The position numbers and the translations under genes are program-made. DNA of 63,008 bases, counting the filler, from Folioceros fuciformis (lineage: Eukaryota): the NCBI GenBank assembly GCA_049999805.1. It is 5 parts of 5 records of this genome, joined end to end, with 100 filler letters (N's around TTAATTAATTAA, not from the genome) between each part and the next. Parts side by side here need not be neighbours in the genome. Positions count along the whole stretch, not along the records: positions 51,860 to 60,544 come from JBNGIO010006056.1; 4 more parts are not named here. One strand, 5' to 3'. Under the pieces are notes generated by a model. The model was given only the letters and a program-made list of their open reading frames with translations, was not told where the DNA came from and did not search any database. This document shows positions 1-63,008 of the stretch, one piece after another; position 1 is the stretch's first letter; each line of letters starts with the position of its first letter.

Positions 1-176
1 GGCAAACCTAGTCTCTTTTTGTAGCCTTGCTCTTGGCCATAGGCCAAGGACAAATTAAGGCTAGGATTGTTGCTCCTGGGCCGAAGGCCAAGGAGATCGC
101 AGGCAGGCGGAAGCTTAGTGACCTAGCTTGGTAGACAGGCTAGGTAGGCATGCAGCTATGCGGCTGCTGCGCGACA
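1..176 (+). mobile_element. LTR (3' part) of the DNMT-carrying Ty3/gypsy family
   Basis: 1-16 (ggcaaacctagtctct) and 131-176 (gtagacaggc...ctgcgcgaca) are identical to the readable parts of the LTR at 55282-55383; ends in CA; no TGG PBS follows, so 3' or solo LTR. Confidence 0.8.
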
Positions 177-1506
177 TACTCCCTAAACTTGAATAATCGG
201 TCCGTAAGAATTCGCTGAGTCACAAGTCATTGTCATAGACTACTAGTTTTGAGAATAATATTCATATGATTGGGTCATATGAGAATAGTGAGGAGGCCTG
301 TGAGAATACTATTTATAACAGGAAGAATAGCCTTCGTATACATAAGTCAGACTCTTTAATGGTCTCCCGCACGTCCCGCTACGGATCCGTTCCGTGCCCG
401 CTATACCCGGAACTTTCACGGAAGGAGGTCAAACTCAGTGTGCGAGATGCAGAGCTTCTACGGAAGGAGGCCAAACTCACTGTGTGAGATGCGGTCGGCA
501 AGGACTAAGATGGGCATTTGAAATTGCGCATATATTTCTCCTAAATTGGTCGGAATGGCCGGAATATGGTCCCTCCAGGACTGAAACTTGCCTTGTCGGC
601 CACATGCCCCACAAGTTGCAAGTTGCAGGTCTATGATTCGGCTGGTTTCGGCAGTCATGGACTTTGGTGCACCCTGATTACTGGTGCCGTAGTATCCTCA
701 CCTTTCCTGCTTGCCTCCGCGAGATGAGACACAGAACAAAACAAATTCAACCTCCAAGTGCTGTCGCAAACAATTCGTCTTCCGGGCAGCACCTTGGCCG
801 AATGCTTGCAGCTCTCTTCAGCATCCCCTGTTGCAGCGCCTTCTCTTTCAGCTCTGTTTTCTCCGCCTCCTGGATGAGCTTCTGGTCCGCAACTTGCCAC
901 GCTTTTCTCGCTTCTCTGCCATCTCGTGTGTTGCAGTTTTCTGTTTCAGTGGCCACTGGACACGAAGATACGACCTTTACCCGGTCAGAGAAAACCAACT
1001 CCTCAGCGCATCACTGGGGGGTGCAGATTCGACAGAGAAGAGCGCCTTCGGTGAACCTTACGTCGGAAGCTACAGGCGATACAATCTTATGCTAAATCTG
1101 GTCACTCCAGGGGTGTTTTGATCGAGAATCAATTCTGGGCACGTAAGTGGATACGGACGGAAGGTATCAGATGAAGGGACGACGACACTGCGCGTGGCTC
1201 ATCGTCGGTCCAGAGCCGCACCAAGAGACTATTTAATATTATCAATAATAGTATTGAGTCAATAAGAAATGCCTGTATTTGTTTTTTTTTTTCTGTTACG
1301 GCCAAAGCCAAAGTCGTACGTCATCCCGCGGTGGTAGGTTATGCAACTAGAGGTTGTTCAGCATGAGGATGTGGATGCCAACAGCCAGACGATATTTGAC
1401 CCAGATATGGGCAGGGCTTGCCAGCCTTACAACCATGGACAACACATGTTTGTAAGTGAGCATCAAAATCGGGCAGTGAGGAGTGGTGTTTCCAGGGGTT
1501 CCTACC

Positions 1507-4500
1507 ATGGCTATCCAGTCGCCTGCGCTTGTGATTGCTGGAACGAGCCTTCTGAAGGGAGCAACTGCGACAGTGAAAAATGTGAGTGTGCATGGGGTTG
1601 CATGTCTCAGAGCTGGAGCCAGTCTGAGAGCCAGAGCCATGAACCTCGAAGGCGGGGCCTTTTTCTATGTACGTCCGCTTATTTCGTCGCCCTTGGGATC
1701 TGCAATTTGTCGGGCTTTGCATTCTGAGTGCAGCAGCAACAGCAGCAGACTGAATGTAAGGAATTGTTCCCAGGGTTTGCAGGATCTCAGGAAGGTCCAA
1801 GCGGAGACTGACCTGCGCATGCTCGAGGCGGGAGTGAAGCACACGCTTGCAGGCTGGGACCGGAAGCCGGCATCCTTGTACGACGTGGCATGGATCGCTC
1901 GGGTTCCCGCCACAGACGACGAGGAGGTGGCAGCAAGATTGAGGCCCCAGTTCCCGTTCTGCCTGGACTACATCTTGCAACACCAGCTGCAGGACGGATC
2001 GTGGGGGAACCCGGTGCTCCACCCTGTGTTCGAGCGCGTCGTCACCACGCTCGCGTGCGTGGTGGCTCTCGCGTCATGGCCTGGATCCGGCCACGCAGTT
2101 GAGCGAGGTGGGTTGCATACTTGAGCGTGCGCCGTTAACTGGAGAAGATTTTGACATTTTAACACGAGGGTCTCGCGGGCGAGTTGGAGCTCACAGGACA
2201 AATAAGAGGAGGTGAGCGATGCACTGCACTCACGCATCCGTATCCGTGTGGTGTGGGCAGGCGTGAAGTTCCTGCAACAGACCCATCGTGAGCTCCAGCT
2301 CGCGTCACCGGAGCAGCTGCCAATCGGGTTTCAGATCGTCGTTCCACAGCTGATGGAAGAAGCTAGGGATCTGGGCTTGCCACTGGAGTCGTGTGGTCAT
2401 GAGGGTCAGGATTATTCCAGGTACGTGAGCCTTAGTACCGTGATGGGAAGTCCGTGCCCCGAGCCTCAAGCTCGTCGTTCATGCGGGCTCCAGGGTGCTG
2501 GTTCAAGCAGCGATGCGGAAGCCAGGAGCCGAGTATCCGCTGGAGAGCTTGCGGTACGCCGTCCACTGGAGGGAGATTTTGGAGGAGTGGGATAGAGAAG
2601 GCAGATTGGATTCCGTGAGCGGAGCGCCTCTTGCAGCGGTGGCTGCCTGCAGCCTTCACACCAGAGACACCAAATGCCTCAATCTCCTCTCCAGAGCAGT
2701 GCGGCAGCTACACAGCCCTGACGCCACGAGTGAGTGCCCAGTCAAAGCCTCCTGTATGTGGCCGGTCTCATCAACGCAGTGGATGTGATCGGTTATGAGC
2801 CTCGTCCGTGTTTCAGTTCATGTACATCTGTTTGAATGTCGGGCGCTTGGACTGATTCCCAAACATCCACATTGACATGCCTGCAGTCTCCCTCGCCAGC
2901 GCGGACCTGTTGGAAGCGCTGCGAGTGACTGACAGACTCTGTCGCCTTGGGCTGTACCACCCGTTGAAGGAGGAAGTGCTGGAGTTCCTCCAATTCCTGT
3001 ACAGGTAATGAAGTCCGTTGCCATGGCAATGCGGTCATGTCCACTCGTGGGTGCAATCTAGACTTTTCGATCGCGTTGGCAAACGAGACGTGTATGCATG
3101 GCTCATGGACGCACATGGCAGCCATTACTGGTCTCCAAAGCGAGGCCTGCTAACCATGGACGACACCGCCACAGCATTCCTCCTCCTCCGGGTGCACGGT
3201 TATCCTGTATCCCCTGGTATGTGTGGCGCAGTCGCGTGCTACTGCAACAACACTGTTTAAATTATATCGCATGAGCTTAAAGCATATGTTGTGGAGCTGG
3301 TAGATGTGTTTGAGAGATTCCGGAAGCCCGGCGGGGAAATGGTATCCGAGGTCGACCCTGTCAGCACCGTGCTCAGCTTCTACCGTGCCAGCCAGAGAGT
3401 GTTCCCTGGCGAGGATACTCTGGAAGCGGACAACCTGCAAGCGCTCCGCTTGCTGAAGAAAAAGCATGACAGAAATGAATGCTTCGACGATTGGATAGGC
3501 CGAAGGAATCTCAAACTGCAGGTACGTCCCCGGGGGTCCCAGGGCATGTGGCTTGCATCACATTTCAACTGTAGATCTGCGCGATTTTGATTTACGTACA
3601 GTTCCAGGTTCAACGCGCTTTGAACCGGCCCTGGCACGCGTCCGTGTACAGATGCGATGAGCAAGCCTTCATCGATGCGTTTGTTCCTGCAGAGGACGTC
3701 TGGGTCGGCAGGAGTCTATACAAGTGAGCACACCCGTGTTACGTGTTTGAGCAGCTTGAGGGCCAGCTGATTTCCATGTCTTTGAACTCCCGAGCTTGCT
3801 GCAGGACACCCTGTTTGATCAACCAGTCCCTCCTCCAGCTTGCAAAGGCAAACTTCAACTTGAACCAATCCATGCACACCAAAAACATGGAAAGACTGCA
3901 CAGGTACGTTTCCGCCTGATGAATGTGCAAGAGGCTGATTGGGCCCACCCTGTGTGAGGTGTGCTTGACGTGGAAAGGCAATATGGCAATGTGCTGAACC
4001 ATTTCGTTTCCGGCAGATGGTATATGAACTGCAGATTAGACGAGATCAACCTGGGCAAGCGAGGGCAGGTGAGAGAAAGCTACTTCGTGGCCTGGGGATC
4101 TGGGATCCCTCCCGAGTTTCCAGAGGCAATCATAGCTTCCGCGCAGAACACAATCCTGACAACATTGACGGACGACTATTTCGACTTAAACGTCGACCCC
4201 TTTCCCGAGTTGGAGAAATTCGTGGAAGCGATTCGAAGGTTGCATACCTGCATCATGCCACGCACTTCACAACCTGGAGCCGACCTGCCAGCTGACCATC
4301 ACGCCATGAATGTCCTGCAGATGGGACCCGGCAGTGATAGAGAACGGCAGTGAGGTGCAACGAGTGCTCTTCTTCGCCATCTACAACACCATCAACGCGA
4401 CTACGGAGGCAGCATCTCGATGTCAGGGACGACACGTATCCCACGAGCTGAGAAGCATGGTAAGCAGCTGGTAGGTTGAACCAGAGATTCCTCAACTCTT

Positions 4501-5114
4501 TTAAGGTCAAGCCTCTCATTGCACATGGATGCGTGCATGCATTTCAGTATCTGCGCTTGGTGGAGGCCATGCTGCAGGAGGCAGAATGGACCAGGACGGG
4601 CATCCATCCGTCCATAGACGACTACTTGCGGGTGGCAGAGACGTCGGTGGGATTCGAGCATATCGTGCTGAGTGCGCTCATGCTCATGCCCCAAAAGCTG
4701 TCCAGGGAAATGCTGGAGGGCCCCGAATACCCGCTGCTCCTGCAACTGGTGAGCAGATCCTTCAGGCTCATGAACGACGCGCGCACAGCCGAACGCGAGA
4801 TGCAGGCCGGCAAGTTCAACGCCCTGTCACTGTGGCTGGAGCAGAACCCTGAAGCGAGCGTGGCGGATGCAGAAGCCTACGTGGTGAGGCAGTCGGAGGA
4901 GGCCATGAGGCGGCTGGTGCAGGCTGTATTTCTGGGGCCCCCGGCCCGTCGTGAACCTTATTCCCCGCCATTTCTACCGATTGAGAGCAGACAATTGTTC
5001 CTGGGTATGGCCCGTGTCGTCACATTTTTTTACCACAAAAGCGACGGCTGGTCCAAGCCAGACAATGAATTACAAGAGCAGGTATCGGCCCTGCTTTTCC
5101 GACCCTTCTCCTGA
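1507..5114 (+). CDS. Diterpene synthase, three-domain class I (ent-kaurene synthase-like), about 11 exons
   Basis: SLYDVAWIARVP and ILQHQLQDGSWG motifs in exon 1; DDYFD (4171-4185); NSE/DTE motif NDARTAERE (from 4773); GT-AG introns of about 70-160 bp; transit-peptide-like N-terminus. The class II DxDD position reads TMDD (3153-3164). Start codon uncertain (1507 chosen; possible upstream exon at 1341). Confidence 0.92.
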
Positions 5115-5285
5115 CTACCCACCAACTCGGTTGCCAACCTAGGTCTCGACGCTCTCCGTTTGCTCGCGGATGTACAGATATGACAAAGTGGCAGCCCTGG
5201 CTCATTTAGTACTTGACAAGATATATGTGACCGAGTGCACCCCTGAGCAGGGCTCCCTTTCGAGGGTTCTTGTAGATAATTTAAG

Positions 5286-7586
5286 CTACGTTTTGATAAC
5301 GTCTGCTTGTAGAAGACATCCTGCTTCCTCTAGCTTCATGTTCAGCTCGCTCAACATATGATGAAGCCGTTCATCCTGGTGGTGACTGCGGTCGCCCACC
5401 ACAAATGAGTGTATTCCCTGCTCATGCTCGATCCAGCTCTGGCCAGGCCTCTTTGACGCACCTGCTCTGTGTCTCATCTCGTCTACTTCGCTCACAGAGT
5501 CCCACATGCCGGCATGAGCATATATATTTGACATGAGCACATAGGCAGAAGCTTGTTCCGGGGCTAATGCCACAGCACAGTCAAAGGCTTGCCTGCCCAG
5601 GAACACGTTTTTGTGTTTCCTGCAGGCATTCAGTACGCAAAGCCATAGGCTGAAGTTGGGCTGCATTGGCATCAAGGACTGTAGCTCTCCTGCCCGCTCG
5701 AAGAGTCCAGCACGGCTGACCAGGTCGATCATACATACGTAGTGATCTAGTTCCGCATCAATGCCATGACTTTTGGTCATGCTCTGAAAGAGCTGAAGTC
5801 CCTCATCGACCATTCCAGCATGACAGCATGCAGTCAGGAGTGCCTGGAAGGTAACTCTGTTTGGCTTCAACCCTGCCAGACACATACGCTTGTAACAAAG
5901 GATACTGGACTCCCAGTCACCTTGCCGCGCATAACCAGAAAGCAGGGCAGTCCACGACACCACATCAGGCTGAGCTATGGCGTCAAACATCCGTTGGGCA
6001 TCCACCATGCTTCCGCACTTGCCAAAGGCATGAATTAAACTCGTAGCCAAAGGAACACTGCATTCCAGTCCACTCTCCACAATCTTTCGGTGGACGTGCA
6101 TGCAGATACCCAAGGTTCCTATGCTGCTACAAGCCTCTAATGCAGACAGGAAGGTAGCCTCATCTAATGTCACGCCTTCTTCTTGCATTTGCCTGAAGAT
6201 CTGCAAAGCATTTTCTCCTTGATCTTGTTGAGCATAGGCGCCGATCATGGCATTCCATGACACAACATCTCGCTGAGACAATCCATCGAAAACACGTCGC
6301 GCATCCTTAACGCTTCCACACTTGGCATACATGCTGACCAAACAGCTCCCAACAAACATGTATGATTCGTAGCCACGATAAGCTGCTTCCGCATGCAATT
6401 CCTTGCCCTTTTGCAGAGCATGGAGCTTGACATTTTGCTTGTCCACAATAACACCTTCTTCGTGGTCGGCAAGAGTCCCACATGCTTGTAAAGCACTAAC
6501 TAAGGTCCTAGCACTTGGCCTCATGCCCTCGGCTTGCATTCGTTTGTACATCTGGAAGGCTTTTACTCCTTGATCCTGCTGACCATATGCTGCCAGCATT
6601 GCATTCCACGACACTACATCACGCTGAGCCAGCATTTCAAACACTTTCTCAGCATCCTTCAAGCTCCCACATTTTGCGTACATACTAACCAAAGCACTGC
6701 CAACAAAAATATCCTGCTCAAACCCCAAGCGAGCAGCTTCAGCATGTAAAACCTTCCCTTTTCGTAGCAACCCAATTTTGAGATGCTCTCTGTACACAAC
6801 TGCACTTTCCTCCTTTTCAGCAAGGATGCCACATGCTTGCAGAGCACTGACCAGTGTGCGATCATCCGGCACAACACCCTGCTCCCGCATTTCCGAGTAT
6901 AGCTGCAAAGCCTGGCCTCCTTGGTCCTGCTGAGAGTACGCTGCAATCATGGCATTCCACGAGACTACATTGCGGTCAGACAAGCGTCTGAAGACCAGTT
7001 CAGCATCCGGGATACTCCCACACTTTGAGTACATACTGACTAACGAGCTGCCAACATAACTATCTGTCTCAAACCCCTGCATCCGTGCATCAGCATGCAC
7101 TCGCTTGCCCTGTCCAAGATCTCCTAATCTGCTGCATGCTTTGAGCACGGCCACTAGCGTATACGTGTTGGGCTTCACACCATTGTGTTGCATCCGCTCG
7201 TACCATGTAATCGCTTCTTGGCATTGTCCAGCTTTGGCATACCCTACAATGATGGCTGTCCAAGACAACACTGTTGGGGAAGACAAATCCTTAAAGACGG
7301 CAATCCCATCTGCGAGGCTCCCACACTTCACCAGCGTGGTCACCATCAGCTCGCCCAACTCTCTGTTTGCATCCAACCCATGCTTTGCCAAACGAGCTTG
7401 TATTTCCTTGGCATCATCAAGGCTATTCTTTCGCATGCACAGCCGCAACAGGTGCTTGTAACTCCGCACGGGGGGCACCAGGCCATCCCGGTCCACGTGG
7501 AGCAAACTCTGTAGGCTCGTGCCAAGTTGTCCAGGCATCCCGACTTGCAGCTGAGACTGCACCATGGCCTCAATCGTCGAGGGCAT
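5286..7586 (-). CDS. PLS-class pentatricopeptide repeat protein with E/E+ domain (organellar RNA-editing factor type)
   Basis: Intronless ORF with repeated VVSWNAMI / LVSMYAKCG motifs, E-domain HYVCMIDLVSRAG and AYVLMSNIYA, PG-box KRPGQSWIE; stops before a DYW domain. First ATG at 7586 (frame open to 7670). Confidence 0.95.
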   Translation of the reverse strand: MPSTIEAMVQSQLQVGMPGQLGTSLQSLLHVDRDGLVPPVRSYKHLLRLCMRKNSLDDAKEIQARLAKHGLDANRELGELMVTTLVKCGSLADGIAVFKDLSSPTVLSWTAIIVGYAKAGQCQEAITWYERMQHNGVKPNTYTLVAVLKACSRLGDLGQGKRVHADARMQGFETDSYVGSSLVSMYSKCGSIPDAELVFRRLSDRNVVSWNAMIAAYSQQDQGGQALQLYSEMREQGVVPDDRTLVSALQACGILAEKEESAVVYREHLKIGLLRKGKVLHAEAARLGFEQDIFVGSALVSMYAKCGSLKDAEKVFEMLAQRDVVSWNAMLAAYGQQDQGVKAFQMYKRMQAEGMRPSARTLVSALQACGTLADHEEGVIVDKQNVKLHALQKGKELHAEAAYRGYESYMFVGSCLVSMYAKCGSVKDARRVFDGLSQRDVVSWNAMIGAYAQQDQGENALQIFRQMQEEGVTLDEATFLSALEACSSIGTLGICMHVHRKIVESGLECSVPLATSLIHAFGKCGSMVDAQRMFDAIAQPDVVSWTALLSGYARQGDWESSILCYKRMCLAGLKPNRVTFQALLTACCHAGMVDEGLQLFQSMTKSHGIDAELDHYVCMIDLVSRAGLFERAGELQSLMPMQPNFSLWLCVLNACRKHKNVFLGRQAFDCAVALAPEQASAYVLMSNIYAHAGMWDSVSEVDEMRHRAGASKRPGQSWIEHEQGIHSFVVGDRSHHQDERLHHMLSELNMKLEEAGCLLQADVIKT

Positions 7587-9254
7587 TCCATGATACTGTA
7601 TATCACCCACCCCATGCACTCCCCATCTCAGAGCTCTGACCGCGAGTCTGCTTTCTAGTCTCAGCCTCACGCTGAGAGAGCCGGAGTCGTAGGTAGAGTG
7701 TGCTTTTGAGCTGTTGCTGAGAAAAAGCAGAGCAGTACGTAGGAGTGGAGCGGGTGCCTGGAGCCCGGTCTTTGCTCTCGCCCTCGCCTTCTCCTGACAA
7801 GAAGAGGCCGCCTATTCATCCACCGCTCTTTCCCGCCCTCGTCTCATACTCCATCCCGTTCCCCGCCTCCGGCTCTCCGCGGGAAATTCCTCCCCGACCT
7901 ACTGAAATCTGGATTTCCCGACTTTCTTCGAGCTCTCATCTCTACTCTTTTGCATGCCCCCGTCCCTACCGCTCCCGCCATACATGACTTCTCCATTCTG
8001 ATATCCAATCTGCCTCCCCTCCGTCTCTCACCCGCCTCGAAACTGCCTCGTGCAAATTTTCCCTTCTTCCTCCGCCTCTTCCTCTTGATTGCTGGCACCA
8101 GCACCACCAACAGCACGGATGACCCGGTCCTGTCTCTAATGCTGGGAATCATCAACTCTGGCGGTAAGGCGAACGCAGCCTGGTTTGCCAGTCAGCACAA
8201 TTCAGAAGAACAATTTGAAGGCACATGAACATCCTGAGGTCATGACACTGCTGCCCTTGGCCATCGAACAGAAATCGCCGGCAGGAAACGCTGTATTCCT
8301 GCAGCTAAGGGCATTACTGCAGTACTGTGACCCCACTGCAGGAGGAAGGTAACATTGTGTTACGTGTGGACGCACAAAGGCAAGCTACGTCACGCAGCCT
8401 TTCCTTTCCTCATGGATGTTACATACACTTCTCCTCATGCTCAAAAGTCTCCCCTTACCAAGCCCACCACTACCGTTCTTGACCGTCTCCTTTCGCTCTA
8501 GGATTCATGGTCATGAATTCATGCTGTGTTTCCACCGCGTCGGCTGGTCGTATCTGCTGTGTGTTGAACAGAGCCCCACTCACCGCACTCTTTACTTGGA
8601 ACAAATTCATGCAAGCTCATAGTGAGGACGATCTGGCTCCCTAAATGCCCCTCAAAGACCATCTGCCAATAGAAGGAACGCCCGATGAGCACGGCACACG
8701 GAAATCGGAATGAATCCGAGCACTATCCACACTGAGTCCACGTGCTTGGATGCTCAGATTGGGCAGCCAAGGAGAATCTAATGTACCACTACACTCCACA
8801 CATGATTTTTTGAAAACGTGGTGAAGGGGAGTTATGACCGGGGCGATATGCATGAACGGGTCCTCATCCTCGCTGCTCTTCCGTGGAAGAGTAAACGGTT
8901 TGGCCCACCCGGCGTCCAATCCGTGATGTCGAAGGGTGTGGACGGTACTCCATCCACAGGCTAGAGGAAGTAGAACACCAATTGTGTTTCAATCCAAAAT
9001 TGCTCAGAATGTACCACCATTATCCAGCAGGAGCTCGCATCGCCGCACGTACTCGACAAACGGCAATTTCGACCATGGAGCTTTACCCGGACGATTCTTT
9101 AGGGTGAGAAGTACTGAATGAGCTATCCACTACCCAAAAGGACCCCATTTGGGTTGTTCTCCGGACGAGAAGAGATTGAGAAGAGATTATGATAGAACGC
9201 CTTACACACCCACCTTCCAATCTAGAATTGCGCTGGAACGAGGAGTGTAGGCAG

Positions 9255-11051
9255 TCAAGATGATTTCGCTCGTTCTTGAACTTGCTTCAACAACTCAACT
9301 GCCTTGACTTGAGCTTCCTTCACCAGGGGCTTGGAGGCTTCGAGGGCCTTGGCTGCAGCGGGCTTGGCCGCCTCCCATGTTTTCACAACGTAAGGCTGAG
9401 CCTCACGAGCTTTCTCTACAGTTGTTCTTAATGCCTGGACATGCACCATCAAAGTGTCGTGAGTGGGAAACGCCCGCAACGCTCAAACGTGGTCAGCAGG
9501 GTTTACGATTAGCGCATCTGGCAGATGACAAGAGCAAATGGCAAGTTACCTTCTCAGAGAAGGGCTTGGCCTTGACATACACTTGGTCTACCACTGGTAT
9601 GGCCTTTTCAACCACGTCATCGACAGTCTGCAAAGAGGAAATGGTACATGTTCAGCTGTTCGAAGGGTTGGCATGGACTATGGCGAACATCGGGCATTGG
9701 TGCAACAGAATGCTCACCTTCTCCGCTACCTTCCAAATGCTTTCCGGCACAAGAAACAGAATAGTCCCGAAGCCCCCGGCTGCTGCCAACAGCACTACCT
9801 GGGACAGAAAGAGCGACCATGTACCGTGCGTCTTGGCCCGGCCAGCAGGTTTGCTATCGACCAGACCTTCCTCTTGCCTCTTGTCACCTTGAACCTTCTC
9901 AGCTTGAACCTTCTCGGCTTTAACCTTCTCAGCTTCAACCTTTTCGGCTTCAAGCTTCTGCGCTTGAAGCCTCTGAGCTTCCTGCTCCTGCCATTACAGC
10001 ATTTTGGAGCCCTAGGACTTCAGACCAGGTAAAAACCAAGGCAGATTTCCCTCTTGCATGAAGCCACCGCACGAGGCCTGTAGAAAGCTCTTACTTTTTC
10101 CACTTCAGCCCTCCTAGCGGCCTCAGCTGCGGCCCTCTCCTGCGCTGCCTTCTCCCGTTCCTGAATGGCCTTCTGCTCCGCAGCTTCCCTCTCTTGCCTT
10201 GCTTTCTCTGCCGCTTCCTTTATCTGTTGCAGTCTCTGGAGAGGCCAGCGTCGCGGGATTGCTCATTCAGACGGCTCAGCCCTAAGGCAAAGAGATGCAC
10301 AACCAGCAGACATCCGCAAAGAGAGAACTGACCGATATCACGGGAGCCGGTGGGACCACATCCGCTGGTGCGTCGGAGACTTCACCTTGCTCGTTCCGCT
10401 CCTACTTGTTTCAGTGCACACAGCAAGGGCGTACCAACACCAAGTCAGAAAGAACTCCGGAATGCATCACCCTTGCGCAGATTCGATTCGACAGGGGAAG
10501 AGAACTCCGATAAACCTTGATCTTGGTGAGCAGCTCCAGGTACCTCGAGTCATCGACCTCCCCGACCAGAGCCCAGCCGGCGGCCTCCACTGCAGGCTGA
10601 CCGCTCCCTGCAAGTGTGGTAAAGGACCGCTCAACGAGCAACGCACGACACCAGAACCCACCCAATTCCTCCTCCCCTCCCTCCGCTCACACTCCCCACA
10701 CAATCCTCAATCCCGTATCACCAACAACGGAGCAAACACGAACCCAAGAATTGTATCAACACATTGCAGAAGGACAACAGCAGCAGCAAGATGCAACCCA
10801 CCCACGACGGCAGCAGCCAGCAACGGCAGGAGCAGCTTGGCAGCCACCCCCTTGACATCGCATTGCCCGGCACCCGCTCCAGCGGACGGCTGCTGCTGCT
10901 GCGGCGGCGGCGGCAGGCAGCACAGCGCTACTCTGCCACTGGTCTTGGCAGGCCGACCACCCCCGCCTCCGCTCCCGCTCCCAGCCAGAACCGGGTACCG
11001 CAACGTCGGGGAGAGGGAGATGCCGGCCATAGCTGCCACAGCCCCCGTCAT
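9255..11051 (-). CDS. Uncharacterised multi-exon protein, probably thylakoid-targeted, with Ala/Glu/Lys coiled coil and one TM segment
   Basis: Exons joined at GT-AG sites give a transit peptide, hydrophobic LLPLLAAAVVG..AVEA signal, EAAEKARQEREAAEQK helix, TM VVLLAAAGGFGTILFLVP and an amphipathic C-terminus ending QERAKSS*. Family not recognised. Confidence 0.7.
9888..9977 (-). repeat. 15-bp coding tandem repeat (about 6 copies) encoding (V/L)(Q/E/K)AEK
   Basis: cttgaaccttctcag-like units repeated head to tail. Confidence 0.85.
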
Positions 11052-11057
11052 CTCCAG

Positions 11058-11110
11058 CAGCCCAGCCCAGCTCAGCCCAGCCCAGCTCAGCCCAGCCCAA
11101 CACAGCACAG
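11058..11110. repeat. (CAGCC)n pentanucleotide microsatellite
   Basis: cagcccagcccagctcagcccagccc... directly upstream of the ATG at 11051. Confidence 0.85.
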
Positions 11111-11726
11111 CAACAGCAAGGCACAGCCCACGACCGAATCCCCTCCGCAAATGAGTGTCACAAACGCAGGCGGGCGGGGGCTGTATGTCACCACCACGAC
11201 CGCATTCACTGGCACCGAGATCGCAGAGCACAAAAGAAAGACGGAGTCCGTTAGGAATTCACTTCCTCCTCAAAGCACTCCGCATCCGGAGCGATTCACG
11301 CACGGCCAGGGACCAACCCAGGTGCCTCGAAAGCCAGCTCTGACAGGCGCGGCGAGCCAGCAGGGGACGAGCAGCAAGCAAATGACCGAAGTGGGCCAGG
11401 TGGCCACATCCGGAGCGCCACCCAATCCACAACGGATGCCGCAACGCCCTCTCCGTTCTCCCGTAACGGACTCCCCCGCTCCCCATCGTCCACAAATCCA
11501 ATCCCGTCGCCTCTCATGTAGGCATTACCTGAGCATTAATTGAAGGCAAAATATTAAACCCCTCCTCCGTAAAACTCTGCCTGTCACTAGCTAGGGTTGT
11601 GCGACGAACGCGCGGCTTCATCGTATTGTTTTCGTCGCCCAGGAGCTGGGGCGGAATAGCAGGGCGCGGGGACGGGGTACGCAGGATGTAAGCTTATTCG
11701 TGATTACTAGGGAGGGGAAATTGGAG

Positions 11727-12740
11727 ATGGCGGAGGGAGATGGCTGGCACGAGCAGCAGGCAGTGGTGTTGGTTTCCAGGCCGGCCGCGTGGGGGCTCGC
11801 CTCCGGATGCCCCAGCTGCCTGGAGGCCTTGCTGTGTCTGAAGCTGGCGGATGTGGCCTTCGCGGTGCGATACACGGAGGTGCAGCCGGACGCGGATGAG
11901 GTGCCCTACGTGGAGTACAAAGATGAGGCGGGGTTCGCCAACGAGACCGGGGGAGTGGAGGATTTCCTGCGCACCGCCGACCTCTGCGATCTGGACGCCG
12001 GTTTGGCGGATACGGAGCGCTCGGATTTGCTTGCGTTCAAAGAGATGGTGCACTCCAGTCTGGCGGACGCGGCGGCTTACGAGCTGTGGATGAAGGAGAA
12101 CGGGAGGGCGGCGTGTGAGGTTTACTTCGCGGCTCTGCCCTGGCCGGTGAACAAGGCGCTCTACTGGAAGCAGCAGAGGACGGTGCTGGCCCGATTAGGG
12201 AGCAAGAGCGTGGAGGCCAGCTCGGAGGCGGTGGGGGATCTGTACAGGAAAGCGGGTGATGCGTACGAGGCGCTGGCTGTTCGCTTACGGAGCCAGAGGT
12301 TCTTCTTTAACGACAGGCCGACCAGTCTGGATGCGGCCCTGCTCGCGCACCTGTTGTTTGTGCTCAAGGCGCCGTTCCAGGCGTCCCGGCTCAAGGACGA
12401 AATTCAGAAGCACAGCAATCTTGTGCAGTATGCAGAGAGTTTGGGGCAGTATGGGGCCGCCGACAATGTCACTGCTGCCGCACCGAGCTACTTCTTCAAG
12501 ACCGCCTCCCGCTCTTCCACCTCGCAACGAAAGGCTTCTAAGCGGTTTGCCTCATCGCCGAGCACTAGTAGTGCCGCGCAGGACCAGGTTCCAAAGAGGA
12601 GGAATGAGAAGGACAAGGTGTTTCGGAAACGATCCAAGTACTTCATTGTAGCTCAGTTTCTGTCTATTGTTTTCTACGTTGCCTTTGTCGGCATCGATTT
12701 TGGGGAAAGTTTGGATGATATGTCGGGGGATGAGGATTGA
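11727..12740 (+). CDS. MTX1: Metaxin (mitochondrial outer membrane import/SAM complex), intronless
   Basis: LVSRPAAWGLASGCPSCL, PDADEVPYVE, GST-like FFFNDRPTSLDAALLAH and C-terminal FRKRSKYFIVAQFLSIVFYV anchor match plant metaxin. Confidence 0.9.
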   Translation: MAEGDGWHEQQAVVLVSRPAAWGLASGCPSCLEALLCLKLADVAFAVRYTEVQPDADEVPYVEYKDEAGFANETGGVEDFLRTADLCDLDAGLADTERSDLLAFKEMVHSSLADAAAYELWMKENGRAACEVYFAALPWPVNKALYWKQQRTVLARLGSKSVEASSEAVGDLYRKAGDAYEALAVRLRSQRFFFNDRPTSLDAALLAHLLFVLKAPFQASRLKDEIQKHSNLVQYAESLGQYGAADNVTAAAPSYFFKTASRSSTSQRKASKRFASSPSTSSAAQDQVPKRRNEKDKVFRKRSKYFIVAQFLSIVFYVAFVGIDFGESLDDMSGDED

Positions 12741-13052
12741 GGACGCATAGGCAGGAAATGCATTTGTCGAAGGTGCCGATAAAGACGGAAGCTGTTGTGG
12801 CAGGGGCTTTCACACACTTTCCCCCTCGTCATCGGCCAGTATTGTTGTGCTGCCTGCCCAAGCGCATGATTCAGCGCCCGTAGGTAATGATGGACTATTG
12901 TGCTGCTTGACGGTCCATAGGTGTTGGAAACTTCTGATCCCTGATTAAGGTTTATCATTATACATCGTAATATCTCAGTTGTACACTGAGTGCAGTGCAC
13001 TGAAGTGTATTCGAAGCATACGTGATGTGTAGCTGGTGTTTCGTTTCCACGT

Positions 13053-16000
13053 CTAGGAGAGATTGCTACCTGCATTGGCGTCGCGTGCTATCTTAATGAA
13101 CACATCCTCTAAGGTTGTGTCAGAAATACCCCACGCCTGGATCGCGAGCTTCGTCTTCGCTGCGCTCATGGCCTCGAAAACGTCGGCAATGCGCACGTCT
13201 TCTTTAGGGATCTCGAATTTTTGGGTGCCTGCCAAGCTATACACTTTATTGGCTTTGGCTGAGAGAGAAGTGATCAACTTCACCACCTGCTGTTCTTCTT
13301 CTGCAGGGGTCGTCACAGTCAAAACGTAAACTCCTCCGTATCTTGAGGTAAGCTGCAGCATAACACAACCGGAACGGGTTGAATCATACTGGGAGAAGAC
13401 AAGCAAGGATTCCGAATGTGGCAACTCCAACACCCCCACTGCGCACCTCTTTGGCATTTCCAATGCATTGCAGTTGGCCCCCAACGAAAATTCCCAGACG
13501 GTCGCATAGAACTTCTGCCTCCTCCATGGAGTGAGCTGCAGTTAGATGTAGACGTTAGTAGGAAATGACATGTTTCGTCACTCTCCAATAGAGAAGTGCA
13601 ACGGAATGCAGAAACGATACTTGTAAGGATGATAGCACGATTCCGCTTCGCCTCTTTGATGACGTTCCAAAGGTTATATCTCGAGGCAGGATCTAGCCCA
13701 GTGCTGGGCTCGTCCATGTACACCACCTGATAGCCGTAAGACATTAGTTTTCCCCCAGCCAGACATCAAGAGCCTTTGGAAGCAACCATGAGGCCAACAG
13801 TTATTGACCTGGGGATCTCCTATCAGTGAGATGGCAACGCTGAGGCGACGCTTCATTCCACCACTGTATTTGCCTGCTGGCTTGTTAGCCACATTCTGGA
13901 GATTCACGTTCTTCAAGGAGTCTTCTATTGCCTGTAGACACACGCCCTTCTATGTAACGCACTAATGTACATGCATGCTGCAAAGAATCAAGGACATGGC
14001 AGGAACCTTACGGTTGTGAGCTCTTGCCCCTTGAGATTCTTCAGCCTCCCGTAGAAAGCAAGATGCTCAGCTCCAGAAAGTTGCTCCCAGATCAGGCTGT
14101 GGATCAAACGCAACAAACAGCAGTTTCAGGCATCACAATGACAAGATGCTCCATATTTATCGCTTGGTGAGGACGAGAAAATATTGGTCTGTCACGGTTG
14201 ACGTACTCATGCTGCGGACACACGCCCATATGGCTGTAGATTTCATCCACGCTCTCGCGTATATCAAGGCCTTGAATGTAAGCCGTTCCTGAAGTAGGCT
14301 TCAAAAAGCCAATCATCTGACAAAAACCGAAGACACCTACGTTATCTTACAATTCGAAGCTTCACCTTGCCCAGGCAGGCAGACTTGTGTAAACGCCTCA
14401 AAGTTCCAACAACAAGATTACCATGTTAATGCTGGAAGTCTTGCCGGCACCATTTGGGCCCAGTAAGCCGAAACATTCTCCAGAGGGAACAGCCAAAGAG
14501 AAACCCCGCACAGCATACTTGTCTGGATTCCCATCCTGTCCTTTGTAGACCTTTTTCAAATTGTCGCACACGATGGAATACGAGTCCAATGATGAATCCT
14601 TGATCTTCTCAACAAGCGCTCTCTGTGGAAGAATTGACCACATGAGACGTTCGCAAAGGGGAAGCAGGATTGATCAAAGTGGGCAACAGACTCTCGAACT
14701 AACCTCCTCCGCAACGTCTGGTCTCTCCATCTCAACGTCGACTTGAGCGACTGATTTCCTTGAACCTGACCTCCCTGACAAGGATTTGGTTGAGGTGACG
14801 GTACCTGGCTTCGTTTTCCCATAACCCAGGAAGAATAGAGGATGCTTCTTCACACCACTTCCAGAGTCCACCACCTGGTCAAGATATAGAGCTAGGAGGA
14901 GAAACAGTGCCCACTCCACAGTGAGGATCCCAAACACTGCTCGTAACCCATTTTTCGAGTTATGCAAGTCTTGCCAGCCCATTCCTCTCGTTCCCTGATA
15001 GTTCCCGATAAAAGCGTACTCTGCGAACTCGTACAACCCTCGGTACAGACTGAAACCGGGCAGCAACTGGAGAACAAAGACGAATGCCCCTATACTCCCA
15101 AGCAACACCCGTGTTCAGTGTCCGGAAGTTGAGCTGCCACAATTTAGAACATGGACTAAGATGCGCGACAGAAACTTACGACTGGTGTTCTCGTCCTCCA
15201 GGAAGAAGGAGTAAAGAAATTGTCCCAGAAGACCGAAGCCGAATACGTACAGATATGCGGCGACTGGGACGACCAACAATGCTCGTTAGAGCAGGCTGCC
15301 CATTGAAGTACTAGGTGATGAGCAGGCTCCATGGTGGTGAACAGACAGGAGAGAGGAGCTGCTCACCTGTGGCAGTCCTGACATTCGAAAATAATGTCGA
15401 AGCTAGGAAGGACAGAGCAATTTGAAAGTTGGCAAAGACGAGGTAGAAGAGGATCTGAATCAAATAGTTGTTCAGACGGAAAAATTTGAGACCTGCGGGG
15501 AAGAGATTGCGGGGATCAATACGTGATCAGCTGCAGGTGTTACTGAGCAGGACAAGAGCAAAAGGAACACAAAGGACCTATACCAATTATGGAGCCGAAT
15601 ATGATGAATAGTAGCAGGTATGTGATGGACACAAGGAGGAAGTATCCATAACTAATGAGCCAATACGCAGTATCCCCCAAGCCGTGCATTTTCATCATGA
15701 TGCGGAGATTCTTCTGCTTCTCATAAACCAAGGCTCCAAGGAAAGTCTGAAGAAAAGAACAAAGTCATGAAGATGCTTTGTGGTGTTTGTGGTGCATGGC
15801 CACTTGTTGCAGCAGGAGGTGTGACTTACAGGGAACAGGAGAGCCACAATCCACGTATAGAAGAGAGGACCCAATAAGGATGCGAAGTCAAGCTCAAGTT
15901 TGGTCCTGGGTTTGGGCATTTCCTTAACAAAGAGCAGGGGAATCTGTGCATTTGGGCGGATGAGGCGCAAGAAAGCCTGAGCTACCTGCCATTGGACATG

Positions 16001-17786
16001 TACATATGGATATGTCAAGCATACGTCACACTACTTGTACAATGGAAGCCACCTAGAAACTTCTTTGGGCAAAGTGAAGTACCATGTTCATGGAACGAGG
16101 AGTTCGGACCATGGCAGGCGGTGCTTGACCAGTGTCATTAGTGTATGTCTTGTTGTACCAGATGTTCACAGCCAGGTTCGTCAGTGTGGAACCTGTGAAG
16201 TCATAAGCTGCATAACATACAGAAACGAGTGACAAGTCTGCAACAGTGCTCCCAGCAACTCAGATGAGCGAACATCGAGTACGGCCGTAAGCAACCACTC
16301 GGAGAACCGGACTTACCCACAGATATCTCCCGGGGTTTGTTGTCCGGGTTTCCCTTCCGATACCCAGTGTAAAGATCGTTGTTTATGGCAGCATCACTAT
16401 CAAGCCTCAGTATTTGAGTCTCCGCACACTGAAATGAAACTGCAAGGAGGTACGCACAGACGGCTCATGTCGGCACTGACAATTTTTGCTTCCAAAATTT
16501 TAGAGGCAGGAAAGCAGTGCTAGCTAACAAACATTTCACCAAACACAGCACACTTCACGCAAGAGCAAGTCCGTAGAGAAGAAGAAGCCAACCCTCCGTC
16601 AACAAGGTCGACGCGTTGAAGTTCAAAACAGGCTCCGGAATTCCTGTGCAATTTGGTTGCAAGATGTAAAGGGGAGTGCCGTCAACAAACGCAGATTCAA
16701 TGAAATCAGTTGACCACGTGTATGTTCCAGTTCCCTACAACACGAAAATATTTGAGTCACGGCACCTATCTGAATCCTCTGAAGTAGAGCATATTAGGTG
16801 GACGCATACATTAATACACAGCATCGTCCAAGCTATGACTAGCAAGCTTTCGAAAATCCCTGCTACAAACATTCATTCCACGCGGGCGTACTTACAGGGA
16901 CTAACAGCGACAAAGCCAGCTGAGTGTTGTTCAACGTAGCGCTTGGCAAACTCCCGTAGTTCACAAGCAGGTTGTTAGCCAGCCCTGCCATCGTGCGACA
17001 CGATCGCAGCCGGGGTGGACATCAACAAGTCAGCAACAGAAGAGGAGAGCAGAAGCAAGTACGTAACCGGACGGCAGCTAAGCTTAGCTCAGCCTTCAGA
17101 CAAGGGTACCGCACACACTTACGATCAGCTATGGACGTGTCCCCGCCAATACCACCAGTGTAGAGGAACGTGAGCGGGCATGGCCCGGAGTCTGAACAAG
17201 ACCCCGTCGGCCCGTTCCTCTGCGAAAAGTCCGCTCGATACATTCTGTCCGGAGCTTGCAAGAATGCAGGCCACTCCACCGGACTTGGCACCGCGCACCT
17301 TGCCGCCTGCGTCTGATCCGAGTACGCCAGCCCCTCTTCGTCAGAACCCGGGCGCTTTCCACATTGGTACTTACTGCCACCGAACACAACGTTCCCGACT
17401 TGCTGGATGGCAAACAAAATGAGCACCAGGATGATCGGCACGGACAGCAGGCACGAATTCGTGGCCCAGTTCCGCTTCTGCAATTCCCGCTCACAGCAAG
17501 AGGTCAGCACCGATCCGCATCCGCACCGAAGCGAAGCGAAGCGAAACATCCACCATCCACCCGATCCATTCTCCACCTAAACCACGCACACTCATTCGCG
17601 ACGAATACAAAATTCCGCACCACTACCGACCTGATAAACTACATTCTTCCGCAACAAAGCATTGGCTTGAGTATAGAAGGTAGCGCGGCCCCTGTTGCGA
17701 AGCCGGGTCTGCGCGTTCTCCACATCCTCCGCACCGTTGAGAGGCCGTTCGGGAGTGGGAACACTCGGCGAGGAGGGGGTGGCCAT
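13053..17786 (-). CDS. ABCA: ABC transporter subfamily A, half-size (ABCA7/ATH-like), multi-exon
   Basis: ATFYTQANALLRKN N-terminus, VYEKQKNLRIMMKMHGL, Walker A GPNGAGKT, signature YSGGMKRRLS, Walker B VYMDEPSTGLDP, C-terminal WGISDTTLEDVF. Confidence 0.95.
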
Positions 17787-18181
17787 CGCTTCCCTCCCGC
17801 CTCCTCGAGCTCAGATCGAATCAGCTCAGCTCAGCTCCACTCTTGCAGTGCGGGGAAGGAAGGCGGACTCGTGGGTCTCTCAGCCTCGAGAGCCGGCACC
17901 ATGCCGTTTAAAATCCTCCTCCTCCAAGACCACCCCGCCACGCCACGCTGCACTTCGAACGGAAGCGATCTCAGCTGCTCACAGCTTCCGCGAGCGAGAA
18001 AGGAAGGGAACGAGGAAGGGAGGGAGCGGGGAAGGCCGCTCCCAAGTACCGGGAGAGGCTGGAGCTCTTGTAGCAAGGCCCCACGCCGCAGGGCGTGTTC
18101 AAGGATGAGCATATTTCCGTCGGCCAGAAAAGCTCGCCCACCGAATTTCGAGTTGCAAGGCCAACGACCAACCGCGTTCAC

Positions 18182-18281
18182 NNNNNNNNNNNNNNNNNNN
18201 NNNNNNNNNNNNNNNNNNNNNNNNNTTAATTAATTAANNNNNNNNNNNNNNNNNNNNNNNNNNNNNNNNNNNNNNNNNNNN
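18182..18281. other. Artificial scaffold spacer (N44-TTAATTAATTAA-N44)
   Basis: Six-frame stop linker centred in a 100-bp gap; identical design four times. Confidence 0.97.
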
Positions 18282-18539
18282 CCTTAATGCGACCCTCTGA
18301 AATCATTGATATGATGCCCATGTGTACTGCAAATGAAGGAAAAGTGTACAAGCACAAACAAGCCCTAAAGGCAAACATAATGAACACATTAAGGGTGTCA
18401 CCTACATGCACTCATGTACACTTCAACAAGAAGGACTATCGCCTAAAAAATCTTGCTACACAATTGGTCTACAATGACCGCTGCCACTGCCTACCTATAT
18501 AATTCCTACTAGTAGGATTGTGCAAGACCATGTGCTTGG

Positions 18540-21500
18540 ACATGTTTAGCCCATGTGTTGAACTAGGTATTTTGTGTGTTATATAAGAATGTACAAAAGC
18601 ATGTCTTAAGTAAAGCTATTATGTGTCTGTTCCAAAACTATGCACCTGATTGTAATAACCTGATACTACTATTTACAATTTATGGTAATTGGGTTATGGG
18701 CAGGGTTACAGGCAGGTTATCCATTCTATAACACTCCCTCTTAGGCTAAATGTAACATAGCTAGAAAAAAAATGGGACATTGCGAGAGACAATCTCTTGT
18801 GAGGGTGACGCTCCCTTATAATTGTAGAGGAAACATGGGTCTACGGTCTTGGTTTAGCTAGGGTCCTATAGGCGACAAGTAAGGGAAAGAAGGCATGAAG
18901 GTGCTTGCAAGGAGGTGCACGAGGGTGATCTGCCAAAGTCAGGCGATTGCGAGGACGTTAAGCTTCATCTACCTGACTTAGCAAAGAGAGATATCAGGGA
19001 TGAAGGGCAAGGCAACGAGACCTGTGAGGCGTCCATAGGCCAACGTAGTAGCATTCTCTCTAAGAGATATGTCTTCTCCTTACCCACAGCTTGTCATGAG
19101 CTGTAGTGAGAAGTCAATAAAGCATAGCTTGTGCATTTGCTGGTAATGGCACAACTTGGGCAGACCCTTGGTAAGTATGTCCATGGCGTTATTCTCAATT
19201 GATACATAGGTTGCTCTCACTACGTCACGCTCAACAACATCACGTATACAGTGGTGTTGGATCTTAATGTGTGTAGTTGTGGCATGAAATTGGGGGTTAG
19301 CAACTCAGGCCAGGGTTGACATGTTGTCGCAGTGCAGGGGTGTAGGAAGATCTTGTTGTTGCCTGACGTTGGCTAGGAAGGCCCTTTCCCACTCTGCTTC
19401 CTTGGTAGCGTGGGTGAGTGACTTATACTCCGCTTATGTGGAGGAGAGGGAAATGGAGGTTTGGTTTTTGCAACTTCAATTCACTGCCATGGAGGAGAGG
19501 AGAAAACAACGTGCACCAAGGCTTTTCCGTAAGTCGGGATCCAAAGCCCAGTCTAAACCAGTAAACCTAGTGAGTAATAGCTTCCCTATGCCTTCACTTC
19601 TTTAGGCTAGTCCGTACGTAAGGGCTCCTTTGAGGTAGTAAAAGACCCTCTTGATTGCTGCCCAGTGTGCCTTTCCAAGTGATTCAAAAAACTATGATAT
19701 TGTGGACATGGAATACTGGGTATCGGGTTTGGTCCATCCGCTAACAAAAGATAAGGCTACCCACAACATGACGGTAAGAAACTAATTGCATTTCCTCGGC
19801 TTCCTCTGCTCTCTGTGGGCATTGGTCTGCTGTGAGTTTTGTACTGATAGCATAGGGGGTGGTGATAGGCCTAGCTTGGTCCAGCTTGAATCTTGCCAAT
19901 ATTTCTATGATGTACTTATACTGGAGGATGACCATAATGTCTTAAGCTCTATTTCTGAGAATTTGGATTCCAAGGCAGAACTAAGGTTTGCCTATGTCTT
20001 TCATCTTGAAACAGGTGCTCAGCGACTGCTTTACTTCCTCTAACGTAGCTTGATTGTTAGTGGTAAAGATGAGGTCGTCCACGTAGAGAGCAAGGAGCAC
20101 AAAGTGGGGTCCCCATGACAGCGTATAAACATTCCCATCCGTCAAGCTTTGAACAAAAGAAATGCTAATAAGGTAAGAGTGCATGGTGGTGTACTAGATA
20201 TGGCCACTTTGTTTGAGGCTGTAAATGCATTTCTTAAGTCTCAGCACTTTGTTTGGGAACTGCTTGCTGACATAACCCTCGAGCTGATCCATGTCAAGCC
20301 CCTCGTCGAGTGCTTTGTATAGAAAAGACATACACACATCCATCTAGAGCAACTCAAGATCAAGTTGTGTAGCCAGGGAGAGAAGGATGTGTATAGAATG
20401 AGCACGCACAACGGGGGAAAAAGGTTCTCGGTAGTTGAGTCCCTCGATTTGGGAGAAGCCTCGGGCAACTAGGCGGGCCTTGAAGTGGGCAATGTAGCCT
20501 TGGGCGTTCAGCTTTGAGTTTGAATGTGCATTTGTACTTATCAGCTTCCTTCTAGGGGGGAGATCAACCAGCTCCCAGGTCTTGCTCTTTAGAAGGCTTT
20601 GGTACTCATCCTTTACTGTGAGCCGTCACTGAGAGGATTCAAGCCAGAGAGCGCTTGGGTAAGTGTGATAGGCTGCTCTTGCAAGGAAGATGGGGAAAAT
20701 TAAACGNNNNNNNNNNNNNNNNNNNNNNNNNNNNNNNNNNNNNNNNNNNNNNNNNNNNNNNNNNNNNNNNNNNNNNNNNNNNNNNNNNNNNNNNNNNNNN
20801 NNNNNNCTACAACGCAGGCTTGGGGTGGCTGCAATAGGGGCAGGCTTGGGGTCCAGCACATGAGGGGGACCTACCATTGGCCGTGGCACTGCGACAATAG
20901 GTGGTGCCTCGCCATCAATAGGCGCCTCAAGGTTGGCAGGATCAATTGGTACGAGGTCCAAAGGCGCCTCAGCAGGCGAGTAAGACACAAAAGGAGCAAC
21001 AACTGCACCATTGCCTTTAGCATGTGGCAGAGATGATAAGTCGTCATCCTCGTCCTTAGAATTGGTGTCAACTGGGGCTAAGAGCAGCTCCTAGTTTGTA
21101 GGGTTGCCATCGTGCAATGGATAGGAAGAGGGGGAATCAGGTTGAGGGCGATTTGTATCGGGTCCTAAATCAGCCACAGCTCTCTCTGAGGCTAGTTGCG
21201 TGGATTCTAGAAACATGACATTGCGGGCCAAAGTGATGCAGTGATCATCAGGATCGAACAGTTTGTAAGCTTTCACATTTTTGTTGTAGCCAACCAGAAA
21301 AAGCTTGCGAGCCTTGTCCTCTAACTTTCGGCGCTTGGTCTTCAGTATGTAGGTATAAACCTTAGAGCCAAAGACACAAAGACGGAGGATGCTAGGTTTG
21401 CAATTTTAGAAAACCTCGTATGGGGTGTGCCTAAGGACAATGCCAATGATGACTCGGTTAAAGATGTAGGTGGCTTTGATGATGGCTTTCGCCTAGAAGC

Positions 21501-22240
21501 CCTCGGGAAGACCAGCCCACAACAACATTCTTCGGGTCATTGAAAGCAAGGCCTAGTTCTTATGCTCTACAACCCCGTTCTACTACGGGGTGTAGGGCAC
21601 GCTTAGCTGTCGTTTAATACCTTGCTCCCGTAGAAAGTTGTCAAAGGCATCATTTACAAATTCTGTACTCTTGTCACTTCTCAAAGTTTTTAGTAGATGG
21701 CCTTTCTCTCTCTCCGCAATTGACAGCCAGTCTTTGAAGTAGGCAAACTTGTCACTCTTCAAGTGCATTGGGAACGTCCAGAAGTATTTTCTGAAGTCGT
21801 CCATAAGAGTAAGGTAGTAGAGTGCCCCTTCTAGTGATGTTTCATGGATCTTCCAAGAGATATTTTCTGAAGTCGTCCATAAGAGTAAGGTAGTAGAGTG
21901 CCCCTTCTAGCGATGTTTCATGGATCTTCCAAGAGATATCGGCATGAACTAACTCCAAGGTTGCTGTTGCCCTATTAGGGTTCTTCGAGAGTGGGAGTTC
22001 TTTTTGCTTCGCCAACACACAAGATTCGCACATAAATAGGTGCCAAAAACACTTGGGTAAGGGTTCCCTATACAGGTCTTGTGATGACATATATATAAGC
22101 TTATTTTTATTGATGTGCCCTAACTTGGAGTGCCATGGGAAGGTCACGCTGTCAAGAGTTGATGGTGGTGGTCCGGCCATGAAGGTAGACAGCTCCCTCT
22201 CACTAGCAAGTATGAGCCTGTACAATCCATCTTGAGGCAC
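18540..22240 (-). mobile_element. Decayed Ty1/copia element A (integrase-RT-RNase H and 3' LTR; gag/protease absent)
   Basis: LELVHADI and LKTLRSDKSTEF integrase, LALYVDDL RT, RNase H remnants with many stops; PPT (complement of ctccctcttagg, 18734) next to LTR end ...taaca at 18733. LTR outer edge approximate. Related to element E (42.5-48 kb). Confidence 0.85.
21785..21936. repeat. 76-bp tandem duplication inside the copia integrase
   Basis: tattttctgaagtcg...ttccaagaga at 21785-21860 and 21861-21936, one mismatch; frameshifting. Confidence 0.92.
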
Positions 22241-22387
22241 AAACCGGAGGCCCAGACACCCCGCATCCGGGCCTTCATCCCCCGCCTCATATGCTTCTCC
22301 AGCTCCTGATCAAACTCCGCGTCCGCCTGCCTCTCGTATCTCGGACGATGGCCAGAAGGAGGGACCGACGTACTCCGGCACATCCTC

Positions 22388-22600
22388 CCGGAGCTTAGTG
22401 TGGTAAACTAGGGGCACCCGGATGAGGCGGGCGATGGCCAGGTCGTTCGGTAGCCCGGGTAGGAGCTCGGAAGGGAGCTTGTTCCTGTCTCCCTTCGACA
22501 GCTTCTTGGCCACCATCACGCTGCGACTTGCTATAGTCGACAACCTCTGGCCCCACCGCAGCGCCGCAGCAATCATGGACACGCAACGCTCGTTCACCTT
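22388..22600 (-). pseudogene. F-box/kelch protein N-terminal fragment (captured)
   Basis: ELLPGLPNDLAIARLIRVPLVYHTKLR matches the F-box start of plant F-box/kelch proteins; breaks off mid-domain. Confidence 0.75.
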
Positions 22601-22719
22601 CAATTCGGTGCGGCAAGCCTTTCGAGCGTGGAGAAGTCACCCCCGCCTCCTGGATGGTGCTCTGGTGTCGGGATCTGCGGGCGTAGTAGAGATCCAGCAC
22701 CGCGTAGCTCCTCCCACCG

Positions 22720-22825
22720 CTCCAGCATGACGATCCAGTTGTTGGTGCCGACACCAGTGCCCAGCTGCAGGTGGTAGGCTGGCGGGGAGCCGTCAAGGCA
22801 GACTCCATCGCCTAGCTCCTTCTCA
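22720..22825 (-). pseudogene. Pectin acetylesterase fragment (captured)
   Basis: GVCLDGSPPAYHLQLGTGVGTNNWIVMLE matches the conserved PAE CLDGSxPxYH...NNW..LEGG segment. Confidence 0.8.
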
Positions 22826-22829
22826 GGCT

Positions 22830-23258
22830 CCGGCGTGCTCACAACATACCCCAGCCCCTTGGTGTCCACCACTCTCACCACGCCCCGGGCCTTGAGCTCG
22901 GATCCCAACCCGGAGATGAGGCCCTGCACATAGTCATAAAAATAGCCCAGGAAGTCACAGACGGCATAGGTGTGCACCTTGGCCTGCAAGCTTCCGAGGC
23001 GGCATCCCACGGCGGCCCCGGCCGTGGTGCCCCCGCTCCCGCATGCCATCACCACTTCGTAGAAGCTCGACACCCCGGGGACTTCTCCTGTTCCAGCTGC
23101 GCCTCCAGTTCCCGCACCACCTCCAGGTACCCTAAGATCCCCAGGGAGTTGGACCCTCCGACCGGAACCAGGTACAGCTCCCTCACCTCCGCTCTAAGTC
23201 TGGCCGCTAGCCACTTCCCCAGCGCGACGCTGTCATGGGCCTGGTACTCCTCCTTCTA
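22830..23258 (-). pseudogene. D-cysteine desulfhydrase internal fragment (captured, intronless, frameshifted)
   Basis: KEEY...LYLVPVGGSNSLG..GY, VVMACGSGGTTAG, KVHTYAVCD..YFYDYVQGL, KGLGY match plant DCD1; frameshift near 23075. Confidence 0.88.
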
Positions 23259-23261
23259 CTC

Positions 23262-23605
23262 CTCTAGGCCCGCGCTCTGCTGCTGCGGAATGCCGATGTA
23301 AGGCACCGCCAATCGCTTCAGATAAGGCCCAAAATCCACATCCAAGCCCAGGGGCGCTGGGCCGGCTCCGTCTGGCGACAGCCTCCGCCAGCTCATAAAC
23401 TTCCTGAAGGCGCCCCTCACCTCACCGAGGAACTTGAAGGCATCCTCGGTCCCCAAGGCCTCTTCGATCACTCCGCAGAGGTTGAAGCCATCCTCCATGA
23501 GGCAACTAATCATCCTTCCCCTCCTGGTGAAATTATACCGGCTGTGATTGCTTGCCACTCTTCCCAGTTACTGCACACACTCCTGCACCAGTTCCAGCTC
23601 GCCAT
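23262..23605 (-). pseudogene. Longin-domain (phytolongin/VAMP7-like) fragment (captured)
   Basis: HSRYNFTRRGRMISCLMEDGFNLCGVIEEALGTEDAFKFLGEVRGAF resembles a longin domain; in-frame stop upstream. Confidence 0.65.
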
Positions 23606-24522
23606 CATTTTACACTACTAGGAGCACGCTCCTAGGGGACCCCAATTCGCCTTGGCACGCACAGACCTAGGTTTCCATTCACATCAGTACACCCGACCCA
23701 ACGGAATAACCCAGCCTCGTTACTTTTGGTTTTTCCCATAGGTTAGCGGGTCGGCTGTTCACCTTTCACTCACAACCACTACCACATTCCAACCTCCTAG
23801 CTTAATTTCCCAACTACTTCCCCATAGAATTCAACTAAAACTTAAAAAAAAATGCTATCATTTTTCAAGGGATCCATTCACCATGTGGACTCCACATACG
23901 GATCGCCTACCTCAGTTCTCACAAAGGACTAGAAGAAAGGGACAAGACTGATTGGAGGACGAAGTGGTTCTTGCCAAAGGAACGCCTGTCTTACATAGGC
24001 AAAAGCAAGTTGAAGGCCAAGGAGTGTTGAAATTTTTCTCATTGTGAGCAAGAGTCCTTGGCTCTCGCGCAAGTAGTTGCCTATATAAGATGGCCAGTTG
24101 CCTATATTCGAACTTCACCTGTTTCGGAGGAAAATTGAATGCACGCGACCTCCTAGAGTTTTGATCTTGGGCTAGGGAAGGCAACATCCAATCGTAGTGA
24201 ATTTATGGGCACTATTGGGCCTTTTCTCACAAGGTCTGGTGACAGAGTGTTACAGAAACTTGCAGCAGACAAATGAGCAGTTGGCAACCCTGCCTGATTA
24301 GAATGGTCCTTTATCCATTAGCTAGAGCTGGATAGAGGACAAGCAACAAGCCTTTGACTCTGCTAAAGCTGCAACTAGCTAAAGCTCTAGTCATGGTTTG
24401 GTTAGACCAGATTTTGGCAAGCCGTTCATAGTCCATACCGATTGGAGCATCTTAGGCCTTGAAGCTGTGCTAGCTCAGTTGGATGAGGAGGGACACAAAC
24501 ATGTGATAGCCTATGCTTCTTG

Positions 24523-24787
24523 TATAAACTAGGATCGAGGAGGCTGAGTGATAGAACAAGCATGTAGAGAATAGAAGAGAGTATATTCTTTACTTAGGCC
24601 GTGTGGCCTTATATAGGACTGAAAAGGTTATGTCCTATGAACGTGAACAGTACGGCGATTAAGTTTTTGGATCGCCGACCCTTGTGTGTGCCGATATGAA
24701 TCAGTCGATTCATATCTATGTACTTATTAGTCCTATTTAATATTAATGCTGGATATAATAATAATAAGCCTATTTATTCTACCAATA
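24523..24787 (-). repeat. 3' LTR of copia B
   Basis: Direct repeat of 30608-30872 (about 9 mismatches counted by eye); adjacent PPT. Confidence 0.95.
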
Positions 24788-25132
24788 CTCCCACTTAGCC
24801 AGCATTACCCTAGTTAGGGTTTGTAACCATGAATATTCGCTTCGCGCCAGCAGCTGCTCACAGTCGATGGCGGAGCTCGCAGCCGTAATCCTAGCACTGG
24901 CGATGATTCTTTGTGCTTGGATCCTCCGCCGCTATGGTACACTCCCTGTTGGTGTTTTTCTGCAATTCCTTCCACTACAGCTTATGTAGGTTGAGTTCCT
25001 GACTGCATGCCTCCGTCCTACGCAGAGCCTTGGTGGCGCTGCACCACAGAGATGCCATCCAGGAAATTTCATCCTTCGTGAGGTGCTGCATGGTTAGAAT
25101 CAGGGTGCTAGCTAGATGGACAATACTGGTGT

Positions 25133-28100
25133 TCAGGACTCAGGGTCCTCAACTGACCCCATTGCAGCTGCGAATTTTTCATGCTTCTCTCTGGGAAGTG
25201 CCTTTGTGAGCAGGTCTGCAATGTTGTCATGTGTGGACACGAATGGTAGGTTTGCATGTCCTTCGCTTACCACTTGCCTTATAAAGTGGTGCTTGATGTC
25301 TATATGCTTTGTTTTGGCGTGCAGGACAAGGTTCTGGGTAAGTGCTATGGCTGACTGATTATCGCTCAGGAGGAGTGTTGGTGATGTTTGACCTTCACCA
25401 AGGGATGCCAGTAGCTCCCTACCATGAATAATGTCCTGCGCTGCTATCGTTGCCGAGATGTATTCTGCCTCAGTGGAGGATAGTGCCACCACTGGTTGTT
25501 TCTTACTATGCCATGATATGATGGTAGCTTGTGTCTCATCTTGTCCTAGCATTAAACAATGTGCAGATATGGAGCGGCAGCTGTCTGAATCAGCCGCCCA
25601 GTCAGCATCAGAGTAACAGGTCAGCTACAAGTTACTTGGTCTTTGCTTGTATAGTAGTCCAAGTTTAGGAGTGCCACCAAGATACCGCATGCATCTTTGG
25701 ACTGCTAGCCAGTGTGCTGGTCCATAATTTGAAAGAAACTGTGAGGTCACACCCATAGTGTGTGAGAGCTCAGGGCGTGTCCAGTTGCGGAAGTAGATAA
25801 GTACTCCCACTGCAGGCCTGTACGGAGTCTTCTCCATTTGCATGCGTTCCTTCTCATTTTGTGGACATTGCTCCAGTGTAAGCTTCTCACCCGTTGCCAT
25901 TGGTGTTGCAACAGGTGTGGCATTTTGCATTATGAAGCGTGCAAGGACTTGGACGACAAACTATGCCTGATGGATGAAAATGGTGTGCTTACCCAGGTTT
26001 TGACAAATCTGGATGCCTAAGAACCAAGTGAGCTGTCCTAAATCCGTCATAGAAAACTCTGATGTGAGTATACTCTTGACTTTGTTCATCTGTGATGGGT
26101 TACTGGATATGATAACGGCATCATCTACATACAGTGCAAGGTAAGCCACTCCATTTTGGTCATGCAACTTATAGACATTTGAGTCTGCTGTGCTTTGTAC
26201 AAAACCACACTTCTTTAGATAGGTATCTATTCTCTTGTACCACTCACGTGGTGACTGCTTTAACCCGTAAAGTGTTTTGATAAGTCTACATACCTTATTT
26301 GGATGCTTTGGGTCAACGTACCCCTCAGGCTGACGCATGTAACTTGCTTCTTCCATGTCTCCATTCAAGAAGGCGGTTTTTACATCCATGTGTTGCAGTA
26401 GATAATCATGTTGTGCTGCAATCGCCAGCAAGGTGCGAATGGATGTAGCTCGGACCACCGGAGAGAATGTTTCTGAGTAGTCAAGCCCTTCGACTTGGCT
26501 GTAGCCTCGAGCGACCAGCCTGGCCTTGCATCTTGCTAAAGTCCCGTCGGCAGCTTTCTTTAGCTTGAATACCCACTTACATGTCATTGCTTTCCTTCCA
26601 GGTGGCAAGTCTTCAAGTACCCAAGTCTTGTTATCCATGATAGATTTGTATTCTAACTCTATGGCCTCATGCCACTTGGCCTTGTCAGGTGAGTTTATAG
26701 CTTCCTGATAGGTTTGAGGCTCACCCATGTCAATTGGCATGTCCTCTTGTACTAGGAAGCTTTGATAGGAGAGCGGAGGTGTGTTCCACTCATAAGGTGA
26801 TGCAGTGTGATGCCTGGAACTGCGTCGAGGAGCTTCCTCTACCTCAGGTGCTATTTCTTCTTGCTGTACAGTGGCCTCTGAAGGTGATGCAATATCTGAC
26901 GCTTCGTTATAGCTTTCATTCATGTCTTCGACTTCATCTTCCGGGAAGTCAGAAGGCTCTTCTTCACTGTCACTATCTAGCTGCAGGATAGTGGATGCTA
27001 TAGGGTGTACAGGCTGAGAGGAAGGGGTACTATGAGATGTGATTGTGAACTCGCCATCATCACTTGTATCTTCGTGATCTTCAGGTTGGGCATCTAATCT
27101 TGGCTGACTCACTGCAGGGGTAAGTAGCAGTTTTTCATTGAACACTACACTACGTGCATGAACTGTTGTTCTAGTCTGTGGATCTAGAAGCTTGTAGCCT
27201 TTTATCCCTTCAGTGTACCCGACAAAAACATACTTCCTTGCTTTGTAATCTAACTTAACTCGTTGTGTTTCTGCAAGGTGAGCATATGCAGGGGAGCCAA
27301 AAATACGAAGGTGGTTAATGCGAGGCTTGTGATTAGTCCATCTCTCAAAAGGTGTAGACCCACTAAATTCTTTGGTAGGCAGCCAATTCCTTATGTATGC
27401 TGCTATTACTACGGCTTCACCCCAATAGCCTCGTGTGAGGCCAGACACCTTAAGCATGGCCTTGGCTGCTGACTGAAGATGCTTGTTATTGAGCTCGGCC
27501 AGAGGATTTTGGGAGGACGTATAAGGTACAGTTAGCTGCCTATGTATCCCCAGCTCCTTACAATAATCCTGAAATGCTCCTGAGATGTATTCCCCGCTGT
27601 TGTCACTGCACAGGGTTTTTAACTGCTCTCTAGTTTGCCTATGGGCAAAGGAAACATATTCCTTGAAGCAGCCAAGGTTTGGCTTTCATGCTTGAGAAGG
27701 TAAAGAACCACATACCTACTCCAGTCGTCGATAAAAGAGAGAATGTACAATGCGCCTCCCAAGGTTGCTGTGGACATGGGACCGCAAAGGTCAGTATGTA
27801 CAACCTCAAGGAGTTTAGTGGCTCTTGTTGGGTTGTCATCTATGTACGGAAGGCGTTGGTGCTTCCCATAGACACATGCCTCACGGAACTGCTTATCAGC
27901 AAACTGGAGCATGAACTTTTCTCGGTAAAGTGTATTGCTGGCCACCATTGTCTTTAATTTGTCAAAGTTGGCATGGCCCAGCCAACAATGCCATAACATG
28001 GCTACATCCTTTTGCTTGGTCTCTTGACTGACGTGGACTTGTGCACATGCAAGAGGGAGACCATGATTAGAGGTGATGTTGAGTTGATACAGATCGTGAA

Positions 28101-29389
28101 ATGGTGCTCCTGTAGCTAACACCTTGTTTTTGTGTGTGGGGTCAGTGACTAGACACTTGAGACCCGTGAAGGAGACATTTAATGTGTGCTGTCTAGTCAA
28201 CTTACGAACTAACACAAGGTTCTTCACCATGGAAGGTACGTGCAACACATCCTCTAACACCACTGTGGTGTTATCACTCAACATGATAGGAACTGACCCG
28301 GTGCCCTCTATTTGTAGGCCACTGTCATCGCCAAGAAGAACAAACTGACAAGGTGGAATGGACCTATATTCAGCAAAAGACTTCTTGCAATGGCATATAT
28401 GAGCAGACGCACCTGAGTCTATGAACCATACGTGCTTATTCGACGCAGTTGAGACCATGCATACAGCTAAGATAGGATTTCCCTTACGCTGTACAACATT
28501 AGATGCTAGTGGTGCCATCCGCCTTGGCTCACCTGCCTTCTTTTTCCGACAATCAGCTTCCCAATGGCCAGGAATGAGACACCAATTGTAGGGTCCCTTC
28601 TTTTTAGCTGATGGAGCTTGAAATGGGCGATTCTTAAAACCTGTGTTGTTGTTTGGTGTCCAAGACTGCCTCGGTGGTTGTCTCTTGGGACCCTGTTCGC
28701 ATATAGCGCCCTTGTTGAAGACTTTCCTCGGGAGGTGCCACCTTGATTCACAGTTCTGGTTGACTCTTCTTCGAGAAGAGCTCCAATCACTTCCGCCAAT
28801 GTAACATCAGGTGGCTGGCCTGGCGGAGCATTCTGTGCTGCAAGGTGCAAGGCAGAACTCTGGTTGCTTACAAAGGTGCGGTAGCTAGGAGGAAGAGAGA
28901 GAAGGAGGGCAACTGCTGCCTGCATCTCCGTGGTCCTCGTCCCGCTAGAGGTAAGTTTGGAACGTAACTGTCGAAACTTCACCACATGTTGTTCTACTTG
29001 TTCATTCTCATGCATCTTACAAGTATAAAATGCTCTTGTAGCTCCAACTAGAGATGAGCCATTGTTTACTTGATAAGTATGTGTAAGTGAGTCCCATGCT
29101 TCTTTTGTGTTCTCCATGTCTTGAGTGTGAGACATCATAGATCCATCCAGTGCGGACTGGATCACTCCAAGTGCTCTCAGGTCCAGCTTCTCCCAAGCCT
29201 CAATTTGTGCAGCAGATGAAGTAGCGGCACTGGCTTAGGTACAGTTCCAGTGACAACTCCCCACAGGCCATTCTCTTTCAGAATTATCTGGACTGTAAGT
29301 GACCAAATGTCGAACTGTGACCCTGAGAAGCGGTCTTTTTCTTTGAAATCTATCTTTAAGTTGGTGATAACTGGAGCCGGATTGGCCAT
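25133..29389 (-). pseudogene. gag-pol of copia B (frameshifted)
   Basis: Gag KDRFSGSQFDIW, protease WFIDSGASAH, integrase VHTDLCGP, RT HMDVKTAFLNG and LYVDD, RNase H LSSTEAEY / KHIDIKHHF. Confidence 0.93.
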
Positions 29390-30607
29390 GTTTACTAAGA
29401 TTTGATTTGCAAGTGTGGCTGCTACTAATTCAACTTGCTTCTTCCGTGCATCTGCAAGTGTCTTCCTAAGACGTGCTCTTTGGATGTGATCAAGGGCTGG
29501 ATCTACTTTAGGTGTACTACTGCCTTGTAAAGATGAAGCAGAGAAGAGAGAGAGCGGGTCTGAAGGATTAGGTGGAGGTGAGCTGCCCCTACTTCTACCA
29601 CGACCCTTACTCTTTGGCTTGCCTGTGCCTTTACCACTTTCTTTCCCTTTATCAGTCCAACTCCCATGTATAGCCTTACAAAACTTCAGCGGTTCCAAGC
29701 CCAACCAGTCCTGCTTGCTTGGCGCAGCATTGATGAGTTGCTCACACTGTTTGAATCATTCTCATGATAGGTGTTCCTTGTTTTGGTTTTTGCTGTGAGG
29801 TATGAACCGGTGCATCTGAGATTTGAATCGGCGTACTCAAGATTTGGAATGGCGTGATCGCCGCGCAGGCTCCTGGATAGAATTCTTCAAAGACGTTTGC
29901 AACAAATTCTTAATGTGCCTAGAGAGAGTCCTAATGTGAGTACTAGGACCTGTAATATCACTGGACAAATTGACAGATCGCTGGCAAACTTGCTTTGCGT
30001 GGTCTTTCAACAATGCGGCTACACGAGCATTCTGCGACTTAATCAGGTCGTACACCTCTACTAAAAGCTCATCAGTTGGTGTAGAATATGCATTAAAGTC
30101 ATAGGACTTGGGACGTGCAAGCTCGAGTGCTCTCTCTCAGAAATTGTGCGTGCGTTTTGAAAATTTTCCCTGATTTGACTTCTAAGTGAGGCAAGTGGAT
30201 CTGGTTTCTGGTGTCGCTGGCAAGATTGTATTGTGCGACGCCTATACTGACGCCTGTGATCATTGTGTGTGTGCGGAGGGTTGAAATTGCAGTGGGTGGC
30301 AAAGAAACGGTGCAGGTTCTGCAAGTGGATTTCCTCCAGCGCACCGTGGCGGCCAAGGAAGGGATCTGTTGGCGGCTGCTTGCCTCTACCTCGCGCTCTC
30401 GGCATAGCGCGCAATCAGTCGTAGTAGTGGCTGACTACGTCTGCAAGGAACGCGTCAGCCATCGCGCCAAACCTGATGAGTGACACACGAAGTGCTGAGA
30501 TTGCCACACGGAATTCCTTGTGGCTTAGATTCCTGATGCAGTTCCAACTCTTGCAGGTTTCACAAGCGCGCGGTGGCGGCGCATCCTCCATCACCGCTCT
30601 GATACCA

Positions 30608-30872
30608 TATAAACTAGGATCGAGGAGGCTGAGTGATAGAACAAGCATGTAGAGAATAGAAGAGAGTATATTCTTTACTTAGGCCGTGTGGCCTTATATA
30701 GGACTGAAACGATTATGTCATGTGAATGTGAACGGTACGGCGATTAAGTTTTTGGATCGCCGACCCTTGTGTGTGCCGATATGAATTAGTCAATTCATAT
30801 CTATGTACTCATTAGTCCTATTTAATATTAATGCTGGATATAATAATAATAAGCCTATTTATTCTACCAATA
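30608..30872 (-). repeat. 5' LTR of copia B
   Basis: Immediately followed on the minus strand by a tRNA-iMet PBS. Confidence 0.95.
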
Positions 30873-33071
30873 TCTTGAAGCAACAACCAAGCGGAGGCTT
30901 ATTATAGCAACTATCAAGGAGAGTGTCTGGCTGTGGTGTGGGTAGTCTCCCATTTCAAGCCATACCTATATGGGAAGGCCTTCACTTTGGTAACCGATTA
31001 TCAGCCTTGAAGTGGCTTATGACAAACACCAAGTTGAGTGGCAAGTTAGCTCGGTGGGCTATGATCCTACAAGATTATGAGTTTCAGGTGTACACCAGCC
31101 GGGAAACAAGCACCAAAACACCAACACCCTGTCCCGAAACCTGGGATATAGCTATGAGGACATCACTGAAGGACACCAAGATTCATATTTCAATGAGGGT
31201 GAGACTGTCCCATTGGCAGCTCTTGTGGCCATGACCTGTTTGGGACTGTTAGAGATAGCTGCTAGTGAGAAACGTCCTAAAGACATTTGGGAGGACAAGG
31301 AAGTGCTGGCCTTTTTGTAGACAAGTCAGCTAAATGCATCACTATTGCAGCTGAAACAAGATTAGATTCGTAACCATACCTCACTCTTCTACTGGCGGGA
31401 TGGGCATTTGCTGAGGAAGATGAGCAATGGGTTTGGTGTGCTTAGCGCCTCCATTAGAAGAGAAGGAGTAGATAATTCAGAGGGTCCACAATGACATGGG
31501 ACACTTTGGAGTTAAGCAAACTTACAACCTGCTTGTTGTGGTGCTCTCCTTCTTTGGTTAGGTGGAGTTGGTCCAGGCTTATGTGAGTGAGCGAGTGAGT
31601 GAGTGTGCGAGGGAAGGCATCGCACAAATGGGGTGGAGAGACAGTCCGACTGGCCTGACTAGGCTGCCAACAAGGGAGACGTCGACAATTCACTAGCTAC
31701 TACCTTGCCCCAATCTACAGGGGACCCCTAAGCTAGACCATACAGAAGCATTAACACTCCATCTGCCACATTGTTCGTCTTGTTGAACAGGAGCCAATTG
31801 ACGGTAAGGCATGCTACTCCCTGAATCCTTAAATCCTCTATGTCGTGAATCAACCACCAGTGTTCTTGAAAGATATGTCTGTCAAGAGTGCTTTGGTAGC
31901 CTCCTTGACCAAAGCCTTATTTCACTACAAGTTCAAATAAAGCCCTCCGTGCTTCGAGGTCGGCCACTAGTAGACTTCCCGCATCTTGGTGGACTCCTAC
32001 TTTCCCCACGTGCAACACCAAAGAGTTTGAGCAAATTCCTCGATTGCTGTTGTTGATTGGATCTTCCAAGGGAACCAGAATAGGCTCAACTCCCACTCGT
32101 CCATCAGGTCGCTAGCAGCCGTCATCCAAGGTGCAAAATTCAGGTACGCCCGCATCTGCATCTCGTCTTCGTTGATCCATAAGGCATTGCTGGCTTTGAG
32201 AAATTATCCTGGCGCCATTTGTGGGGAGGAAGTGGAGCAAGGGAAGAATGGGGGAAAAGAGGTGAGCAAGGTACTAGATCGCTAATGGAGTGGAGTAGTC
32301 GCATGAGAGGACAAGCAAGGAGTCGGACTGGCGATGGACTTTCGAATGGCGCTAGAGGAGGTGAGTTATGGGGAGGGAGGGCGCGCTAGCAACATAACAT
32401 CACAATACCTTAGTGTAAGAGCTTATGCTGCTGCTTCTGCCACCACTGCCATTGTCTAGAGGTGGTTACGCTCACTCATCCTCATGATGACAAGTACGTC
32501 GGACGTTGATCCGATCTTGAGTTGCTTCAGTCCACTTGCCAACTGGCTCGGTTCAAACCACTGAGTCCGACATGCCTCAAACTCCGAGGATCTGTAAGTA
32601 ATTACTAAGAAGGGGTTATTCATGCTTAAAAGAAAAGCAAAAACACACATAGGACTCTACTCCAATGAAGGGTTCATCGGCCCACCAGAGTACTACTTCG
32701 GTGTTTTGGTGCTCACATTGGTCATCCTCTTTCATATGTTGTAGCATTTTTTTGGCAAAGGGTTTCCATTGCTTTACAACAGCGTTGGCGAATAATGCCA
32801 TATACAAGACAACAACGTTGGCATGTGAGGCGGTGTCAACAACTCCAGTAGTAGGTAGACCCTTTCTTCTCCTTGACCATGATGTTTTAGGTGCTATTGG
32901 AAGTTATTAGGCTTCAAGGGAGTAGCCCCTAGTTTCCTACCATGGTTTATATCTCTCTCTAGGGGTAGATGGGTTTTTCCATCTTGATTTTCAAAAATAA
33001 ATAAGTTCATTCTTTAAATTCAAAACCTCTATGTATCTTAAGGAAAAAAGGTTATGGGATTATGGTTACAA

Positions 33072-33225
33072 TTGAAAGTAAGTATCTTGAGAAAGTTTTC
33101 ATAAATTAGGTTGAAAGTAAGTACCTTGAGAAAGTTTTCATACATTGGATTGAAAGTAAGTATCTTGAAAAAGTTTTCACAAACTAGATTGAGAGTAAAT
33201 ATTTTGAGAAAATTTTCATTAATCG
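33072..33225. repeat. 39-bp tandem repeat, 4 diverged copies
   Basis: ttgaaagtaagtatcttgagaaagttttcat.. units start at 33072, 33111, 33150, 33189. Confidence 0.88.
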
Positions 33226-33371
33226 AGTTTGAACTCAAAACCTCCCATGCATCAAATGAAACACCAACTATTACACCATTTCCCATACTCATACACTTTA
33301 AAGTCATTGTTAAATTATATACACGCTAAAAGAATGCATGGGCCTAGGGGAGAGTGTGCTTGTAGGATATC

Positions 33372-33560
33372 AATGCAGAGCGCACCAATCCACCGGCACA
33401 CTCTGATGTTGGTGTGGAGTGTATCGATAGTTCAAAGCACTCTAAAGTCAATGTGGAATGGATCGGTAAACCAATGCACTCTGATGTTGGTGCAAAGTGC
33501 GTCAATCTACCAACGCACTGTGATGTTAGTGCAGAGTACCCTGGTTCACCAGTGCATCCT
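33372..33560. repeat. Degenerate ~39-bp tandem repeat, about 5 copies
   Basis: Recurring gtgcagag...cactctgatgttg motif. Confidence 0.65.
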
Positions 33561-34799
33561 GCACTTATTGTGTCTAGAAATTGTGATATTAGTAAACTAA
33601 AAAAATTTGTGTAAAACTCAAAAGCGTGAAAAATGACATATAGAGAGATACAACAAGGAGCATATTTATTTGAGTAATTTCAAGCCCCTGTTTTTCCTTT
33701 GTTTGAAAAACCTCACTTAGGTTGCAAGACTAGTTATTTATCTTGATTTTTTTTCATTTTCGACTACCACAAAATACCCGCATAAATGATGGACACAGAC
33801 ATATATACACATTTTTTTAAGGGCTCTAGTAAGAACAAATTAAAGATATCTATAATACCTACAATGTATATGATACTTCTCTTCAATTGTACATAACAAT
33901 ATGTAGTATGGTGATCATGATTAATATGAAAAAATCATTATGGTTATCATTTTATAGTACTTATATTGGTTTTAATAGTCTTTGAACTAATAAATGAAAA
34001 TCTTAGATGGTGGAGTTAATATTCAAGAAGCTTGATTTATTTGAAACTTTTTCATTGCAACCGCTAAAGTTCCGAGCCTTTGTTCGAGGGGTAAGTCAAA
34101 CTATAAGACCTTACGTTAAGCTAGTAAGACTCACAAACCATAAGAGCCCAGATTCTATGTCCCATGTATGATGTTATTAGTCTACTTCTACCAACATTCT
34201 ATATTCAAGACAAATGTTTTGCTAGATATTTGGATATGTCTAACTTATAGTAGACATAGAATTTTGTTCAAAATAATTATTATTTATTGAGCTAGTTATG
34301 CATATAAATACTTATTTATAAGGGTTGTTTCTGTTATAGATATGAAAAACAGAGTTTCGACTGTGATAAGGTTCCACTTGTCTTGGCTAATTCTTTGACC
34401 TCTTTTCACCTCACATGTAGCTGTGAAGCTATCATTAATGACTCTAGGTATCATTTGTTCACTTTGCAAAGAGCACCAACTAGACAACTAACACAATTTA
34501 TAGGATGGCTATGAGCTAAACACTAGTGACTTCTTCAACATCATTGGCAAGTAGGCTACTATTCCTCTAAGACATCCTTCAAGATGTCCTTTAGGTGCTC
34601 CTTTAACATCCTTCATACCCTTCCCCCCTCCCATTCTCCTCTGTTGCTATCTAGTTCCCCATCCAACTCCTATCCCCCTGCCCCGCTTCTTGCTACCTTT
34701 CTTCCATCCAGCAAGGAAGAGGCGGCGTCCGCAAGAACTTTGAAGATCAGGCATCCTTCAAAGTTTCTGGATAGTTTAAGAGGTGGTAGATACTTGTGG

Positions 34800-36680
34800 T
34801 GGTAGGGTCAGCAGGTTGTAGGGCCAGCTCATTGGTGGTAGGATGTGCTAGGAAAGTCTAAATAAGTGGTCGGTGGCAACCAGCTAGGCTAGTGGTTCTA
34901 TTAAAATAATATTTGTCAAGATAGAGAGAGGTGAAGTCAGAGAGAGAGAGGCTCCTATAAGATCAGGTGAGCTTGTAGGAGGCAAATTGTCACTTTACGA
35001 GTTCTCTCAGGCTGTCCTTGCTTGGATACAGCAGTGCATGCTGGCTGTACATGTGTGCAATGTCTGGTAAAGCTTTGAGAAGTGGTGGCTAGGGTTAAGG
35101 ACGGGGTCCCTTTTAATTCTTGATCGTGCTCTCCATGTCGTGCTCCCATGATTTTTCTCTTTTCCTTTGAGGGCTAGAGTGAGTGCCGACCATGCTTGCA
35201 TGGTGTCTCGTAGGATCGTGGGTGGCGGCATGCTTTTCTTTGGGGTTAGTCTAGTGACTCTTGCCGGGTAGGGGGAGTCAGTAGGGATGTGTAGGAGGTA
35301 GTAGTGATGTTGCCGATTGCCTATTGCTGGCGAGTGGAGTGGAGTGGAGTGGAGTGGAGTGAGGGAAGTCGCAGATTTGAGAAGTTAGAGTCATTGTAGT
35401 GACTGAAGTGAGTTTGTGGGCACCGAGAGAGGTGCAGTTCACTGCTAAACAGTGAGGACTGTCCCACGCCTAATCGGAGCTAGAGGGGAGCCCTCGAATC
35501 CGTCATCGAGTCGATTGAGTCCGACCCTCCATCCAGAGCAGCTAGGAATCCCATCACTCCTTCGTGGGAACGAAACCCAATGTATCAATGACAGTGGGAT
35601 AAATGTGGCCGCTAAAGGTTAAACCCGTTGGCAAACAGTGCCCGGGGTTTTGCCACCACAGGAACCGTTAGGGAGAGGCTGCCAGAGTGAAGGTGACCGG
35701 TCCAGAGACAACCTCGACTGCCATGGGAACAGTGGTAGGAGAAGCCTTTGCAGACAGCCACTCAATGATAAGAAGGGGGCGCCCACCAGATCTGGAAGAG
35801 TAGTCAACAGCTAACAATTAGCAAGGGTTGTTGGTAGGGTTAGCAAGGGGGCTGGCGGCTCATCAAGTTGATGGTAGGGTAGACTAGTCTAGAATAATAG
35901 TGTCCTATAAACTATTGCTTTGGTTGTCGTCTCCTAATAGTTAACCTATAGAGAGAGGAAAGGGACTAGAGCTAGGAGTCTTGTATAAGAGGCTATGAGC
36001 CTCTAGAACTCGCTTGTCACTTAACGATCTCTCTCAAGCTATCCCTGCTTGGATGAAACAGTGTGTGCCGGCAGCATATGTTGTACAGCATATAATAAAG
36101 CTTTGAGAAGTAGTGGCCAAGGTTAAGGAATGGGTCCCTTTATTCTTTATCGTGCTCTCTGTGTCACATCCCCATGACATGTCATTCTTGTTTCCTCGTA
36201 GGGCTAGAGTGAGTGCCAACCACGCTTGCATGGTGTCTGGTGGGATCGTGGGTGGCGACTTGCTCTTCTTTGGGGTTAGTCTAGTTGAGTGACTCTTGCC
36301 GAGTTGGGGAATCAATAGGGAAGTGTAGAAGGTAGTGGTGTTGTTGCTAGTGTTGGTGCTGGAATGAGTGAGTGAGTGAGTGAGGGGAGTCGTAGACCTA
36401 AGAGGTTAGTGCCATTGTAGTGGCTAGAGTGAATTTGTGGGCACTGAGAGAGGTGCAGTCAACCATTGGACAACGAGGACTATCCCACGCCTGATCATAG
36501 CTCAAGAGGAGCCCTCAAATCCATCATCGAGTTGATTGAGTCTGACCCTCCATCCATAGTAGCGAGGAACCCCATCACTCCTTTGTAGGAACAAAATCCA
36601 ATGTCTCAATGACAGTGGAATAAGTGTGGACACTAAAGGTCAAACTCTTTGGCAAATAGTTGCCCTGGGTTTTGCCGCCA
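34800..36680. repeat. Diverged ~1-kb tandem duplication of a non-coding, probably TE-derived unit
   Basis: 34800-35660 aligns with 35833-36680 (shared gggctagagtgagtgcc, tcccacgcct, aatgacagtgg, ggttttgcc blocks); period about 1.02-1.03 kb. Confidence 0.85.
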
Positions 36681-36754
36681 CACTTGCAAAGCAAATTCAA
36701 AACTTTTCCTATGGTAATCCATGAGGAGGTCGAAGTGATATGTATGTGTAAGAA

Positions 36755-37898
36755 TGTTGAGGCATCCCCTCTCCCAACCTTCTCCCGTCCTGAGTATCAA
36801 GTACCCAGAAATGTGGAACACTTTATATAGGCACAAAATAGGAGGTTGTCTTGGGGTGACACCATCTCGAACAATCCCCTGCCTCGTGGCATCAGCATTA
36901 CAGTCGATAGGCGCACGCCTGTAGTGCTTCATGTTGATAGACGTGTGCCTGCATTTGACAGCCTGCAAGAATTAGAGCGTCAAGATCCTACCCTACACTA
37001 CAAACCAAGCGATTCACAACAATCTTAGAGATCTTAACATCTTGCCTCAGAGATCTTAACATCTTGCAATCCAAAATAGAAGATTTGGCAGTTCAACAAC
37101 CACGAATTGCATCAATTCTGGAGCGCGTGCTACTGGCTAGGGAGATTCGTCAACAAAATCTGGGCATCTATGCGCACAACCCTTCGAGATACGAACCGTT
37201 GTGATCAGGTCCCTATAAGGGATGTCCTCGTCACCATTCAGAGGATAAAGGTTTGGATTGTTGCAACCAGAGTTAGTGGCGCACCTGCACACAAAACGGT
37301 GCAAGTAAAGGTAACCTGAAGACTTTATAGAAAAAAAGAGATGGAAGTTCCATCTACCCCGTGACAAGGGGAACAACCTGCAATGGGGAAAGCTAAGAAC
37401 GGGGGCCTAAACCCCACGAAACGGTGCAAGTTAGGTGGCCACCTTTGGTTGACCCTAATTGACACTGAAACTAACTTGTGCCCCTTCATTTTGTGTTAAT
37501 GGGACATGCCACTTTACCTTTCATGCTACGGATTTGAGTAAGTTGTGATGGCATCTAGCAATCCTCCACCACCTCCTCTTGTTCCCACTATGCCAATACC
37601 TTCTTATACAGTGGACTTCAAGGCAAGGTGGTGTTTTAATGGAACCAAGTATGAAATCTGGCGAGTTCATAAGCGCTCAGCACTAAAAGCCAGTAGACAT
37701 CTGTAGCCGGTGGTTAGTGGTGTACTGAAAGACCCTCTCCCCACAAATCCACAAGATGAGATAGATAAATGGATCAACTTGAACAGCATAGCTCAAGCAA
37801 GTATAATCAGTGGATTGGATGAGGTAATTGTACTTGAGGTGGAATGCATTAAAAAAGCAGAAGAGATATGGATTCAACTGGCACAAGTGTATGCACAT
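36755..37898 (+). mobile_element. Copia element C 5' part: probable LTR (36755-37098), leader and gag start
   Basis: TGTTGA...TCAACA inverted ends; gag from 37548 (DFKARWCFNGTKYEIW..KAEEIWIQLAQVY) cut at 37898 by element D. No canonical PBS seen. Confidence 0.65.
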
Positions 37899-40800
37899 TG
37901 AGGAATGAACTCTTTGCTATGCTCCTAAAGGAGAATGAGAAGGTGGGACCTAAAGTGGTATTCAGCAGTGATGCACCACCAACCAGGACCTGTATGAGAG
38001 CATGAGAGAGTGAGAGCAAGAGAGGCACGAAAGATGATTTCCATAAGTGATCAAGAGACTATAAAAGAGTTTTTTGTGTAACCGTTTTATGACCTAAATA
38101 TAAACGTTGTTCTATTCAACTTAAGTTGAATAACCGTTGAGTTAGAGTCTGGAAACCCTAATGGAACCCCAATACTCCCCCTCAGACCTAACTCAAAAAG
38201 AAATGATCTTGTTTAGAGTGGCCCAAGACATAGATGCTATCTCCACAAACAACAACATTGTGAGGCTAAACTGCTCAGCTCATGAACTCCATGGCAGGTC
38301 CTTGCTTGCTGTTCACTGCGCACCTATTAGAGCTCGCAATCACGATACTGCTAGCTTGTTGGATCTTGATGCCTGCTAAGCTTGAGGCACGACACCACAA
38401 GGATAGCGGGAGACGCCATGCAAAGGTTGCTGTAAGGAAAAGGCGCTTGCTGCTGGAGAGACATGGAGTCGAAGTCCCGGGGAGAAGACAAAGGCCACTA
38501 GAACCTTCTCGTGCTTGCATCAGGGTGGCGAGAGAAGCTGAGCAGGCTGTCTTCATGGCAACGTGCAGGATGCTGCTTTTGGACGACCAAACCATAGTCT
38601 GCTGCAGGGGTACTGAAGAAGCAAAAAAGGGGGTAATGAGGGCAGCTGGTCCTGATTGTATTACCTTTATGCTTCATCCAGGACTGACAGCTGCTTATGA
38701 TATGTGTGTGTAGGCCTTGCTCCAGAGATAGTCTTGTGCGTCACACAAGAGACTGTGCCTTGCGAGGATGCCCAAACTCCGCTGTGGCATCCTAGCTCAG
38801 CCGTTTTTGCTACTCTGCCATGAGCCCATGTTACTGTTGGTTGAGATAAGTCCTTGTACTTCTCAAGCCTAGGGAGCTTCTGTGTTGCTCATGTGTAGCT
38901 TTTGGGAGGCCCTTAGTCAGTAGGTCTGCAACGTTGTCTGATGTATTAACATATTGCAACTTGATAACTCTTGTTTCCACTGCTTGGCGGATAAAATGAA
39001 ATTGGATCTCGATATGCTTAGATTGAGCATGCAAAATGGGATTTGAAGTGAGGGCAATAGCTGATTGGTTATCGCATTGCAGCAATGTTGCATCTGGTTG
39101 CTGCCAATGTATGCCATCAAGAAATTGCCTTACCCACATGATCTCGCATGCAGCTAGAGACAGTGCTCTGTATTTAGCCTCGGTTGAGGAGAGGCTAACT
39201 GTGGTCAATTTCTTAAACTGCCAACTAATGGCTGAACCACAGAGAATCAAACAGTATGCAGCTATGCACTTACGTGAATCTATGTCACCTGCCCAGTCCG
39301 CATCCGAGTAGGAGGTAAGTGTTGAACTTTCTTCTACAGTATATTGAATAAAATAGTCTTGAGTGCCCTTGAGATAGCATAGGACTCTCTTAACTACAAT
39401 CCAGTGCTTCCTGCCAGGGTTAGCGAGGAAACGTGACACGACACCTATAGCTTGAGAGATGTCAAGGCGTGTCCAACTAGCTAAGTATAACAAGCTACCT
39501 ACAGCTTCTCTATAGGGAACTTGAGCCATTTCAGCACAATCTGCAAGGGTAGTTGGACAGTCTTCTATAGAAAGCCTATCTCCAGCAGCTATGGTGTTGT
39601 GACTGGATGCAGATCTGTAAGGTTAAATTTAAGCAGTAGTTGTTTGATGAAGTGAGACTGATGGATTGTGACGCAGGTTCTATCTAGACTAAAATTGAAT
39701 TGGATGCCCAGGGCAAATCTCATGGGACCCACATCTGTCATGTCCCACTCTTGGGACAGTTCATGCTTCATGTCCTTAAGAATTTGATCATCACTTGCGG
39801 AAAGGAAATTGTCATCAACGTAAAGGGCAATGATGCATAGCTGTGTTGTCCTCTTCAAGACGTATACACTACAGTCCGCCATAAGAGGTAAGAATCCAAG
39901 TTGTTGCAGTTTGGTTGTTGCCCTTGTGTTCCAGATACGGGCAGATTGCTTCAGGCCGTATATTGACTTCAGTAATTTGATACCTTTGCAGGATCACGAA
40001 TGTAGCCCTCGGGCTGATGCATAAATATAACCTCATTAAGAGGACCATTCAAGAAGGTAGTCTTGACATCCATTTGATGGACAAGAAGCTTGTGCTTCAC
40101 TGCATAGCATAAGAGTATTCTCATGGAAGTTGGTTTCACAACTGGAATGAAAGTTTCATTGTAATCTAGACCATTCACCTGAGTGTAGCCTCGGGCTACC
40201 ATATGTGCCTTAAAGCGAGCAACAGTACCATGAGGGTGAAGTTTCAATTTGAACACCCATTTTGAAGTGATGGCATGCCTACCAGGAGGTAAGATAACAA
40301 GCTCCCATGTTTTGTTGTCAATTAGGCTTGCATATTCCAAGTCAATAGCTTTCTTCCATTCTGCCTTGTAAGGCCCTGACAAAGCTTCCTTATATGTGAG
40401 AGGTGTTTTTGGAGGGTCAAGGATGGTTGCTGCTGCAGCATGTGCTGGGCTGCTAAGTTTGTATGAGGTAAGGTCTGAACTAAGATATCACCTGGTTCAT
40501 AAGGTTTCTCTAACCACTCATGTCTAGGGTGATGAGTTCTGGTTGATCTTCGTAGAGCAGGTATCTCCTATTCCATTGCAGGAAACTGTTCGGGTTCAAT
40601 GGGATAGATAATAGCATCTAATGTATCTGGATCGTGTACATGAGTTCTACAGCTTGGGAATCATCCAGGCAATGTATAGGGTCAGGTTCAACCTGTGCTA
40701 TAGGAGGAGGTGGCTGAACAAAAGTTGGAGGTAGTTGCTGTTGCGGAATTACTGGGGCAACGGCAAATTCAGGTAAATCTGAAGGAAAAACAGAGATTTC

Positions 40801-41615
40801 TCTGCCTACCTCATCATCTGTAGGGGTGTGTCCATGTACAGATTGTGCTGAGAGAGGCTTGTGGCTTGTGATATATTGGTGATGAGAGGAAACTATAAAG
40901 CTCTCGTTGAAGCTCACACTTCTAGCCAAAGTAAGCTGTCTTGTTTGTGGATTATAGAGTTTGTAGTCTTTTGCTTATTCTGAATAACCCACAAATACAT
41001 GTTTAGTGGCCTTGTTGTCCAGCTTACCCCTTTTGTCTACTGGGATGTAGGCGTATGCTGCTACACTGAAAATTTTGAGGTGTCCGATTCTTGGTTTGTG
41101 ACCACACCATCGCTCAAAGGGAGTGTAACTGAATGAAGGTTTAATGGGAAACTTGTTGTGTACATAATTCACGGCTGCTACAACCTCGGCCCAATACCCT
41201 CGGGTAAGCCTAGCTGAGGAAAGGGTGGCTCGACAACGTTCTTGCAACGTGTGATTGTACCTCTCTACATAACTGTTCTAAGCTAGGTGGTATGGAACTA
41301 TAAGCTGGTGAAGTATACCTTTTTGTCTGCAGTATGACTGAAATTCATTGCTAAGGTATTCCAAAGTGTTATCACTTCTAAGTTTCTTTAGTGTACGTCT
41401 AGTCTGGGTTTCTGCCATTTGTACATAGTCGACAAACTTTTCATAGGTTTGGTGACGGTGATGCAAAAAATACAGGCGGCAGTAGTGACTCCATTTGTCA
41501 AGGAATAGCAAGAAATATGTGGCGCCACCAAAGGAGGTAGTCGACATTGGCCCACATATGTCTGAATGCACGACATCCAACAAACCTGCTGCTTTGGTGA
41601 GCTTTGGTGGGCTTG
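37899..41615 (-). mobile_element. Decayed Ty1/copia element D (INT-RT-RH, 3' region, 3' LTR at about 37899-38174)
   Basis: VVHSDICGP, HQMDVKTTFLNG, LYVDD, SDADWAG motifs; PPT (complement of ctccccctcag) at 38175. Confidence 0.88.
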
Positions 41616-41619
41616 ATCT

Positions 41620-41780
41620 GCTTCTTTAACCTGCAACCATGTTCTCTTTGCCCTTCTCAATGAAATTCTCTGGTTGTTGCATGTATACCTCTTCCTGGAG
41701 ATCACCATGCAAAAATGCCAACTTCACATCCATCTGGACAAGTTCCATGTCATGCCTCCTAACCAGATCAAGAACACATC
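41620..41780 (-). pseudogene. Short copia RT fragment from a different family
   Basis: DMELVQMDVKLAFLHGDLQEEVYMQQPE abutting element D's integrase. Confidence 0.75.
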
Positions 41781-42089
41781 ACAAGGTGGTCATTTTTGTC
41801 AATAGGATCGACTCTAGTCTACGTGCAAGTGTAGGAGAGGAGAGGAGAGAAGAGAGGGTGGTATTGGTGATCACAACCATGAAAACAATACACATCACCA
41901 CTATCTTACTATGGAGGTCCGAGGTCTCCATTTAAGTAGTACATTTAGGGCTACACAACTTCCAGGTTCAATATGGGATAATCTACACTATCCTAAGTTC
42001 ACTAATAACTAGAACTAGTCTAGTATGAACCCAACTGGGATAACTAACACCACATGAGTTTAGCTCATATAGAGCTCGATAACTCAACA

Positions 42090-42189
42090 NNNNNNNNNNN
42101 NNNNNNNNNNNNNNNNNNNNNNNNNNNNNNNNNTTAATTAATTAANNNNNNNNNNNNNNNNNNNNNNNNNNNNNNNNNNNNNNNNNNNN
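42090..42189. other. Artificial scaffold spacer
   Basis: TTAATTAATTAA at 42134-42145 within Ns. Confidence 0.97.
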
Positions 42190-43424
42190 CTGCTTGGAGT
42201 TTTCCCAATTTCGAGCTGCCTCTTCAACTTGACTTTATCTTGCAATGATATTGGCCCGAGCCCAATCACCAAGTACTTGGCTAATTTCCGGGTCACCTAA
42301 GCTTGCATCCCAGTTCTAACCCACACAATACATAGAATCCGATTTAGAGTCTCTCAATTCTCAATTTGAGACATGGTATCTATCATAGCTTGAACATGAT
42401 CCATGATTCCAATAGCCTACAATGGCTTGTCACAATCATTTTTGTAAACAAAGGCAACATAACCTCGTAGGATACACTTTTCAAATACTCTTAATGTGTT
42501 CCACATGTAGCCATAGATGGAGGTGTGTTTATATAGGACGGTCGGTGTGACCTTTCGCGAAGGGTCACTCCCCTTCATGGTGTCCAATTGCTAAGGGTAG
42601 TGAGTAACTACTGGGCGGGGTTACGGTCAGATTAACTGTCCCGTAACACTCCCTCTTAAGCTGAACGAAACCTAACTAATGATGTAGGCTCCCTCTGAAG
42701 ACTAAGTCTCTCCTCGTCAGTCATAGGTTGGAGAGAGCTGAGGTGAGAGCTGAGCTGAGGTGAGTCAGGCCTAGCTTAAGCATGTGTTGGTAGTGGTGTA
42801 GCTTGGGCAGGCCCTTGGTAAGTATGTCTGCAACATTATCCTCTGTTGCGATGTAGGTGGCCTTCACTATGCCGCGCTCAACGACATCCCATATGTAGTG
42901 GTGTTGGATTTCGATGTGCTTCGTCCTGGCGTGGAACTTGGGGTTCGCAGTTAGGGCTAGGGCTGACATGTTGTCACAATACAGGGGTGTTGGGCTCTCT
43001 TGCTTCTGGTCAATGTCGGCCAGAAAGGTTCGCTCCCACTCGACCTCCTTAGCAGCATCAGTGAGTGACTTGTACTCTACTTCTGTGAAGGAGAGAGTGA
43101 TAGAAGTATGTTTCTTGCAGCTCCAGCTCACGGCTGCCGAAGATAGGAGGAAGCAGTATGTGCTAAGACTCTTACATGAGTGAGGGTCAAAAGCCCAATC
43201 TGCGTCTGTGTAGCCTTCAAGGGACAGCTTCCTTGTGCCTGTGCTTCTATACGCAAAGCCATGGGTGATAGTTCCTGTAAGGTAGCCGAAGATTCTCTTA
43301 ACAGCAACCCAGTGCGCCTTTCCTAATGATTCTAAGAATTGGGACACAGTAGAAACCAAATACTGGATGTCGGGTCTGGTCCATCCATTAACAAAGATAA
43401 GACTGCCCACGGCATGGCGATAGC

Positions 43425-43644
43425 TGTTTGAGTTTAGAATATCATCTTAGGCGGAAATATAAGAACGTAAACTTAAACTTGAAAAAGAAGATAAAATGTT
43501 GAGTACAAAATTGTTTTTATGTTGTTGTTTGCTAAACGTCTTACCCCTAGGTATCTTACCTATTAGGGTAACTATTAATTAACTTAATGGCGTAGTAACT
43601 AATATTCTGTAATTAGGGTTTATTAAGATAACCCTATTTTAACA
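43425..43644. mobile_element. Solo LTR (220 bp) inserted in copia E RT
   Basis: TG...CA ends, 5-bp TSD ATAGC (43420-43424, 43645-43649); host reading frame resumes. Confidence 0.9.
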
Positions 43645-45609
43645 ATAGCGAATTGACTCCATTTCCTTCGTCTCGTCTATTGTGTGTGGGCATTGATCCG
43701 CTGTGAGCTTTGTGCCGACAGCGTAGGGGGTGTTGACGGGCCTGGCTTGGTCCAGGCAGAATTTCTCGAGTATCTCCTTGATATACTTATGCTGATGGAT
43801 GACCAAGCTACCTTGGGCTCTGTCTCTGAGGATCTGGATTCTGAGGTAGAACCGAAGCTCACCTATGTCCTTCATCTCAAATCGGGTGCTCAAGAGCCGC
43901 TTTAACTCTTCTAACATGGCTTGGCTATTGTGGTGAGGATGAGGTCGTTCACATAGAGGGCGAGGAGCACGAAGTGGGGTCCTCGGGATAGTCTGTACAT
44001 GTTCCCATGTGCGAAACACTGTATGAAGGAAGAATCGATCAAGTAAGAGTGCATAGTGGTGTACCAAATGCGGCCACTCTGCTTGAGGCCGTAAATGCAT
44101 TTCTTAAGTCTCAGCACTTTGTTTGGGAATTGCTTGTTGATGTATCACTTGGGTTGGTTCATCTAGAGCTCCTCGTTAAGTGCTTCGTATAAGGAGGCTG
44201 TGCATACGTCCATTTGGTGTAGCTCCAAATCAAGCTCTGCAGCCAAAGATATGATGAGGCGAATAGACTGAGCTCGCACGATGGGGGAGAAGGTTTCCTG
44301 ATAGTCGAGCCCTTCAACTTGGGAAAAGCCTCGAGCTACCAAGCGAGCCTTGAAATGGGCGACCTGGCCTTGGGCGTTGAGCTTGAGCTTAAATGTTCAT
44401 TTGCAGCTAATCGGCTTCCTTCCATAGGGCGGATCGACCAGCTCCCAGGTCTTGTTCTTCACAAGGCTCTAGTATTCATCCTCCACTGCGAGCCGCCATT
44501 GGGAAGATTCTGGGCCCGAAAAGGCCTGAGAGAGGGTAGTAGGCTCTTCCAGAAGCGAGCGTGCTGAGGCACGTGCTTCGAAAGGTGAGCTAAAGGAGCT
44601 CCTAAAGTCAACAGATTGATAAGGAGGCTCGGCCCACTATGCTAGTGGCGAGCGATGACGAGTGCTACGACGCAGCCCGAGGGGAGGCCCGGCCTTAGGG
44701 GGCGATGCCTCTAGAACTGGCGTGAGCTCGGGTAGCGCATCAACAACAGCCTCATCTGGGGCATGGAGATCTGCTGGTGGAGAAGCCAAAGCCTTTTCAG
44801 CAGGTGGTGCATCAGGCAGAGAAGCAGAGGTGGCGACATTGCCCTCCGAAGGTGGCAGAGGGGGAGGGTCGCCATTGTCATCCTCAGAATCAATGTCCTG
44901 TTGGGGATCACCATCATCCAGCGGGAATTGTGATAGGGAATCAGGCTGGTGGTGATCAAGACTTGGAAGTGTAGGTACCGCAGATTCCTTTGAGACTAGC
45001 CATGGGGGCTCCAGGAAGGTGACACTACGGGCCAGGGTGGTGCTGTGGTCATCAGGGTTAAATAGCTTGTAGGCTTTTGCATTTTCGCCGTATCCGACAA
45101 GCATAAGCTTACGAGACCTATCCTCCAACTTCTGGCGCTTGGTCTTTGGTATATAAGCTTAAGTTGTTGACCCAAAGACTCGAAGGTCAAGGAGGCTAGG
45201 TTTTCAGTTCCAAAATACCTCGTAGGGCATACGCCCAGGGACTGCATTGGTGATAACGCGATTAAGGATATAAGAGGCAGTGACTATGGCCTCTGCCCGG
45301 AAGCTCTGAGGAAGGCCGGCTCATAGTAACATACTCTAGGTCATGGATAACAGAGTCTGGTTTTTGCGCTCCGAGACCCCATTTTGTTGTGGGGCATAAG
45401 CGATAGTTAGCGGCCTTTCGATACCTCGCTCTTGCAAAAAGTCGTCGAAGGCATTATTTACGAACTCTGTTCCATTCTCGCTTCTCAGGAATTGGAGTTG
45501 GTTGCCCGTCTGTCTCTCGGCAACCGTCAGCCAATCTTGGAAGTAGGTGAATGTGTCGCTCTTAATGTGCATAGGATAAGTCTAGGAGTACCTGCTAAAG
45601 TCATCCGTG

Positions 45610-45898
45610 TGTAGGGTTATTAAAGCCCAATGTGCTTAGACTAATGTGTTTAGTCTAAGATTAGTGTCTAGTTAAGTATCATTAGTTTAGATTAGCTTAA
45701 GCTAATCTGTATGAAGCTTCTTGCGCAGCTTCCTGTGCGCTTCTTGTGAAGCTTTCTAGGGAGCTCGTCTAGAGGTTATAAATACCCCCTTGAGCTCCCT
45801 TACATATTGAGACTGTATTGAGAGAGTGTGACCTCTCTTTCTCCTCTCCTCTTTGCCTCCTCTCCTCTCCTTCACCATGCTCCTCTAGCGATCCTTCA
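45610..45898. mobile_element. Solo LTR (289 bp) inserted in copia E integrase
   Basis: TG...CA ends, 5-bp TSD CCGTG (45605-45609, 45899-45903), internal TATAAATA. Confidence 0.9.
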
Positions 45899-48800
45899 CC
45901 GTGAGGGTGAGATAGTAGCGTGCTCCTCCTAGTGACGGTTCGTGAATCTTTCCGGAGATATCAGCATGGACAAGTTCCAATGTGGTGGTTGCCCTATGAG
46001 CATGCTTCGGAAAAGGGGACTCCTTCTGCTTCGCGAGCACATAGGACTCGCACACAGGGAGATGCCGAAAGCACTTGGGTAGGGGCTCTTTATACAAGTC
46101 TTGTGACGCAATAGATATAAGCTTGTTCTTATTGATGTGTCCGAGCCTGCATGCCATAGGGACGCTAGATCATCCAAGGTTAACCTCTGTAGTCTAGCTA
46201 CGAGGGTAGACGGCTCGCTTTCCCCGGCAAAGGATAGCTTATAGAGACTGTCCTGAGGATCAATGGTGAAGAGGCATTGCTCAGGGTTGGTGGCCCGGAA
46301 GATACGGCATGACCCCCTTTTGACAAGCATCTCAAGATCGCCATGCTTCAAAAGCTGGGTCATGGAGATGAGATTTTTGCCCATGCGAGGGACGAGGAGC
46401 ACAGCCTCCAATATAAGCACCGAACCATCCTTGAGGGAGAATTCGCAAGTGCCTTGTCCCTCAATAGGCAAGCTAGACCTACTTTGTTCATCACCAAGGA
46501 GCACCCTTTCTCTGAGGGGACGTGTGTCCAGCTTGGTGAATAGAGTACGGTCATTACAAATGTGGGCGGTGGCTCCACTATCTAGAAACCACCCCGAAGC
46601 TTGGTGCATCTGGGTGTTGAGGCAAACTGTAAGTATCTTAACGGTCTTTTTCTCTTGTGCAATGGTTTTCCCTTTGACTGCGACGCTGGACGCACGTTTA
46701 AGGGCGGTCCTTTGTGGTTCTCCGACGTTCTTCTTGCGACACTCTCATGCCCAATGGCCGGCAGATCCACACCAGTTGTAGTTTCCGGCCCAGCGAGGAG
46801 GAGCAGAGGTAGATTCACCTCTAGGGGTGAAGTTTGCTCTGCCTTTCTGGCTTTTCCCCGGCTGGAAACGGGTGGTCAGCGCATTATCTGCTTTGGGCTT
46901 GGACCCTCCTGCAGAACATAGGCGGCTCTGCTGCTACTGATATAGAGCACCAATGATATCCTCCACTGTTAGGGTGGGGGCGGTACCTGGGTTACCCTGA
47001 GTTGATACCAACATCAGGCTGGTAATAAAGTTTTGGTAAGATGGTGGCAGGCTCATCAACAACTGTGCAGAGGCGTCAGTCTTCGACATAGTTGAGTCGA
47101 GTGAGGCGAGCGGACCTCACAGTTGTCTGAATTTGGAATTGTGGGAGGAGATCGTGTCGGTCTCCTTCATCTTTAGGAGGCTAAATTCTTGCCTTACATT
47201 GTACATGGTTAGAACATTGTTAACGTTGTACATGTTTGATAGCTGGTCCCAAATTGCTGATGCTTCCGTAAGGAACTCCACACTGGGTACCAAGCTAGAG
47301 TCGAGGCCGCTGATGAGGAGAGTGATAGCAATCCCGTTCAAGTAGTCCCATCTTTCTATATTGGCAGCGAAAGGGGGTGGTATAGATGACGGGTTAAGCT
47401 TCGGTAGCATGGTGTCGACAATCTTCCAGATGCCCCCGACCTATCAAGATAGATTTCATGCGTATGTGCCACATCGGGTAGTGTTGTCCATTGAATCGAT
47501 CTTTCTCTTTCATGTGATCGGTGTAGACAGGGGCAGAGCCAGGGATGGTGGCAGCGCCACTTGTCGCCATAGCTGCTGTAGGGTTTAATGTAAGTGAGCC
47601 CAACTGCTCTCTAAGGTGATTCACAAAGGAGTCGTGGGTCGTGGTCATAAAAACTTGGCCAAAGGGGTCCGCGTAGGCTTAACTTCAGAAGATATAAACA
47701 AAAATTACAGGATAAGTTTGATCGTCAAAGTGAGAACCTTGTGCTGGTGTCCTCTTGGCACAACTACTGCCGACGTCTTGCAAATTAAGGGGCTGGTGAG
47801 CTGTCTTGGATGGCTCTGCTAGGCGGCGAAGTCGGTAGGCTAGGTCCACGAAGTACTCGGTGGTAAATTGAAGCTGGTCCCAAAGAGCCGAGGGGGAATC
47901 AGTGACCAAGCAGAGTGGGGGTGTCGATGCCGGCTCAATCTTCACGCGAGAGTCCTCTCCAAGGTGCAACTGGGTGTCAAGGCATCCGGCAAAGGGAAGG
48001 AAATCTAGAAGGAAATTATGGAGGAGAGGGTTTGGGTGTGAACCAGTGCCAGGGGAAACCGGTTCCGAATCAGTGCCCGAAAGACTCGGGTTCACACCGG
48101 TTGAAAGGGGGTAGGAAACCCACTCGATGAAACAACAACNNNNNNNNNNNNNNNNNNNNNNNNNNNNNNNNNNNNNNNNNNNNNNNNNNNNNNNNNNNNN
48201 NNNNNNNNNNNNNNNNNNNNNNNNNNNNNNNNNNNNNNNGGGGGTCCTGTCGGGCACGGGAGCGTGCTGGTTCCTTGAGTGGTGCGTCTCCTGCAGATTT
48301 GGCACACCGGATCATGGGCGATCCGGTGCGCCAGGCCCCATGAATCTATGTTGCTGGGCGCTGCACGATGGGGGCGCCAGTACGGCACGGAGATTGTGCT
48401 CCGGCGCGACCAGGATGAAGCGCCAGCGAGCCCGATTGATGAAGATCCACTTGCATCTTTGACTTCTAAGTTGTTCATCGTTCCTGCAAGTGCGCCTCAG
48501 GGCGCTTCGTCCTTGCTGTCACAAGTTCCTGCTCCTGTGGTGCACTGGGGGAATTGGAGGAGTCGTGTTGAAATTCCTCTTCATCGAATTGCAATCCTGA
48601 TGTTGGCCCGGTGACGATGAGGTCACAAGTGGCCCAATCCTTTGCAGTGATGGTCAGGTGGCCTCCTAGAGTTCATGGGTCATCCTCTATGAACCCGTGA
48701 AGGAGGCAATCCACATGGGGGCTAGAGGATGAGGAGTAGCTGCAGCGTCGTTGGCGTCGACGACAATTCAAAGGGTGCTGCGCATGCCGCGAACTCCACG

Positions 48801-49359
48801 CACTAGCCTGTGCCCGCCGGCGCCTAAGCAATCTTAAGTGCCCGCAAATCTTGGTGTGGGGGGAACGTCGAAAGGTAAGATCACGGTGCAAGTCCATGGG
48901 TAAGGCGATGGCAGGCCGGAAAACGAGAGCTGGAGGAGGAAGGGGGAGGGATGCCCTGCTTGTCCCCTGTCTCCCCTTTTAAATCCATCTATGGACCTGA
49001 TCGTTGATATCTCAAATCTAAGGGCAAGTAGTTGCAAGCGTAAGGGGTGTGGGGGCTGGTAACATGGGTTCTAATTGGAACTCCGCGGTTAAGCGCCCCC
49101 GACGCTCAATCAAGGCCTAGATGGAGGACCTTTGAGTAGTGTTTGTTTTTTTTTTTTTTTTTTTAATTTAGGCCGAGGGGGCTATACCCATCCTAGCCAT
49201 TCTAGGATGTATCTATCATTTTTGCTATTTGCATCTATCAATTTTGATTTGCTCTCAATTGATGGATCAGATCCATGGTGTCTTTTGCAGATCCATGGAG
49301 GGGATTTCCGAGAGATCATACACTGCTTGACAACAACTGCCCAACCATAGTACCAAGCC

Positions 49360-51759
49360 CCACTCGGCTACCTCGACCCTAGGCTACCCTACTGACTCAC
49401 TCGGCTACCGGGGGGGGGGTCTCTACAACTACCGAGGTAGGGTCTCAACTACCGATAGCCGCTTCGGCTATCTCCGTCGTCTTTCAACTACCGGTAGCCG
49501 CTTCGGCTACCTTTGTCACCTTTCCACTACCGTGGTAGGCCCCACCCCAAACCCTAACTAATTATTTTCGGCGCAGGCGCCGCCGCGGGTTTCCACCCAC
49601 GGGTTTCTGCCCAAGACATCCTAGACTTACAGGGCTTGGGTTACTCCATGCTCCTCACACATGCAAGGGCTAATCCTTGGGGAACGAAGCCTTGCGGATC
49701 AACCACACCTCCCCACACCCTCATGCAACACTCCCCTCACACACAAGAGCTCTGGTTCACAGTTACACAGGCCTGTCCCCAAGGGTCTCAATCTCCAACA
49801 ATTTCCAAAATCTTCCAGCAAATCCTTCACCACTCCTCACAATCCCTCACAATCTCTCATGGACTTCAACAACCTCCCACAGCCGCTCACAAACACTTCA
49901 AAATCTCGCAGAAACTCTCTAGATTTTGCATCCAATCTTCAGCATTCTTCCTCCATTATCTAGCAATCTTCTCAGCCGTTTTCTCTTTAGTTCTCTAGCA
50001 ATGTTCCTAGCTCTCCAGCAATGTTACAGCAACCTCAACAACCTTCCACAGTCCTCCACAAACGTCCAGGGATTCCTAAGAAATTCTCCAGCAATCTCGT
50101 CCGATCCTCAGCAAACTTTCTCAACAATTTCTCAGCGATTCTTCCAGCAGTCTTCAGTTCACCTCAATCTCTCAGCTTCCTCTTTCTCACCAGATTTAGT
50201 ACGTAGCTGATTGTTCAGGGAATAAGGGAAGGAGAAACTCCCTCCACTCTAGCAGTGGTGGATTCGTCCCCCTCTCCTCAGCTACGGACCAAAATCAGTC
50301 CTCACTCACTCCTTCTCAACTCACTCCAGCTCCTCAGCCTCCTTCTTCTCCTCTTCTCACTCACTCCTTCAGCCTCCTTCTCCTTCTCAACTCACTCTTC
50401 ACTCACGCCTTCACCCACACTTCAGCTCCTCATCTTCTTGCACGCTCTCTTCGCACACACACTCTTCAACTCCTGATTTGAAACGTAGCAAATGGTTAAG
50501 GGAATAAGGGAAGAAAACTCTCCTTCCACTCCGTGCAACTGGGGATTCGTTCCCCTCTCCACTCACCACGAACCAGAGTCGATCGTTCAGGGAATAAGGG
50601 AAGGAGAAGCTCTCCCTCCACTCCAGCATCGGTGGATTCGTCCCCCTCACTTTCCACTGCAGAACACAGCTAGCTGTTCAATGAATAAGGGACGGAGGTG
50701 CTCCTTTCACCCTTCGCAACTTGCAGATTCGTCCCCCTCACTTTCCACTGCAGAACACAGCTAGCTGTTTAATGAATAAGGGACGGAGGTGCTCCTTTCA
50801 CTCTTCGCAACTTGCAAATTCGTCCCCCTCACTTTCAACTGTGGAGCAAAAGTTCTCAACCCCCCCTAGGAGCGTCTCGCACTCACTGCCTCACCTAGAC
50901 CTCTCTAGTCCTACCATGGACAACGCAGGGGATCTCAACCGAGAGGAGTCTCAAACATTTGCTAATCAGAGAGGCACCAACAAGCCCCTTTTGTACAAAG
51001 TTTCCAAGAGTGGGAGCCACGGCCCGTCATAAAGTCTAGCTCTAAAATAGTCAACTTTAAAAAAGGTGCTCTTAATGGCAGGCGGCACCACGTCAGAATA
51101 GCATCTTACCAAATCTTATCTAAATACTATTTTCAGATGCAACCACTCCTGGCTTACCTTGGTGCCACTCTCTCTCCTCCTATTTATTCTTCTGGCCCAC
51201 CCTCCCCTGCCACACAAAATCTTCAGGCTCTCCTTTCATGTTGCTGATGGGGCAAATCCTTCCAGAAATATCCACCTCACTCTTGCTGCTGGTTGACCCA
51301 TCCTGGCTGTCCACTCTCTCTCTTCCCAGGATGCTAGTTGCCTCCTGTCACTCTGGCTGCAATTATTGCTATTCCAGGCCTCCTGGTGCAGGTAGAGGTT
51401 TTAGCAACCTTTTAGCAACCTCAAGAACCTCTTATCTGAACGCAAGAGGTTTTAGCAACCTTTGCAAAAACCTCTAAAACCGTCGTCTAACAACCGTGAA
51501 CCTCTGATTCCACAACCGTCGTCTCCCTTTGGCAACCGGCGTTGTCTCTTTGGGTACCGGTAGCCACTTCGGCTACCAGCGTTGTCGCTCGACTACCAGT
51601 AGCCCCTTCGGCGATCGTCGTCGAACTTCGGCTACCTCCCTTCGGCGACCGTCATCTCCCTTTGACTACCGGCGTCGTCCTTCGGCTACTGGTAGCCGCT
51701 TCAGCTACCTGCTGTCGCCAAGTCACAGCATCCCTGTTTTCCAGCCTAAGTCCACAACT
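49360..51759. repeat. Unclassified non-coding repeat element with internal arrays
   Basis: ctaccggtagccgcttcggcta-type motif clusters at 49365-49535 and 51540-51720, a strand-biased C/T/A-rich tract, and a 91-bp array. Confidence 0.6.
50495..50845. repeat. ~91-bp tandem repeat, 4 copies (plus a detached copy near 50215)
   Basis: gtt.a.(g/t)gaataaggga....gattcgt.cccctc units start at 50495, 50585, 50676, 50767. Confidence 0.88.
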
Positions 51760-51859
51760 NNNNNNNNNNNNNNNNNNNNNNNNNNNNNNNNNNNNNNNNN
51801 NNNTTAATTAATTAANNNNNNNNNNNNNNNNNNNNNNNNNNNNNNNNNNNNNNNNNNNN
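51760..51859. other. Artificial scaffold spacer
   Basis: TTAATTAATTAA at 51804-51815 within Ns. Confidence 0.97.
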
Positions 51860-54800
51860 GTCTTGCTGGGGTCGGACGGAACTCACCGTCCTGCCATGGG
51901 GGTTGATCCCTTGCACGCTGAAGCTTTCTACAGACCATTCTGGTGGAGAGGAGATTTCACGCATGTTGCACGAATTCCTCTAAGGATGAATAGGAGTGGT
52001 GGCAAGAGCAGGACGAGGATGACAGGCAGCACCATGATTGCCCACAGTGCTCAGAGTGAACATCGACATGAGATGTGGGAGGAAACGCAGGAGTTATCCT
52101 CTCTGGAGATGCCAAAGCCAAGAGAGCAGAAGGGTGTGCTTAAGGTGGTGCGCTCAGAATATTTGGATCAAGCGAGGGTTCGAGAGAACCAGCGAAGGAA
52201 GGAGGATCGACCGTGGAATCTCACAGACACATGTCCTGAGAGGTCGATCCCAGGTATGGGGCCTGCCAAGTCGGGAGATCGACGCATCGATGATGCTCTA
52301 GTACGATGGAAGGTGGGCGCTCAAGGCATCCATTTGTTGGAGCTCTGCTCGGGAATCAGCAGTGGCCTGGAAGCGGTGTTGCAGTGTGGCGTCAAGATAC
52401 GGCAATATACCTGCGTGGAGAAGGATGAGAAGATTCGAGCTGTCGCTAGGGGTCGAATCCTCAGGTTCTGCAAACAGTATCCAACACTACTGAGCGAGGA
52501 AGCAGTTCGAGGCTGTCAGAGCAGGCTGCCCACAAACGTGAACCTGGTTGGGAAGCGGCAGCTACAAGCCTTGTCAAGCCCAGTGGATATGCTGATCGCA
52601 GGATGGGAATGCAAGACATTTTCGACAGCAGGCAGAGGCAACGGTGAAGGCGTTTCGTTGGCTGCTGAGCTCGCACGAATCACGCGAGAAGTCCAGATTG
52701 CGAATCCACGATGTTGGTACATTCTGGAGAATGTGTGTGCAGCCATGGACAAACGTCCAGCTGTTAGGGCCCTGTATGAAGAGATTCGGGCGTGGTTCGG
52801 CAATGAGCTGATCATGGACGCGGTGCAGTGTGGCTCATATGCACACAGGCTTCGCAGTTACTGGACAAATGTGGCTAGACTGGAGGTGCTCAGACAGCAC
52901 AGGAATTTGACAACTCCGAAGCGGAAGGTTGTGGATGATATCCTAGAGTTGGGAAGGTGCTCACAACAGGTGAAGAGGATGGACAAGTTGCCATTTTACC
53001 CTGTGAATCGAGTAGGGGAATCCAGAAGGGCATGGCCAACTCTGGTGAGCACACCGCAATCTTATGCCTTCAGACCAGGAGGAGATGGTGTGATTCTGGA
53101 TTTGAAAGGGAATGAGCTTGGAGAGCTCAATGTTGAGGAACGCGAGCAAGCGATGGGCTTTGCCAAGAAGGACACTCAGACCATGGGCATCACAGAATCT
53201 GCAAGGTGCAGGATGCTCGGACAGGCATTTGACTTGTACAGTCTAAGGTGGCTGGTAAGCACAGGCTTGGCGTTCCAACTTGCAGAAGCCGAAGGGAAGC
53301 GAAGGCCTTTCCTCAAACTACTGCAGGATAAAGAGGTTCCTAAGGCAGAGGAAGACGAGCTGCTGCGGGAGAGATTCAGCATGGCCGCTGTGGATACTGA
53401 ACTGTCCACCAAGAGTGTGACGAAAGAGGTTCATGTATGGCACATTGCAGAAGATGTGAGCCCGGAAGATAAGCATGAAGAAGGACATGTGTTGACAGAG
53501 TCCGTCAGGGATGTTTGGAGACATCCTCAAGCCCTACAGTTGCTGAAGGAAGGCACAGTGCTTGGAATGACTGAAGCAGGCTTGGCTAAACTCAGAAGGC
53601 GCGTGGCCAGATACTCATGGAAAAATGGTGAGCTGCTACTGTTAGAAGGAGAACTCGTGAGGAAAGTACCAAGTCATGAGGAAAGAGTGGGCATAGTGAC
53701 CAAGGTGCACGAAACCCTTGGCCACTTTGGTGTGAAGAGGACACACCACATGCTGAAAAGCACGTATTTCTGGTCAGGGATGTATGCAGATGTCGAGAAG
53801 GTGGTTGCTAAGTGTGCTGCATGTGATGCAGTCAAAGCCCGATTTAACACCCAGGATGTGGTGTTGCACTCCCTACCAATCAAGGGGCTATTCTTTAGAT
53901 GGTCGGTTGACCTTATGCCAGAGCTTCCCCTCACAAAGCAAGGTAACCGACATTGCATGGTCATGATTGAGCATTTCTCTAAGTGGGTTGAAGTAGCGTT
54001 CTTGCCACAGAGAACTTCACACTACACTAGCAGAGCGTTTCTGCAGTGTGTGCTCAGCCGATTTGGGAGCTGCGCGGAAGTGCTCACAGACCAGGGTAAC
54101 GAGTTTCGAGGTGAATTCCAGACCTTGCTCGACAGGAGTCTCATTGATCACAGGAGGACATCGAGGGATCATCCACAGGCCGATGGCCTGGCAGAAAGGC
54201 TAGTGCAGACCTTCAAGGATGCACTAAGGAAATACTGCATTACTGTGGAGCCCAAGTGTTGGGATGAATTGCTCCCTTACATCGTGTTGGGGTACAGGGT
54301 CAGTGTGCAGGCAGCTCTTGGAAGTTTCAGTCCATACTTTTTGTTATTCGGACGCAACGCAGTGTTGCCGAATGTGGTGAAGGACACCTACTCCATCCCT
54401 GTTGACTGGAGCAAAGATGCAAATGTGTGCTTGGCACAGGTTCAAGCCAGAGCAGAAGTATTTCAAAGAATTCTTCCCATGGCTATGGATAATTTGGCTG
54501 TGGCCCAGCATTGGGACCAGCTGAGGTATGCTTATACGCGGGGGGGCTCGTGGAAGCCCAAAGGCCGCAAGTTTGCATCTGGAGATTACGTGTACTTGCA
54601 GCGCAGGCCTGCAAGCACGTTAGATGTCAGCACAGGAAGGCTTATCCTGCGAGTTGTCCAGGTTGGTGAGCAAGGTGTGGTTGAACTTGAAGGAAGAGAT
54701 GGCAGAAGGTGCAAGGAACACATGAAGCACTTGGCTCCATGCCATTTGCCTGATCTGGATACACGAACTGTGCCTCAGACCTGGACGCCACCAGCAGATT

Positions 54801-55383
54801 TGCCCTGTGAGGAGTGTGGACACACAACTGACGACGAATTCATGTTGCTATGTGACAGGTGTAACCGTGGTTACCATCTGTTTTGCCTCAAACCGGCACT
54901 GGATAGTGTTCCAGAAGAAGAATGGCTATGTGAGCACTGTAATGTGCTAAGTGTGAACGTGGCTCTTACAGAAGGTGATACTGAGGTTGTCTTAAATTCA
55001 CACACGTTGGAAGCTGAAACAGCAGTTGACAGTCTCTCTGGATTCAAGCTGCCCAGTGAGATTACGATTACACAGGAGGCACAAGAAGACCCATCAGATG
55101 ATGAGGATCTAGAAGATGACGCCATTCCTCCTCCTCGGTGAGAACCACCGTCAGTGTTGGACGAGCTACGTTCTCGCTGGTGGGGACGTTGGTAAGTAGT
55201 TGTTTGTTTTCCTAGGCCAAGTTGGTCTAAACAATTTTGTGGGAAACCAGGTGGCTAGGCCTCCAAGTTTCCCAGGGGGGCTGTTGACGGGTCCCGGGTC
55301 TGCCTCTCTTAGGCAAACCTAGTCTCTNNNNNNNNNNGTAGACAGGCTAGGTAGGCATGCAGCTATGCGGCTGCTGCGCGACA
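51860..55383 (+). mobile_element. Ty3/gypsy LTR retrotransposon carrying a DNA methyltransferase (5' end lost at scaffold edge)
   Basis: Gypsy-type integrase ORF, PPT cagggggggc (55273-55281), LTR TGTTG...CGACA (55282-55383, gapped). Confidence 0.9.
51863..55141 (+). CDS. Polyprotein (5'-partial): C5-cytosine DNA methyltransferase (DNMT3-like) + integrase (H2C2, DDE) + PHD finger
   Basis: MTase motifs I LLELCSGISSG, II VEKD, IV LIAGWEC, VI ILENV, VIII AHRLRSYWTN, IX EREQAMGF, X RMLGQAF (about 52330-53270); integrase HETLGHFG..CAAC, WSVD / LTDQG / GLAER; PHD CEEC..MLLCDRC..YHLFCL..WLCEHC (54806-54940). Confidence 0.93.
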   Translation: MLGSDGTHRPAMGVDPLHAEAFYRPFWWRGDFTHVARIPLRMNRSGGKSRTRMTGSTMIAHSAQSEHRHEMWEETQELSSLEMPKPREQKGVLKVVRSEYLDQARVRENQRRKEDRPWNLTDTCPERSIPGMGPAKSGDRRIDDALVRWKVGAQGIHLLELCSGISSGLEAVLQCGVKIRQYTCVEKDEKIRAVARGRILRFCKQYPTLLSEEAVRGCQSRLPTNVNLVGKRQLQALSSPVDMLIAGWECKTFSTAGRGNGEGVSLAAELARITREVQIANPRCWYILENVCAAMDKRPAVRALYEEIRAWFGNELIMDAVQCGSYAHRLRSYWTNVARLEVLRQHRNLTTPKRKVVDDILELGRCSQQVKRMDKLPFYPVNRVGESRRAWPTLVSTPQSYAFRPGGDGVILDLKGNELGELNVEEREQAMGFAKKDTQTMGITESARCRMLGQAFDLYSLRWLVSTGLAFQLAEAEGKRRPFLKLLQDKEVPKAEEDELLRERFSMAAVDTELSTKSVTKEVHVWHIAEDVSPEDKHEEGHVLTESVRDVWRHPQALQLLKEGTVLGMTEAGLAKLRRRVARYSWKNGELLLLEGELVRKVPSHEERVGIVTKVHETLGHFGVKRTHHMLKSTYFWSGMYADVEKVVAKCAACDAVKARFNTQDVVLHSLPIKGLFFRWSVDLMPELPLTKQGNRHCMVMIEHFSKWVEVAFLPQRTSHYTSRAFLQCVLSRFGSCAEVLTDQGNEFRGEFQTLLDRSLIDHRRTSRDHPQADGLAERLVQTFKDALRKYCITVEPKCWDELLPYIVLGYRVSVQAALGSFSPYFLLFGRNAVLPNVVKDTYSIPVDWSKDANVCLAQVQARAEVFQRILPMAMDNLAVAQHWDQLRYAYTRGGSWKPKGRKFASGDYVYLQRRPASTLDVSTGRLILRVVQVGEQGVVELEGRDGRRCKEHMKHLAPCHLPDLDTRTVPQTWTPPADLPCEECGHTTDDEFMLLCDRCNRGYHLFCLKPALDSVPEEEWLCEHCNVLSVNVALTEGDTEVVLNSHTLEAETAVDSLSGFKLPSEITITQEAQEDPSDDEDLEDDAIPPPR

Positions 55384-55960
55384 GGGACAAATGAGCAAGT
55401 TTTGCTAACAATAGAAGAGGAGTTGAAGGGTTGGCGCGGGGCAGGTTTGGAGCTTGCTCGTAACGCTTGCTATGACGTCCAGAAGCTTCCCCTTCCCTTA
55501 TTCCCTGAACTGTTAGCCGTGTTCCGGAATTCTGAGAATGGAAGTGTGTGTGAAGATGAAGATTGGAGATGTGTGTGAAGAGAATGTGTGAGTGAGTTGA
55601 GAAGAGAAGAAGAGAAGGGCGGCCAATCCTTGAACACGATGCGAGGTGTGAGGCAAGAGAGGAGAAGTGTGGCTGATCACCGAACGCGATGCGAGGTGAG
55701 AGGGAGGAGATTGAGATTAGGGAGAAGAACCAACTGCAACTAATTGAAGAAGATCGCTAAGAGATTAAGGAAGATAGTGAAAGATTGTTGGAGATTAGAG
55801 ATGATTTCTAGAAGATTTTTGAGAGATTTCTAAGTGTTTGTGGAAGATTGTTGGAGATTGAGGAAGATTGTGGAGAATTGCTTAGGAATTGCTAAAGATT
55901 TTTAAACATTAATAGAAGATTTGGAGACATTTGGAATTAGGCTTGTGAAAAACAAGTGTG
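55384..55960 (-). repeat. Inverted copy of the repeat family at 49.7-50.5 kb (probable insertion target of the gypsy element)
   Basis: ccttcccttattccctgaac (about 55491-55510) is the reverse complement of the 91-bp unit core; the G/A/T-rich tract mirrors 49800-50150. Confidence 0.65.
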
Positions 55961-56103
55961 AACAAAGCTCTTGTATATTTTACTTGTGTGGAAAGTCTTG
56001 CATNNNNNNNNNNNNNNNNNNNNNNNNNNNNNNNNNNNNNNNNNNNNNNNNNNNNNNNNNNNNNNNNNNNNNNNNNNNNNNNNNNNNNNNNNNNNNNNNN
56101 NNN

Positions 56104-56385
56104 GAGGACACCATAGGGCCAAACGTACTCTTTTAACTGTTGTATTCGACGCTCTTTTAACTGTTGTGTTCGAGGCTCTTTTAAATGTAGTGTTCGAGGA
56201 CACATAGGGCCAAACGTACTATTTTAAATGTTGTGTCCGAGGACACCATAGAGCCACATTGTGTCCGAGGACACCATAGGGCTACATTCACCCTCCAGGG
56301 AATCCAGTGAAGGTACCGTCGTCTTTTAAATGTTCCTTGGACACCATGGCGGCCACATTCACCCTCCGGGCAATCCAGTCAACGC
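56104..56385. repeat. Short tandem repeat array (24-bp subunits and gaggacaccatagggc motifs)
   Basis: ctcttttaactgttgt.ttcga and gaggacaccatag recur several times next to an N gap. Confidence 0.8.
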
Positions 56386-56548
56386 CCAAAGAGTCCTGTT
56401 GCACTGCTTCCTGAAGGACGGTTCGACATACATCGACCAGTACCGGTCTGTGAGCTACATCTTCCGTGCCTGGGCTTGTATACAGGCCAGGCGGTAGCCA
56501 CAAGTATTGCCCCACGTAGACTTGGCTCACTAGCAAGGCCTTACTCAC

Positions 56549-57636
56549 CCGGAAAGGTTCGAAGGAAGGGAACCTGGACCAGTGCTCCACATCCACGTCA
56601 CGCCTGTGAGACGAGCAGCAGACTTCAATTCAAACCACCGCACCTCGGACTCGTTCAAAACAAAGCTATGCAGGACTTTAACACACACTCACGATGCATG
56701 CCCCTGGCCAGTGTAAAACCAATAGTTCTTGTTGTCAACAATTTGACCTTCCCAGAACGTCACCACCTGCATACCAAGCCACATTCTGCTCGTCAGCCTC
56801 ACAGTCACACATGATCTGCCAGCCACAGGAACATAGGGTTTTCCTACAGGTACCAATGAGGTGGAATTTCAAGGCAAATCCTGGACTACTCCCAGTGTTC
56901 TGTCAGCGATGGATGCTGGAAAAAAACAAGCTCAAGGGCAAACTCACCCATCGCGAAATTCGCTGGGAGGCACAGAGCTCACAATCACAAAACCATCCTG
57001 GATCTGCTATGCTGCCAAAAAATGCGAAGAGCACTGTGGCATCCACCTTCACTTACTTGAATCTCTGCTTGGGAAACATTTAGAGCCTCCATACTGCCGC
57101 ACAGGTACCCGCGTTGTAGGTCACATCCCTGAATCCGCACGTTGACCTTCCACGCCTCATCCTTTGCCCCGTTCGACACATTTTGCGTTCCCGTGAAAGC
57201 CTGCACCCACGGCCGAACAACTTGTGATTCCTCCCGCTCGCCTCCCAGCCCCGACCACAAAACGCATTCCGCTCCGTGCTGCTCTCCAGCAAAGGCGAGG
57301 ATTTTCAGCCCCAGTGCCCACCAAAACATTTCCCATCCGCAAATCTGCCCTAATCCCACGCTTTGCCTGCCCGGCGCACAGCCCCAGACGGACCTGCAAC
57401 TGCAACGGGACTGGTAGCATGTGCCGGACAGCGGGGCAGAGCATCACGTACCTGGCCGACGGAGAGGAAGGAGCACGTTTGGAAAAGCGCCTGACCAGGC
57501 ATGGAAACCGCAAGACGCGCCGGCGGAGGAGCACAATTCCTGCCCAGGTGCCACTACTGCTGCACAGAGAAGGCGTGGCAAGGCCAATTCAGCAGCTGCT
57601 GCACCCGGACGATTCCAGACACTCTTGCGCTGGCAT
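56549..57636 (-). CDS. GID4: GID4/Vid24 (GID/CTLH E3 ligase substrate receptor), 3' exons missing
   Basis: Spliced exons read CSFLSVGQ | AFTGTQNVSNGAKDEAWKVNVRIQGCDLQRGYLCGSMEALNV (57200-57057) | VVTFWEGQIVDNKNY (56766-56693) | DVEHWSRFPSF (56603-56549). Start uncertain. Confidence 0.88.
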
Positions 57637-58003
57637 CGGTAAAATCTCCATAGCGAGAATGGGTCAACGAGATGCGAGCTTTTTTAAATTCGGAACAATC
57701 GTTCCCGTTCCTTGCCCACATCAACGCCCGTTTAACCATGGGTGTCCCGGTGGGAAAGGAAGGAGGGCGGCCAACAGTTTTCTCTTCTCACGAGGTTACG
57801 CCACGATACATCCAGTGTCACACCGTACACGGCATCAACGCCACCTACACCCCGGCATCAGCGAGCCAGACGCACCCTGCTCTCAATTCTGATTGCCCTA
57901 GTACCCTCCTCGTCAACAAGGGCCAGGTGCACCACCTTCCATATTGTACTTGTCTCGCAACTGGCAAAGGGCGTCGTCATCTCTAGAAGTGATCTGGCTC
58001 CCT

Positions 58004-60214
58004 TCATGCCCCGACATTTTTGAGGGAGGGCAGGGTTGGAGAGCTAACCTCCAGCACAATCCTTGAATTGAAGAGGGCGACATCAGCAGAGACCTTGAGG
58101 CACCTCGGGGTCTTGAACTGGCTGTGTGTTGCACCTCGCGCCACTGCACCAGCTAACAGCAGATCGAAAGTGCCTGACCCCACAATTCTCAGAGTCAGAG
58201 GTGCGATAAAGCCTTCGTTCCTGTTTCTCCTGTAAGTGAAGCCTAGCGAGTTTTCCAATTTTTCACAGCATTGCTCCAGGACGGACTGTAGGACTACTTC
58301 CTGGTGTGAGAGCTCCCAGAAGATTACATAGCGCCCTGGAGTGGCGGAGAAGTCGACGCAACTCGTGTAGTCGGTCACGGTGATGCTCCTGCGCTGTTTT
58401 AGAATAAGGGCAGCTGCCCCCACAGCTGCCAGCAGCTCACTTTCCGTTGTTTTATCAGTATCCACGCTAAGAACCAAATTCCTTCGTTCTACGAACTGGA
58501 ATTCAGGAATGCGGTTGTAAAACCTTGCCACCCTCAGGCAGTCTTCCATTCTGTAGCGATACAGTCCTGTCCATCCAAGAAAACGTCGCAAGTTATGAGT
58601 TCATGCCATGAGGGGCAAGGTGACCTGAGGCATGTGGAATGAGTGGCTCACCAGTGTGGGTCGTCACCACTACTTCATATAACTTCCCCAGCTTCACGCC
58701 TGTGATGTCAACCGTCCTGGTAGCATGGTCCGAACTCTCTGTGCTGTCCGACTCCGAGTGACCACCTGCTTGCTCGTCTCCTTGTCCCACGTCTTCCGTG
58801 ATGGGCAGAAACTCGAAGTACATCATGAATGGCAGTAGGGTGTAGGCCACGTCCTCTGGAGGACAAGCTGGTCTTAAGTTTGTCCCGAGAAACCCCTCTG
58901 AAGAAGCGTAAGTCATAGATACGATCGGGATGTTTCCCAGGTAGCGGCGCAGGATTGGCAAGTAGGCGGCCATGCTCCCTGTGACTATGCTTTCCGCCAG
59001 TATTATGTTGGGCCACAGCTCCGGAATACTGCCATCCCACGTCGGTCTGCACCATTCATGAAAACGACATCTAAAGTCAGAACAATGCCGGGAACCGGGT
59101 GCTTGCTTGCATGTGTAAGTATGTACGCACCATAATGCGGGCGCACACCTACCGGCGAGAGCAGATGGATTCAACACGATCGGCCAGGTCCGGATTAGGG
59201 CCACCCATCAACCTTTCCACTACCTCCCTGACAGCAGGATCCTGGATACTGTTATCCAGCTTGCCCTGTCGAATATCCCAACAGAGCTGCTGCCAGTTCT
59301 TCTCCAGGTACTGCAAGGCTCTTGCAAGACTAGGGGCAAACAAGGTCCCTATTCTTAAAACCTCTTTGAACTGTACCAATCCACAAATCCAGTGGCAGTA
59401 GAGCATTTGGCTGTCTTTCTCAGGCGTGAGAATGACTTCGCCTGGACTGACCACCGTCTTGGCGAAGGAGGAAAGAGGCCCTCTTCCTGAGAAAATAGCT
59501 CTGAGAAGACTAGCTGTCACAGGCTGGGCAACTAGCCCGCCTCTTGTCTGCTCTGCTGGTCTCACACCATAGAAGTAGAGGCCCTTACCACCCTTAGCCA
59601 AATCAGGATACGCCCTGTTCAAGACATCCGACAGACCCACATAAATTCCACGCCCCCATCCTCAGTCGCTGTCCCATCAGTGACAAAAGCCCGCACACTC
59701 ACAAAGTGGTCACCATGCTGGTGATTGATGAGTAGACCATTTTCCTAAGACTGTCGCTCTCCACGGTTGGGAAAAACTTCCTTTCTCCGCTCGAAGTTCC
59801 AGAACTGGCAACAAGACAGCACACGAGCAGCTCAACTTAACGCTGCTGTGTCACGTCACAGGGCATTGTCAAGCAAATGCAGAACTGTCCATTTGAAGCA
59901 GCTCACCTTGTGTAAAGCTCCACAATCCGACCTGAGCACAGGATGGGCGACTCCTCAGAGTTCTCCCCATCAGCGATGCGGTACAGGTCCTCTTTAATCG
60001 ATTCATAATCACTCAGCGGCACACAGGACTTGAAGGACTCCACGTCCGTCCTCCCGTCCAGCCCATACCTTGCCAGGTACTGACAATGTGCATTCTCCTT
60101 CAGGATTGAAGCCAAAACTTCCTGCTGTACCTTCCCTGGATTGTGGGTGATGAAGTTGACGTATTCCAGTACGCCCTCGGGTGAGTCAAGGCTGGGCAAC
60201 GACTGTCCGCTCAT
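58004..60214 (-). CDS. GH3: GH3 acyl acid amido synthetase, 5 exons
   Basis: FKSCVPLSDYE, SSGTSSGERK, YASSEG, YFEFLP, GLYRYR, PGRYVIFWEL and QFKTPRC motifs with GT-AG introns. Confidence 0.96.
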
Positions 60215-60544
60215 CCTGCCTGCTACGAAAACTACTCAACCAACACCAACAGTGGAAAACTGTACAACACAATCCAGGGTCCACCAGCCTGTGAGAAACT
60301 CCCCGCTCCAGGGCCCAGAACTGCAATCGTCGTCTCTAGCTCTGTTCTCAAGTCACGTGGGCCACACGGAAGCTAAGGGACATTAAGGAGTCAAAATGAC
60401 TAGCTGTTATACCCCAGGATCGGCAGCTGGCACATACCCCACCCAACTTGTGTTGCTGCTTAATTGCCGTCTATCAAATTTCCATCACGTCTTTCCATGC
60501 TCACAAGCCAGTGCTACCTGCACAATTTGCAACATGAAATATGC

Positions 60545-60644
60545 NNNNNNNNNNNNNNNNNNNNNNNNNNNNNNNNNNNNNNNNNNNNTTAATTAATTAA
60601 NNNNNNNNNNNNNNNNNNNNNNNNNNNNNNNNNNNNNNNNNNNN
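60545..60644. other. Artificial scaffold spacer
   Basis: TTAATTAATTAA at 60589-60600 within Ns. Confidence 0.97.
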
Positions 60645-61213
60645 AAGATGTCCTCACCATGCATGGGGAATAGTGGAAGGGTTTCAATCTCCTGGTGATC
60701 TCCTCCTCGTTGTTCCATGAAAGATTGTCCTCCTGTTGTGCCAAAGGAGGTAGTACTGGTATTAGTGTTGAAGGGTGAGGAGGAATATGGGTCAACACCA
60801 TAGCCGACACGTGACCCAAAGTTTAGATCAATGGATCTACCATCATCAGTAGAACTAGTGGATCCAAAATTGAGATCGAGAGATCCACCAACCGGAACGT
60901 TCCGAAATTCCTTCAACTTCTGCCTCTCACGAGCCTTGAGGTTCTGGAACCAAAAGAAGACGTTTTTGTCCTCGATCTGCCCATACTGTTTCAGATGGAG
61001 GCAGATCTCTTGAATCTGCTCTGGAGTTGGGTACTTAAAACCCTTATCATAGTAAAGGCCCTTGAGGATTCTTAGTTGAGGCGGTGTGGGAGCCCACCGG
61101 TTACTACTCCCGGCTGCTTGGATGCTTCCTCCCTCCTCGGTTGGTTGCTGGGCTTGTAATTCCATTTGTTGCTGGGTTTGTAACTCCATTAGTTGCAGAG
61201 TTCGTGGTTCCAT
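60645..61213 (-). CDS. WUS: WUSCHEL-like homeobox protein, intronless, 3'-truncated by gap
   Basis: Homeodomain [43 protein letters not shown] with the LYY insertion typical of WUS, and WUS box ETLPLFP. Confidence 0.9.
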
Positions 61214-61322
61214 GTTGATGAAGAAAGGATTTGAGTTTCGAAAGAAAGGCTGAAGGGTTGAGAGAGAAAGGCTGGAACTCGGAAGAATTTTCTTTTGGAG
61301 TGAACAGTCGCTCAGAATGCAC

Positions 61323-61331
61323 CTATTTATA
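61323..61331 (-). promoter_or_regulatory. Candidate TATA box of the WUS-like gene
   Basis: TATAAATAG on the minus strand, about 110 bp upstream of the ATG. Confidence 0.5.
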
Positions 61332-61591
61332 GAACGAGTGAGCAGATCTCCACCGTTGGATCGACGATCTCTGAGATTAAATCTACGCGTTGGATTAAAG
61401 TCACCCGAAAACACGGAAAAGCTGTTGGCGCGTGGAGGACACGTGGGGGAACCAAACGAATCTCGAGGAGCTGTGACAGACAAGCTACAGCNNNNNNNNN
61501 NNNNNNNNNNNNNNNNNNNNNNNNNNNNNNNNNNNNNNNNNNNNNNNNNNNNNNNNNNNNNNNNNNNNNNNNNNNNNNNNNNNNNNNNNNN

Positions 61592-63008
61592 GTTTCTTGG
61601 GCCGTGAACTGTCATAACTCTTCTCCTTCCCGGAGAAGCTTTGTTAAAACCGTGTGCCTGTTGAGATTTCTACCCTATTTTGTGCTTTACATATACATCC
61701 TTTTTTGTCTCCTCCAGATTTTACTAAGGTTTGTCTAAGCGTGCAGTTTCAAATTCCTTCTACTTCCTCATGGCTCGAACCAAGGTTACCCCTCGCAGGG
61801 GCGTCAATCAACGCCGTGTTCTCTCTTTGGAAGAAGAAGGTCGTCAAGCGGCCACTAGAGCTGGGCTTACTCGTCCATGGGACCATCGTCCTATCCGTGA
61901 GCGTACCCGCAGTCCCCCTCCTCTGCCTCGTCGCTCTCCCAGACTGCATCCCGGAGAGTCTTCTTCCTCACCAGCTGCTCGTGCTCCTCGGCCTATGGCC
62001 ACCCTGGAAAGCTTGTCGGATTTGATTGATGATTTGCGTTCCTCTCTCCGCGATGGTATTATGGTGACAGATTGGAGAGTCAATTGCATGATCGATTACA
62101 TCTCTGAGATGAACTGCTCTTTGATCCGCTGTCACACTGCAATAAACAAGCTTGCTCAGGAAGTCAATAACTTGCAGAGTTATCCTCCTGGGTTTCCTCG
62201 CAAGGACGCTACTGCATCACAACATGAGGACCCGCCTCCGAAGGCTGAAACCAGCAAGAGGGCTGCCACTCGCCCGCATACCGCTCCTCCAAAGGAGTAA
62301 ATGGAGGTACAAGTCTAGGCTGAAAGACTTTAAACATTAAGCGCTGCATGGGAGGCAACCCATTTCAACCGTATCTGTGGAGGAGCCATCAAACGCAGAT
62401 TTGCTTTCTTGAACTCTTCCTTCTATTTTATTTTCATGAATTTTAAGTTGTTTTAGGTTTCGTTGTGTTAACTTTCTCTTCTATGCTTGATTTATGCTTT
62501 GCATGCTTTATATTTGTTATACATTGAGGACAATGCATGAATTAAGTATGGGGGACGGATTATTGCTTTATTGTGTTTTTAGTAGTTAGTATATATAAAA
62601 AATAAAAAAAATAAAAAAAAAGATGGGTAATGAAGGCCTGTGTTTTTTTTGTGTTTTTAATTGATGTTGTGATACACTAAGGTATATTGGATTAAACATA
62701 GTCTTGAAAAAGGGTAGCTGTTTCAGTCCCATTGCACATCGAGACTCCCTGTTCCCGTACCTAAGTGTTGAAATTAAATTAAATTGTAAAAAAAAAAAAA
62801 AATGTTGGTTTTAGAGTGTTTTTGTGTGTTTGAGTCTTAGGATGCTCCTAACGTCTAGGATGAACATGTCTCCGAATTCATGGCTGAAGGTTTTCACAAT
62901 CAAAATAGGACTTAATTGAATTCTGTGGTTAATCGACATTGTGATGCTTGTATGAAGATTTGAGATAGGATTGTAACTTGGTTCATTAAGCATGCTAGGA
63001 TTAAGTCT
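61592..63008 (+). mobile_element. Athila-like Ty3/gypsy 3' internal region
   Basis: gcgctgcatgggaggcaaccca (62341) and acattgaggacaatgca..aagtatggggg (62521) resemble conserved Athila 3' non-coding motifs; AT-rich. Confidence 0.65.
61770..62300 (+). CDS. TE-associated hypothetical protein (176 aa; basic N-terminus, coiled-coil segment)
   Basis: Open frame from ATG 61770 ending just before Athila-like non-coding motifs; no recognised domain. Confidence 0.5.
   Translation: MARTKVTPRRGVNQRRVLSLEEEGRQAATRAGLTRPWDHRPIRERTRSPPPLPRRSPRLHPGESSSSPAARAPRPMATLESLSDLIDDLRSSLRDGIMVTDWRVNCMIDYISEMNCSLIRCHTAINKLAQEVNNLQSYPPGFPRKDATASQHEDPPPKAETSKRAATRPHTAPPKE

Follow-up and report, generated by a model that had tools for sequence, protein, structure and literature searches.

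A probable land-plant Ty3/gypsy-type retrotransposon carrying a DNMT3-like methyltransferase domain

Introduction

Positions 51860-55383 of the window (the whole 63,008-nucleotide stretch of Folioceros fuciformis DNA that was analysed, five joined parts of assembly GCA_049999805.1) are read here as the 3′ portion of an LTR retrotransposon of Ty3/gypsy type that resides in a land plant and encodes a DNMT3-like domain, an integrase and a PHD finger. The copy is likely a deletion derivative lacking reverse transcriptase (RT), and its methyltransferase would act on the element's own cDNA or insertion site; the probability of this statement as a whole is put at about 0.6. Elements of this kind are already known from algae, and what is new is a DNMT-bearing gypsy element in a land plant, a lineage said to have none. 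According to the text seen of an opinion paper, such elements are absent from land plants, having been lost in the move to land (PMC6338049). In the literature searched, DNMT-carrying retrotransposons are described only from dinoflagellates and one charophyte alga, and the search turned up no land-plant case, in agreement with an earlier note on this DNA whose author knew of no characterised one.

The open frame and its domains

The features of the element and its surroundings are as follows, with positions counted along the window.

1-176, plus strand: 3′ terminus of a second copy; different host DNA from 177
51760-51859, no strand: artificial inter-scaffold joint (N44, TTAATTAATTAA, N44)
51860-55141, plus strand: open pol frame of about 1092 codons and a stop, its 5′ end cut at the scaffold edge
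51860-51994, plus strand: putative tail of an aspartic protease domain (V-L-L-G-S-D...), a weak match in the expected register
52319-53287, plus strand: DNMT3-like cytosine-5 DNA methyltransferase domain, residues 153-475
52598-52624, plus strand: motif IV, A-G-W-E-C-K-T-F-S, with the catalytic Cys (residue 250) at 52610-52612
53472-53475, plus strand: point at which contigs of two DNA runs branch, a probable in-frame deletion breakpoint
53675-54199, plus strand: integrase, with H2C2 zinc domain (53675-53839) and catalytic core with D, D, E (53900-54199)
54806-54940, plus strand: C-terminal PHD finger (C4HC3) of the integrase region
55142-55383, plus strand: 3′ untranslated part and terminal repeat, ending in ...GCGCGACA, with no defined LTR start
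55384-56003, no strand: insertion flank, other repeated DNA outside the element

Translated from 51860/51863 up to its stop codon at 55139-55141, the frame gives 1092 uninterrupted residues, a length that random codons would leave open with a probability of about 1.6e-23. The single stop-free frame of 1092 codons described earlier is thus borne out, and it contains no introns. It is not the intact retrotransposon ORF that it was taken for: it starts within a protease tail, 3 bases past the linker, where the scaffold edge cuts it. Identical linkers lie at 18182-18281, 42090-42189 and 60545-60644, and the DNA to the left of 51760 is not known to adjoin the element. A Pfam search of the 1092 residues gave no match to gag, reverse transcriptase or RNase H; the evidence for a protease is the weak tail match in the first 44 residues, and gag would sit past the scaffold edge. 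Being cut by the scaffold, starting in the protease tail and lacking RT and RNase H, the copy cannot be autonomous. Nor can the openness of the frame be taken as a sign of selection, since the copies differ by only about 0.2-0.6% and their young age would by itself leave the frame open.

Downstream of the methyltransferase, Pfam recognises Integrase_H2C2 (59.1 bits), rve (43.2 bits) and PHD (41.5 bits). With the H2C2 domain, rve and the D, D, E core all present, the fusion of the methyltransferase in frame to a complete gypsy-type integrase is upheld. Among solved structures the integrase matches those of Ty3 (E 1.3e-14) and PFV (8.2e-14), and the best match of the PHD finger is the PHD domain of ATXR5 (E 7.4e-14). 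The 3′ end proposed at 55383 is borne out by the second copy: window positions 131-176 equal 55338-55383, beyond which both copies diverge. Ten N at 55328-55337 take the place of 114 hidden bases, which are legible in the second copy at 17-130. Loose contig ends also fall at 55383/55384 in the DNA runs X3 and X4. Neither a 5′ LTR nor a target-site duplication can be seen for this copy.

Copy number and divergence

In the DNA run X1, the four listed element contigs (53472-55310) have depths of 356-452 and three contigs of the GID4-GH3 flank 9.9-16.5, figures to be read as a depth ratio and not as a copy count. The window is matched by 214 contigs, which divide as 58, 19, 56 and 81 across four identity classes. 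From the depths, the element would be present in some tens of nearly identical copies. It is multi-copy, the end of a second copy lying within the window itself. Eight listed differences between copies were classed as three synonymous, four non-synonymous and one at the stop, a further 110 differences falling outside this classing; from the eight, no purifying selection within the plant is evident.

The methyltransferase domain

By sequence and predicted fold, the domain is a DNMT3-type C5-methyltransferase. Motifs I (residues 160-171), IV with its Cys (246-254, G-W-E-C-K), VI (ENV, 286-291), VIII (R-x-R, 326-336), IX (425-433) and X (451-457) follow one another unpermuted, in the order reported before. 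Of the 53 family-conserved columns the window retains 47 (other members deviate at 0-13), among them the catalytic Cys, the ENV glutamate and the two RxR arginines, which are invariant across 38 family rows. Two departures from the usual motifs that had been raised as caveats prove to be ordinary family variants, namely C for F in motif I (10 of the 31 rows with a residue there) and E for P in motif IV (18 of 38 rows). Two others are private to the element, each found in 1 of 38 rows: K at residue 251, directly after the Cys, where 35 rows have Q, and G replacing a conserved R near the active site.

The profile check suggested in the earlier note succeeded for rve and PHD and failed for DNA_methylase (PF00145), for which the window stays under the cut-off of 22, with 19.2 bits for the whole ORF and 21.4 bits for the domain alone. 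The same profile is matched by 35 of the 38 aligned family members (E<=0.01; best 2.6e-17). Because the window's own score is under the cut-off, the methyltransferase call rests on the family profile, on these 35 relatives and on the fold. Searched against solved structures, the 38-member profile finds DNMT3A first (E 1e-24, over three stretches), with DNMT3C and DNMT3B next, then DRM (1.7e-15) and M.HhaI (3e-10). An AlphaFold (AF2) model of the domain has a pLDDT of 82 and a pTM of 0.79 and is confident through the catalytic core. The top matches listed by Foldseek for this model are all DNMT3A, 3B or 3C (E 2e-16; TM 0.78-0.82 on the target catalytic-domain chains). The profile and structural matches to C5-methyltransferases that had been looked for are therefore there, and family profile and predicted fold agree on the DNMT3-like assignment.

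A large family of relatives

Judged by its sequence, the element is part of a large family of Ty3/gypsy elements with DNMT domains, most of whose members are algal. A phmmer search with residues 140-560 returned 934 cluster representatives at E<=1e-3, of which 142 at E<=1e-30, and the DNMT domain is retained across hundreds of relatives that are 30-40% identical. The known members come from green and streptophyte algae and from metagenome contigs. With 934 clusters at 50% identity and at least two domain orders, the family is far bigger than the literature suggests.

The nearest relative, the 2358-residue metagenome protein P0336, is 47% identical over integrase and PHD and 39% over the DNMT domain. 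P0336, Closterium sp. NIES-68 GJP34393.1 and the EukProt models from Hariotina reticulata and Enallax costatus have the DNMT family in common with the element (33-41% identity), and integrase and PHD are also shared; the Closterium model stops after the DNMT domain. The longest relatives retain RT and RNase H, placed before the DNMT domain in Hariotina and Enallax and after it in P0336. This comparison set contains no land-plant relative, and the 30 matches whose source was looked up include no Klebsormidium nitens protein.

Residence in the plant genome

All named relatives among those 30 matches are algae (Hariotina, Enallax, Closterium), and the window strings together several scaffolds across linkers and gaps. 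Both facts would fit an element that came from a contaminating alga or a chimeric scaffold. The GID4 and GH3 genes noticed on the same scaffold are indeed there, but only past a 100-N gap (56004-56103) that follows the flank, so that the join to them spans unread sequence. The second copy argues otherwise. Its 3′ end passes without any N into host DNA on a gap-free contig (1-18181) that also holds an E-type PPR gene at 5286-7811, and in a search with this gene the 32 organism-named matches among 120 listed are all from land plants. The land-plant host assumed in the earlier note thus has support that does not pass through the gap. The element also occurs in DNA runs of three studies labelled organism A, its X1 contigs stand at about 22-46 times the depth of the plant single-copy flank, and its composition (GC 0.52, CpG observed/expected 0.53) resembles that of the plant genes (0.52-0.53 and 0.59-0.60). 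Contamination or chimerism is hardly credible against this evidence.

Less credible still is a host DNMT3 gene that the assembler misjoined to a transposon integrase, or a domesticated single-copy gene. DNMT3 genes do occur in bryophytes, as an account of them states (PMC10952607), and the assembly is a draft. Adjacency of DNMT and integrase is, however, found in 117 relatives, and the element is multi-copy and intronless with a defined end. The junction between the two domains, whose support by reads had been named as a point to check, is spanned by an independent 1669-letter X3 contig (52498-54166) and by X4 contigs. That a DNMT3-type domain sits on a gypsy-type element resident in a land plant is, in our judgement, very likely.

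The missing reverse transcriptase

Relatives of the element hold RVT_1, RNase H, protease and zinc knuckle within one protein. Adjacency of DNMT and integrase is the rule in the commoner architecture of the family (PR-RT-RH-DNMT-IN-PHD), so the RT of the copy could sit past the scaffold edge. The copy would then be the 3′ part of a full autonomous element with RT and RNase H just upstream of the scaffold end, a view close to that of the earlier note. The DNMT domain stands directly before the integrase in 84 proteins with RT upstream, and 33 more are cut like the window; P0003, P0040, P0328 and P0330 each give a single colinear alignment of about 900 residues from DNMT through PHD. Relatives of the commoner type end their RNase H 167 to about 300 residues before the DNMT domain, and the window shows 152 residues there, too few to reach it.

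What those 152 residues contain speaks against the commoner order. The stretch 51860-51994 aligns with the final part of the protease that Pfam places in P0336, P0040 and P0017. A pairwise comparison with P0336 gives E 1.2, and an HMM built from the tails of eight relatives scores 13.2 bits, where none of 2000 shuffles exceeds 6.5 bits. Proteins of the commoner type have roughly 1000 residues between protease tail and DNMT domain; the window instead has a spacing like that of P0020, P0014 and P0336 (151-196 residues), which are PR-DNMT relatives. P0336 is moreover the closest relative for both DNMT and integrase, and there RT and RNase H lie between the two, occupying about 540 residues where the window has 27. 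In a tree of DNMT domains, the 35 sampled RT-DNMT-IN rows all fall in one group; the window lies outside it and beside P0336, the latter with weak support (75). This tree is a quick search over 69 of 171 rows, restricted to transposon-borne domains. It takes its labels A and B from the architecture tally, whose 24 'B' proteins include 12 PR-DNMT fragments without visible RT.

Contigs of two DNA runs branch at 53472-53475. X1 carries 91 unlike letters before 53472, and X4 carries 255 unlike letters behind 53475. In the frame of the ORF, the X4 branch reads K-I-I-D-M-L-E-K-N, which resembles the segment ahead of RT in relatives (30 visible letters). A complete element of the commoner order thus seems unlikely, and the copy is probably an in-frame deletion derivative without RT. 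The parent element would have had the order gag-PR-DNMT-RT-RH-IN-PHD, from which an internal in-frame deletion may have taken out RT and RNase H. Such a derivative would be non-autonomous, and RT supplied in trans could have given rise to the some tens of near-identical insertions.

Possible function

DNA methylation is the host's main weapon against retrotransposons, and elements that carry a methyltransferase are therefore paradoxical. In the element described here the methyltransferase would be made within Pol and could travel with the integrase, methylating the new cDNA or the insertion site, while the PHD finger may tether the integrase to histone H3 tails and so bias the landing site. 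Self-methylation of cDNA or insertion site has already been proposed for the algal elements (PMC5890265).

The DNMT-like domain of the plant lineage may alternatively no longer methylate DNA, either because it is decaying as a passenger of a young, non-autonomous copy or because it serves another role such as nucleic acid binding. The private changes, K for Q beside the catalytic Cys and G at the conserved R, point that way, as do the sub-threshold Pfam score and the share of non-synonymous changes (4 of the 7 classed in-frame differences). The open frame of near-identical copies is uninformative on selection, and in yeast the domain from Klebsormidium produced no methylation (PMC5890265). On the other side stand the intact Cys, ENV and RxR, a number of conserved columns within the range of other members, a fold predicted with confidence through the catalytic core and the conservation of the domain over hundreds of diverged relatives. 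Loss of activity is a tentative alternative that keeps appreciable weight beside the preferred reading of a methylating enzyme.

A more far-reaching proposal is that land plants harbour recently active gypsy elements with a working DNMT3-type methyltransferase, and that the form that multiplied in this plant lost RT and RNase H but retained the protease tail, DNMT, integrase and PHD within a single open frame; the module of methyltransferase, integrase and reader would then itself matter for spread. We consider this distinctly improbable. If true, integration would be coupled to a mark placed on the new copy or on the site where it lands, with an effect in trans on related elements as well, and the stated loss of transposon-borne methylases on land would be contradicted. 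A young multi-copy family on land would extend the phenomenon to a lineage with a plant-type methylation system. It would offer a setting in which to ask whether these elements place marks on themselves, imitate gene-body methylation or influence where they insert.

Comparison with known systems

The closest described case is KnitGypsy-Dnmt3 from the charophyte Klebsormidium nitens, a gypsy element with a DNMT3-type domain (de Mendoza et al. 2018, PMC5890265), which is compared here by its description and not by sequence. As described, both are intronless, multi-copy LTR gypsy elements of streptophyte hosts with a non-rearranged DNMT3-type domain in the Pol frame. The element differs in its land-plant host and, in this copy, in the lack of RT and RNase H. 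It also has a PHD finger after the integrase, a domain absent from the main text of the Klebsormidium paper (PMC5890265). Ka/Ks of the DNMT domain across KnitGypsy-Dnmt3 copies is given there as below 0.2, and the yeast assay of this domain, the sole algal gypsy DNMT tested, was judged inconclusive by its authors (PMC5890265).

SymbioDIRS-Dnmt3 from Symbiodinium likewise has a DNMT3-type domain in a retrotransposon Pol, and its de novo CG methylation in yeast (PMC5890265) is the sole functional support for the self-methylation proposal. It differs from the present element in being of DIRS type, with a tyrosine recombinase in place of a DDE integrase, in its dinoflagellate host and in its independent acquisition.

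The catalytic domains of animal DNMT3A, 3B and 3C, which give the best profile and fold matches, have the same motif order as the element domain, without the circular permutation of DRM. The element domain is 18-21% identical to them, has no PWWP or ADD, carries E or P before the Cys and has a longer insert between motifs VIII and IX. Chromoviruses are gypsy elements with a chromodomain at the C-terminus of the integrase. The present element resembles them in bearing a histone-reader domain at the C-terminal end of the integrase region, presumably steering integration. PHD fingers are known in retrotransposons from published accounts (PMC6673714; bioRxiv 10.1101/2021.11.30.470311). Where chromoviruses have a chromodomain, the present element has a PHD finger as its reader, alongside a putative DNA methyltransferase.

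The open frame and its scaffold

The plus strand of the window is free of stops from 51860 (an earlier note had placed the start at 51863) to a stop codon at 55139-55141, giving 1092 residues; the chance that a random frame of this length lacks stops is about 1.6e-23. Three domains of this gypsy-type pol frame are recognised by Pfam.

Domains matched by Pfam in the frame
Residues 605-659, plus strand: integrase zinc domain, 59.1 bits
Residues 679-770, plus strand: integrase core, 43.2 bits
Residues 982-1026, plus strand: PHD finger, 41.5 bits

The profiles rve and PHD, both named in the earlier note, thus find their match, while DNA_methylase is sub-threshold on the whole frame (19.2 bits against a cut-off of 22). 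Among solved structures the integrase is matched by those of Ty3 (E 1.3e-14) and PFV (8.2e-14). The best solved match of the PHD finger (residues 979-1027; 54797-54943) is the PHD domain of plant ATXR5 (E 7.4e-14), with MLL3, WSTF and UHRF1 ranking behind it. All ligands and catalytic residues are kept, namely the H-H-C-C zinc ligands, the D-D-E residues in the integrase core and the C4HC3 pattern of the PHD finger.

The window consists of at least five chained scaffolds, with linkers of the form N44-TTAATTAATTAA-N44 at 18182-18281, 42090-42189, 51760-51859 and 60545-60644; it also holds 100-N gaps and one 10-N gap. Linkers of this type, which presumably serve to chain unplaced scaffolds, contain a stop in all six frames, and adjacency across the four linker points carries no meaning. 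The frame begins 3 bases past the third linker, so that it is cut by the scaffold edge and the DNA that precedes it in the window does not adjoin it. The description of the ORF as intact therefore fails: it is truncated by this edge and is without a match to reverse transcriptase (RT) or RNase H. The GH3 and GID4 genes had been correctly assigned to the scaffold of the element, where both lie across a 100-N gap.

Host genes in the window
11595-12740, plus strand: metaxin gene
22600-23193, minus strand: pectin acetylesterase exon
56390-57451, minus strand: spliced GID4-like gene (Vac_ImportDeg match and spliced contigs), on the element's scaffold (51860-60544) beyond the 100-N gap
58004-60235, minus strand: GH3 gene, on the same scaffold beyond the 100-N gap
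60647-61489, minus strand: homeodomain gene

Host gene introns seen in the contigs of the RNA run X3 are short (85-290 bases). Arrays of a 91-base tandem repeat occupy 50180-50816 on the scaffold left of the third linker; their 27-base core recurs inverted at 55484-55510, in the flank just past the element end, and a tandem pair of a 50-base unit is present at 55608-55707. The element seems to sit within another repeat family.

A methyltransferase of the DNMT3 type

A phmmer search with residues 140-560 against 1.84 billion cluster representatives returned 934 matches at E<=1e-3, of which 472 reach E<=1e-10 and 142 reach E<=1e-30; identity is 30-45% throughout, and all matches cover residues 153-475. 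An alignment of the window piece with 37 short matches (A1, 38 rows) displays the classical C5-methyltransferase motifs in order, and PF00145 is matched by 35 of its 38 rows (best 2.6e-17). Compared with solved structures, the A1 profile ranks DNMT3A first (E 1e-24, in three stretches comprising motif I, motifs IV-VIII and motifs IX-X), followed by DNMT3C, DNMT3B, plant DRM (1.7e-15) and M.HhaI (3e-10). The AlphaFold2 model built from A1 has a mean pLDDT of 82 and a pTM of 0.79, with disorder only past residue 351 of the piece. The matches listed by Foldseek against the PDB are all DNMT3A, 3B or 3C (best E 2e-16), with a TM score of 0.78-0.82 on catalytic-domain chains and 18-21% identity. Motif order, profile and fold agree with the DNMT3-like C5-methyltransferase originally claimed: the domain is real and of the DNMT3 type.

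Two odd residues had been flagged in the earlier note. Both are present and neither is exceptional, each being an ordinary variant of the family: the C at the F position of motif I occurs in 10 of the 31 A1 rows having a residue there, and the E at the P position of motif IV in 18 of 38. The window domain keeps 47 of the 53 columns conserved at 80% or more, and other members deviate at 0-13. Private to the element are a K where Q follows the catalytic Cys (Q in 35/38 rows) and, twelve residues further on, a G for a conserved R (R in 32/38 rows). These two changes near the active site leave room for a catalytically inactive domain, a possibility that is nevertheless doubtful.

The protein family and its layouts

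The relatives of this DNMT are long polyproteins. Domains were placed by BLAST in 244 non-PPR proteins, 214 of which contain DNMT; near-identical cluster members are included, so the counts are not independent.

Domain orders in proteins with DNMT (PR, protease; IN, integrase)
Type A, RT upstream of DNMT (n=105): RT-DNMT-IN 76; PR-RT-DNMT-IN 8; RT-DNMT 21
Type B, DNMT before RT, or PR-DNMT with no RT seen (n=24): PR-DNMT-RT-IN 6; DNMT-RT 3; PR-DNMT-RT 2; DNMT-RT-IN 1; PR-DNMT 12
DNMT-IN without visible RT (n=33): upstream part below 200 residues in all but one
DNMT alone (n=52)

The sources of 30 matches include the chlorophytes Hariotina reticulata and Enallax costatus (EukProt) and the streptophyte alga Closterium sp. 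NIES-68 (GJP34393.1), the others being metagenome or Logan assemblies; none of the 30 looked up came from a land plant or from Klebsormidium. One relative, P0136 (2122 aa), has a protease-tail-like segment at 915-967, DNMT at 1236-1537 and integrase at 1764-2010, and neither Pfam nor BLAST detects RT or RNase H in it. Forms devoid of RT may thus recur in the family.

No reverse transcriptase in the frame

The nearest relative of the frame is P0336 (2358 residues), with 47% identity over integrase and PHD finger (537 residues) and 39% over DNMT (367 residues). The interval between DNMT and integrase measures about 540 residues in P0336, where it contains RVT_1 (1443-1596) and RNase H (1660-1789), versus 27 in the window. 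The first residues of the frame, from V-L-L-G-S-D on, align to the protease ends of type B relatives, and the distance from this tail to DNMT is 152 residues in the window versus 151-196 in the relatives P0020, P0014 and P0336. An HMM made from eight protease tails gives the window 13.2 bits, a value to be read against 2000 shuffles of which none exceeded 6.5 bits, and Pfam placement of the protease in P0336, P0040 and P0017 confirms that the aligned tails are true protease ends. On this reading the order of the frame is protease tail, DNMT, integrase, PHD finger.

DNMT adjoining integrase is the hallmark of type A, and proteins of this type also align colinearly with the frame over about 900 residues; both speak for a type A element whose RT lies beyond the scaffold edge. 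A quick maximum-likelihood tree was made from 69 of 171 DNMT rows: the window, all 18 rows of PR-DNMT type, 35 of 89 of RT-DNMT type and 15 of 63 unclassed, the last two sets drawn at random. The 35 type A rows sampled all cluster together (SH-aLRT 88), and the window DNMT is placed outside this cluster, beside P0336 and P0020, with weak support (75). Two assembled contigs branch at the joint: one from the DNA run X1 has 91 unlike letters and then fits the element from 53472 on, and one from the DNA run X4 fits it to 53475 and continues with 255 unlike letters. Translated in the ORF frame, the opening 30 letters of this X4 branch give K-I-I-D-M-L-E-K-N, nine residues whose likeness to the M-L-E segment found ahead of RT in type B relatives is no more than suggestive. 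The evidence is most simply explained if a type B element lost RT and RNase H in frame while full-length relatives stayed in the genome (probability roughly 0.6); a type A element with its RT past the edge is the less likely rival.

No gag, protease or RT sequence belonging to the element was detected in the rest of the window, the left scaffold (48240-51759) included; all that the search picked up were degraded, unrelated gypsy fragments at 24.3 and 30.9-31.6 kb. These fragments of RT, RNase H and integrase (24257-24589 and 30870-31645, plus strand) show up to 67% identity to P0336 over 43 residues, and no DNMT match is seen beside them. They are apparently split by a nested copia element (25961-29755, minus strand) with its pol broken up over four frames.

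Element end, second copy and plant host

Window positions 1-16 equal 55312-55327 and positions 131-176 equal 55338-55383, beyond which the sequences diverge; the 114 bases at 17-130 are hidden in the element by the 10-N gap and agree with loose ends in X1 and X4. X3 and X4 contigs depart from the window at 55383/55384, each into yet other letters. The divergence of the two copies and these departures set the 3′ end of the element at 55383 (...ACA), bearing out the coordinate proposed earlier.

The gap-free contig 1-18181 carries this second copy end, a PPR gene of 841 residues whose E motif scores 53.2 bits, and the metaxin gene, which falls nearest to Streptophyta among the Atlas clusters. 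PPR proteins of the E type are characteristic of land plants. Among the best 120 PPR matches listed, all 32 with an organism name are land plants (Diphasiastrum 14, Cryptomeria 9, Adiantum 6, Sphagnum 1, Ceratopteris 1, Taxus 1). Given the paralogy of PPR genes, these matches place the host at the level of land plants. An origin of the element from an algal contaminant is unlikely, because the element is physically joined to plant DNA, is far deeper in X1 than plant single-copy genes and is found in runs of three studies labelled organism A. Runs X5 and X6, labelled as a second species (organism B) of the same study, hold short pieces nearly identical to 51863-55383 at depth 2-4, as well as diverged integrase pieces at depth 100-640. 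The near-identical pieces may reflect shared descent, transfer or cross-sample carry-over.

Copy number, age and expression

Four X1 contigs listed within 53472-55310 (records 2-5) have a depth of 356-452, with 1-3 differing letters in 411-589, and three on the GID4-GH3 flank have 9.9-16.5, so that the element is about 22-46 times deeper. From these single-contig depths the number of near-identical copies is inferred to be some tens, a summed depth being no copy number. By identity, the 214 aligned X1 contigs fall into classes of 58 (>=99%), 19, 56 and 81 (<90%), so older relatives are present too. Among the differences listed, the window departs from X1, X3 and X4 together at six places in the frame. 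Eight in-frame differences listed (110 more are unlisted) comprise 3 synonymous, 4 non-synonymous and 1 stop to sense in X1, too few to measure selection. Since the copies differ by only 0.2-0.6%, their youth by itself is enough to account for an open frame.

The frame end itself varies. At 55140 the sole X1 contig (depth 356) has another letter in the middle of the stop codon 55139-55141, so that its frame continues; in the letters of the window a further stop follows 17 codons downstream. In one X3 contig 182 bases are missing (55003 to 55186); 7 letters are shared at the joint, its ends are not intron-like, and the frame end is lost.

CpG depletion was considered as a sign of methylation and set aside, the ratio of the element (0.53) being no different from that of plant genes (0.59-0.60).

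None of the listed runs holding the element is recorded as RNA; X3 is RNA by its content, since four GH3 introns are spliced out of one of its contigs. The element is covered there by three contigs (one spanning 52498-54166) at depth 6-11. The X3/X1 depth ratio is about 0.02 for the element, 0.01-0.04 for non-coding flank repeats and about 1.4 for GH3. Transcription of the element is thus not read from X3, its ratio being no higher than that of the neighbouring non-coding repeats, and carry-over of genomic DNA can explain its depth for a repeat of roughly 30 copies.

Proposed working of the element

One frame of a multi-copy element unites a DNMT3-fold domain with its catalytic residues, an integrase and a histone-reader finger. 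The DNMT domain would be made within Pol, remain with or near the integrase and methylate either newly made cDNA or the site of insertion. The PHD finger could anchor the complex to H3 tails and so bias integration, as chromodomains do in chromoviruses, and copies without RT would rely on the RT of full-length relatives. The idea of self-methylation is that of de Mendoza et al. (PMC5890265). In that paper, domains of dinoflagellate DIRS elements produce CG methylation in yeast and the domain of the Klebsormidium gypsy element produces none, a result that its authors call inconclusive.

Comparison with known elements

The closest element described is KnitGypsy-Dnmt3 of Klebsormidium nitens, an LTR gypsy element whose Pol includes a DNMT3-type domain; its copies have a Ka/Ks below 0.2 (PMC5890265). 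In the literature searched, with subscription journals and supplements outside its scope, no DNMT-bearing retrotransposon was found described from a land plant, in keeping with the earlier note, which knew of no characterised case. PHD fingers in retrotransposons are already known from two reports (PMC6673714; bioRxiv 10.1101/2021.11.30.470311). With KnitGypsy-Dnmt3 as the closest described case and no land-plant example in that literature, the element is the same invention, now in a land plant, where the copy as seen is probably non-autonomous. The family of DNMT-bearing elements far exceeds, in size and in variety of layout, what the literature searched describes.
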